From: Fonticula alba ATCC 38817
Taxonomy: Eukaryota; Protista; Nucleariida
Assembly (NCBI GenBank): GCA_000388065.2
Contig: KB932206.1
Direction: 5' to 3' (one strand)
Length of the DNA stretch: 52,806 bases
Position 1 is the stretch's first letter. Each line of letters starts with the position of its first letter. Shown here in pieces: positions 1 to 52,806 of the stretch. The notes under the pieces were generated by a model. The model was not told where the DNA came from. It ran no database searches and worked only from the letters and a program-made list of their open reading frames with translations. A program made the translations under genes and the position numbers.

Positions 1-1077
1 GCAGGCGCCGACACAGGCGCCCGCCTGGAGCAACTTGCCCTCGGGGCAGGTGGTGCAAGCATCGGCGGTGCCGGCGCACGTGGCGCAGGATTCGTCGCAG
101 GGCTGGCAGTGGCCCGACTGGGGGAAGTGCCCGGCCGAGCAGGCGCTGACACAGGCGCCCGCCTGGAGGACCTGGCCCGTGGGACAGGCGGTGCAATTGT
201 CCGACGCGTTGGCGCACGCGGCACATTTGGCGCTGCACCGCCTGCAGTTGCCCTCTTCGGGGTAGTAGCTGGTCGGGCACTGTGCCACACAGGCGGCGTC
301 ATGGCGGAGGTAGTCACTCTGGCAGGCGGAGCAGGTTGTGGGGCTGGAGCAAGCGGCGCAATGGTCCCCGCATGACTGGCAGCGGGAGCCGGTGGAGTAG
401 AAGCCGCCCGGACACTCCACCACGCACTGGCCCTGGTGCTGCAGGTAGAAGGATGCGCAGGTGTCGCAGGTGTCGGGGCCGAAGCATATCCGGCAGTTGT
501 CGATGCATCGGTGGCAGGTGTCATTGGCCAGGTAGTAGGAGGTGTTGCACTGCTGGCAGGAGGTGGGCGAGGTGCATTGGAAGCAGTGTTCCGGGCAGGG
601 CTGGTAAGCTGCGGCCACCGGGGCATGCCCGGTGTGGGACTCAAGGCGGGCGCTTGGGTGTTGCTCGTGCGTGCGGCCCGGCGGTTGGCGCACGGCCAAC
701 CCCGGGCCCGGGGCGCAAGACACCCTCCGGCCGAAGGTGGGGACCATGCCGGGCGGGCAGGCGAGGCAGCCGTGGGGGTCGCACTGGTGGGGGCAGGCGT
801 CCGGGCAGGTGGCCGGCGGGTCCCGGGCGTCCCAGCTGAAGGGCAGGCCGTGGCGCAGGGCGGCCACCATGCGCCAGTCGCCGCCGGCCGCGTGGAGGGC
901 CCGGGCCACGGCCTGGGCCTCGGCCCGGGAGAGCCGGGCCACCGCGGCGGCGGTCAGTGGGCCCGGCAGCGGCGGGCCGGGGTCCCGGCCCGGCAGGGCC
1001 GAGGCACGGGGTGCCAGGAGCAGGCCGGCCAGCAGCACGACGGCCAGCAGCAGTGTCAGGGCCGTCGGGCGGGGCAT
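1..1077 (-). CDS. Secreted/surface furin-like (CXXC) cysteine-rich repeat protein, 5' part; runs off the left window edge
   Basis: Manual translation from ATG at 1077 is open to position 1 (359 codons). Signal peptide MPRPTALTLLLAVVLLAGLLLAPRASA, then repeated CxxC...CxxC...C units (PCPEHCFQCTSPTSCQQC, RCIDNCRICFGPDTCDTC, PCDESCATCAGTADACTTC). Absent from the ORF track because there is no stop in the window. Confidence 0.9.
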   Translation of the reverse strand, partial: MPRPTALTLLLAVVLLAGLLLAPRASALPGRDPGPPLPGPLTAAAVARLSRAEAQAVARALHAAGGDWRMVAALRHGLPFSWDARDPPATCPDACPHQCDPHGCLACPPGMVPTFGRRVSCAPGPGLAVRQPPGRTHEQHPSARLESHTGHAPVAAAYQPCPEHCFQCTSPTSCQQCNTSYYLANDTCHRCIDNCRICFGPDTCDTCASFYLQHQGQCVVECPGGFYSTGSRCQSCGDHCAACSSPTTCSACQSDYLRHDAACVAQCPTSYYPEEGNCRRCSAKCAACANASDNCTACPTGQVLQAGACVSACSAGHFPQSGHCQPCDESCATCAGTADACTTCPEGKLLQAGACVGAC

Positions 1078-1219
1078 GGCGGCTCTGTGGTGCGGCAGGG
1101 GGGGGGGTGTCCGTGCGAGGGGGCGTCAGGGTCGGGCGGGCTGGGGAAAAGTGGGATGCCGGCGCTGGTCGGGGCTGCCGTTGGGAAGCTGGCCGAAGAG
1201 TAGGCCCGTGGCCAGGGGA

Positions 1220-1247
1220 GTGTGTGTGTGTGTGTGTGTGTGTGTGT
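1220..1247. repeat. (TG)n microsatellite
   Basis: Direct reading of the sequence. Confidence 0.95.
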
Positions 1248-2120
1248 CTTTGCGGGGCTTAGAAGGCCGAGTGTCTGGGGGCCTGGGTGTCTGCATGTTT
1301 GGGTGTGTCTGGCGGCCGGGGAGCCGTACACCGCGGGCCGCCCGCCATGGATCGCAAACCGCCGGCCGGCAGCCAGGGACACAGAAACCCCCCGACCGGG
1401 GGGTGTTCGGTGCGGCAGGGCGGTTGCCGGGAGCCGGACCCCCGGGGATAGTGGGATACCGGAGCGGGGCCCCGCGGCGGCGATCGCAGAGGATGGCCTG
1501 CGCGAAATACCGGCCGAGGGGGAGTTTGCCCGGGCCGGCGTGCGGTGCATGACGTGCGCGGGCGGCTGTTCGCACGGAGGCCGTGCGCAAGTCACAGCAT
1601 CCCGGGCCCCGCGCCCGACACATGGGGCAGCCCGGGCGGGGGTGGGCCCGCTGCGGCAGGTGGCCCGTTGGCGGGTGCCGCCCGGCTGCCGGGCATTCCG
1701 CCGCCCGCCCAGCGCCGGCGCGAGGGGGCGAGGGGGGCCTGCCCGGCGGCAGGGTGGGCTGAGAGGGGGATCTGGCTGTGGGGGCCGGGTCCGCGCCGGG
1801 CGGGTCTGCTGCCGGCATGGCGACGGTCGTGCGGAGGGGGGAGGGGGGGGTAGCCGGCCGGTCGGCCGCCGCCTCCCTCCGGGCGAGAGTTGGCAACACG
1901 AAGCTCGGCCGCCACAATGGAGCATGCCTTTGGCATGGTGTATACGTGGGCGGCCCTGCGGCTGGTCTGGCGGCGCCCATGCGGCTGGTCGCGCGGCCAC
2001 GGCACACACTCCATGGAGGGCGGGGCCGGCCGGGCCCGGCTCCCGGGCCGGGGCGACTGGCCTGTCGGGGCGTCCGTGGGTCGTGTCTTGTGTGTGTGTG
2101 TGTGTGTGTGTGGGGGGGGG

Positions 2121-2320
2121 NNNNNNNNNNNNNNNNNNNNNNNNNNNNNNNNNNNNNNNNNNNNNNNNNNNNNNNNNNNNNNNNNNNNNNNNNNNNNNNN
2201 NNNNNNNNNNNNNNNNNNNNNNNNNNNNNNNNNNNNNNNNNNNNNNNNNNNNNNNNNNNNNNNNNNNNNNNNNNNNNNNNNNNNNNNNNNNNNNNNNNNN
2301 NNNNNNNNNNNNNNNNNNNN
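2121..2320. other. Assembly gap (N run). Further gaps at 9623-9883, 14153-14162, 15367-15376, 20912-21385, 23667-24201, 28935-28990, 30054-30533 and 40560-40569
   Basis: N characters in the sequence; most gaps abut homopolymer or dinucleotide tracts. Confidence 0.99.
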
Positions 2321-3440
2321 GGGCGCAGGTGGCCGGCCGAGCCGGGGGGGCGTGCCAGGTGGAGCGCGCGCGGGCGCGCGGGCGCGCCCTCCGTCAGCCG
2401 GCCGGTTCCCAGGACGGGAGGGGGCGTGCTGTGTGTGGGGCGCCGGCGGGGCGCGGTTGGCCGCAGACAGGCGTGTGCCTGCCTAATTGGGGGCACCGGC
2501 GCCTCGCATGCCTGCATTGGGACCGCGGGACGGGCACTGAGGCGCTCCCGTTCTGTGGCGCCCAAGAGGCCGACATCCCTCGGGGGAAGGGGCGCCCGGA
2601 GGACGCCTGCCAGGACGGGGTTCCATTTGGGATGTTCCCCCCCCCGGCAGGTGCCTGGTTGGCGCGGCCCCGGCGCCGTGCATGTGCCACCGGTCGCGCC
2701 CCACCGGGGGGGGGAGGGGGGCGGCGGCAGCACAGGAGTGGTTGCCGGCCTCGGGGTCCCCCGCGAGCGTGCCACTTTCGGGCTGGCGGGTGATTTGGGC
2801 CGATCACAGAGAAAAGCAAGGTCGTTCACGTGTTCCGCCGGGGACTCCAGAACCACCAGCCTCCCATTGGCCGGTTGGCTTGGGGCGGTGCTGGCCCGGT
2901 GGCGGCATGCCAACGCGGGGCCCGGGCGAGGGGCATATGCAGGAGAGGGGGCCTCGGTGTGCGCGCCGCGGCAGGCGGTGGTGCTGGGCTTCATTTTTTT
3001 TTCTTTCGAGCGGAGCCGAGCATGCAGCAGGCCTCCTTCGCCCCTCCTTGGCCCCGTGTGCTGCCGGGGTGGTGTCGGGGAGGGCCTTGCACTGACGACG
3101 AGCGTGCTCGAGGGCGGCGGCCCGGGACGTCGATGCGGTGGCCCCTGCCGGGGCGAGTGGAGGCCCGGACACGCGGGGCGATCTGACGCGGCTGTGTATG
3201 CGGCAGGGGGAGAGATGCATGACGAGATGCAGAGATGCATGCAGGGGCGCATGCAACTGGAGAAGCAGTGGCAAAGACAGATGCAGAAACAAATACAGAG
3301 ACACATGCGGTCAATATAGAGAAAAGGGTGGCCATGCATCCGGCTCATGGTGGCCCGAAGCCGGGCGCGGCACGGGCGCCCTTCCTAAGGCCGTCCGGCG
3401 CCGGGGCCGGTGAGGGAGGCCCGTCCGGCACACGAGGAGA

Positions 3441-3446
<6 letters not shown>

Positions 3447-3500
<54 letters not shown>
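3447..3500. repeat. (AC)n microsatellite
   Basis: Direct reading. Confidence 0.95.
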
Positions 3501-3503
<3 letters not shown>

Positions 3504-3556
3504 TCGGCCATGGCCCTGCCGGCGCCGGGGCTGCGGCGGGCGCTGGCCGGCCGGCC

Positions 3557-3846
3557 GCGTGGTGGCACGGCAGCACCCACACCCGGGCGCCGGACCGCCC
3601 GGGGCTGGAGACATCGCCGGGCCGGCGGCCAGTCAAGGTGTCCTGGAAGGGCGCCTCCAAGGTGGAGGTGTTCGACCAGCGCGACCGGGTGGACCTCCCG
3701 CCGGAGTACCGTCAGGGGCCCTTCTTCGGGCCGGTGCCCCCACGGCCAGGGTGAGCAGCCCGCGCGCCGGGGCCGACATGATGGTCGCCAGCCGGCTGAT
3801 GGTGCGGGCGGCGGCCGGGACCCGGCGGCGGTGGCCAGCTGCCCGG

Positions 3847-3912
<66 letters not shown>

Positions 3913-3994
3913 TGTGGTGCTGGTGCGGGCGGGCGGGCGGGTGTGGGTGCTGCCGTGCCACCACGCAGTCGGGTGTGGGTGCTGCCGTGCCACC
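3557..3994. repeat. Perfect 29-bp inverted repeat (3557-3585 / 3938-3966) plus a third 25-bp tandem copy (3970-3994)
   Basis: GCGTGGTGGCACGGCAGCACCCACACCCG at 3557 is the exact reverse complement of CGGGTGTGGGTGCTGCCGTGCCACCACGC at 3938. CGGGTGTGGGTGCTGCCGTGCCACC recurs at 3970. Confidence 0.92.
3850..3911. repeat. Poly-G homopolymer (62 nt as assembled)
   Basis: Direct reading; the length may be unreliable. Confidence 0.9.
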
Positions 3995-4190
3995 TCCAGA
4001 CCAGCCAGGCGTCCGTCCGGCGTGGGCTGCTGGCGGGCGGATGTCAGCCCGGCGGCCGGTGGTCATATGCACGGCGGCCTGGTCGAGTCGGACCCGGGCC
4101 GCCCCGGAGGGCCCGGTGCTGTCGCAGCCGGGTTTCTGCGAAAGCCCGGGCCCGGCGCACTGGCGCCTGGGGATGGCCCGCCCGAGGGGG

Positions 4191-4253
4191 ACCTTCTGGC
4201 CGGAGTGCCAGCAGTGCCACCCGGCGTGCGAGGCGGCATGCCCCGGCCCGGGG
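4191..4253 (+). pseudogene. Isolated furin-like Cys-rich repeat fragment
   Basis: TFWPECQQCHPACEAACPGPG resembles RCEQCHPACDQCTGP in the 11685 gene, but has no surrounding repeats or signal peptide. Confidence 0.45.
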
Positions 4254-5702
4254 GCCGTGCTCGACGGGGCTGCAGCTGGCGGGGGGTGGCCGGTGCCGGG
4301 CGGCATGCGGGGCGAGCGGCCACCGCCCGGACCCGGTGGCCGGGGGCCAGCTGGTGCGCATGGCATGCCGGGCCCGCGCGCGAGCTGCCAATAGAACGGC
4401 CATGGCGCCCTGTGCGAGCTCCGGCGAGGCGGGCGGCGCTCACTGGGGCGAGGGGTGCTGCCTCGAGGGCCGGGCGGCTGGCTGCCGGCGCCGCGGCACA
4501 GGCCGGGGACCTGGCGGCGGAGGCCATGGGCGGCTGCCGCGGCGACGGCGTCATCCATGCGCAGGGGGGAAGACAGGCAGGCATGGGGGCCGGGTGTCTG
4601 TGTCGGAGACGGTGTGTGTGTGTGTGTGTGTGTGTGCCCCTGGTCCTGGGGCTGGGCGCATCCGTCGGGATGCTGTGTGATCGGGTGGTGAAGCGGGGCC
4701 AGCTGGGCGAGTCGGGCCTTTGGAGGCGCAAGTGGGGGCCGGTGGGCGCGGCAAGTGGCGCCGAGCGCCAGACCACCCGCCCCCCTGGCCAGGTGGCGGC
4801 AGAGCAGTTGGGAGACAGGAGCGAGGGGGAGCACGACGAAGGGCAGCCCGGGTGGCCCGGCCGTCGGCGGTGGTGCGCGGCCCCGAGGCCGGGCGAAATG
4901 AGGGCCTGCGGGCCGGCACGGTGCGGATGTGCCCCGGAGGGCCCGGGGAGCGGGCGGCCCAGCGGTCCGGACTTGAGCTCCCAGTGGCCGGGCCACAGCA
5001 TATACGCCAAGAGAGAAGACGGCCGCCCGGAGGGAGCAGGAGGGCAGGGCCGCGCAGCTGGCGCCCCGGCTGGTGGCTGGGCGGACGCGAGGGGCGCCCC
5101 CGCCATGGCGGCCGGTGTGGGGGAGGGCGAGCGCCGGCACGGCTCCGGCCCGGCCGGGCGCAGATCGGCGAACGGCCCACACCGACGCGTCTGGATCTCC
5201 CGCGTCAAGACAGGGAGATCCATCCAACGGCAGATGTGCATGCAAAGGCAGCCTCACCGACGCGCTGGTACAAACGAACGGAGGGGCATGCGCGCACGAA
5301 AAGAGGCATGCACAGGCGCACGCGCACGCGTCGAAACGAAGAAGGCCCGGCTGCCGCGCCCGGGCGGGGCGCCAACACCCCGGCCGGCCGTACGTTGGCA
5401 TTGGCCGGCATGAAACGCACCCCGGCCGGGAGACCGCCCACCAACCATGGCCACGACCCGGCCGCGGGGGCATTCTGGCGCCCGGACCGCAGGCAGTCAC
5501 GCCCCCCCCCCCCCCCCCCCCCCCCCCCGGGGGCTGCCGGGGGACGCAAGCCAGCACCCGGTGGAGGGGGGAAAGAAACAAAAGAAGGCCCAACAAAATA
5601 GCAGCCGAGGGGTGTGCGTGCGTCTATTGGGAGCGAGGGGGGCCGACAAGGAGCCAGGGGAACGGGGCCGGGGAGGGAAGAAAAAAGGAGCGAGGCAGGA
5701 CC

Positions 5703-6896
5703 CTAGTTGAAGGGGGCAAAGACCATGCGGTTGGGCGAGCCGCGGGGGTCCTTGACGACGTTGGGGGTGGCATTGCGGAGGAGGGTGTTCTTGAGGGAGG
5801 CCGGGGTCAGGGCGCCGCCCTGGCCGAGGGCGAGGGCCGCCACGCCGGCCACATGGGGCGCGGCCATGGAGGTGCCGGACAGGGTGGCCGTGGCGGTGGT
5901 GGAGCCGATCCAGGTGGAGGTGATGGCCACGCCGGGGGCGAAGATGTCCACGCAGGAGCCCCAGTTGGAGAAGGAGGCGCGGTTGTCGTACTTGTCGGTG
6001 GCGGCGACCGTGATGGCGGAGGACACCCGGGCCGGGGAGCTGAGGCAGGCATCGCGGTTGCTGTTGCCGGCGGCGGCGATGACCGCGACGCCGGCATTGA
6101 TGGCGGCCGCGACCGCCTCATCGAGGGCGGCGTAGGCCTCGCTCTCGAGCGACATGGAGGCGATGGTCTTCTTGCGGAAGGCCTGCTTGTGGCGCTCGGC
6201 CACCCAGGCCACGCCGGCGATGACGTTGGACATGACGCCGGCGCCGCTGGTGCCCAGCACCCGGACGCTGATGAGGGCCGCGTTCTTGGCCACGCCCCAG
6301 GTGTAGCTGCCGATGGTGCCGGCGCAGTGGGTGCCGTGGCCGTTGTCGTCATTGGCATTGCCATTGTTGTCGTGGAAGTTGTACCCGTGGGAGGCGTGGC
6401 CGCCGAAGTCGATGTGCGCATGGTTGATGCCGGTGTCCAGGACATAGACATTGACCCCGGACCCGCCGTGGTTGTAGTAGGAGAACTGCGTGTCCAGGGG
6501 GATGTTGCGCTGGTCCACGCGGTCCAGGCCCCAGGGGGCGTTGGGCTGGGTGATGGCCCCGACGCGGACCACCTGGTCCGGCTCGACGTACTGCACGAGG
6601 TCGGGCCGGGTGCGGACCCGGCGCAGCATGCCGGCCGTCATGCGCCCGGACACGGCCTTGAACTGGCTGCCGATGTGGACAAAGCGCCCGATGTCCAGGG
6701 AGTCGGCGAAGACCCGGGCCTCGGCCACCGAGATGTCCGGGCGGAAGACCACCACATACTGGTCGGGGATGGTCTCGGCGTCGGCGTTGTGGATCAGCGG
6801 CACGGGCAGGTGCTCCGGCTCGGCGTCGTGGTGGACGTTGGCCATGGTGGCGGTGGCGAGCAGGGCCAGGATGAGGAGGGAGTAGAAGGGCTTCAT
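5703..6896 (-). CDS. Secreted subtilisin-like serine protease (S8A, proteinase K/aqualysin type) with I9 propeptide, 397 aa
   Basis: Signal peptide MKPFYSLLILALLATATMA; I9-like propeptide (IPDQYVVVF...VQYVEPDQVV); catalytic motifs VYVLDTGI (Asp), HGTHCAGTI (His), GTSMAAPHVAG (Ser); oxyanion-hole AAAGN; single intronless ORF. Confidence 0.97.
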   Translation of the reverse strand: MKPFYSLLILALLATATMANVHHDAEPEHLPVPLIHNADAETIPDQYVVVFRPDISVAEARVFADSLDIGRFVHIGSQFKAVSGRMTAGMLRRVRTRPDLVQYVEPDQVVRVGAITQPNAPWGLDRVDQRNIPLDTQFSYYNHGGSGVNVYVLDTGINHAHIDFGGHASHGYNFHDNNGNANDDNGHGTHCAGTIGSYTWGVAKNAALISVRVLGTSGAGVMSNVIAGVAWVAERHKQAFRKKTIASMSLESEAYAALDEAVAAAINAGVAVIAAAGNSNRDACLSSPARVSSAITVAATDKYDNRASFSNWGSCVDIFAPGVAITSTWIGSTTATATLSGTSMAAPHVAGVAALALGQGGALTPASLKNTLLRNATPNVVKDPRGSPNRMVFAPFN

Positions 6897-7000
6897 GGCT
6901 GGCAGGCGGGGTGTGTGTGTGGGGGGGGGATTGGGATGGATGCCTTGCCCTGGGCCTGGAGGGGGGAGGGGCGCCGGGGTGCCTCTTGAGGCGGGTGTGT

Positions 7001-7146
7001 CGCCTGTTGGTGCGTCTGTTGGGGCGGGTGTGTTGCCTGTTGGCCCGCCCGCCGGTCCGTCTGCTGGCCCGCCTCTGTTGGCCCGCCTCTGTTGGCCCGC
7101 CTGTTGGCCCGCTCACCGCCGACCCGCTCACCGCCGACCCGCCCGC
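7001..7146. repeat. Degenerate minisatellite: CTGTTGGCCCGC(CT) units, then CCCGCTCACCGCCGA twice, upstream of the subtilisin gene
   Basis: Several near-identical 12-14 nt units seen directly. Confidence 0.75.
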
Positions 7147-7580
7147 CACTGACCGCCCGGTCTGCCGAGGGGCCGACCCCTGTGCGGCTCCCCGACGCTG
7201 GCCGGCGGCCGTGGAGAGGGGCACGGGGCGCGGTCACCCGGGCAGGCGCCAGGGAGCACATGTGTGGAAGCTTGGCGGCGACACGCGCGGCGAGTGCCAA
7301 CACGGCCAGGTAGCCTGGGATGCGGCCGGGCCCTTGGGGTGAAATGAAAACAGGGCACCCACCAAGGCGAGGCCCACTTCGGGGGGCCGCTTTCTTTGTT
7401 GTGACTTGGAATGCGACCCCGCGCGGAGTCGATCGCATGGATCGCGTTGGCGGGCGCGGAAACACCATTTCCGGATCAGGCGGCGTGCGCCTGACGGGGG
7501 CCAGGCTGGCGTGACCGGCGCGCGTCGGGGGAATATGTTCGCGGAATGTACTTGGGGCGATTCGGCGTGCGGCATTCCAG

Positions 7581-7662
7581 ATCACCGTGTCCGAGTGGTT
7601 AAGGAGTCCGATTAGAAATCGGATGGGCTCTGCCCGCGTAGGTTCAAATCCTGCCGGTGATG
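7581..7662 (+). tRNA. tRNA-Ser (AGA)
   Basis: Acceptor ATCACCG/CGGTGAT plus G73; anticodon arm TCCGA-TTAGAAA-TCGGA; long variable arm GGGCTCTGCCC; T arm with GGTTCAAATCC; T7 pol III terminator at 7671-7677; 82 nt. Confidence 0.96.
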
Positions 7663-8045
7663 CATCTCCCTTTTTTTGGCCCGGGGCCGGCGTGCTTTTG
7701 CGGCCGCGCGAAAAAGCAAAGAGGCGGAGTGGCTGCGCGGTGGTGGAGGAGAGAGGGCGCGCGCTCGCTTGCGGCGGGGGAAAGCGGCCGGCACGGGGCG
7801 GGGGAGGGGAGGAGGCCAAAGGCGGAGGACTCCACCGGGAGCCGGCGTACACCCCCGCCGGGGCGGCGGAGGTCGGCGGAGGTCGGCGGCGGCGGCGGCG
7901 GCTCCCGTCCATGCGCGTGCGTGTGCATGCGTGCATCGCGCGGGGACTACTCTCTGCGCTGCCAAGGCCCTTCCACGCGCCGGCGGCGGAGCGGCTAAAC
8001 GGCCGGACGCGCCGCCTTTGGGCGGGGGGGAGCAAAAGGGCAAGC

Positions 8046-8119
8046 TGGCCCCAGCCAGGATCGAACTGACGACCTTCGCGTTATTAGCACGACGCTCTAA
8101 CCAACTGAGCTATGGGGCC
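8046..8119 (-). tRNA. tRNA-Ile (AAT)
   Basis: Reverse complement GGCCCCATAGCTCAGTTGGTTAGAGCGTCGTGCTAATAACGCGAAGGTCGTCAGTTCGATCCTGGCTGGGGCCA folds as a cloverleaf; TTTT downstream. Confidence 0.96.
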
Positions 8120-8283
8120 CGGATGTAGGCCACGGCGAGGCGGGGCGCCTTAAGAGGTCACGGAGAGGGGAGGGGCCTTGAGCAGTCTGGCGGCGAGGAG
8201 ACGCCGGCGTCGGCCCGTGCTGGTTGGGGGAGGCGCACGCCGGGGCCAGGGATCCTGTAGCGCTGGCGCGGGTGCTGCGCCAT

Positions 8284-8357
8284 GGCCGCGTAGCTCAATT
8301 GGATAGAGCACCTGACTACGGATCAGGAGGTTGTGTGTTCGAGCCGCATCGTGGTCA
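8284..8357 (+). tRNA. tRNA-Arg (ACG)
   Basis: GGCCGCG/CGTGGTC acceptor, CCTGA-CTACGGA-TCAGG anticodon arm, GTTCGAGCC T loop, T5 terminator just downstream. Confidence 0.95.
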
Positions 8358-9095
8358 GCGTTCATTTTTGGCTCCCCGACCGGGAGAGGGGTGCGTGTGT
8401 GGCTGGCCTTTTTGCTCTCGGGGTGCCGCCAGGGGGGGTGGAAGGGCGTCGGCAGCGCAGGCCCCCCCCCCCCCCCGGGGGCCGTCCGGCGCAGGGGCGG
8501 CAGGATCAGCCGCACCGGGGGGGCGGGGGAGGGGGCCATCGGCGCGGTCCCCGGCCGCATTTGCCCCTCCGCGGCTGTGGTCTCCCCCGTGCGCGCGGGG
8601 GTGCGCCTCCTGCTGCGCGACCGCGGGCCGGCGGAGGGGAGGGAGAAAGCCCGCGATGGACGCGTGCCGCGCGCCGCGCGCATGCCCGGACCCCCGGCTG
8701 GCCAATGTCAGATGGCGCTGCCGCGACCGGGCCCGGGGGGGGGGGGGGGGAGCGACGGCCAGGGCTGCCGGCATGCAAGCGGCGCGTGTCTCAGCCGGGC
8801 ACTTGACGCATGGGTGCCGGGCGGCCGCACATGGCGCGACCACGAGGCGGTGGCTCCGAGAGCAGAGCGCCTGCCAGCAAGCGGTGTGGGAGCAGTGCCA
8901 GGCAGGGAGGCGCCAGGGCCAGGGGGCCGGGGCGCGCGCTCGAAGGCAGACGCGAGGGCCTGCTCGGCGGGGCAGTGGTGCGGATGGCGGAGGGAGGGAG
9001 GCGAGGCTGCGGCGGCATGGGGGTGCTGGCCGGGAGTGGGGCTTTTTTTTTTGCGAGCACCGATCGCCTCGAGCATCCGTGTCCGATGCTCGCCT

Positions 9096-9097
<2 letters not shown>

Positions 9098-9162
<65 letters not shown>
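9098..9162. repeat. (GT)n microsatellite
   Basis: Direct reading. Confidence 0.95.
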
Positions 9163-9163
<1 letters not shown>

Positions 9164-10713
9164 CCCGGTGGGCTGGCGAGCTGGCGCGCGGGACTTGAGG
9201 CCGGGTTGACCCTGGGAAGGGCACTACTTCCGGCGTGTGTGCGCGCGTGCCCGGGGGCGATGGGGCCGGGCACGGCCGCGCGGAGCAGGGCCGCACACCC
9301 AGAGGGGGAAAGGGCGAGGGGGGCGTCGTTCGGCCTCCTCAAGAACCAGGGCTGGAAGGGCGGCCGGAAGCACCAAGCCACAAGGGGCCCGGCCAATGGC
9401 AACGGGCTGGCGGTCCACCAAGCAGGCAATGGAGCTCGGCCTGTGCGTGTGCACATGTGTGCGCGTGGCCGTGTATGCGGCGTCGGCCCTGGGAGTCGGC
9501 GGCCGCCGGTGCGCGATCCACCCGCGAATGCTGGCCGCGGCCGTGCCTCCGGGGGCCATTCGGCCCGTGCACACGCATGCATGTGCCGGGCTGGGACCAT
9601 GGCCATATGCATATATATATATNNNNNNNNNNNNNNNNNNNNNNNNNNNNNNNNNNNNNNNNNNNNNNNNNNNNNNNNNNNNNNNNNNNNNNNNNNNNNN
9701 NNNNNNNNNNNNNNNNNNNNNNNNNNNNNNNNNNNNNNNNNNNNNNNNNNNNNNNNNNNNNNNNNNNNNNNNNNNNNNNNNNNNNNNNNNNNNNNNNNNN
9801 NNNNNNNNNNNNNNNNNNNNNNNNNNNNNNNNNNNNNNNNNNNNNNNNNNNNNNNNNNNNNNNNNNNNNNNNNNNNNNNNNNNCCCCCCCCCCCCCCCCT
9901 TGTCCCTCGTCTGACAGCTGCAGGACCCCGCCTGTGGGCATTCCCCCCGGCCGGGAGGCGGCTGGCGGCGCGGGCCGTGGGAATGCGACGGGGCACACGT
10001 GGAACGCGCGCCATTGCTAGAAAGGGCAATTGCAGCAGGTCGGCATGAGGCCGTGGAATGGAAGAGCCCGGAGCATATGGTTTCCGGCCCGCTGGCTCAG
10101 GGGAGTTCGCTCGGATGAGCGGCCTGGAATGGCCGGGCCCCCTCTGCGCACGCGCGCGCGCCCTCTTGGGGGAATTAGCACCAGACAGGCAGACAGACAG
10201 ACAGACACACACACACACACACACGAGCCGATGGACACGTATCATTCCATGGCGCCAGAGGCCGGGAGACGCGTGGCCCGGAGGACCTGGCTTGGGAGGT
10301 CTGCTTGGAGGAGGATGGCCGGCGCGCGATGGGCCCGCGCTCCGGGGGCGAGACGGCCCAATGCGCGCGAGCGCCGCGCTGTGCTTCATAGCCGAAGGTT
10401 GCGTCCTGCGGAGGGGTATGTTAGCCGGGAGGGAGCCCCACCCGGCAGGGGTCGGGCGCGTGGCAGGGCCCGGCCATGGGGGCCTCGGGCAAAAGTGCGA
10501 GAGCGTGAATATGTTGGGTCGGTTGGCGGCCCAGCGGGTTGGTGTGTTGGTGGTCCCATGTGTTGGTGTGTTGGTGTTCCGATGTGCTGGGGTGTTGGGG
10601 GACGTCGGCGCGCGTTGGTGCGCCAGCAGGCGAGCTGGCGCGCGGGCCGAGGGCGCCAGTGGAAAGGACCGCCCGGCGGCGTGGAGGTCCCGCGTCGAAG
10701 CCCAGAACGCCCG

Positions 10714-10716
10714 GCG

Positions 10717-10776
<60 letters not shown>
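10714..10776. repeat. Compound (GC)n(AC)n alternating purine-pyrimidine tract
   Basis: Direct reading. Confidence 0.95.
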
Positions 10777-10779
<3 letters not shown>

Positions 10780-11508
10780 CAAAAGGGCGCAAAGATGAGG
10801 GACCCCGTGCTCATCACCCTCGACCGCCGCGGGGCGCGCATACCGCGGCGCCGCGCGTTGGCCACGATGGGAAGTTGGTGCGAGTGGGGAGCCCATGAAG
10901 TGGGCACATATTTTCCGGCCGGCCGGCACACGCCCCCCCAGGTTGATTAGGGGGTGGGCGCACCCCTCACTTATGCCAGGTGCCAATGGAGGCCGGCCGA
11001 CCGGCGCCGGAGGAGACACCTTTCCCCCCTCCCCCCCTGCCCCTGGGCGCCGGGGGCGGGCAGCGGCCGCGGCCGAGCGGGGCCGCTCGGCCCAGGCCGC
11101 ACCTCGTACAGGGCACCCCCGGGGGGTGGGCGCCTCTCGGGAGAGGCGGCCCACCGGCTTCTCAAGGGGGAAATGCCCCGGCGCAGGTGGGGGGCTCTGT
11201 CGTGTGCCCGGTCGCACGGGCGCCGCGGGCCACCGGAGGGAGGCCCGGCACGGTCGGGCGCCTGGCCAGCCGCCGGGCCGAAGCACGCGCATGCCGACCG
11301 GCCTGCCCTCCCCCATGCGCCGCCGGCCAGGAGGGGCCGGGGATGTGAGGCTCTCCCGGGGGCAAGGCCGGCAGGCGCACCGAGGCCGCGGCTCGCCCGG
11401 GCCCGCCAGGCCTCCGGCCGGCCGGCCACCGGACCCGGCACCCGCGGCGGCGTGCCGCATCCCCCGGGGGCAAGAGGCGGCCGCAGCACCCCGCACCCAC
11501 CGGCGCCC

Positions 11509-11515
11509 TATAAAA
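11509..11515 (+). promoter_or_regulatory. Putative TATA box of the Cys-rich surface protein gene
   Basis: TATAAAA in very GC-rich context, about 170 nt upstream of ATG 11685, followed by a (CT)n leader. Confidence 0.6.
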
Positions 11516-11573
11516 GCCGGCGGTAGCAAGCGACCCGTCCACAGGGAAGGCCACCACTCTCCGTGTTGCCTGG

Positions 11574-11578
11574 CTCTC

Positions 11579-11616
<38 letters not shown>
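11574..11616. repeat. (CT)n tract in the putative 5' leader
   Basis: Direct reading. Confidence 0.9.
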
Positions 11617-11618
<2 letters not shown>

Positions 11619-11684
11619 CCCCCTCCCCCAAACCTACCTACCCTCTCTCGGTCTTCTCCGGGGAAAAGATCCCGCCCGCCGGTC

Positions 11685-14600
11685 ATGCGACGCGATCACC
11701 CTCCCCCCGGCCGGGCCAGGGCCGCGGTCCTGAGCCTGCTTCTGCTGCTGGCCCTGGTGGCGTCGGTCGTGGCAGCGGTCAAGGCGGCCGCCTGCCCGAC
11801 CGGGCACTATGCCAACCAGCAGGGGGACTGCCTGCCCTGCGACCTGTCGTGCAAGGAGTGCGACGATGGGACATCCTGCTTCCAGTGCCAGACGGGCCTG
11901 GGGTTCCTTTCGTCCGACCCGACGGTGCCCAGCCTGTGTACGGGCCTCTGCCCGATGGGGCAGTTCCTGAATCACGAAGGAACGGCTCGGTGCACGCCGT
12001 GCGGCCCATCGTGCCTTGATTGCCCGTACTCCGACAGCCAATGCAGTGCATGCGCGGCGGCCTTCGGCTGGGAGAACGGACTTAGCCCGGGCAGTCCCAG
12101 GTCCACGTCGCCATGCATCGCCTGCCCGGCGAATTGCACCACCTGCCACAAGGCGGACGGTTGGAACCGCTGTCACTCCTGCAAGCCGGGCGCCGGGCTG
12201 GACGGGGCCGGGAATTGCATCAGCACGCCCACGTCCGATGGCAGGTGGCTGGATGAAGCCACGGGACGGCTGCTGACTTGCGACCCGACGTGCGCCGCGT
12301 GCAGCGGCCCGCGGGCCGAGGACTGTACCCGGTGCCGGGCGAACTGGCGCCTGGAGGCGGTCCCGGCCGGCGGCCGTGGGGCCTGCGTGTCGGACTGCCC
12401 GGCCGGCGAGTACCCCTCGGCCGGCAGCCCGACCGGCTGCGCGGCGTGCCATGCCTCCTGCGCCACCTGCTTCGGGGGGCTGGACAACCAGTGCCTCTCC
12501 TGCCGGAGTGGCCGGCCGCTGCAGGGGCAGAAGTGCGTCCTGTCCTGCTCGGACCGGCACTATGAGGCCCTTGGCCGGTGTGAGCAGTGCCACCCCGCCT
12601 GTGACCAGTGCACCGGGCCCAGCAACATGGACTGCGTGGGGGCCTGCCCGCGTCGGCTGGTGTCGCTCACGGGCCCGGGGCCGGATGAAGAGGCCTGCCT
12701 GACCCGATGCCCGGAACGCATGGGCCGCGGCCCGGCCGACAAGTGCGTCGATTGCGGGGACCACTGTGTCTCGTGCGCGCTCGCCAGCCTGGTCGACCCC
12801 GAGCCGAGGATCGAATGCAAGAAGTGCGATGTGGGATGGCTGCTGGACCATCGGAGCAGGGGCTGCGTGGCCGAATGCCCGCCCGGGACCGTGGCCATCG
12901 GGCTGGAGTGTGTGCAATGCATGCCGAGCTGCGCCCAGTGCTATGGGCCCATGGCGAAGCACTGCATCACCTGCCAGCCGGACCACCCCTTCCATGTGAA
13001 TGGCTCTTGCCTGGCCTCCTGCCCGGAGCGGATGTACCCCTCGTCGGAGGGCCAGTGCTCGCCGTGCGACGCCAGCTGCTTGACATGCTCCGGCCCGGGC
13101 AGCAGCCAGTGCACCAGCTGCTGGCAGGACCAAGCCCTGACGGTGGGGGGGAGGTGCGCGACTTACTGCCCGGCGGGGGAGTTCCGAACCGATGAGCCCC
13201 CTTCGCCGGGCTACGTGTGCGGCAGTTGCCCGGACCGGTGCATCTCCTGTCACGACGCCAAACGGTGCACCCACTGCAACGAGGACACCTTCCTGCATGA
13301 GGGGGCCTGTCATGGGGCGTGCCCAAGTGGGACGGCCTCGTGCATGGAGAATCGCCAGTGCGAGAGGTGCCCGCCATTGTGCGATGAGTGCACCGCGACG
13401 ATGGTGGACGGGATGGGCCACTGCCGCGTCGAGTGCCTTGCCTGTGAGGAGGGCCTCTTTTTGGATCCCGCCACGGGCCGGTGTGATTACAGCTGTCCGG
13501 ATGAGCAGGTCCCCGTGGATGAGGGTAGCAGTGTGTGCGGGCCCTGTGCGGAGGGCTGTTTGACATGCTTGGGCACGGTGGATCGGTGCACAACATGCCC
13601 GGAATCGGCCACATGGCTGAGGTACGACACGAGCACCTGCCAGGAGCAATGCCCGGAGGAGGGCTTTGGCACGCTCTTCCTCAAGCAACACTACGGCATG
13701 GGGTGGGTCAATGTGTGCAGACCCTGCCCGGCCGGGTGCGACACCTGCATGGACCCCAAGTCCAAAGAATCGTGCGAGTTTTTGCGGGACACCGGGCGCC
13801 TGCATTGTCCGTGGGAGATGCGCTGCCAAGCCTGCGCCGAGCCATTGCTGTACTTGGCCGAGAGCAACACCTGCACGGACAGCTGCCCGGCCGGGACATT
13901 TGCCGACCCCGATGCCCGGCATGCGACTATTCCCTCGTGCGTCAAGTGCCCGGGTGGCTGTCTCAGCTGCACGGGACCGGACCCGGCCGAGTGCACGCAA
14001 AAGGACAAGGAGGAAGAAGGCAAGTCCTCGAAGCGGCGGCTAGGTACGCGCTGGCGGCCCTGGGCCTGCCCCTGTGGGCGGGGGGGGGGGGGGGGGGGGG
14101 GGGAAGGCCGGGGCTGGGGGGCCCAAGCCCCGGGGGGTCCTTTGGCCCCGCGNNNNNNNNNNGTGCACGCAAAAGGACAAGGAGGAAGAAGGCAAGATGT
14201 GGCAGCGGCGGCTAGGTACGCGCTGGCGGCCCTGGGCCTGCCCCTGTGGGCGGGGGGGGGGGGGGGCGGAGGGCGAAGGCCGGGGCTGGCGGGCCCAAGC
14301 CCCGGGGGGTCCTTTGGCCCCGCGTGTGGCGGGCTCCGGGTTTTTTTTTGGGTTTGTCCTTTTCCCCGCGCGACTGACGCGCACTCGTGCAACCAGCCAT
14401 CGGCCTCGGGGTGGGCCTGGGCATCCTGGCATTGGTCTTGGTGGCCGGCGCCGTGGCCGCCTTCTTCATTCTGCGCGGCCGCGGGGCATCCGCCAACAAG
14501 GGTGCGTCCGGCTGGCCGGCTGGCCGGGGGGAGGCGGGGGGGCCGGCGAGGGCTGCGATGGCCAGGTGACTGACACTCGGTGGGCCCCTGCTGGGCGACG

Positions 14601-14808
14601 CGCTGCGACTTTCTTCTCCCGTCCGGGGCGGTGGGGCGCGTCTGCGCAGACGCCTTCCCCATGAGCGCGATCCACGGTGCGTATGCGGAGAGCTCCCCTT
14701 CTCCCTGTGCGGCGGGGCGGGGCGGGGCCGGTGGGGGTGGGCCGGGCAGCCTCCGGGTGCGATGTGCTAACAGAGCCATGTGTCCCCTCGCGCCGCGGCG
14801 CAGACTGA
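11685..14808 (+). CDS. Type I membrane protein with a long furin-like/CXXC ectodomain and short cytoplasmic tail; predicted exons 11685-14043, 14397-14501, 14650-14676, 14804-14808
   Basis: Signal peptide AAVLSLLLLLALVASVVAA; about 750 aa of CxxC repeats. Donors GTACGC (14044), GTGCGT (14502, 14677); branch-like CTGAC/CTAAC and CAG acceptors (14396, 14649, 14803). Splicing is phase-consistent and gives ...KSSKRRLAIGLGVGLGILALVLVAGAVAAFFILRGRGASANKDAFPMSAIHD*. Confidence 0.9.
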
Positions 14809-15806
14809 GTGCATGTCGCGGGGCCGGGCGTTCGCGCGCCACGCGGCAGGGCCACTTGCCGAGCGAGCGCACATGCGGGGGGGCTCCCCGGGCCGCTGGC
14901 GCTTTTTGTTCCGAATACACTCGCCGCTCGCATGGGCCGCTGCTGTGGTGCTTTTTTTTGGTCGGCAATCCGACAAGAAGACGGTCTCGCGCGCTGAGGC
15001 GACGCGGGGCCAGGGCCGGGGCCGGCCCGTGGTGTGCGGGGGGAGAGCTGCTCGCGGCCATGGGCAGGCGGAGGGAGGGGAGCGGGCACTGCGCCTCGGG
15101 GTCTTTTTCGAGAGGTGTCCCACGGTGCGCCGGAGGGGGGAGGGCCGGCGATGCGGGCCTGTGGGAAGAAGAGAAACCCCCACGGCGGGGGGTGGCGGCG
15201 CGGTGCGCCGTCGTCCGGGCGGATGGCGCCTGGGCTTCGTGTGGTTTTGTTCTTCCTCCTTTGCGCGGCCCAGGGGGGCAGGAGGCCTCGGACCATGGGC
15301 TGGTCTCGCTCCGTCGAGGGGGGGGGGGGGGGGGGGGCAGGGGGAGGGCGAGCAAGAAAGCAGGGCNNNNNNNNNNTGCGCGGCCCAGGGGGGCAGGAGG
15401 CCTCGGACCAGGGGACGGCATCGTGCCGGCGGCCGGCGCACGGCGCCGGGGGCAGGGGGAGGGCGAGCAAGAAAGCAGGGCACCGGGGCCGGCCCGAGGC
15501 GAGGCCCGCCGACCTGGCTGGCGGCCGGGACAGGGCGCGCCCAAGGTGCATGGTCGGCCAGGTGCGCGCCGGCACCCCGGGCGCAGGCGGGCGTGGCCGG
15601 TGCTGCTGGTGCGCCGGCCGCCCCCCGGGCCCGCGAAGCGCATGGCGAGACAGTGTGCCAGGGGGCGGTCCGGCGGCCGGGCTTGCACGCCCCCCCTCCC
15701 GGCGGAGCATGGCCCACGTCCGGGCTGGTGCTCTGGCGGCCGCGAGGATCTTGGCGCGCACGCGCGGCCAGAGAGCCTCCCCAAAAGCGGGGCGAGCAAA
15801 AGGAAA

Positions 15807-15879
15807 TTCCCATACCGGGACTCGAACCCGGGTCTCGTGGGTGAGAGCCACGTATCCTAACCACCTAGACTATATGGGA
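15807..15879 (-). tRNA. tRNA-Glu (CTC)
   Basis: Reverse complement TCCCATATAGTCTAGGTGGTTAGGATACGTGGCTCTCACCCACGAGACCCGGGTTCGAGTCCCGGTATGGGAA; anticodon arm CGTGG-CTCTCAC-CCACG; TTTT downstream. Confidence 0.96.
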
Positions 15880-16710
15880 GGGGTGAGTGATGAGGGCGCA
15901 AGGAGGCCTTTTGTGCCTTCGGCGAGGGGGGCCTCGCTTGCGCCCCCAGGCGCCCCCCACGAAGCAGGTTGGCAAGCGCTCGGTGGGGGGGTGTCCCGGC
16001 AAAAAAAAAAAAAAAAAAAAAAGAAGGGGGGCTGCTATGCCGGACCAGGAACATGACCAAGGAAGGGGCCATAGAAGCGGCGACCGGGCTGCCAGGGGGC
16101 GGCACAGGCCCCACCGGGAGACCCTTTCGCCGGGGGCGTGGAGGGGACTCCTTGCTCGTGGGTGCGGGTGCGCCGGGCGGATGAGGCACTCGGTGAAGGG
16201 GTCGGAGGGGGGGGGGCCGGGCTGGGGGCGACCTGCCTTGGTGATCGACGGCGGGGCGGGGCAGAAGAGACGCCCGGGCGGCGGGCGGCCGATGCGCGGC
16301 TCGGGAACCGGCGAGGGCGCGGCAAGGGCCACCGTGAGGCCCGGTGCCGGGCACCCCCGTCGGGCGAGCCGGCGCCGGAAGATGAGCTGCGCGTGGTTTC
16401 GGAGGGGGAAAGGCAATGCCGAGGCATGGCTATGGTAGGGCATGTTGGCTGATCGGACGCAGAGCGTGCCACTGGGCCGGGCCCGGAGGGGGGGGGGGGG
16501 CATCATGAAGTTGTTGGGCGCAGGCGAGGAGCAGGCCCACCGAGGCCCAAGGGGAGGGCGGCCGGGAGGCAGTGCCGGTATTGTCCCGGGCGGAGGGGGC
16601 GCGATGTGGCGGTGGCCCGGGCTGCTGGTCAAGCGGGGGATGTGTGGCGAGGAAGCGCCGCAGAGCAGGGTGAGCACGTCCGGGGGCCCTGCTGCCGGGG
16701 ACGCATGTGC

Positions 16711-16793
16711 GGCGGGCGGGCGGGCGGGCGGGCGGGCGGGCGGGCGGGCGGGCGGACGGGCGGGCGGACGGGCGGGCGGGCGGGCGGGCGGGC
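16711..16793. repeat. (GGGC)n tetranucleotide repeat with two GGAC variants
   Basis: Direct reading. Confidence 0.93.
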
Positions 16794-19700
16794 GCGGGAT
16801 GCGCCATCCGCGTGGAGGAGACCTGGGCGGCGGCGAATGTGCCCGGGGAAGGGCGCCGCGTTTGACGGCGCCCCGGGGCCTCCGTGGCGGACACCGGATG
16901 CAACCGGGGCCCGAGGCGGCCGGGCACAGCGCCGAGGCGGGCAGCCCGTCGCGGGCCGGGTGAGCGAGCAAGCGCCATGGGGCCCGGGCCATCGGATGAT
17001 GAGGGGCCCGACCGGGGGCGGCCCCGGTGATACTTATGGGGGGCCAGCCCGGAGCTCGGCCGTGCCGGGGACCCGGGGCAGGGCGCCGGCCCTCGGGCCC
17101 ATCGATATCTCGACCACGGAGGGGACCGGGCGGGCCCGAGATCGCCCCCTGGTCGTGGATTCCTTCGGAGGGGGGCCGTCGCCACGCCCAAAGGCCAGGC
17201 CGTACCATGGATCCGCGCAGCAAGAGGCGGAGCGGGGGCCTGCTTCGGGGCGCTCGTTCGCGGCCCGGGACCTGGCGCCGCCTTCGGGCCGGGGAGCCGA
17301 GCCAGCGCCTTTTGGCGGTCTGGGGGCCGGGGCATGGAGGCCCGCGCGCCGGGCGAGGAGGATCCGGAGTGCGGGGGGGGGGGATGCCGCGCGCGTGTCC
17401 GGGCCCCGGGGCGCCGGGGCCCTTCTCGTATGTGTTGCGAGGGCGTCGCGGCGCGGGGATGCCACCGGCCGCTGCCGCATGCCAACGCATGGACCTTGCT
17501 CGCCCGGCGGTCGGGGGGGAATACCGGCGGGAGGGGTGAAAAGGGAGCATTAATATATGCACGGCGGCCGCGGGTGGCTTTTATTTTGGGTGCCTGGTTT
17601 CACCTGTGCCCCTGCTTCCTGCCCCCCCCCCCAGCCCAGGGCTGCGAGCGTCCCCCTGTGGCATGGCCCCCCGGCGCCTTGGGCATTTGTTTCTCGGTCC
17701 TTTCTCTCGCCGGTGCAGAGGCGGCATGGGTGCCACATCTTGACGCCGGGGCCTGGCGCGGCGGGCGGGGAGGGGCCGACGGACAGTGGACGCGCATCGC
17801 GCAAGGGGGCCGCACTGCGGCGCGGGCCCTCCTCCGGCGGGGTGTTGGTTGGTTGGCGACGGCCGGCTGCCGATCCACCCTACCATCCTCGTGCGGTCCC
17901 TCGCCCCCCTCCGCTGGCGGACACCGCCACGCCGGCCCAGCATGCCATTGCGCCTCGGTGCCGGCCCGGGCCCATCGATGGCCCCCGGCCCTTGCTACTC
18001 CAGCGCCGTCTGTTCCCCGCACTCCCCGCGGGCCGGGCCCGCCATTCCCATCGTCGAGGGGCCCATTCCGCGCGCCTGCCGCAAAGTGATTCCCCTCCCC
18101 CGGCTACATCTTCCCACAATCGGCCGAGCCCCGCACTCGGCCCTAGCCAGGCCCGCTCTCCGAGTCCCCTTCTCCCTCCCTGAGTCCCTCTCGCTCTCTG
18201 CAGCCGCTCTTCATGGTGTCGTTTGTTTCGTCGAGGACACCCTCCTGCGGCGGTGTCCCTTTCCCGGTGGACACTGCGGCACATGCCTCCACCATGTGTC
18301 GACCCGGCCGGGCCGACCATTCAACATCCCTCCCCGAACTGGCCAGCCACCCACGAGAGCCCCCTTTCGGCCGGCGGGGCAGCCTTCTTCCCGGTCCACA
18401 AACCCTCCCCGTGGAGGCCCCGGTCTTGGGCACCCTCCGCCCCCTGCATCCTTCCGGGCCACGACACAGCCCGCCCATCTCCTCGCCATCCAGACCACAC
18501 CCTCGGCCTGCCCGTCTGCCCGAGGCCCGCTTCCGCCGGACCACTCGCTCGACCGCCACGTCGAGCCCCGTGCACTCGCTACCTACATCCGCATTCACAT
18601 GGCCCACACGGGCCTCGGCCGGGGGGAGGGGTCCATCCTTCGGAGAGCCGGGCCGCTTCCCCACGCGCCAAAGGCCGGAGCCCCACCACACCCCGGGCCG
18701 TCCCGGAGATCACGACCCCCGCCGAGAGGCTCCGGCCTGCTCGGACGAGGGAAACCCCTTCGCCGGCGAGGACGCAAGGGACCTGCCCAAAGGGCGGGCC
18801 GAGCGTCCAAGCCGACTTCCCGGCATGTGCGCAGCCGCCTGCCCCGTGGTATCCCGGCCGAGGGGCGGCCACAGGGCAGCCGTCGATCGCCCCTTCGCGA
18901 AGACACTCCCCGGAGAACCGCCGGCCCGTGTCTCAGTCCCGGATGTGGCCTCTTGGCCGGGGGCTCCCGAGCACGCTTCCCCGCCACCCCACACCGAGCA
19001 GGCGCCTTCCGCCATGCCGGTATCCAGGAAGCGCGTCGATGCATCCTCGCCTCCGGTCGCGGAGGCAGCGTCGGCAAATCCGCCCGCCGCCCCGTTGGCC
19101 CCGGCGGCGCGGCACCCATCCCCCCTCCCCAGTGCACTCGGCGGCATCTTCCACCACCACAGCCACCGCCGGGCGGCCCATGCTGACGACATTGCACCGC
19201 TCGCCGACCCCAAGGGGGGGGGGGGCACACCGCTGGTGTGCCATCGGCCGATCAACCGGCACACTGGAGCCGGTGCCCGGCCGAGGGTCACTTGCCCCCC
19301 TCCTGCGGCAGCCTCTTCGGAGGCGTCAAGATGGGCCGCGGTCAAGTGGAGGTGCCTCCTCCGGGTGCTTGACCGCGCGCGGGATGTCCCGCCCCCCGCC
19401 CATCGGCGCCTTTGGGTGTGGCGGCCGCATGGGGCTGGTCCACGCTGCTCGCCGCCGAATGTCCCCCTCCGCCCGGGCAGGCGCCACACCGACAGCAAAG
19501 GCAGGCCCACCAGCATGGGCGACACGCTGGCATGGGACGTCAAAGCCGGCGACCACCGCCATGGCGGCTCCTCGCCAAGTACCCGGCTTCAGCCAGTCCT
19601 GTTCATTTGTGCAAATGCCTCGGGCACAGGCATGGGCGCGGGCCTCCTCCCGCCTGCCTCTCCGGCCCCTCGCGGCCCGGCCGGAATCCTTGCCACCCCC

Positions 19701-21554
19701 CCCCCCAGGGACCATGCCCCCACCCGGCGTCTTGTCGCCACTTTCCTCCCCCCCCCCCCCTGACGGCCCGCACGCAAGGGCAAGGCCGATGCCCGGGGCA
19801 CGGACGCGACGCCTTGGCCACCAGCCCGGCTCCCGCTCACTGGGCGGCGCCTCCTCCGCAATGGCCGCTCCGCCGCTGCCTCCGCGGGCCGCTCCCCCTC
19901 GATCCCTGTGTCGGGCTCAGCCTCTCCTGCGCCAGGGCCGATGTCGGTGCCTTTGCAGACCGGCCTGCTCGCCCTCTGGCCGGGGCGGCTGCTCCCTGAC
20001 GCCACGCCGATGGCCCTCGCCTGCTGCCCGAGCACTGACATCGCCCCGCCGAGTGCCGGGGATCCCCGGCCGCCCGGCTCGCTGCTCGCCCGATCCTGCA
20101 GCCCGGCCACTGCATGTCCTCTTGGCGGCGCCCTGATCGCGCCCGGCCCACGGATACCCGTGGCGCGTCGCCCCCCAGCCAGCGAGGCAAGCGCCCACCC
20201 AGACGGCGCCGCCCCCGTGCCGGGGACGGTATCCACCAGCCTCGGGGCAGGCTCGCCTCTCCGGGCCGATCCCCCGGCCGAGCTTCCCCCGCGTGGCCTG
20301 CCGCACATCCGGCCGCTCAGCATACCCCGACGTGGGCAGCAAGTAAGTCCGAGAGTGGCGCCCCCCTTCCCCACGCACCAGTCGTAAAACCTTCACCCTA
20401 GACCCTGCCGGCCTGCGCGGCCGCAATGGCAACATCCGGATCCCGGAGCCCCTCGGCATGGGATCCGCCCTTCCCTGGCGCCCGGCACCCTGGCCGGCAC
20501 ACAGCAGCGATGGAGCCCCCACCGCCGCCGCCGCCGCCGCCGCCCGAGAGCAGCCTCCCAGCCCAAGGCCTATGAGCGGCCGCTCGTGCCACCCGGGGCT
20601 GTGGTGCCTTCGCCGCAGCCCCCACGGTCCCGCGCGGCCCGACGACCCTCCAAGGCCCGGGCAGTGGTGGGCACCTTCTCGCGCGACATCGCACCATCCC
20701 CCCTGGCGCCTCTCGGGCCCATGACCCGGGCACCGCCCCCATCCGGGCCAAGCAATGAACGCATGCTCGACTCGGCCCTGTGGCGCGATGGCCCCCGCAA
20801 AAGGCGCAGCCCTCGCCTCCCGGTCGCCCGCCGCTGGCAGCCCGACGGCCTGGCCGGAGGAGCCCCCGCAAGCAGGTGCAATGGCCATGCCCCGCGATCG
20901 ACCCCCCGCCCNNNNNNNNNNNNNNNNNNNNNNNNNNNNNNNNNNNNNNNNNNNNNNNNNNNNNNNNNNNNNNNNNNNNNNNNNNNNNNNNNNNNNNNNN
21001 NNNNNNNNNNNNNNNNNNNNNNNNNNNNNNNNNNNNNNNNNNNNNNNNNNNNNNNNNNNNNNNNNNNNNNNNNNNNNNNNNNNNNNNNNNNNNNNNNNNN
21101 NNNNNNNNNNNNNNNNNNNNNNNNNNNNNNNNNNNNNNNNNNNNNNNNNNNNNNNNNNNNNNNNNNNNNNNNNNNNNNNNNNNNNNNNNNNNNNNNNNNN
21201 NNNNNNNNNNNNNNNNNNNNNNNNNNNNNNNNNNNNNNNNNNNNNNNNNNNNNNNNNNNNNNNNNNNNNNNNNNNNNNNNNNNNNNNNNNNNNNNNNNNN
21301 NNNNNNNNNNNNNNNNNNNNNNNNNNNNNNNNNNNNNNNNNNNNNNNNNNNNNNNNNNNNNNNNNNNNNNNNNNNNNNNNNNNNNCCCTGGCTCGTGCAC
21401 GGTGCCTCCCGGAGTCCCAAGTGCGAGGGCCCCTCCACCCGACCGCCCGGGTCGAGCGGGTCATCTTTCCTCCCTTTCTCTTCTCTTCTCTCTCTCTCCC
21501 TCTGTCTCTCTTTCTTCTTCACTCCCCTCTGTCCGGCCCCTTCGGCGTATTTTG

Positions 21555-23639
21555 ATGTTGGCTTCAAGGGCAACCGGGCGAGCTCTGCGCGCGTGGGGCT
21601 CGCCGGCACTGGCGGCGGCGGCGGCCCGGTGGGGCTGGCCTCTGCCCAGGCGCGACACGCCGGCCCCCGGGGGCCCGGCAGCCCCGGCGTCCGGGCCCAT
21701 GGCAGCCCCGGCCATGGGCATGGGGCGTCCGTGCGTGCGGGGGTTCTCCTCGGCCGGGGCGGCGCCTGGCCCGGGCGATGGCCCGTGCGCCGGGGAGCGC
21801 CTCTGCCGGGCCATCGAGGCCGGGAGGGAGCCCCTGCCGCAGGGGTTCGATGATGTGGCCCACTTCCGGCTGTTCTTGCGGCTGGTGGGAGATCCGCGGG
21901 AGGGTCGCCCGCTGGCGCCCTTGGGCACGCTGGGCCGGCTGCTGGGCATGGACCGGTCATCGGTGCAGGCGCTGCTGAGCCAGTATGGCCGGGAGTTTGG
22001 CATTGCGCCGGCCAAGCGGCCGCTGTCCCTCTTCCCGGAGCAGGTGGTGGGCCCGGGGGATCCGATCTTCGAGGATATGATGGGGCTGATTCGGCGGGAC
22101 CCGCCGGTGCTGGGGGCCGCCCTGTCGCGGCTGCTGTGCCTGCTGCCGAGGCAGGTGGAGGGCCTGCTGGCGGAGCATGCGGCGGAGATCCTGGACGAGG
22201 CGGAGCGCGACCAGGGGGTGTGCATTCGCCGGCTGGGCCACCTGGTGACCGTGGCGCCGCCCCTGTCGAAGCAAACCATGGCCACGCTCCTTTCGACCAG
22301 CCTGCTGCAACTGACGGCGGCCATGAGAAGGCACTTCCCGGAGCATGGGGTGATGGTGGTGCCGAAGGCGTCGCCGGCCAAGCTGGAGGCCCTGCGGGCC
22401 GTCCTGGCCGACAGGACACGGGTGCCGGTCCCGCGGCTGGCGGAGATCTGCACGCTGGCGGACGTGTGCATATCCACCGTCGCGACGCACGGGCCGACCC
22501 TGTGCCCGGAGTATGTGGTCCGTCTGCGGGGCGAGCTGTCGCCGAAGAAGGTGGCCCGCTTGCGGGCACTGCTGCGAGAGCAATGCCACAGCATCAGGGC
22601 CATGAGCAGGGATTTGGGGCAGCCGGCGCGGTATCTTCGCTGGTACATCAAGTACTATGAGCCGGGGGTGGTGTTGCCTGCGGGCAATGACCAGCCGGTG
22701 TATGTGCTGGCGCTGCCGGACAGCTCGACCCGGCTGACGCTGGCCGAGTATATGCGGCGGTTTTTGCCGGCCGCCTCGCCGCTGCACGGGACCCGGGATG
22801 AGGACATCCCGGCCCGAGCGGCCAATTGGATGCCCGGGACCGTGGCCGATGACGGCGCGTCGGAGTCGGACGCCGAGGCGCCGGCGGCCCCGGGCCCGGA
22901 GCCGGGCCCGGGGCCGCCGGCGCGGATGTCGGTGCAGGAGCGGAACCAGGCGCTGGAGGTCCGGCTGCAAGGGCTGTGCGGGCTGCGGCCGGCGCTGTCG
23001 CCGGCGGAGGTGCTGGAGCAGATGGGCATCCCTTGGGTGCACATTGACAGGGCGCTGGCCTCCTTCGAGTGGCCGAAGGACCTCTGGGATGCCCGTCGGC
23101 GGTTGGCCAGCCGGGCGCCCTCGGACGAGGGGATCCGGCGGCTGCGGCAGCTGGCGAGCCAGGTGCACCCGTCGGGCCGGCGCATGCGCCATACGGTGCG
23201 GGAATTGGCCGCCGAGCTGGGCCAGGAGCCGGATGTGGTGTTCACCATGCTGCACCAGTATGCGCCGGAGTACTTCTTCCTGGCGGTGGCGCCGGAGGCC
23301 AAGTCCGGCCTGGGGGGGATCTACGTGCCGGAGGAGAAGCTGGCCGACCTGCTGGCGGCGGTGCATGGCCGGCACCCGGCGCCGGTGCTGCACCAGGTGG
23401 CGGCGGATCTGGGCTGCACCCTGCCGCAGGTGGTGAACTCGCTGCGGGCGGACGCCTTTCAGCGGGGCATCCAATTCAAGGCGCCAAGCTACGCGCGGCA
23501 CCTGGCTTCGCGGACCTTTCAGGTGGAGCAGGTGCTGGCCCTGTACCCCGGCATGCAGGCTGCCCACATGTGTTCCATGTTCAGGGATCTGCTCCCCCAC
23601 CACTTCTACCGGTGCCAGCGCTACATCGTGTCCCAGTGA
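21555..23639 (+). CDS. Orphan ~694-aa protein with a putative mitochondrial presequence and about 8 repeated HTH-like units
   Basis: Continuous ORF from ATG 21555 to TGA 23639 with protein-like composition and strong GC3 bias. Arg/Ala-rich, nearly acid-free N-terminus ending ...CVRGFSS. Repeated motifs such as TVRELAAELGQEPDVVFTML and VLHQVAADLGCTLPQVVNSL. Confidence 0.85.
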   Translation: MLASRATGRALRAWGSPALAAAAARWGWPLPRRDTPAPGGPAAPASGPMAAPAMGMGRPCVRGFSSAGAAPGPGDGPCAGERLCRAIEAGREPLPQGFDDVAHFRLFLRLVGDPREGRPLAPLGTLGRLLGMDRSSVQALLSQYGREFGIAPAKRPLSLFPEQVVGPGDPIFEDMMGLIRRDPPVLGAALSRLLCLLPRQVEGLLAEHAAEILDEAERDQGVCIRRLGHLVTVAPPLSKQTMATLLSTSLLQLTAAMRRHFPEHGVMVVPKASPAKLEALRAVLADRTRVPVPRLAEICTLADVCISTVATHGPTLCPEYVVRLRGELSPKKVARLRALLREQCHSIRAMSRDLGQPARYLRWYIKYYEPGVVLPAGNDQPVYVLALPDSSTRLTLAEYMRRFLPAASPLHGTRDEDIPARAANWMPGTVADDGASESDAEAPAAPGPEPGPGPPARMSVQERNQALEVRLQGLCGLRPALSPAEVLEQMGIPWVHIDRALASFEWPKDLWDARRRLASRAPSDEGIRRLRQLASQVHPSGRRMRHTVRELAAELGQEPDVVFTMLHQYAPEYFFLAVAPEAKSGLGGIYVPEEKLADLLAAVHGRHPAPVLHQVAADLGCTLPQVVNSLRADAFQRGIQFKAPSYARHLASRTFQVEQVLALYPGMQAAHMCSMFRDLLPHHFYRCQRYIVSQ

Positions 23640-26600
23640 ATACACATACCCGCGCGGGGATGGGTGNNNNNNNNNNNNNNNNNNNNNNNNNNNNNNNNNN
23701 NNNNNNNNNNNNNNNNNNNNNNNNNNNNNNNNNNNNNNNNNNNNNNNNNNNNNNNNNNNNNNNNNNNNNNNNNNNNNNNNNNNNNNNNNNNNNNNNNNNN
23801 NNNNNNNNNNNNNNNNNNNNNNNNNNNNNNNNNNNNNNNNNNNNNNNNNNNNNNNNNNNNNNNNNNNNNNNNNNNNNNNNNNNNNNNNNNNNNNNNNNNN
23901 NNNNNNNNNNNNNNNNNNNNNNNNNNNNNNNNNNNNNNNNNNNNNNNNNNNNNNNNNNNNNNNNNNNNNNNNNNNNNNNNNNNNNNNNNNNNNNNNNNNN
24001 NNNNNNNNNNNNNNNNNNNNNNNNNNNNNNNNNNNNNNNNNNNNNNNNNNNNNNNNNNNNNNNNNNNNNNNNNNNNNNNNNNNNNNNNNNNNNNNNNNNN
24101 NNNNNNNNNNNNNNNNNNNNNNNNNNNNNNNNNNNNNNNNNNNNNNNNNNNNNNNNNNNNNNNNNNNNNNNNNNNNNNNNNNNNNNNNNNNNNNNNNNNN
24201 NTGGGCATGGCAATGGGGGTGTCGGGAGCCGGCGCCGGTGCGGCCGGCGCAGGGGCATGCGGCTGGCCGGTGCAGGGGTGTGCGCATGAGCGCCACTACC
24301 GGGACACCGGTGCAGTCCGGCACCGGCAGGGGCAGACGGATCGGCCCGTGGCCATCGGCTAAGGGGGTGCACCTCCCACGGGGGGGACTGTTGCCCGGCG
24401 GGGACGCGCGGCTGTGGTGGCTGCGAGAGGGCCCGCGTGGCGGTGGCCACGTTGTTTACTTGTCCCCCCCACTGATGTAGGCCGTGCCCACCGATCTCCC
24501 GTGGGGATCGTGCCGGCGGGGGCCATCTCGGCCGTGCGCAGGAGTGTCTTTTTTTGTCTCTCCCGACCATGCGCGCGCCCCGCGGCAGTGGTGGCTGTGC
24601 GTGTGGGCGCGGCCGCGGGGGTGTGGCAGGCGGCGAGGCACCCTGCGCCCGGAGCATGTGGCCCCTCGGGGCGTGGCTCTCGCGGCCGGCCGGGCTGGCC
24701 CTGTCTTTGTCGTTGTGCTTGGGTCTTGCCAGCGGGGCGCGCATGGCGCCGTTGCCGTGGGGGATGCGCGAGGCGCCTGGAGGGGGAGGGGCTTCGAAGC
24801 AGGGACACTGCCAAGGTCGGAAGAGGCAAGGGAGAGCCGAGCGGGCGGAGGCGAGGGACGCATCGAGCGGATGCCGGAGGCCCTCCGCTGGCGAGAGGGG
24901 CCGTCGATGTGCGCGCCGGGGGCCACAGGCGTCGAGGGCACCTGGCATCACCACCACCACCACCACCGCTCGGGGGAGTCGACGCCGGGCTGGCTGGCGT
25001 GCCCGATGGTGTGGGGCATTTCCGTATCGGTGACTGGACTGCCCCAAGCACGGCAGGGGAAAGTCCCGCCATCACCGCGGGGGATGGTGTTCCTGCGCCT
25101 TCGCCGGCGGGACACGGTGTGCGTGGGGTAAGCCGGTCGGGGTGCGGGCAGGCCAGACGCGCCAGCCTGGCCGGTCGAGCGCCGCGGCCATGACGATCGC
25201 CCTCCGCGCTCGCATAGCCAGTCGGCACGGCGCATGGAGCCCCTGTGTGACTGGGGGGGGTGGGGGTGCTGGCGGGCGGCTCGGTGCGGTGGACACCGCC
25301 GAAGCCCACGGCAGGGCGGGGTGGGGACCCTTGCGCGGCCATGTGCTCGAGGCGGGGGCAGGGCCTTTCGGCTGCGGGCGAGGGCACCGAGCAGATGGCC
25401 CCAGGGATGGCCTCTCAGGCCCTGTGCGTGAAAAGGCCCGCGGGGGATGGCCAAGTTGTGTGTGTGTGTGTGTGTGCTCTGCGCGGCCGCCAGCCGGGCG
25501 GCTGCCGGTGGCCGTCGCAGGCGTCCTCGGTCTTCGGAGGCCGTCAGCCCCCCATATCACCGGGCTTCGCCGGGGGCCGACTGCCGGGCGCCGGGCGGGC
25601 CGATGGGTGGCGGCGCATGGCGGCGTGCGGCTCGGCTCGCTCGACGCACTCACGCCACTCGGCCCCGTTGCGGCCGCCGGGGCAGGTCACAGGACGCGAG
25701 TACCGTGCGGCGTGCCAGGCGGAGGGGGCGAGGTGGAGGGCATTGCCTTAAAGCGCCCGGGGGACTGCCGGTTGGAGTATTCTTCCCGGGCGGTGGGGCA
25801 TCCTGGCCCGGGGGCCTGCCGCCGATCGCAGGGTCCATTACGATGGCGCGACGCGGGGCAGCCCGGAGGAGGCCATCGGGAGAGAAGAAAAAAAGGCAAA
25901 ACCGGCCTGCGGGATTGCGGCACACGTCGCCGGTGGCACGGGCGTCGGGGCGCCCGGGGGGACAGGTGAACCAAGCGTACGGAGCATGGGAGGCACCCCG
26001 CCGACGGCCGGTCCCCACTGGGACCATGTCCCCCGGGGCGTGCTTGCACATCCGCCGGCCGTTTGTTCGATCGCGCGCAGGGGCTGTGTCGCCATTTCCG
26101 GGCGGCCCCGGGATGCGGTGGACAGTCGGTGTCTTGCCTGCCGCCGGCGGTCCGGCCAGGCGGGGCGCCTTTGGACGAGCCGGGCCCCGGGCAGCGGCGG
26201 CATACGGCCCGGCAGTGTGGCTGCACGATGCGTCCCCTCGGCCGGCGTGGCGGCGTGGCTCGATGAAGGGGGGGTCTGGCGCGATGGCAAGCACCCGCTC
26301 GACAGATCCGACCGTGATCCGGGGGCGGAGCGATCGTGATGGGCAAGGCTTGGGGGGCTTTCGCCGTCTGAATGGCAGCCAGGCCGTGGGCAGGCAGCGG
26401 ACAGCGGAGGCACCGCTGTGCGGCACCAGCCCCGGGCGGGCGGGCGGGCGAGGGCAGCGCGGTTATCCGAGTCAGGAGGGAGGGGGGAGCATCGGGAGAT
26501 CCCGAACGGAGGCAGGGGCTGCCCGTGGGAGGGACAGGCACACAGGGATGTGGCTTTTTCCTTGGGCCCTTCGCCAGTGGGCCTGGCCTGGCGGGCCGCC

Positions 26601-28990
26601 GGCCTGCTGGCACCGACGCCACCGCCGGTGCGAGTGCCGGCCTGCCGCACTGGGGCGTGGGCACATGCTATCCCCGGGGCATGCCCCGGGCGGCGGTGCG
26701 GGGTAATGCGTCCGGGTGGGCCGGGCCCCGGCGCGCCGCCCCGCTTGCCGGGGTGGGCATGGGGGGGGACGGGGGGCGGCTTGCGGGGTCCCCCGGGGAT
26801 GGGTGGCGAGCCGGGAGAATGGCGCCGGCGGGAATGCGACAGTGCAAGCAAAAGCGTTCGGCCGCGGCGCCGGGACGGCAAGGGGGAAGGCGCGCGAGAA
26901 TGCGCGGGGCGCTGCCTTCCGGAGAAGGTGGCCCCGATGAGGGACGCGCCGAACATTGCGGGCCTCCGTGCCGGAGCGGCCGAGGCCATGGCGAAGCCTG
27001 TGTGTGTGTATGGGCGTTTCTGTGCGTACGCATGCATACATGTGTATGTGTATATAGCACGCCCCGGCGCCTGGCGGAGGACGTTGGGGCACCGCTTTCG
27101 GCCTTGGAGGCGATGGCGCTGATGCAGGCGCCGGGCGGCGCTCGGGGCAGGCTCCCGGTCTCGTCCACTGCGGCGGGCGGGTGCGTTGCGCGGGCTTCGC
27201 GCTGCGGGTGCGACCGAGAGGTCCCCCGGCACCGGAGATGCCCCCGCTCCCACCGGGCCATGGGCTGACGCTTGTAGGTGTGTCCAAAGTCCGACCGGAG
27301 GGCCCCTAGGGGCCGGGCGCCGGCATGCCTCGGGATGCATGCACCCTGCTCGCTCGGTGTGGCTGCCCTGCCTGCCTGGGGGGTACCCCTGGGAGGCGGC
27401 GCCCCGTATGGCATGATGGGCAGAGCGGCCACACGGAGCGAGCAGGAGGGTGGGGGATGTGGCTATTGCAGGCTCTGGGCGCTGGCAAGTGGCCCTTCGG
27501 GACCAGCATAGCGCCCTGGGGGGCGAGCGCGTCCCGGAGGGGGGCGGCACCGGGCGGGCAGGCGAACGACCGACAGACACCGGGCAGGGGGCGAGGCCCG
27601 GCGCGCATCAAGCGAGTGACCATCCTCCCCGGTGCCGGCGCCCGGGAGGGGGGAGGGGGCAGAGAAGAAAGCGCCCGGCTCGGGGGCACCCAGGGGAGAG
27701 GAGGTGCGCGGAGGAGGTCCACAAGAGAGGAGCTACACGGGGGAAAGCAAAAAGGAGGGTGCCGGGTGGAGGGCGCCCCGTGTGGACACACAGGCAATCA
27801 CCTCGCTGGAAGATCATCGGAAGGGACGGGCCCCTCGCGGGCGGCGAAGCGGCGGCAGAGCCGATCGAGGCCCCGGGGCGGGGGGGGGAGGTGGCCAGCG
27901 CGAGTTCCCACCGGGCGGGGCCCGGCGCAACCAGGCCCACCGGCGCGCGGCGGTCTCTCGTCGACGAGCCTGCCAAGTGGGCCAATCTGGAGGAGCGCCA
28001 GGGGGAACTGCCGGTGCATGTGGCATGTGCCTCGCCCGCGGGCGGGCGCCATGCGCGCCTGCCGGGGTGTCCCGCCTGGCGCGTGGGGGAGGGGGCCGGG
28101 GGGGGGGGCTCGCGCAAAGGCCAGGGAGGATGCTGGTGCCGACGCCCGTGAGGCAGCCGCCCGCCTGTCGCCCGTTGCACAGCCCTGCCCGGCGGAGGTG
28201 GCACTCGCCCATGTTGCCGGGGGGGGGGGGGGGGGGTGTACTTCGGGCCGGTGAGGCGCTTGAATGTGCTGCCGGTGGACGTCGGCCCTGGGGCACGGCA
28301 AATGCACGTCCTCGCGTGGGGCACCTTGCGTGGCTCCGGTTCGGGCGCGCCGCCAGTGCAACAGGCACGGGGCACCCCCGCCGCCCGTCGAATGTGACCG
28401 CGGGCAGGCCTGCACGGCCCCCGGGCAGCCGCATCCCAAGAGGCGCATGCGATCAGCAGGCGGGAGGGTCCACCCGCTGCAGCGGCGGGCACCCATCATG
28501 TCGCCCGGCAGCCTTCATGCGGGGGGCCGTGGCAGCCGCCTGGGCACAAGTGAAGACACCGAAGAGGGACTTGATACCGGACGGGCGCGAGACGCTGGAG
28601 CCACGCTCGGGGCCGTGCGAGGGGCAGATGGGACTTTCGGAGGCCAGGCGTCGGGGGGGGGGGGGCCGGCTCGGCGATGCCTGCTCGGGCTGGGCATCCG
28701 CCGCCGGGGCCTCCGACGCCCGGGGTTCCCCGGCGGCCGAGATCCATGGACGTCGGGCAGAGTGTGGGCATCCGGCGGGGCCAGGGATCCTCGGGGCTCC
28801 GGGCGATCAAGCGGCCGGCCGGGTGGGCCGATGCGGGCTTCCTCCTGCACGGGTGTGGCTAGTCCTTGTGACATGGCACGTGTGGGTGCGTTGCGCGCCG
28901 GGCCGACGCCGGCCCCACGAGTTGGGGGGGGGGGNNNNNNNNNNNNNNNNNNNNNNNNNNNNNNNNNNNNNNNNNNNNNNNNNNNNNNNN

Positions 28991-29024
28991 TTCTTGGACA
29001 GTGAGGAGGTCATACTGGTATAGA
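28991..29024. repeat. 34-bp direct repeat, copy 1 (abuts an N gap)
   Basis: TTCTTGGACAGTGAGGAGGTCATACTGGTATAGA is identical to 32888-32921. Confidence 0.9.
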
Positions 29025-30533
29025 GGGGCAACGAGACAGCCGGCCTTACAAGAAGGGAGGGTGGCTCGCGGGCCAGACAGCAGCGAGGCGACACGGACAC
29101 ATGGCAAAGGTCGCGGCTGGTCTCGGAGCCCCGTGGCTCATCCGAACAGCGGCCAGGCTCGCAGGCGCATGGGGCGTGGCTGGCTGGGGCCGGCCGGCGG
29201 CCGCCGTGCAGATGGGCAAAAGCGCCGCCGGACCACGGCATCTCGGGCCACGAGCCAGCACCTGCGGCCCGTGTGCCAGGGAGTACGTGCTGCTCGGTGG
29301 GTGGATGACGTCCGCCGCACAGAGGCTCCGCATATTTTCGGGAGAGAGGAGTCTCGGGCCAGGCCGGCCGAAAGGCGCGGACGCGGGGAGCCATGGGCAA
29401 TGGGCGACTAGGGGAGTTGGGCAGCATGAGAGGCCTTGGAACTGCATGGCCAGGCGGAATGCCTGGCACAGCCACCGCAGCGTGCTCCCTGGAGGAGGCC
29501 GGGGCCTGCCCTCGCGAACCATGTGGGAGGGGGGGCTCGCTCTCTCGGGCGCGGTGGGTTCCTGACGCCGCGGCGAAAAGTCAGCTTGAAAAAGAAAACA
29601 CGGCCGAAGGAGTTGCCTGAGTGCCGGAACAACGCTCCGGATGGACCCCGCGGTGGTGGGCAACCGGGGTGCACCATTCGCCCGTCCGCTGGGAGCTCCC
29701 CGCGCAATGGCGACGGTCGGGGGCCACTTGGAGGGGGCCGGACCGTGGAACCGAAGCATGAACATCGCCCGGGGGGCGTGTTTCCTGGCGAAGGGCCTTG
29801 CAGTGGCTGGTACGTCCTGGGTCCGGGGAGACTGGGCACGGGGCGCATTTTTCGAGCACCCCCCTCCCCTCAGGGTCGGATACCAGTAGACGGGGTCAAC
29901 GAGACAGCCTGGCCGCTGGGCTCAAAGGTAGTTCGTCGTGAGGTCGGGCCGGGAGGGAGGCGGATTGGCAGGAAATGAGCATGCCGGACGAGGGGACGGC
30001 AAGGGGGCTTTCGGGCCCGTAGGGAGGCCCCCCGGTGGTGGCCGCCGGCATTGNNNNNNNNNNNNNNNNNNNNNNNNNNNNNNNNNNNNNNNNNNNNNNN
30101 NNNNNNNNNNNNNNNNNNNNNNNNNNNNNNNNNNNNNNNNNNNNNNNNNNNNNNNNNNNNNNNNNNNNNNNNNNNNNNNNNNNNNNNNNNNNNNNNNNNN
30201 NNNNNNNNNNNNNNNNNNNNNNNNNNNNNNNNNNNNNNNNNNNNNNNNNNNNNNNNNNNNNNNNNNNNNNNNNNNNNNNNNNNNNNNNNNNNNNNNNNNN
30301 NNNNNNNNNNNNNNNNNNNNNNNNNNNNNNNNNNNNNNNNNNNNNNNNNNNNNNNNNNNNNNNNNNNNNNNNNNNNNNNNNNNNNNNNNNNNNNNNNNNN
30401 NNNNNNNNNNNNNNNNNNNNNNNNNNNNNNNNNNNNNNNNNNNNNNNNNNNNNNNNNNNNNNNNNNNNNNNNNNNNNNNNNNNNNNNNNNNNNNNNNNNN
30501 NNNNNNNNNNNNNNNNNNNNNNNNNNNNNNNNN

Positions 30534-31675
30534 AACACCAGCCGAGGGCACATTTCGTTAGGGACAACCACACCACGGTGGCAGCACTACAGGAGCCATT
30601 TCTTCCGTCGGATGTCAGTGGACAAGTGCTGGTCGGAGATGGCCAGCCGGGTGTCACACGAGTGGCTGGTAGTGGCAGGGCTCTCCCGGACCCAGTCGTG
30701 TGCCAAAGAGACAAAGCTTCGACGAAGGTGCATCCCGGATAATTGCCATTGGAAAGAGGGTACTCCGGCCATGAAGAACCAGCCTCCCGAGCCAGAGAAT
30801 ATGCTGCCGCGCGTTTCCACAGGAGTCTGTAACTTGGCTCGAAGGGAGTTTGCGGCAGGCAAACATGGCAAGAACTTTGAAAATAAAGAGGGGTTCCAGG
30901 GAGAACCTGAGAACAGGTATCCACAAACTTGACTGGTACTCCAACAAAACAATGGCATACGCTTCCACACGCGGCTACAAGGGCCTTCACTCACCAGAGG
31001 CTCCCACGAAGGAGTTTTCACTTTCGGGCAAGATCAAGGGGTAGATTTGCGAACCAGACGACTGGGCCCTTCCACTCGTTTATCAACGTCGAGAGTGTAG
31101 ACCGCTCGATCCTGGCAGCTGAGTGGGTTGATGTCTCCGCTGGGGCTCATGACGATATAAACATCATTCAAGTATTGACCGCCTCACGGGTTCTGTCTCT
31201 GCGGCCTGTGACTCATGTAGTGACTCCATTTATCGGTTAGCTGGGGTCTTCGCCGTGTGGGTGCAACCACAGACGTTGTTTGGACATTTGGAGCGACCAT
31301 TTCATTGTAGTAAGGAGTCTTCTCGGGGAAGCCATCGGGCAGGCGATTACCTGCCAAGGCTTGCAGTCACAGGCGAACGGCCCCCATGGGCTTTGTGGAA
31401 CATTGGATGCAAGTGTGAGAATGTATCATGTAGATAATAAGGGGTATTTTGCTGTCGGTTTACTGAGAGACTGCTCCTGTATTTTTGCCCTGGATGACGG
31501 CCAACAGAGCTATTCGCTGCCTAGCTTGGCGGCTAATGCCAATCTTCGGATGAACTGGCCAGGGTGCTCAACGCGGGGTGGCTCACTGGTGCATTGGGTG
31601 GGCATGTTTACCTTCCTGGTGCCCGACCTTCCGCGAATTGTGCTGATCGTATTTCTTACCTGGATGAATACTTGA
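30534..31675 (+). pseudogene. WD40/beta-propeller-like remnant (frameshifted, or spliced in a way I cannot resolve)
   Basis: Collinear plus-strand motifs in different frames: GQVLVGDGQPG, VSAGAHDDINIIQV, LCGTLDASVRMYHV (31391-31432), YFAVGLLRDCSCIFALDDG (31445-31501), separated by stops. Confidence 0.5.
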
Positions 31676-32509
31676 GTGTTTACTGGGCCTGCGCGACTGA
31701 GCGCATGGGAATGGGATGCTGTTAGCACGTCTCTCGGGTCCCCTCCCCCCACGGCATGGGAGACGGGCGTCTGCGAGAGGAGGCATCTTCCCCTGGCAAC
31801 CTACTCTTATAGCTGAACGCACGGGGGGGGGGGGGGGGGGCTCTTACCCAGGTGGTTCTGCGCAGGGGGGCAGCTCGAAGAACAGTCATCTAGTTCGACG
31901 ACCCCCGTACTTTGCCCAACCAACGAGCAGTTGTAAGTGGGGGTATCCAGCGAAGAGGTGAATCTGCGTTGGGTGAGATGTACGCAACTCCGGCAAAAGT
32001 GTTGTAGCCCAATAAGTGCGATTCGACCTCATTCGGAGTCAATCCACCCGAGCCTAGGCAACTGCACAGACCCCTGAAGAGGGTCGGCTCTCTTTATTCC
32101 TCCCCATCTGCAGGGTGTAAAATGCGCGCGGGAGCCAGCACGTGGGAGGACTGCCCCTTGGCTAGAAATGCCCCTGGAAGGGGGCACTTACTTTGCTAGT
32201 GTGGAGTGCACGAACTTTCTCGCGAAAAAAGAAGCTCATGGGATAGTGCGGGTCCCTGAAGTCATGGCTAAGACGGCCCTGACCAAGGTCTGAATGAAGG
32301 CACAAGGCGATCTCTTCCTTGGCGGCATTCCGTCGTACTGCCTAGGTCCACGGTACGTCCGACCTGCGCTGCTCGAGTGGTTAACGCATCGAGTTGACAT
32401 GAGGAAAGAGTCCTTCTTCCACGTTTCATCGCTCTGTCTGGCCCCCTCTCCTTTTATCTTCTATTCTCCAGCCCTTTCGTCCACGCAACAGGCCAGACGC
32501 CTTCCTCCA

Positions 32510-32548
<39 letters not shown>

Positions 32549-32887
32549 TCACAGATGAGCCGCTTCATGGTCATAATCGCGAGCGCATACACCCGCATAA
32601 GCCTGGGCCCGGGATTTCAACCTCTTTGCGTAACCAAGAGTAGTCTCCTTCCTCAATTGTCCTGGCCTACTGGTGTACAGCCTTCCTTTTGGGGCAATCG
32701 CCTTCGGGCAATCAGCGCGACCAATGTTTATGAGCCCCGACCAATAGGAGTAGGGGTTAAGGAGTGAGGTCTAGGAAAGAGTCCATCTTGCTTCTAACCT
32801 AGCTGCGGCCTGGCGGGCTGTTCCTCTCCCACCGCTCCTATGAGTGCTCCTGGGGCCGGCTTTCCCATTTTACCATCTGCCACAATA

Positions 32888-32921
32888 TTCTTGGACAGTG
32901 AGGAGGTCATACTGGTATAGA
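32888..32921. repeat. 34-bp direct repeat, copy 2
   Basis: Identical to 28991-29024. Confidence 0.9.
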
Positions 32922-33910
32922 AGGAGGCCTGTCCATCTGGTCAAATAGATTTGCCATTGAAGGATGCTCGTGCAGCTTGTTCTAAAAGAAAAGGATCGAA
33001 GATCAATGGAAATGTCACAACGATCGGCTCTGGAGATGCTAGTTTACAGAAGAAGCGTTGTTATGTAGACGCCGATATCACCCAACGGGCGTCGCAACTG
33101 CAGATATGAGGCTCGGGTTTCACGATTTTGCTTCGCGGTAAGCACTATAACTACCATCTATCTATACGCAATCCCCATTACCCACCCTTGCACGGCCCCA
33201 ACGGTCCATCTCTTGCTTGAGAGAAAGACCCGAAGATGCGAGGCAAGGAAGTTATCGAGCGGCTGCTTCTCTTCCAAAGCGCATCCTCCTCTATCAAACT
33301 TGAGAAGAATCAGGATCTCCCTCCAAAGATAGCTCCCGCCCTCTTCCATTTCAATGCGTCTTCCGAGCCGTCTGGAAACAGAAGCCAGGGGGGGGCGGGG
33401 CGGGAACCGGAGCTTGAGAGGGCCAAAGTGAGTCCTGGTGATATTTTAGTTTTGCAGGGCGGAGAGTTGAGAGACGCAGCGAGGGGTAAAGCCTGTTAAG
33501 GGGGTAAATTGCTCGGCAGAGATGCAAGAGGGCGTGAAGTTGGGACAAGAGAAGTAGGGAGAAATATGTGTTATGCTTGTATGAGTGTCTTGTGTGGGGA
33601 GTCTTGCCGCGAAATTCGGTGTCTGTCGTCCGCGTCCGGGTCTCAAGAGTAATGCTGCTGTGTGGTGCAGGCGCTCGGCCGTCTGATATGGCCAAGAAGA
33701 CAGAGTCACAGTTAGCAATCGTGCTGAGTATCTCGTCCCCTACCCTTGACTGGTTGGATTCTCCTGTGCCCGAATGCACCTCCTACATGCTGTCCCGGAA
33801 TCAATTCGGCCCTTAAAATATCGTCGTGTTTTGGCGGGTGAGCCTGTGACCATCTCGGTTGGGCGGTAGGGGGGAAGGAGGGGAGAGCATTAAGGGCGGA
33901 TGGTAACACC

Positions 33911-33917
33911 TATAAAA
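33911..33917 (+). promoter_or_regulatory. Putative TATA box of the 34.1-kb gene
   Basis: CCTATAAAAGG followed by a long pyrimidine-rich leader before ATG 34135. Confidence 0.6.
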
Positions 33918-34134
33918 GGATGCACTGTCTCTGCCTTCACCGATGAAACAGGCCCCCCCCTTTCCCCTCTCCCTTTTCCCCTCGCTACACTCTCCACTCT
34001 CTCCCCTCACTCCAAACTCCTCACCTCCTCATACATCCCTCCTGAATATCTTTTCTGCGAGTACATCTCCTCCTCCACTCTACACCTCTGTATCTTCATA
34101 AAGTAGCGACCTTACCAAAGCCACCGCTTCTGCT

Positions 34135-35267
34135 ATGACGAATAACATGTATGTTGATCATCTACAATTGCAATGTTCTTCCCCTGGGCACCAAGACTTA
34201 CACGCTTCTACCCTTATCTCCCCGCTCTATTTCGGCTTTGCTGCCTAAAACTCGGGTACCACGCGATCCACAACTGAAACTGAAAATTGACTCATGGAAT
34301 CTGACACTCTACGCGGACAAATATGCATCACTCGTCGATCAGCCGCCCCTCCATCCCAGGTCTTCCTGTCACCAAGGGTGGTCCGCAGCAGGGACACGCC
34401 GGCGCCCCTGCCCCCCGTTCTCCGAATACCACTGCCCCTTCTTCGGTTGATCGACTTGGCCAAAAAGTCGGCCAGATGACAATCGGCAAGCGTCCTGTAC
34501 CCGAGAAGCCTGGTAATATCCTGGAGCTCATCGGGGGTCTCTTCGAAAGGTTGAAGGACATTGCATGTCTCCCGAAGGACATCTTGGTGAAAATCCGCCA
34601 GGGAAATATCGCGGAGCTCCATCAAGAGATCCAGGACCTTTACAAGGCTAAGATTGACAAGGAGCTCAATCCGGTGCTGAGCCAGGATCTTCTAGCCATT
34701 TGGCACATGATTTCCATGTACCAGGCTGTGGGTCATTTCCGAGTCGATATGGATGGATCGCATTACGTTTCGTCTCTGAATAAGCTCACTGACAGCGAGA
34801 GTAAGTTGAAGGACGATCTCATTGCGGCCGATTGGGAGGACTGGCCCGATTTCCATCGTGATCTGATGAAGCGTAGTCTGGATTTCCGAAAGACCATCGA
34901 TGAACTATCGAAAAACTTGCCGGCTGATCACACGCTCTGTGAAGCTGTTGCCAGTTCTAAGGAGTTCATCTCGAACTATCATGATCTTTTTGCTCACATC
35001 TCAGCTCTTTTGGCCGCCAGCGAGAAGCAAGCGACCGCGCCTATGCGGGATGCGGTTGAGCTTGACCATTTCAACAACCTCCCCAAACGCTTGCGCCTGG
35101 CTTTTTATCCGTTCAAGGAAAAGATTCTAGCGGATTTTCGAGTTGCCGTTCCTGAGCCAGTCGTCCCGCACGATGATTTTGGCACGCAGTTTTGCCAGGC
35201 GATGCGCAAGTTCATTACCATCACTATTTTGACCTTCTTTGTCAAATGGTCCATCAAGGAGCTTTAA
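34135..35267 (+). CDS. Orphan alpha-helical protein (~312 aa) with a C-terminal hydrophobic segment; exons 34135-34148 and 34343-35267
   Basis: ATG ACG AAT AAC AT, then GTATGT donor (34149), CTGAC (34301) and TCAG acceptor (34342), joining in frame to the 314-aa ORF (MTNNIRPSIPGLPV...). Amphipathic helical composition; ends RKFITITILTFFVKWSIKEL*. Confidence 0.75.
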
Positions 35268-35552
35268 TGCTGCTTTGCTCCCACTCACTTTCTTCTTGTA
35301 AGAATTGGTGCCTTTTGTAGTTATCTGATGTACTTTCTGCGCACGGAGTTTTTTCGCCTCTTTACCTGGGCTTTTTTCCTTCGACCTCGCGCAAGCTTTT
35401 TGAATACACATAAATCTCAAACTTCTGCTTCTTCGCGGGACTTGGTTGCATTCGGGGGATGGAGCGGCGACCAGGTTTCTCATCAACGGGGCACTTTTTT
35501 GTGTTTGTGAAGAAAGACCCCAACAGGCAGGAGTGCTTCGCAAGGATTAAGC

Positions 35553-35679
35553 GAGAGAGAGAGAGAGAGAGAGTGAGGGAGGGAGGGAGGAAGGGAGGGA
35601 GGGAGGGAGAGAGAGAGGGAGGGAGAGAGAGAGAGAGAGAGAGACAGAGAGAGAGACAGAGCGGGAGGGAGGGAGGGAG
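35553..35679. repeat. GA/GGGA purine-rich microsatellite
   Basis: Direct reading. Confidence 0.93.
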
Positions 35680-35839
35680 TGAAAGACGGAGGGAGCTCGC
35701 TATCGCTGGCTCCAGGAGAGAACGGCGCCCCTGCTCTTAATACCCCAACTGGAGCTTGACTTGTTATCTCCCCCATCGTGGCTATTTGCCCTAGTTACCC
35801 CACATCCCACCAGGGACTACATTCACGCAAGTCAGCTTC

Positions 35840-37050
35840 GTGCCAAACCGGCTGCCTGATTGTGACGCAAAAAAGCGCACTAGCAGAGAGCATGGGGTTG
35901 CCTTTGAAAGATGGAATTCAATCAATCTAGGCTCAATCAGTTACAAGGGTCCGCATGGTGTCATCGTTCAATTTGATATTCATGCACATGCGTACACACC
36001 ACGCGGCCAGATAGCTGCAGCTGCATGGCTGGATCAGTGTAAACTCGCGGTCGAATTTGATTGTGGCTATTGAAGCACTTTGCGTCAATCATGTGCTTTT
36101 TGGGGATTGATTGAGTGTCGGTGAGGCGCCAGAAGCGTTCCTTACCGGGTGTGTCGTCATTCGAGCAAAGACAGGGCAACCAAAAAAGGCGGAGGCTAGT
36201 GATCTTCATCCTATTGGAGAGTACAACTGGAGTCGAGTCATACCGCTCCAGGGGGAATAATGGACAGCAGCAGGGTAATTGGAATCTATATTCTCCGGGT
36301 AGGAAATGACTGAATTTGCAGGTGCCAAGACCTTGGAGGCAAGGCGAGAAAAGGGAGCCCTTATATAAGGGTTCACGGGGAGGAGGAAATAAACGGGTAG
36401 GTAATAGGGAGGATGAGGGCAGACGGCCCACATAGAGGTGACTCGATGTGTATGACTATCTCCGCAGGAAGGGACCACGAAAAATGGATTTCCCTGATGT
36501 TTGATTTCATGCAGAGCTGTGGTCTTCGATGGCAAAGGGGCAACAGCAAAAGAGTACAAACCAGGATGAGAGGAAATGCGTGGGGAGTTTGTGATTGGAG
36601 CGGCCCTTCGACAGATTGTTGGAAGTGACGCGATAGCCTCGGCTTGTGTGTGGGGGGCGGAGGGGGTGGGGCTGGGTGCGTGTTTCGTGTCAATTACCCT
36701 TTCGCCCGCATGCATGCCCTGGGAAGGCCCTGGACGGGGTAGGTATACTGTCTCTACGCCTTGCTTCTTTGCTCTGCTGACCCGTTATCCTGTTACCTTT
36801 GCGTGCAATGCCGCTTTGCTTTCTCTTGTTCCTCCCTCCATTTCTCTCTCTCATTTCCAACGAACGTATGTACGCTTGGAATCTCTCATTTCCTGGTCGG
36901 GGAGATCCGAGTGGTGGAACCAGGAGCTGAAGGTGCTCCGTCTTGGAGTGGATTCTTGAACAAGGACTGGCTAGAGGGGCCTGCCTGCCGTTTGGTGGCC
37001 AGTAAATGCCTGGTATCAGGCCCTTCTATGTGGGAGCACGAGGTCATCTG
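35840..37050 (+). pseudogene. Possible further WD40-like remnants
   Basis: GVIVQFDI and QIAAAAWLDQCKLAVEFDCG (within 35840-36073); GEIRVVEP, CLVSG and ALLCGSTRSSV (about 36890-37050). These are short motifs only. Confidence 0.3.
36358..36371. promoter_or_regulatory. Palindromic TATA-like element CCCTTATATAAGGG
   Basis: Perfect 14-bp palindrome, followed on the minus strand by a pyrimidine-rich stretch. Confidence 0.35.
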
Positions 37051-37337
37051 TGCCTGCTCTCTGTTTCTCTCCCACTCACTGCCCCTTCGGTTCTTCATCC
37101 CCCCCTGGTCCTCCCTGGAAACACAGGTACATCTGCGCGATGAGGGATGCCTGCCTGTCCTTGTGGGAGACGCGCCGAGTGGAGCAGGCCGGCGCCACAG
37201 GCGAGGTGCGAGAGCGGACGCGATGCTTGCGTCGCCGCCGTCGCCGGGAACCCATGTTTGGGGGGTGGGCATCATGCCGATGCACACATGCGGATCGTGA
37301 TGAAAGCTCGGCGCCTGCTCTCCTTCTCGATGTGGAT

Positions 37338-38830
37338 GTGTGCGTGCGGGTGCGGCCGCTCGTGTCTGACATGCTCCATCGTGCCCTCTCTCGCGGCATG
37401 GGCAGCCGTCCGGGCGGCCGGGGGCTTCTGCCTCCTTACCGCACGAGGACGTGCCTGCGAGGGCCCCCCTCGTGCTTGGTGACCATCCCCCCGGGTGCTT
37501 CATTCCGCCTCGGTGATTCCGTCCTGTGGTCAGGAGCCAGCCATCCGCCCTGGGTCCCTGGCGGGGTTGAGGGTGATCTGTGGTTTCGGGACTTCCTGGC
37601 CCCGGGAGGCGGTGGACAGATGGCCGACCCCCCATTCGTGGACACAGCCAGGTCCACCTGGGCTTCGTGAGGGGTTTTTTTTGTCAGGCCACACCGCTCC
37701 AGGCCGCTTGCCGGGAGAAGGGAAGAAGCTGCTGCGAGTGGTTGGCCGTTCGATGTTCCCCCGCGCGGTGTTGCGGGACCTTCGCTGCCTGGGGGGATGA
37801 TGGTGGGCCCAATGACGAGTATGGAGGCTGCATTCAGGATCACGGCTACCGAGCCGACCGGACAGGCAAACATGACGCGGTGGATATCACTGCGCACCGG
37901 GGCACGCTCGAGAGAAGGCCCCCCCTCCTTTTTGTTAGGCCGTGGCGCTGGCTCATGAGGCTGGTAGCAGGGGGTGGCAGATTGCGCCCCTCTGTGAGGC
38001 TTTCTTGTGCCGTGGTCAGATGCGAGATCGAGCGGTTGTGGCCGCGTCTCCCCCCCCCCCTGGTGCTCCTCCTCCGGGCCTGGCCCTCAGTATTGTCAAC
38101 GGGCGTGGGGGGGGGGGGGGGGTATGCGCTTTCGCCACTGGGACCCTGCAGACAGGTGTGCCTGTGGAAGGAGAGGTGGCCCACGGGTCGTGTGTCTGCC
38201 GGCCGGGCGTGGGATGATGCCTGCGTCGGGTCATGGATCTGAAATATCGAATTGAATCCGGCGTGCTGGGTATCGCACTGGCGCGGGAGAGGAGGATGGA
38301 GGGGGACGGGAACCAGTGCGCCCAGCGGTGCGCCGGGGCCAACCGCGAGCCGGGGCTTCGTGGTGCACCCTTTCTGCGTGGGTAGAGATGCCTGCGCGCG
38401 CCGGGGAGAAGGCGTCTCCGTGTGCCTCTTCGCCGGATGAACAGGCGCATCATGTGGCCCGTTCGCCTGGACAGCGACCGGCCATTTGCCCCCCGCTTTC
38501 GCTGATCCCTGGCAGAGGGGAAGCGTGCGGCGGCGGTGGCCTGGGGCGCTGCCCGCTGCTCTCGTGCCTGCCTAAGGCCCCTCGTCGAGCGAGCGTGCGC
38601 GCCGTGCCCAGGGAGCAGGCGCGGTTCGCCGAGAGCAGGGCCGACGCGCGTCGCCCGGTGTCCCGCGTGCACAGAAACCCTCTCATCCCAGGGAGACATA
38701 TGTGGGCGTGTGCCTGCGAATACACTCAGGAGGAGGCGCATGGCCAAGTGCCGCCATCCGGCCGCGCGCAGTATGTACTTCCTTCGATGCATGGGTGTGG
38801 GGCCATCCCCCATGGTTTGGGTGCTGCGAG
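37338..38830 (+). pseudogene. Heavily decayed kinesin motor-domain-like sequence
   Basis: Motifs in canonical order: VCVRVRPL (37338), FRLGDSVLWSGAS (37503), YGGCI..HG...TGK (37820-37870), GTLERxxxLLF (37901), SVRLSC...EI (37991), LSLI-(frameshift)-LAEGKR (38496-38526, cf. LSLIDLAGSER), TLSSQGDI (38677), KCRHP (38746). Each motif is degenerate. Confidence 0.4.
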
Positions 38831-40521
38831 GCGCTGGCTGTGGAGTCGACCAACCTGGCAGTGATCCGTGGGCGGCGCGCGTGGCAGACACCATTGGGGG
38901 GGGGCCGTGCCACATGGCGAGGGATGTGCTCCGAGGGTGACCGGCCAGCAAGCACGGGAGGCGCCTCGCAGATCTTGCCCCTGGGACGTGGCGCTGTCGG
39001 TTTGGGTCATGGTCAACTGAGCACTGGCCGGGCCCAGGAGCGGCTGCCGCTGCCCGGGCTGGCGTCGGCTCTAGCCCATAGGTGCGTGGGGTGGCGGTGT
39101 CCATGGAGAGGGAATGCCGATTGGCATCGGACATTTGCCTGTGTGTGTGTGTGTGTGCATGTCTCACCGTGGTCCATAGTGGGGCACAGGGGCGTGCATG
39201 GGAGGCCGCGGTGTCAGGAGGCGGCCGACTCGTGGGCAATCTTCCGGGAGGGCGATGTGGGGGTCCGTCCGGGCGCGGGTATGGTTGCGGCCCAGACAGC
39301 GGGTGACTTGGGCGCCGAGGCGGCTCTGGTTTGGTGGTGCATGGGGCGCCCGGTGCGGGGCCGCCGACGCGATGTGGTCCCTCGCTGTGTGAGCACACAA
39401 AGCGCCTCATTGCGCGGTGGCCGTGTGTGGCGTGACCGGGGCGCGCCATGCTCTGCCTGGTGGCGGTGCTCGAGTGGAGCCGAGGGAGCAGACACCCGGC
39501 CCGGGGGCTGCCCGGATCCCAGAGCGCGACATCGGACCTCCGACCGAGGGCTGGGTTCGGATGTGAGGGCCCAGCTCGGGCCGGGTGCATGGACGCGGTA
39601 CCGAGCCCGGACCCCGGCGCTGGGCACCCTGTGTGACGACGGCGTCGGTATGCCTTAATGGCCTTGATGACCCCACAGGAGCCGCCATGCCCGGGGATCC
39701 AGCCGGGGTGCGGGCCGGCGCATGCTCGCTTGGCCATGCAAGGGATCTTGCGTGGCGGGGGCCGGCCGCCGAGCAACCGGCAGATGTCGCGGATGTGGGG
39801 CCCGGGCGAGGGGCTCGAGACCCCCGACGGCTCTGAAGACATGGGCACATGTGCGCGCGTGTGTCGGTGGGCATCGCTCGATTGCCGGTTTCCCGGCCAC
39901 GGTGGAGCGGAAGTGGTGCGCGAGGGTACCTGCATGCGGGTGCCGTGTTATTGCGTGCTCGACTCGCGAGGGTGTTGCTGTGGTGTCACGGGCGGGCGCC
40001 TGGGGGTTGGCTGCCGGCCGGCCGGTCTGCCTCTCACGCAGCGAGAGGTGCTGCCGGGGCCGTGGGCCAGCCAGGTACGCAGGTGCCGTTGGCCGTGGGC
40101 GCTCGATTCGGGTGGATGAAGCGCACCTTGAACGGCTCCCCCGGCCGGAGGTGTGGGCCATGTGGCGAGGCGGTGGGTGTTTCATCGGGACGCGGTGACA
40201 AGCTCGCCGGGGTCCCCGCTGACGGGATGGCACAGGCCCGTCGGTGCTATGGCCGCGTCAGGGCGTGCCAATGAGATCGTGTGTCGCCAGGCCGGGATAC
40301 CTGACAGTGCTATGGACGAAGGAACGGCTGGCGTGACCCGGCGGGCTGGCCGAGCAGGCGGGCAAGCACCCGGCGGATCGGGTGCCGGGACGAGTGTCGC
40401 GCGATCTGTTGCAAGGCATGCACCGCCCGATGGGCGGTGCGGGGGTGGGGGTGCCGCCGAGCGCAGCCCGCGCTCCCTGGGCCGCCCTGGCGGAGAGCCT
40501 GGTCGCCGGGCCAGCCATGGC

Positions 40522-40525
<4 letters not shown>

Positions 40526-40559
<34 letters not shown>

Positions 40560-40569
40560 NNNNNNNNNN

Positions 40570-40648
<79 letters not shown>
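40526..40648. repeat. Poly-G tract interrupted by a 10-N gap
   Basis: Direct reading; true length unknown. Confidence 0.85.
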
Positions 40649-40650
<2 letters not shown>

Positions 40651-43600
40651 TTGCGGGTGGCGCATGCCGGGTGGCAGGGTGGGCACTCGGCACACGGGCT
40701 GCCAAGGGCAGCGATGCTGGCGCCGCAGAAGACATCGGGCCACTGGCACGATGCGGTTTGGGCCCCGGGCGCGGAGGTGCATGCGGCACAGTCGCGCGGA
40801 CAGGGCACGCGCGGCGCGGCCCGGCCATCCGCGGGGGGGACGCCGAGCGAAGGTGGCCCTCGACACATGCTTGGCATAGGTTGGGTGCATCGGCTCGCCG
40901 GGTATGTGGGGCGATGTAGGCAGCCCACCGGGCTAGGGCTAGCATGCTTGCTCCGGGCAGGGGAGCAGGCGCGCAGGGCGGTGATGTGTGGATCGCGGGC
41001 GACGCCGAGACCGGGCCCTCTTGGCAGGCACAAGACGGGCGCAGGTTGCCGCAGGCAGGGCGCGATCCGGAGCAGGGGGCGCATAGTTGGCCGGCCGGGA
41101 GATGCTGGGGCCGGTCACCGTCGAAGAGCGAGGCGCATGGCTCACCAGCAGCCGGCCGAGCGGGGCACCAGCGTGTGCCAATGCCACCGCAGGTGCCGGT
41201 GGGCGATGATGCCATCGCAGGAGGCCCGACCGGGGGAAAGGGCGCCTGGCGCGGGCGGCGCACTTGGCGGCACAAGTGCACGTTTGGCGGGCCGATGGGC
41301 AAGAAGCACAAGCGACAGCCTCTCTCCGGCTGAAGATGCCATCTGGGCGGTCGAGCAGGCGGATAGTCTCCGGGTGCTTCCTGTGGTACCGGTGCAGGTG
41401 GAACACATGTGCGGCCGGCCGGAGCACACTCCGTCGGGGGGATCCGGGCGAATGCGCCAGCCGGGCGGACGCCAATGCCGCTGGCGCCGGTCCGGAAGGA
41501 GATGCGTCTGCACCGGGCGGCTGGTGTCACCGTTGCTGTCGGAGATTGTGAGGCAGCCCGTGCGAGCAGCAGGGGGCACCCTTTGCAGGAGGTGCATGTG
41601 GCAGCAGCGATGACACCAGCGGCCCGGGCGGGAGGTGCCCGTGGGACGGCCTCGGCGGCCTGCCGGAGTGCAAGGGCAGCCAGGCGGCATGGCGGTCGTT
41701 GCATATGCGGTGCTGTATCGGGCGCGGAGGGCGAAACGCGAGCCGCAGAGGTACCGGTGGCCGGACCGGGAGCAGTGTCTTTCGGGCATGCTGCGAGGCA
41801 AGATCCCTAGGGGTGGTGGTGCCTCTCGTGACAGGAGGTGCAGTGGTTGGGGTCGGCGCGTGCGGAGCATGGGCCAGGGCACGCACGGAGCCAATGTGCT
41901 TGGTGGCGCTGGGGAGGGTGCCCCGAGGGCAGCGACCGTGGCAGGCCCGGTCATAGAGGAGAAGCCTGGTGGTCCAGCTGGAGGGTGTATCGGCGCCGGT
42001 GCAACGGCCGCGGCCAGACGCGCAGGGGGGGGGTATGCGCCGTTGCGTGGAGAAAGTGCCCAGCGCGGCTGGCAGCCTGTGTAAAGACGCCCCAGACGCC
42101 GCGAAGACAGCGGGCGGAACGGGCGATCCACGCGCGCTTGCTCCCTGGAGAGCCTGGGCGGGAGAACATGCAGTCACGGCTGGATGTGCGGCGGCCACCG
42201 GCACAGGTGGCCCCGTCGACCGCATGGGGTGCACGCCTCGCGGTCCGGGCGACAGGCGTGGCAAGTGTGGCCATGCCCTTCAGAAGCACCAGACGCACAC
42301 TCGAGAGGCGATCCCGGCCTGTGTGGCGAGCACATGGCACTGGGGAGGGGCCGGTCGGGCCGAGGAAAGTGCCTGGGGCCCATGGGCTGGAGCATTGGCC
42401 AGCATCATGACCGGGGGAGGGCGCCTCGACATTGCGGGGATGCGCTGCCCTGGCAGGAGATGCAGGGGCGCAAGGGCATTCCGGGGCGGTCGAAATGCCC
42501 GAGGAGGGGGCCGTGTCGGGGGACAGAGCGGGCACACGATGCCCGACGGACGCGGCAGCCAGCCCCGGTCAAGAGCCGAGCAGGGGGTGCATGGTCGGGC
42601 GCGTGGAGGAGGGCAGGCCGGCATGGCCGGAGGCGGGGAATGGGCAGCCCAGTCGATGCGTGGGCAGATGCACTTGATGACCCGACGCCCTTTGCATTGC
42701 GCTTTCTTCCGGAGGGGCGGGGGCTGTCCACCGAAAATAGGGCGATTAAAAATAGGGGCCCAGCAAAAATATGGTGTACGTGTGTGTGCTCTTCGCTTTT
42801 TAGGGACTCGGATCCACATAATAACCAGGGCCGGCCCCCCAGGCCCACTTCGTGCACTTTCTCCTCCCCCCCCAGGTTCTTGCGATGCCCGCCTTTTTTT
42901 TTTCATCTGCCTTCCTCTCCCTAGCTCCCCCACATGTGTCTCTCCTTGAGCTACTGGGTCCCTGGCCTGCTGGGCGGACAGCGTTCCTGCGAGGGGTCAG
43001 CGTTTTGCGCCGGGTCCTCGAGTGCGGCTTGCGTGTGGGGGGCCCCCCTTGGCGCTGTCCTCCCCCCTTGCTTGTGCTGGTCCTCTTGGCATGCTCCTGC
43101 GCGCGGGCAGGTGGCTCGCTTGCGTGCGGCAGTGCGTGGACTTGCCGGCGAGGGTGCTCCTCCCCGGGCAGCTTCCGCGCTTGCCCGTGCCACCGTCCGG
43201 CGTCCTGTGCGCGGCTCGCGTGTATCCCCTCTCAGGGTGGGCATTGTGTGCCTGCGCGGGGGGAGCCTTTTGACGCATTCTCCGGGCGAAGCGCGCCGGC
43301 CCTGCTTTTTTGCTCCTGTTGATGGCTTTGGGTGTGGGATCGCGCGCTTGCCTGGAGCAGCCGCTCGTCAGTGGACCTCCGCCGGGGGCTTCTTTGTGCG
43401 GTTGCTCGCGCCTTTGTCGAGGACATGCGAATGTAGCGGCCTCTTGGCCAACCCACGGCAGGGTAGCAGTGGCCGTTGCCTCGCGGCGGGAGGGACGGGC
43501 CGCATTTCCCTCGGGCCCTCTCTGCCCATGTGCGCCATTGCCGTTGTGTCGCACAAGAGGGGGGGGGGCCCGGTCGGCCAAAGCATGCCCGACGGAGACC

Positions 43601-45685
43601 CTGCCCATGGTCGACCGACCATCCAGGTTGAGATCGACGGGGAGGTGCTCGCTCGATCTGCACACCAGGAAGGCCAAGAGGGCAGAATAGCCCAGCCCAA
43701 AGAGTATCGTCAGCTGCGCGTGCAGCTCCGGCCCGAGGGGCCCAGATCGCCGGAAGACCACCGCCAGGAGAGTGCCGCATTTGAAGGCGCAAGGCGGGTG
43801 TGCTCGCGTCGGCGTCCTGAATGCCGACGTGCCGCCGCCCACCTGGTGCCTGATGCCCCGGGGGCAGTGTCAAGGCACGAGATGCAGGGCGTGGAACTGC
43901 CCCGGTCGCTGGGCACAGTGAAAAAACCGAGCGTCACATATGGCACCCTCCTCCGCCGGGATGGCAACCAGCATGAACGGGCAAGGGCATGGGCCCACCC
44001 TGGCGCGACATGTCGCGCCAGGGTGTTGTGGCATCCAGCCGATGCGCTCCGGCTCCTGCGCGCGTTGAAATCTCGCCCGCCGAGAGGTGTAACGGGGGCG
44101 GGGCCAATGCGGGACCTGGCACCCGGTCGCCGCCGGGGGCGTGATGCGATGGGTTGTTCGGTTGTCTCGTCGAAGGGGGGGCCCTGGCCCTACGGTAGGC
44201 CGGCCCAGCGGGGCCGGCCAGGAAGGTCACGGCCACTCGTCCTTGACGATGTCCGGGCTGCAGGGGCGTCGCTGCCTGATGGTTGCATTACCCTATGTTC
44301 GCGATTCCCTCTTGGCGCACCTCCTCCTGGCATCGTCGACAGTAAGTATGGGGGCCGCGAGAGGGCCTGTGCACGGGGCAGGCTCGATGCGTTGCTCGGT
44401 GTAAAGACACTCGGGCGCGGAATTGGGCGTTTGACCTACAGGGACGGGGCAGCCGCCGGCTGGGGCGATCCTCGACTCGTCGGGCAGCTTCTCGGCCTAC
44501 GTGCTCGCCGTGCGCTATGGCTGGCTCCCGACAGCCATGCCCGCTGCCGAAGTTGGGGCCTCTTGGAAATCGTTGCTTCTGCTTGTTCATTCGCAAAAGT
44601 GCTGCACAAGCGCCGGGGCCAACTCCATGCCTGCATCGAGTTCCTGGTGTTCCGGAACATGGCAAGCGAGAGGAGGAGACAGACGAGCACCCGGCCAGGC
44701 CATGCGGAGGGTGGCAGGAGGATGCGCGCACGCGCGCAGCCCGGGGAGGGAAGGGTTGTTGGGTGGAATGTCGAATTTGGGCGGCGTCGGACTCGGCTCA
44801 GATGGAGGGAGGATAAAACCCCGAAACACCCATCACTAGGCCGCACTCGAGAAACGCAGTCCGAGGGCCGTGTGAGGACGAAAGCATCGGGCATCGCGAC
44901 GCGGTGTGCCACCTCCCCCCCAGGCGAGGACATCCACCAGGGGCCCGCGTGTGGTCCGCGGCGCTGCAGGGGCAAATGCCACACCTCGCCCTGGCGTCAG
45001 GCTGTGGTGATGTGGGGCGTTGGTGCCCGGGGACCGATGGTTTTCGTTGTCTCGCACCTGTCGGCGGCCCTGTGCCGGCCGGTGGTCTTCGGTGTCTGGT
45101 TTCCGGCACCGCGATGGAGCATGCGCCGCTGGGAGTGCGCGTCGTGCAAGGGGCCGCGGCTGTCAATCCGCCAGGCTGTCTGCCATCATACAGGCGGCGA
45201 TCTGGCAGCCGGATCCCTGCGTGGATCCGACGGGGCTCTTTCTCGTGAACTCGAGAAAAGGCACGCCAACGGGGAGGTGCCCCGGAGCTGGGGTGGGCCA
45301 TGCACGCGGCCATCGGTCGCACATGGCGAGGTCTATGGGTTCGGCGCGCCGGGGGTCCCTCGCTGACCGAGCTGCCCCGAGTCGGCCCGTGGTCAGCCGG
45401 CGGGCAGCCTGGCCTGGGGCATTTCTTGGCCCCCAGCATGGGTATCCTCATTTACGAACTTTACGCTTGGATCTGCTTGCTCAGGGACTTACTCGATTCG
45501 GCAAGCCTTTGCCCCTGCTTATGTCGCTGTTGTCGCCGGCATTGCTGACACAGCCTGCCGGGATGTCCTGGCGGTGGAATTTCCTCCCTCCCAACTGAGG
45601 CCCCAGCAGATCTAGGACACTGCTTGTGGGCATGTGAATGGGTCGCGCAGGATCCCGGTCGCCATTCCCCTGGAGAGCGGGAAAA

Positions 45686-46800
45686 TGGATCGCTTTCCAC
45701 CCTGCTAAAAGGACCCTTGCATCGGTGCCCGCATATGTGGTGGTCGCCCCATCCGGAATGGGGCCCTTCGTCGGACAGACAGCTGATGGGCACAATGCCA
45801 CCCCTACGAATGAGACTGCCCTGATGGGTCACAGGCATGGCCGATTGCGGAGGCACAAGACACCCATTGGCTTAATTTATACATGCGAGGAGGGTGGAGC
45901 TCCAAGCGGACTCGGACGCCTCCTTGTTGGCGCCTGTCGCCCTCCATCCCCCCACTCTTGGCGCATAGGGCCCCATGAGGCCACGGTTTGCCGAGCGAGA
46001 GGCTCGCATCTCCTCGGACACGAGGCAGTCAGGTGGCGTCACACCACCTCCCATGACTGCCGCGTTCTTCCTCGAGCTGCGGGTCTCGGCGTAGTGTCGG
46101 AATGTTTGCAACCCCGGCGAGTCGATCTTGCCCGCCGGGGCTGTTCGCCTGCGAGGGGGTTGCAGAGGCGAGTAAGCGAGCGCGGTCCGGTTCTGTAACG
46201 ACCGTGTGCTGTTGGGATGTTTGCTTTTTCGATGATCATCAAGCCCTGAGCAAGGGAATGTCAAGGGCCAGCTGTGAGAGCCTTGCTCGTCCGAAAACTA
46301 GTCGAGCGCTGCGATGCCAGTCGTACGCTTCGGCTCTTGGCTCGGCGAAAGAGATGGGGAGGTTTGATTTTGGCGCTTGGCGACCCTGCGATTTTCAAGG
46401 GATGTGCGTGGTACTGCGTGCCCAGCATTGGTACTCCCGGGTCAGTGTCTTTTATTTGGCCGATTGCCCGGAACATGGGCCCTGTCTCACGGCCGCCGAG
46501 CAACGCCCGACTGTCGAGACCAGCGGATGCCGTCGTCTGGCACAGGCGCGATTGCTTGCAACTGGCCGTCCCGCGAGGAGGAAGGCGCCTGTGGGGGGGG
46601 ATCTTTGGCTGTCTTGCATTCATTTAAAGATGTATTTGGCTGCCTTTGCTCTTGCCCTCTTCTTGAGCATCCTGGGAGGGTAGACGCCCAGTTGGTCAAA
46701 AATGTCCTCGTGCCCCTGACGATGTGTCAAGAGAATGCGCGTCTTCGTCGAGGCTCCATCAGCCCTCGCTCTTGGCCCGGGGACCGGGATCGAGTACTGG
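45686..46800 (+). pseudogene. Second WD40-like remnant
   Basis: WIAFHPAKRTLAS (45686-45724), ALMGH, SGSVTTVCCWDV (46186-46221), H...VFYLADCPEHGPCLTA and RLLATG in collinear plus-strand order with frame changes. Confidence 0.5.
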
Positions 46801-47005
46801 TGTGGACGCCGGTCCTCTTTCAATCCGGACCCTCTTCCAAGGCTCGGTCACATCACCTGGGGGGGGGGGGGGCGACGGGGGTCCTTCCATGTCGTGTACA
46901 AGCACACTATCATTTGCCCCACTTGCGCCTTGGTAGGTTAGAAACGATGGTAAAGTACTGATCTACGCTCATGGGGGCGGGGTGTAAACGCGCTCGGGAA
47001 ACATA

Positions 47006-47011
47006 TTTATT
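47006..47011 (-). terminator. Putative polyadenylation signal AATAAA
   Basis: TTTATT on the plus strand in an AT-rich patch about 110 nt downstream of the 47120 stop. Confidence 0.5.
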
Positions 47012-47119
47012 ATTGCATATATTGACAGTACATGGCCTTAAAAGCAAATACCAGAAAACTGGAGGGACTAAGCGAGGGGAAGGAGGGGGAGGAATGAAGG
47101 CACGAAAATGAAAGAGGCC

Positions 47120-48103
47120 CTAATGATGCCATAGGGAGATATTCTCTAGTTGGCGGACGAGATAGCTAACAAGAATGTCATCCGGGCCAAGGGAGCAGGT
47201 AGTCGTGGCGGCAAGAAGACGCAGGGCCTGCTGGCGACCGGACAGAGCCGAGTAAATGCCCAACCAAGAGGCAAAGACAGCCTGGGTAAAGAAGAAGGTA
47301 TTCATGTGCTGAATGGCGCCCATGGCAGGATCAGGCATGTTGGAAGGCTTTTTAGCGCTGGGAGGCCGGTCGTCGATTGAAGCACGAGTAGGATGATCTC
47401 GGTCTTGGGGAAGGTGGTTGTGTGGCGAAGGTGGCAGCCAAGTCGTCAGACCAGTGGAGGTGAGGAGATTGACATTCGGACTGCTGTCCACGTAAAGGGC
47501 CTGTAAGCGCTTCAGACACCGCATAATGATGGTCTCGAGAGCCGACTTGTTGGACATGTCGGTCAAAAAGTCTTTGACAGCACTATGTGCACCTTCCTGG
47601 GACAGATTCAGGTTTTCGGGAATTCTTGGACTCTCTTGGGAGAGGGAATCTAGCATGAGTGTCAGATCCTGAAGGAATCGGAGATTGGTGTCGTCATTAA
47701 CAGGCCGGAGGTCGGCCGCGGCCGTCGAGGCGAGCAACATCATTAGGGGAATGGAGCTGGTGGAATCCTTATGCGCATGGTTTTCCTGTTGGAGAAGAAT
47801 GTCCACCTTTTCGAGGAGGGTGGTCACAACCAATCTGTGACTTGTCATGGAATAGGTGTGGGCGGGGGAGCTGTCACCGCCGGGGAGCAGACCATTGATC
47901 ATGGCTGGAATGGAAAATCGATCGCTGATGCTCTGGAGTTGGTAGTCATGGGGTGGATGAGAGGTCTGTGTGGCCAAGATATGTGTCACATAGCGAGCCA
48001 TGCGCACGGGAAGCCAAATGTTGGTGTCGCGTTGCATGGCAAATTGTGGCAGGAGGGGCAAACTGTGGCTTAACTTGAAGCGCCGGGTACTGTGGTCGGT
48101 CAT
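47120..48103 (-). CDS. Orphan 327-aa protein, no recognised domain (frame stays open upstream to about 48308, so the true start or a 5' exon is uncertain)
   Basis: Long ORF in a lower-GC stretch where long chance ORFs are less likely; helical protein-like composition; downstream AATAAA. Confidence 0.55.
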   Translation of the reverse strand: MTDHSTRRFKLSHSLPLLPQFAMQRDTNIWLPVRMARYVTHILATQTSHPPHDYQLQSISDRFSIPAMINGLLPGGDSSPAHTYSMTSHRLVVTTLLEKVDILLQQENHAHKDSTSSIPLMMLLASTAAADLRPVNDDTNLRFLQDLTLMLDSLSQESPRIPENLNLSQEGAHSAVKDFLTDMSNKSALETIIMRCLKRLQALYVDSSPNVNLLTSTGLTTWLPPSPHNHLPQDRDHPTRASIDDRPPSAKKPSNMPDPAMGAIQHMNTFFFTQAVFASWLGIYSALSGRQQALRLLAATTTCSLGPDDILVSYLVRQLENISLWHH

Positions 48104-51100
48104 GAGAGCCTGGACAGGAGGGATGCTTTGGAGGTCGGCAGACTTCCCAGCATAACCCGAACTGAAGGACAGGCGAAACAGCGTTGACTGTGTAAGGCAC
48201 AGGGGGCTGGACCGGGGCGAAGGCCTTATGGCAGGTGGGGGAAGGTCCAGCGGGGGAGCCGGTAGACGGAGAAGTGGCCTGCCCGGGCGACGGGCGTGAG
48301 ATGCTGGATTTTAGACCGTAGCAACTGCCACCAAACACAGCTCGGGTCATGGTGGGGGGCGGCGATGGAACCAGCCCCGCTGCCAGGAGTGATCACAGCC
48401 GGGCGTGCATGATGGGGTCTGGAACTGGGCCTGGAGGGCTGAGCGGAGGGCCGGCGTTCGGTGGCAAGAGACTGCGGTGCCCGAGCAGCTCGATTTTCTC
48501 CACCAGCCATCGCAGGGGCAGCGAGCTCCCTGCTGGGATTTGCAGGGCGCCCAGGCGGTGGTTGACGGCTGTACAGGCACCATGCACCGGTGCCCCGAGA
48601 GGGCATCGGGCGCTCGCGAGTGAGACAGGTCAACAGGCCCTCGAGGTAGGAGTGAAGCGCGGGCCACTCTGGCGGTATCGCAGCGCTGGAGAGACCCACA
48701 TGGAAGAGGACTCCATCGTGGATGCACTTGATGCCATATTTCGAGATGCAAGTACCAATTGGTTGTTTGGAGGGCGCCGGTGGATGTTTACCATCGCGAA
48801 GAAGCCCAACACGAGGGACTACTGGACATGTCAGGGCCTTTGAAAAGCCCTTGAGTTGGGGGGGGGGGGGGATGATGTTTCAGGGCCAATGTCTGCTTAC
48901 TCGTCCTGCCATCGAGAGCCCTGGTCTTGCCGGCGAGAAAACCTCGCAGATTGGCAGGCTCGGCAAGCTTTTTGGGCAGCACGCGGGCATCTTCCACTTT
49001 CAGATGGTTCTTGTGAGTGAGGGTGTCCCGGTTGCGTGCTACGCCGGAAGCGCCATCGGTGCAGGTTCTTGCGGACGCCAATTTAGGGAGGATGGCCATC
49101 CGGCCGTCTGGCGGCCCAGGATCGTGACCGCGAGCGAGCAGCAACCAAGCGGGCTTGGTGGCTGTTGAACTGTCAGTACCATGCTCGTGTGTGTGATAGG
49201 CGAAAAAGTATCCGGCTCAGGCAATTTGAAACACATAGCCAGGAGGCATGCCACATCCGTGGCGCGTACAGGTGGCATGTAGATGCCGGACACGTTCGAG
49301 ATGGAACAGCGCCCAGGCAGGCAGCGGCAAGTGATGCTGGTGGCTCATATGCGAGATTGCCTGGCCTTGGGAGCTGCGGGAGGGATCCAGGACGAACTGT
49401 CGGCGAACGGGCGCCTCGGGCGCGAGCTGGCAATGGCCAAGCAGGAAGGAGTCCAGGTCACCGGTATCGTGGGCCGAGCAACGGCCCACGGGGTAGGAAA
49501 TACACGCGAAGGGGACAAGTGCCCGGGCAGATGCACATCGAATGCGCCAGCATCAGGGGGAGCATGCCGAGCGGGGAGTATCCGTGGCGCGGCAATCGGC
49601 AACACGGGGGACATGGGCGACCGGGCCCAAGGAGCGTGGGCGTACGATACACACATGTGCGAGGGGGGGGGGGGGGAGACCAGCGGGGGAGGGTGGCAGC
49701 CGGAATGGTGCTGTGCGTCTCGCCTGCGATCCGGGGCGTATGCGGAGCCCAGCATGCCGTCGGCGCATGGCCGTGCGCCGGCGAGCATCCCAGACCTCCT
49801 TTCTTGTGTGTCGGCCGGTATCTTTCTCTATTCTGCTCCCTGGCCAATGGTCTGCATCTCATTCGGATGGGATGCGCGTAGGCGGCGGGGCTTTTCCTGG
49901 GCACACATGCGCCGGCTGTGAGCGGGTCCCTGCTTGGGGCAGTGGGATGATGGCTATGGTGCGCGCATATGGGCGAGCTCCAAGCCGGGCGAGGTGAGAA
50001 GGTGGGTCGGTTGCACTGGCTACCACTCTGCCCCGCCGAGGCACAAGACCCCGCGCGATGTGACGGACAAGCCGGCGGGGAGAAAAGGAGAACCCCCTGC
50101 AGAGGCAGGCAACTGCGCGGGTATTGGTGCGCCAGTCGCGCCCCGCACACGGACCATCTTGTCCACGGTTCTTCGGGCGCGCGACGACCGTCGGGAAGGC
50201 GCACACGTCAAGCGGCACCAGCCCGAGCGCCGGGCACACTTGGCGCGCGCGTGCACGCCGGGGGCAGGCGGGTTCTCTTCGGGGATCGCCAATGAGAGGG
50301 GCGCTTCCTCGCGCCCGGGGGAGGCTACTCCGCCGAGGGCGGGAGAAGCAAAGGCGCCGCGCTTCCGGCGGCCGTGTGCTGGTGGAGGGTGGCCCTGGCG
50401 TGATGCCGATGTGCGCCGCCTTCTGCCTCCCTGTCAGAGAACCGCACGTCTTCTGGCCCGTGGGCCCTGATCGGCCGCGGGGCCGAGCCCATGAGGCGCG
50501 CGGTGCGTCGCCGACCGTGGGAGCAGCAGGAGGCGAGTGCAAGGTCTGGGGGGCGAGCCAAGGAGGGGCAAGAGAAGGGAGGCCGCATGTGTCTGGGTGT
50601 GCGCTCTGCTCGTGCACAGGGGCGCGGCTGCCCTTCAGACGGCCCGCCCCGCTGAATTACACCTGTCTTTGTGAGTTAAGCACGTGGACGAAACACATCA
50701 TGCACAGAAAATGTCTTTTGGCCGCGAGAAAGGTGAATTTATATCTCTTGATCATGCGAACCGAAATGGCCCATGAACGGACCGCTGGCTGGTGGGCTTC
50801 TTTGCGGCTCGGGTGTGAATCATTTCTCGGCGCGGGGCGCATGCACGGAGCCTCTTCTGGCGCATGGCAACCTCCCCCCTCCCCCTTTCCTCCCTTGCTC
50901 CCCCCCCCCCCATGTCTCTCTCTCTCTCTCTCTCTCTCTTCCTCTGAGCTCTCCGCGGACGGACGTGCGCGTGTCGAACCCCCTGCCAGCCAGCCAGCCA
51001 GCCGGCCTGGCCCGAGTCGCGCGACCGGCGGGGCGACTGCGTTCCGGCTGGCGGGTGGATTGCTGGGCAGGCCCGGTTTACCGGGGGGGTGGCCTGCCTA

Positions 51101-52806
51101 CCAAAGTTCGCTGCTGGCGTATGCCCCCTCTCGGGGTCCGGTCCTCCCGTGCGGCCAGCAGGAGGCCGCCTGCACCCGGCCTCTCTCGGTTTGATCCGGA
51201 GCCGCTGGGCGCTTGGTTGCAACGCCCGGAACGTGCTGTGCCCCGTGGGTTCCCCGATTGACTCGGCGTGTGGGTCTGCCGGTTCCCCGGCTCTCTGTCC
51301 CTGGGAAGGTACACACATGCGTGTGCGGTGAAAGGGGTGCCCTTTGCGGGGGGGGGGGGGGGGGGGGGGGGGGGGCGAGAGTGGATACGGTGTCTGCGTC
51401 GTCTCTGCCGGTGGGGGGCCGACCCACGGCCGCAGGGGGAGGGCATCACGCCGACACGCGCGGGAGAAGCCCCCCTGCTGTTGGTTCCTCGGGCCGGGTG
51501 TGTTTGTCTCTTCACCGTGTCCGTCCCTGTGCGGGGTCCCCCCCTGGCACTTGGTTCCCTGGCCGCGGGGTCGCGATGTCCCCTGTGGTGCGCCGATCGG
51601 CTGTCGGGATCCGGCCAATTTCCCTGGCCCCCGGTGGCGGGGAAGATGGTCTGCGGGTTCGGGGGGTTCCCGTCCTGGCGGGCGGTGGCCACCGGTTGTC
51701 CGTTTGCCATTCACAAATACGCGGGGCACTTTGCAAAAGCTTCGCGCGGCCCGTCTCACCGCAGGGCGGGCCAACACGGCGTGGCTTTTCCCCGTGAGGG
51801 TCTCTCCTGGCCTTTCGGAAGGCGGACAGATGTTGCGGTGGTGTGTTATTGCGATCCGTCGTGGCCCCCACGTTGCCCCTCTCGACACTTCCTCCCCGGG
51901 GGCCGTTGGTGTCCGATGGCGAGCGGGGAAGGCGCATCCCGAGCCGCGCCGGCCCTGGCCCCGGGCAATTCTCCGGATAGCCGGCGGAACCCCTTCTCCC
52001 GAGTATGGTGTTGGGTGTTTCTGTGTGCGTGTGCGGGGGGCATTTTCTTTTGCATCCCCGCCGAGTTGGGGGGGGACTGCCTGTTGCGCGAGGCAGCTCT
52101 CCTGGTCGTGGGCCGGTGCGACGGCGTGCGGTGGTTTGGCGGCGCCGGGAGCATGATTGTCCTGTGGGTTTCTGCGGGAGGAAAAGCAGCAGCCAAATCC
52201 TGTCTTCTGGCAAGGGGAGGGTGCGCTGAAGTCGTGCCGGGTCTCTCTCTCTCTCTCTCTCCCTCCTCATCATGGGTGCGGTCCCCGCTCGCTCCTCCGT
52301 CCCTGGCCCTTGGGTTCGTCTTTTCGCGAGTGCCACCTTTTGGCCTGGGCCTCCCTTGGCCGGCTGGCTCGTGGTGCTTGCTTCTCTCCCAGCCTTCCTC
52401 TGTGCATGTCCTTGCGAGGCAGTGGGTCTCGGCTGTGGCCGTGCCAGGCACCTGACAAGACCGACGCCAAAACTAGTCACTCGGCCTCCTCGCCCCGAAA
52501 AAATGGAGCCAGGTGGGGTTCTCCCTCTCTTGCCCGTGGCCGAAGTTCACGCCCTCGGCGGAGGCGGGCAGGCTGGTGACACAGGCCAGCCCCTCGATCT
52601 GCCCCCGCTGGTGCTGATCCGCGTGCTGGCCATCGGACGCCCCTTCGCCGGGTTTTTCCGCTCTTTCACTGCACTCGCGCACCGGGCCATGGTATCGGCA
52701 CGCCGGCACCGGTGCACGAGGACATTCCCGGAGATCCTCGTGGATGCGTGTGCCGGTCATCTTCCCCGGTCATCACTGGGGCTGGGCTTGGGGGGCAGGG
52801 GGATCG

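What the first reader, a model, noticed from the sequence alone, without database searches (positions are those of the whole stretch)
21555..23639. Orphan protein with a mitochondrial-type presequence and about 8 tandem HTH-like units
Seen: recurring units such as LGTLGRLLGMDRSSVQALL, AALSRLLCLLPRQVEGLL, QTMATLLSTSLLQLTAAM, VPRLAEICTLADVCISTV, SIRAMSRDLGQPARYLRWYI, SPAEVLEQMGIPWVHIDRAL, TVRELAAELGQEPDVVFTML and VLHQVAADLGCTLPQVVNSL. Several are preceded by a helix like SPAKLEALRAVL, SPKKVARLRALL, SDEGIRRLRQLA or PEEKLADLLAAV, giving a three-helix (homeodomain-like) HTH repeat. The N-terminus MLASRATGRALRAW...VRGFSS resembles an MPP-cleaved presequence. I recognise no known family with this architecture. 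Inference: a lineage-specific organellar nucleic-acid-binding repeat protein (nucleoid, transcription or RNA maturation), analogous to PPR/mTERF but built from HTH modules.
Basis: partly seen in the sequence, partly recalled or inferred. Interest (0 to 1): 0.72.

Follow-up and report, generated by a model that had tools for sequence, protein, structure and literature searches.

The report
Fonticula tandem HTH-array protein family
This intron-free, apparently transcribed gene of the amoeba Fonticula alba encodes nine small DNA-binding-type helix-turn-helix modules in a row behind a leader that looks like a mitochondrial import signal; it is one of about 25 copies of an undescribed family seen only in this species, and what it binds and where it works are untested.

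Summary
Window 21555-23639 (+) is an intact 694-codon ORF, and every quoted peptide is present.

**HTH repeat: supported by four lines.**
- Profile self-alignment shows a repeat of about 55-65 residues.
- AlphaFold2 gives nine three-helix units. The full model has pLDDT 74; units 4-5 alone reach 91.
- Structural neighbours are almost all HTH, Myb or homeodomain folds.
- A unit profile hits solved HTH domains, and paralogs hit Pfam HTH families.

**Not a lone orphan.** The genome (Fonticula alba) holds 48 matches at about 26 loci. At least 13 are near full length (33-56% identity), and half lie within 10 kb of a contig end. An exhaustive profile search of 1.84 billion proteins found the family only in Fonticula.

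**Expression.** Contigs of four 2012 runs cover only the ORF, not its flanks, which suggests transcription.

**Mitochondrial leader: plausible, unproven.** The N-terminus is basic and nearly acid-free, and ends in R-G-F-S-S. Real mitochondrial proteins of this genome show R-x-F-[AT]-[TS] in their leaders. A non-leader relative carries an internal RAFSS, which weakens the motif argument.

Nucleic-acid binding is inferred from fold only. This scan already reported the same family from other pieces of this genome, with the same conclusions.

The parts
21465..21535 (+). CT-rich tract just upstream of the start codon (5' region)
   Evidence: Read directly. Similar CT-rich stretches lie upstream of paralogs and of unrelated genes, so it is a general feature of this genome.
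21521..23653 (+). Extent covered by contigs of four 2012 runs (probable transcript, minimum extent)
   Evidence: contigs lie only on 21521-23653. There is none on the non-N flanks 19800-20911 and 24202-25500. Each run has only 11-12 Mb of contigs against a 31.3 Mb genome.
21555..23639 (+). Intronless ORF, 694 codons plus stop
   Evidence: GC3 0.85 vs GC2 0.58, one of only two long ORFs in the window with a clear coding signature.
21555..21749 (+). Presequence-like leader, residues 1-65
   Evidence: 8 Arg, 1 acidic residue, pI 12. pLDDT about 30. Twelve paralog N-termini start ML/MF and have no acidic residue for 33-94 residues.
21738..21752 (+). R62-G-F-S-S66, candidate MPP/Icp55 processing motif
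   Evidence: R-x-[FL]-S-S sits at the same aligned place in 6 of 12 diverse paralogs and 8 of 9 close N-termini; the ninth has R-E-F-S-S. Controls: an MPP-beta-like protein has ARMFATQ and MnSOD has RRAFTSG.
21780..21854 (+). Conserved N-terminal cap, residues 76-100
   Evidence: Mean column identity 0.78-0.81 across 14 paralogs. Helix 79-88.
21855..21998 (+). HTH unit 1 (residues 101-148)
   Evidence: Helices 101-111, 123-130, 134-148. Unit-profile match.
22041..22187 (+). HTH unit 2 (residues 163-211)
   Evidence: Helices 170-179, 187-194, 198-208. Unit-profile match.
22188..22346 (+). HTH unit 3 (residues 212-264)
   Evidence: Helices 224-230, 239-245, 250-260. Unit-profile match. Third helix variable among paralogs, 0.44.
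22365..22514 (+). HTH unit 4 (residues 271-320)
   Evidence: Helices 274-285, 295-302, 306-316. In the two-unit model, pLDDT 91.4 and pTM 0.82.
22521..22667 (+). HTH unit 5 (residues 323-371), the most basic unit
   Evidence: Helices 330-342, 347-354, 358-368. pI 10.6. Superposes on the Tc3 transposase HTH 1tc3/1u78 (Z 5.3, rmsd 2.2 A, 47 residues, 23% identity) and on Myb, SANT and homeodomains.
22668..22925 (+). Linker, residues 372-457: a conserved stretch, then a disordered acidic/Pro-rich stretch (424-458)
   Evidence: Column identity 0.60 for 373-423 and 0.49 for 424-459. pLDDT below 50 for 424-458. pI 4.05 for 424-459.
22926..23075 (+). HTH unit 6 (residues 458-507), variable
   Evidence: Helices 460-475, 483-490, 494-503. 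Conservation 0.47/0.46/0.29.
23112..23273 (+). HTH unit 7 (residues 520-573)
   Evidence: Helices 524-534, 548-555, 559-569. Weak Pfam HTH_32 match at 510-559.
23262..23330 (+). Most conserved block of the family, residues 570-592 (P-E-Y-F-F-L-A ... G-x-G-G-x-Y-V-P-E)
   Evidence: Column identity 0.90. Invariant and near-invariant columns 571-592.
23316..23462 (+). HTH unit 8 (residues 588-636), nearly invariant among paralogs
   Evidence: Helices 593-603, 612-619, 623-637. Conservation 0.78/0.91/0.77. Short shared contigs here have 10-20 times the depth of the unique parts.
23502..23618 (+). Ninth three-helix unit (residues 650-688), seen by structure only, variable
   Evidence: Helices 650-663, 669-674, 681-688. 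Conservation 0.54/0.31/0.27. hhalign aligns 469-690 with 173-367 at 72%.

Best explanation
The gene is one apparently transcribed, intronless member of a Fonticula alba-specific multigene family with about 25 loci. The family evolves by duplication and decay, mostly near contig ends.

The product has four parts:
- a basic leader of about 65 residues;
- a conserved cap;
- five tri-helical HTH modules;
- a partly disordered linker followed by four more HTH modules.

Most likely mechanism (inferred, not shown):
1. The leader takes the protein into mitochondria.
2. The leader is cut at R62-G|F-S by the processing peptidase.
3. The rigidly packed HTH array then binds mitochondrial DNA or RNA in a modular way.
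4. The near-invariant parts (cap, unit 1, units 7-8, block 570-592) give a common anchor or partner contact.
5. The variable units (3, 4, 6, 9) give each paralog its own target.

Shown here: the ORF, the family, the repeat and the HTH fold. Probable: transcription. Inferred: import, processing site, nucleic-acid binding and division of labour among units.

My odds: HTH-array family 0.9; mitochondrial 0.5-0.55; binds nucleic acid 0.6.
For: **Family**
- 48 matches in the organism's own genome, at least 13 of them near full length at 33-56% identity.
- All sequence hits with E below 1e-20 are Fonticula alba proteins.

**Repeat and fold**
- hhalign self-hits.
- Nine three-helix units in AlphaFold2. 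The units 4-5 model has pLDDT 91.4 and pTM 0.82.
- VIA top rows are mostly HTH, Myb, SANT, homeodomain or winged-helix domains. They include Tc3 transposase (Z 5.3, rmsd 2.2 A, 23% identity) and the RecQ C-terminal double HTH (Z 5.9, 99 residues).
- ESM Atlas best matches are HTH_40 double HTH clusters, TM 0.55-0.56 over 93-94 residues.
- The unit profile hits solved HTH domains: 9sgv_A at 8e-6, the TtgV HTH at 3e-5, 2g7u at 2e-4.
- Of 14 members, 5 hit HTH_32, 5 hit HTH_23 and 5 hit HTH_24. Of the 19 Pfam families hit, 18 are HTH-type; the exception is the weak EAD1 match.
- Distant profile hits are multi-HTH proteins.

**Expression**
- Contigs of four runs cover 21521-23653 only.

**Leader**
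- Composition, and a hydrophobic moment of 0.74-0.81, in the top 1-10% of shuffles for three of four copies.
- R-x-F-S-S is conserved inside an otherwise variable region.
- The same type of motif occurs in the leaders of an MPP-beta-like protein and of MnSOD in this genome.
- The contigs include the leader codons and start 34 nt upstream of the first ATG.

**Mosaic of conserved and variable units:**
Against: - No localisation predictor or experiment was available.
- Substitutions in codons 1-25 of nine copies are spread evenly over codon positions (136/144/150). The leader sequence itself is under little amino-acid constraint.
- The related array protein H696_00212 has an acidic N-terminus and an internal T-R-A-F-S-S just before its last three units. 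RAFSS therefore need not be a cleavage site.
- The mature protein is only mildly basic (pI 8.7). Units 2, 6 and 8 are acidic or neutral, and several third helices carry few basic or polar residues.
- All structural matches have Z of 6.1 or less and no Foldseek E below 0.1, as expected for 50-residue domains but not decisive.
- The runs are labelled RNA only by a guess.
- Nei-Gojobori dN/dS of 0.54-0.93 shows weak constraint, though extreme GC3 bias depresses dS.
Confidence: 0.5

Rival explanations
1. It is a nuclear DNA-binding protein family (transcription, chromatin or chromosome-end binding). The basic leader is a disordered tail or nuclear/nucleolar signal, and R-x-F-S-S is a basophilic kinase-type site (R-x-x-S) rather than a processing site.
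For: - The HTH fold is typical of nuclear DNA binders such as Myb, homeodomain and CENP-B.
- The related array protein H696_00212 has no leader, a K-R-P-R stretch and an internal RAFSS.
- Copies are concentrated near contig ends.
Against: - There is no Lys/Arg cluster of the classic nuclear-signal type in the leader.
- All 12 N-termini start ML/MF and lack acidic residues for 33-94 residues, the usual look of import presequences.
- Mitochondrial proteins of the same genome show the same motif type.
- No telomere repeats were seen at the contig ends that were read.
Confidence: 0.25
2. It is a remnant of a mobile element: the DNA-binding part of a Tc1/IS630-like transposase that multiplied and is now decaying, with no cellular role.
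For: - The best single-unit match includes the Tc3 transposase HTH.
- Paralogs hit HTH_32 and HTH_23, and distant hits include IS630-type and TniQ-linked HTH arrays.
- The family is multicopy, with fragments and copies carrying stop codons.
- dN/dS is high.
Against: - There is no DDE or other catalytic domain in any member.
- The 10 kb on either side of this copy share no DNA with the other loci apart from one 99-bp match to L024.
- Paralogs are 33-56% identical, yet at least 12 stay in one frame over 600-700 codons, with invariant blocks.
- The gene is covered by run contigs that are most likely RNA.
- Published estimates give Fonticula only 0.36% repeats (bioRxiv 10.64898/2026.06.24.734286).
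Confidence: 0.1
3. The HTH modules are worn-out structural bricks. The array is a protein-protein scaffold and binds no nucleic acid.
For: - Overall charge is mild, several units are neutral or acidic, and some third helices are poor in basic residues.
- The most conserved pieces (block 570-592, unit 8) look like partner-contact surfaces.
- There are weak matches to the adaptor domain EAD1.
Against: - Unit 5 is strongly basic, pI 10.6.
- The sequence profiles still match working DNA-binding HTH domains.
- The EAD1 matches are below Pfam's cut-off.
Confidence: 0.12

Closest known systems
Tc1/mariner and IS630 transposase bipartite HTH domains (Tc3 1tc3/1u78), CENP-B, paired domain
   Same: The units are tri-helical HTH modules of about 50 residues, joined in tandem. 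Unit 5 superposes on the Tc3 HTH (Z 5.3, rmsd 2.2 A, 23% identity). Paralogs hit HTH_32 and HTH_23.
   Different: Nine units instead of two. There is no DDE domain, there are no transposon ends, and the protein has a leader.
RecQ-type helicase C-terminal double HTH (Pfam HTH_40; PDB 3iuo)
   Same: This is the best match for the packing of two successive units: TM 0.55-0.56 over 93-94 residues and Z 5.9 over 99 residues.
   Different: There is no helicase or HRDC domain. Sequence identity is 8%. It is bacterial.
Myb R2R3, Cdc5/Cef1 and DUX4 double homeodomains
   Same: Tandem three-helix DNA-binding modules in eukaryotes. Two-unit alignments cover 84-96 residues.
   Different: The relative orientation of units differs (rmsd 6-8 A). 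The Trp-spaced Myb signature is absent. These have two or three units, not nine.
Bacterial multi-HTH arrays (TniQ-HTH proteins; a 661-aa protein with ten IS630-type HTH stretches) and Sulfolobus Cbp1 (2lvs)
   Same: These are long strings of simple HTH units. They are the only non-Fonticula hits of the exhaustive profile search. Cbp1 is the top Foldseek row.
   Different: They are prokaryotic. E-values of 1e-14 to 1e-4 are spread over several repeats, so the similarity is generic to HTH units. They lack the leader, the cap and the 570-592 block.
Fonticula H696_00212 (P0023) and other Fonticula HTH-array loci
   Same: The unit signature is the same: a helix, a Pro-rich loop, I-A-x-x-L-G, then a third helix ending in P-E-Y.
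   Different: It has 10-12 units, an acidic N-terminus without a leader, is single copy, and lacks the cap and the 570-592 block.
mTERF, PPR, OPR and HPR organellar repeat proteins
   Same: The likeness is functional only. All are nuclear-encoded, lineage-expanded, modular helical-repeat proteins with import leaders. Plant Rf-like PPR genes also evolve fast in clusters.
   Different: The repeat is different: 52-60-residue three-helix HTH units against 30-38-residue helical hairpins. There is no Pfam match. Organellar location is unproven here.

Membership tests
Tri-helical HTH superfamily (Pfam clan HTH) | Three-helix core with a short second helix, a tight turn and a longer third (recognition) helix | tested here: met
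   Nine such units appear in the full model. The units 4-5 model has pLDDT 91.4. VIA top rows are mostly HTH-type domains, with rmsd 1.5-3 A over 44-50 residues.
Tri-helical HTH superfamily (Pfam clan HTH) | Sequence-profile similarity to recognised HTH families | tested here: met
   The unit profile hits solved HTH domains at E 8e-6 to 2e-4. Of 14 members, 5 match HTH_32, 5 match HTH_23 and 5 match HTH_24, with best E 3e-6. The window copy alone stays below every Pfam cut-off.
Tri-helical HTH superfamily (Pfam clan HTH) | Binds DNA (or RNA) through the third helix | not testable with these tools
   Only charge could be computed: mature pI 8.7, unit 5 pI 10.6, units 2, 6 and 8 neutral or acidic.
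Tc1/mariner or IS630 transposase | DDE/DDD catalytic domain after the HTH domains | tested here: not met
   No catalytic-domain match in the window protein or in 14 members. The whole length is taken up by leader, HTH units and linker.
Tc1/mariner or IS630 transposase | Copies bounded by shared terminal repeats | tested here: not met
   The 10-kb flanks of this copy have no DNA similarity to 27 other loci, apart from one 99-bp match to L024. N gaps at 20912-21385 and 23667-24201 hide part of the near flanks.
mTERF | Match to PF02536 and repeats of about 30 residues | tested here: not met
   No match at E up to 1. The repeat period here is 52-65 residues.
PPR/OPR/HPR | 35-38-residue helical-hairpin repeats with family profiles | tested here: not met
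   No Pfam match. The units have three helices.
Mitochondrial presequence proteins | N-terminal leader rich in Arg, Ala, Ser and Thr, free of acidic residues, able to form an amphipathic helix | tested here: met
   Maximum hydrophobic moment is 0.74-0.81 in three of four copies (top 1-10% of shuffles) and 0.46 in the fourth.
Mitochondrial presequence proteins | Processing motif with Arg at -2/-3 (R-x-[FYL]-[SA], as known from yeast N-terminal proteomics; from my own knowledge) | tested here: inconclusive
   R62-G-F-S-S is conserved among paralogs and mirrored in the MPP-beta-like and MnSOD leaders. An internal RAFSS in H696_00212 shows that the motif also occurs outside leaders.
Mitochondrial presequence proteins | Demonstrated import into mitochondria | not testable with these tools
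   No localisation data or predictor was available.

The most novel reading that the evidence does not exclude
The family is a new class of organellar, modular nucleic-acid-reading repeat proteins built from HTH modules rather than helical hairpins. It arose independently in the Fonticula lineage. It evolves by birth and death near chromosome ends in the way plant Rf-like PPR genes do, which would point to nuclear-mitochondrial conflict or paralog-specific control of mitochondrial transcripts or DNA.
Probability: 0.3. Interest if true: 0.8.

Novelty: new variant of a known kind. Interest (0 to 1): 0.5.

Why it matters
Expanded families of modular repeat proteins (PPR, mTERF, OPR, HPR, TALE, PUF) are how cells read specific DNA or RNA sequences, and several have become programmable tools. 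All known organellar ones are built from helical hairpins.

A eukaryotic family of eight- to nine-unit HTH arrays with import-type leaders would show that the commonest DNA-binding fold can be used the same way. It would give a handle on mitochondrial gene expression in Fonticula, a key relative of fungi for which almost nothing is known.

If the leader is not an import signal, the family is still an unusual, fast-evolving set of multi-HTH DNA binders concentrated near contig ends.

Tried and rejected
- **Direct family and structure searches.** Pfam on the window protein gave nothing over cut-off: weak EAD1, HTH_32, HVO_A0114 and DUF5955. A PDB sequence search with the single protein was blank.
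- **Foldseek.** Against PDB, neither the full model nor the two-unit model gave a match with E of 0.001 or below. The row lists are useful only as a qualitative picture of tandem HTH proteins.
- **ESM Atlas.** The search by features gave no usable hit; the search by structure gave TM of 0.21 or less for the Atlas's own poor model.
- **Word-based homolog searches.** For the window protein this returned Fonticula only. For H696_00212 it returned only itself.
- **Contig look-ups.** The look-up of encoding contigs held no record for the window's genome.
- **dN/dS.** Nei-Gojobori gave 0.54-0.93. I do not use it as evidence of positive selection, because GC3 of about 85% depresses dS.
- **Codon-position test on the leader.** It showed no third-position excess, so it neither proves nor disproves translation of the leader.
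- **Mitochondrial controls.** Citrate synthase, aconitase, MDH, OSCP and GrpE were unusable because introns or gaps hide their N-termini. Only the MPP-beta-like protein and MnSOD could be read.
- **Mitochondrial contig.** Only 4.3 kb around cox1 was seen, at 29-34% GC.
- **Literature.** Searches found no description of this family.
- **Transposon reading.** Rejected for lack of a catalytic domain and of shared ends.
Full report
**1. The object**

Window 21555-23639 (+) is an uninterrupted ORF of 694 codons. It is one of only two long ORFs in the window with a clear coding signature: GC3 0.85 against GC2 0.58. The overlapping long ORFs on other frames are the usual by-product of about 70% GC.

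The gene sits between two runs of N, at 20912-21385 and 23667-24201. A CT-rich tract at 21465-21535 precedes it.

**2. Organism and family**

The window is contig 6, 2433380-2486185, of a 31.3-Mb assembly in 214 contigs. The only database relatives carry the name Fonticula alba.

The protein is not a lone orphan:
- A six-frame search of the organism's own genome gives 48 matches at about 26 loci.
- At least 13 are near full length, at 33-56% amino-acid identity.
- Several are cut by contig ends or gaps.
- Several are decayed, for instance an in-frame TAG in the copy at L016 and TGA in two others.
- Copies stand in tandem on contigs 14, 15, 16 and 17.
- Of 26 loci with a known position, 13 lie within 10 kb of a contig end, against at most 13.7% expected (binomial P = 1e-5).

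No telomere repeats were seen at the ends I read. 'Subtelomeric' is therefore a guess, and the ends may partly be caused by the repeats themselves.

The 10 kb on either side of this copy share no DNA with the other loci, apart from one 99-bp match to L024. The unit of duplication is therefore the gene, not a larger element.

**3. Absence of relatives elsewhere**

I ran a profile of 14 paralogs against 1.84 billion representative proteins. It found 30 hits.
- All hits with E below 1e-20 are Fonticula proteins.
- The next hit is another Fonticula protein, H696_00212 (900 aa, E 1e-19, seven matched stretches).
- After that come bacterial or metagenomic proteins that Pfam shows to be strings of HTH domains. 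Some are fused to TniQ, and one has ten IS630-type HTH stretches.

These distant hits show what the unit is. They do not show orthology.

**4. The repeat**

- Aligning the paralog profile to itself with hhalign gives off-diagonal alignments. The best are 119-310 on 183-362 (probability 96.6%, E 6e-10), 291-371 on 479-572 (89%) and 226-320 on 470-573 (83%).
- AlphaFold2 with the paralog alignment gives mean pLDDT 73.7. Residues 1-75 and 424-458 are disordered, and the rest is mostly at 80-93.
- The model contains nine units of helix (10-15 residues), helix (7-8), helix (10-15). Five precede the linker and four follow it.
- Units 4-5 folded alone give pLDDT 91.4 and pTM 0.82, so neighbouring units pack rigidly.
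- Aligning 18 units from this protein and from H696_00212 gives a shared signature: first helix, Pro-rich loop, I-A-x-x-L-G, third helix, then P-E-Y.
- This 52-position profile recognises units in paralogs that were not used to build it. It also finds five or six further loci in the genome, on contigs 1, 3, 4, 7 and others.

**5. Is the unit an HTH?**

Foldseek gives no significant match for either model. That is expected for 50-residue domains strung together. Its top rows are still tandem HTH proteins: Cbp1, DUX4, Cef1, CENP-B, SelB and topoisomerase V.

VIA-align against 48,161 chains gives Z 5-6:
- Unit 5 lies on the Tc3 transposase HTH (rmsd 2.2 A over 47 residues, 23% identity), the GcrA DNA-binding domain, c-Myb repeats 1 and 2, SANT domains and homeodomains.
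- Both units together lie on the RecQ C-terminal domain 3iuo (99 residues), on R2R3 Myb and on DUX4.

Z values of this size are common for small helical domains, so the weight lies in the near-uniform nature of the list.

Further support:
- The ESM Atlas search agrees. The best matches are HTH_40 double HTH clusters (TM 0.55-0.56 over 93-94 residues), followed by resolvase and transposase HTH domains.
- At the sequence level, the unit profile hits solved HTH domains at E 8e-6, 3e-5 and 2e-4.
- Of 14 members, five each match HTH_32, HTH_23 and HTH_24. Eighteen of the 19 Pfam families hit are HTH-type; the exception is the weak EAD1 match.

The fold claim stands.

**6. Expression**

Four runs from 2012 (one study, two samples) hold the gene. 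They are labelled RNA only by a guess. Two observations argue for transcript assemblies:
- Each run has 11-12 Mb of contigs against a 31.3-Mb genome.
- Contigs lie on 21521-23653 only, at depth 13-18 for the unique pieces. There is nothing on the non-N flanks 19800-20911 and 24202-25500.

The contigs start 34 nt before the first ATG and include the leader codons.

Short contigs of 32-60 nt on the most conserved stretches (23258-23289 and 23387-23446) have depth 186-325. That fits many paralogs being present in the same libraries. Strand and transcript ends cannot be read from contigs.

**7. The leader**

For an import signal:
- Residues 1-65 hold 8 Arg and 1 acidic residue, pI 12, and are modelled as disordered.
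- Twelve paralog N-termini all begin ML or MF and are Arg-rich. Their first acidic residue falls at position 34-95.
- R-x-[FL]-S-S sits at the same aligned place in 6 of 12 diverse paralogs and in 8 of 9 close copies. The ninth has R-E-F-S-S. The motif lies inside an otherwise variable stretch.
- From my own knowledge, R-x-(F/Y/L)-(S/A) is the classic motif for the matrix processing peptidase followed by Icp55.
- As a control, I read the leaders of mitochondrial proteins of the same genome where introns allowed. An MPP-beta-like protein has A-R-M-F-A-T-Q, and MnSOD has R-R-A-F-T-S-G upstream of its mature start.
- The maximum hydrophobic moment is 0.74-0.81 for three of four copies, in the top 1-10% of shuffles.

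Against it:
- Substitutions in codons 1-25 are even over codon positions, 136/144/150.
- H696_00212 has an acidic N-terminus and an internal T-R-A-F-S-S before its last three units.

I put mitochondrial import at 0.5-0.55.

The NCBI models of four paralogs start at a downstream Met and drop the leader (compare). That would hide this feature from proteome-wide predictions.

**8. Pattern of conservation**

Mean column identity across 14 paralogs:

| Region | Identity |
|---|---|
| Cap | 0.78-0.81 |
| Unit 1, first helix | 0.80 |
| Unit 7 | 0.66-0.69 |
| Block 570-592 | 0.90 |
| Unit 8 | 0.77-0.91 |
| Unit 3, third helix | 0.44 |
| Unit 4, second helix | 0.37 |
| Unit 6, third helix | 0.29 |
| Unit 9, second and third helices | 0.27-0.31 |

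This mosaic fits a common anchor plus paralog-specific modules, but it does not prove it.

The mature protein is mildly basic (pI 8.7). Unit 5 is strongly basic (10.6), and units 2, 6 and 8 are acidic or neutral. Not every unit is likely to touch nucleic acid.

Nei-Gojobori dN/dS between paralogs is 0.54-0.93. Extreme GC3 bias depresses dS, so this shows only that constraint is weak outside the conserved blocks. Constraint is better shown by at least 12 copies staying in one frame over 600-700 codons with invariant blocks.

**9. Reading**

The best-supported statement is that this is a member of an undescribed, species-restricted, expanded family of nine-unit HTH arrays, most likely expressed. 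The mechanism I think most likely is import into mitochondria and modular binding of mitochondrial DNA or RNA. Mitochondrial DNA here is AT-rich, 29-34% GC around cox1 on contig 211.

The rivals are a nuclear DNA binder, a transposase remnant and a protein scaffold. They are weighed in the fields above.

**10. Relation to earlier notes of this scan**

Searches of the scan's notes show that other windows of this same genome were already reported as members of this family. Their conclusions were the same: a Fonticula-only family of 15-30 genes built from HTH modules, with the mitochondrial role unproven. They are not independent evidence, and I reached the points above from my own calls.

New here, as far as those summaries show:
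- the control with real mitochondrial leaders;
- the internal RAFSS in H696_00212;
- the contig-end statistic;
- the map of conserved and variable units;
- the match of unit pairs to the HTH_40 / RecQ C-terminal double HTH.

**11. Limits**

- There were no raw RNA reads, no localisation predictor and no access to model coordinates or predicted aligned errors.
- N gaps hide the near flanks.

Noticed in passing
window 5703-7112 (-): The only other ORF in the window with a strong coding signature (GC3 0.91) encodes a subtilase: Peptidase_S8, E 1e-41.
   Followed up: partly
window 1-1125 (-) and 11685-14570 (+); L013:2-1138: These are Cys-rich ORFs with Giardia VSP, furin-like and growth-factor-receptor-type repeats. 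A similar gene lies beside two other copies of the HTH family on contig 14. The two families may share end-of-contig neighbourhoods.
   Followed up: partly
P0023 = G000:C1:980435-982852 (-): H696_00212 is a single-copy 900-aa protein with 10-12 HTH units of the same P-E-Y-tailed type. It has an acidic N-terminus, a K-R-P-R stretch and an internal T-R-A-F-S-S. It has no relatives outside Fonticula in the word search.
   Followed up: partly
G000:C1:3642301-3643770, C4:210649-211431, C3:1885192-1886025, C7:21641-22957: Further loci with two to four matches to the unit profile lie outside the family studied here. One sits in a 1,655-codon open frame.
   Followed up: no
L002, L003, L004, L009 (paralog N-termini): Public gene models of four paralogs (P0002, P0003, P0004, P0007) start at a downstream Met. 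The open frame and an upstream ATG would add a leader of 45-65 residues like the one in the window copy.
   Followed up: partly
L016:3168-5282 (+): This is a decayed paralog with one in-frame TAG. Its linker carries a long Ala/Ser/Pro/Thr tandem insertion made of repeated A-P-A-S-type units.
   Followed up: no
window 22867-22912 and 22108: One run contig skips 44 nt (GG..GG, not an intron-like border, not a multiple of three). One contig reads G for T at 22108. Several contigs run on into unlike sequence. These are probably assembly mixing among paralogs.
   Followed up: no
window 1-10000, 14001-18000, 24001-30000, 38001-42000: Long stretches at 63-75% GC have strong positive GC skew (+0.16 to +0.26) and few ORFs with a coding signature. 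Their nature was not studied.
   Followed up: no
window 30001-36000: The reported GC drops to 0.43-0.54, against 0.63-0.75 elsewhere. Part of the drop in 30001-32000 comes from an N block at 30054-30533 that counts as non-GC. An ORF at 34323-35267 (+) has a low-GC coding signature and no Pfam match over cut-off.
   Followed up: no
G000:C211 (L046): The mitochondrial cox1 lies on contig 211 at 11396-12739 (-). The DNA around it is 29-34% GC, against about 65-70% for nuclear DNA.
   Followed up: partly
window protein residues 523-619: There is a weak match to Effector-associated domain 1 (PF19955, E 0.011, below cut-off). It is also seen in one other member.
   Followed up: no
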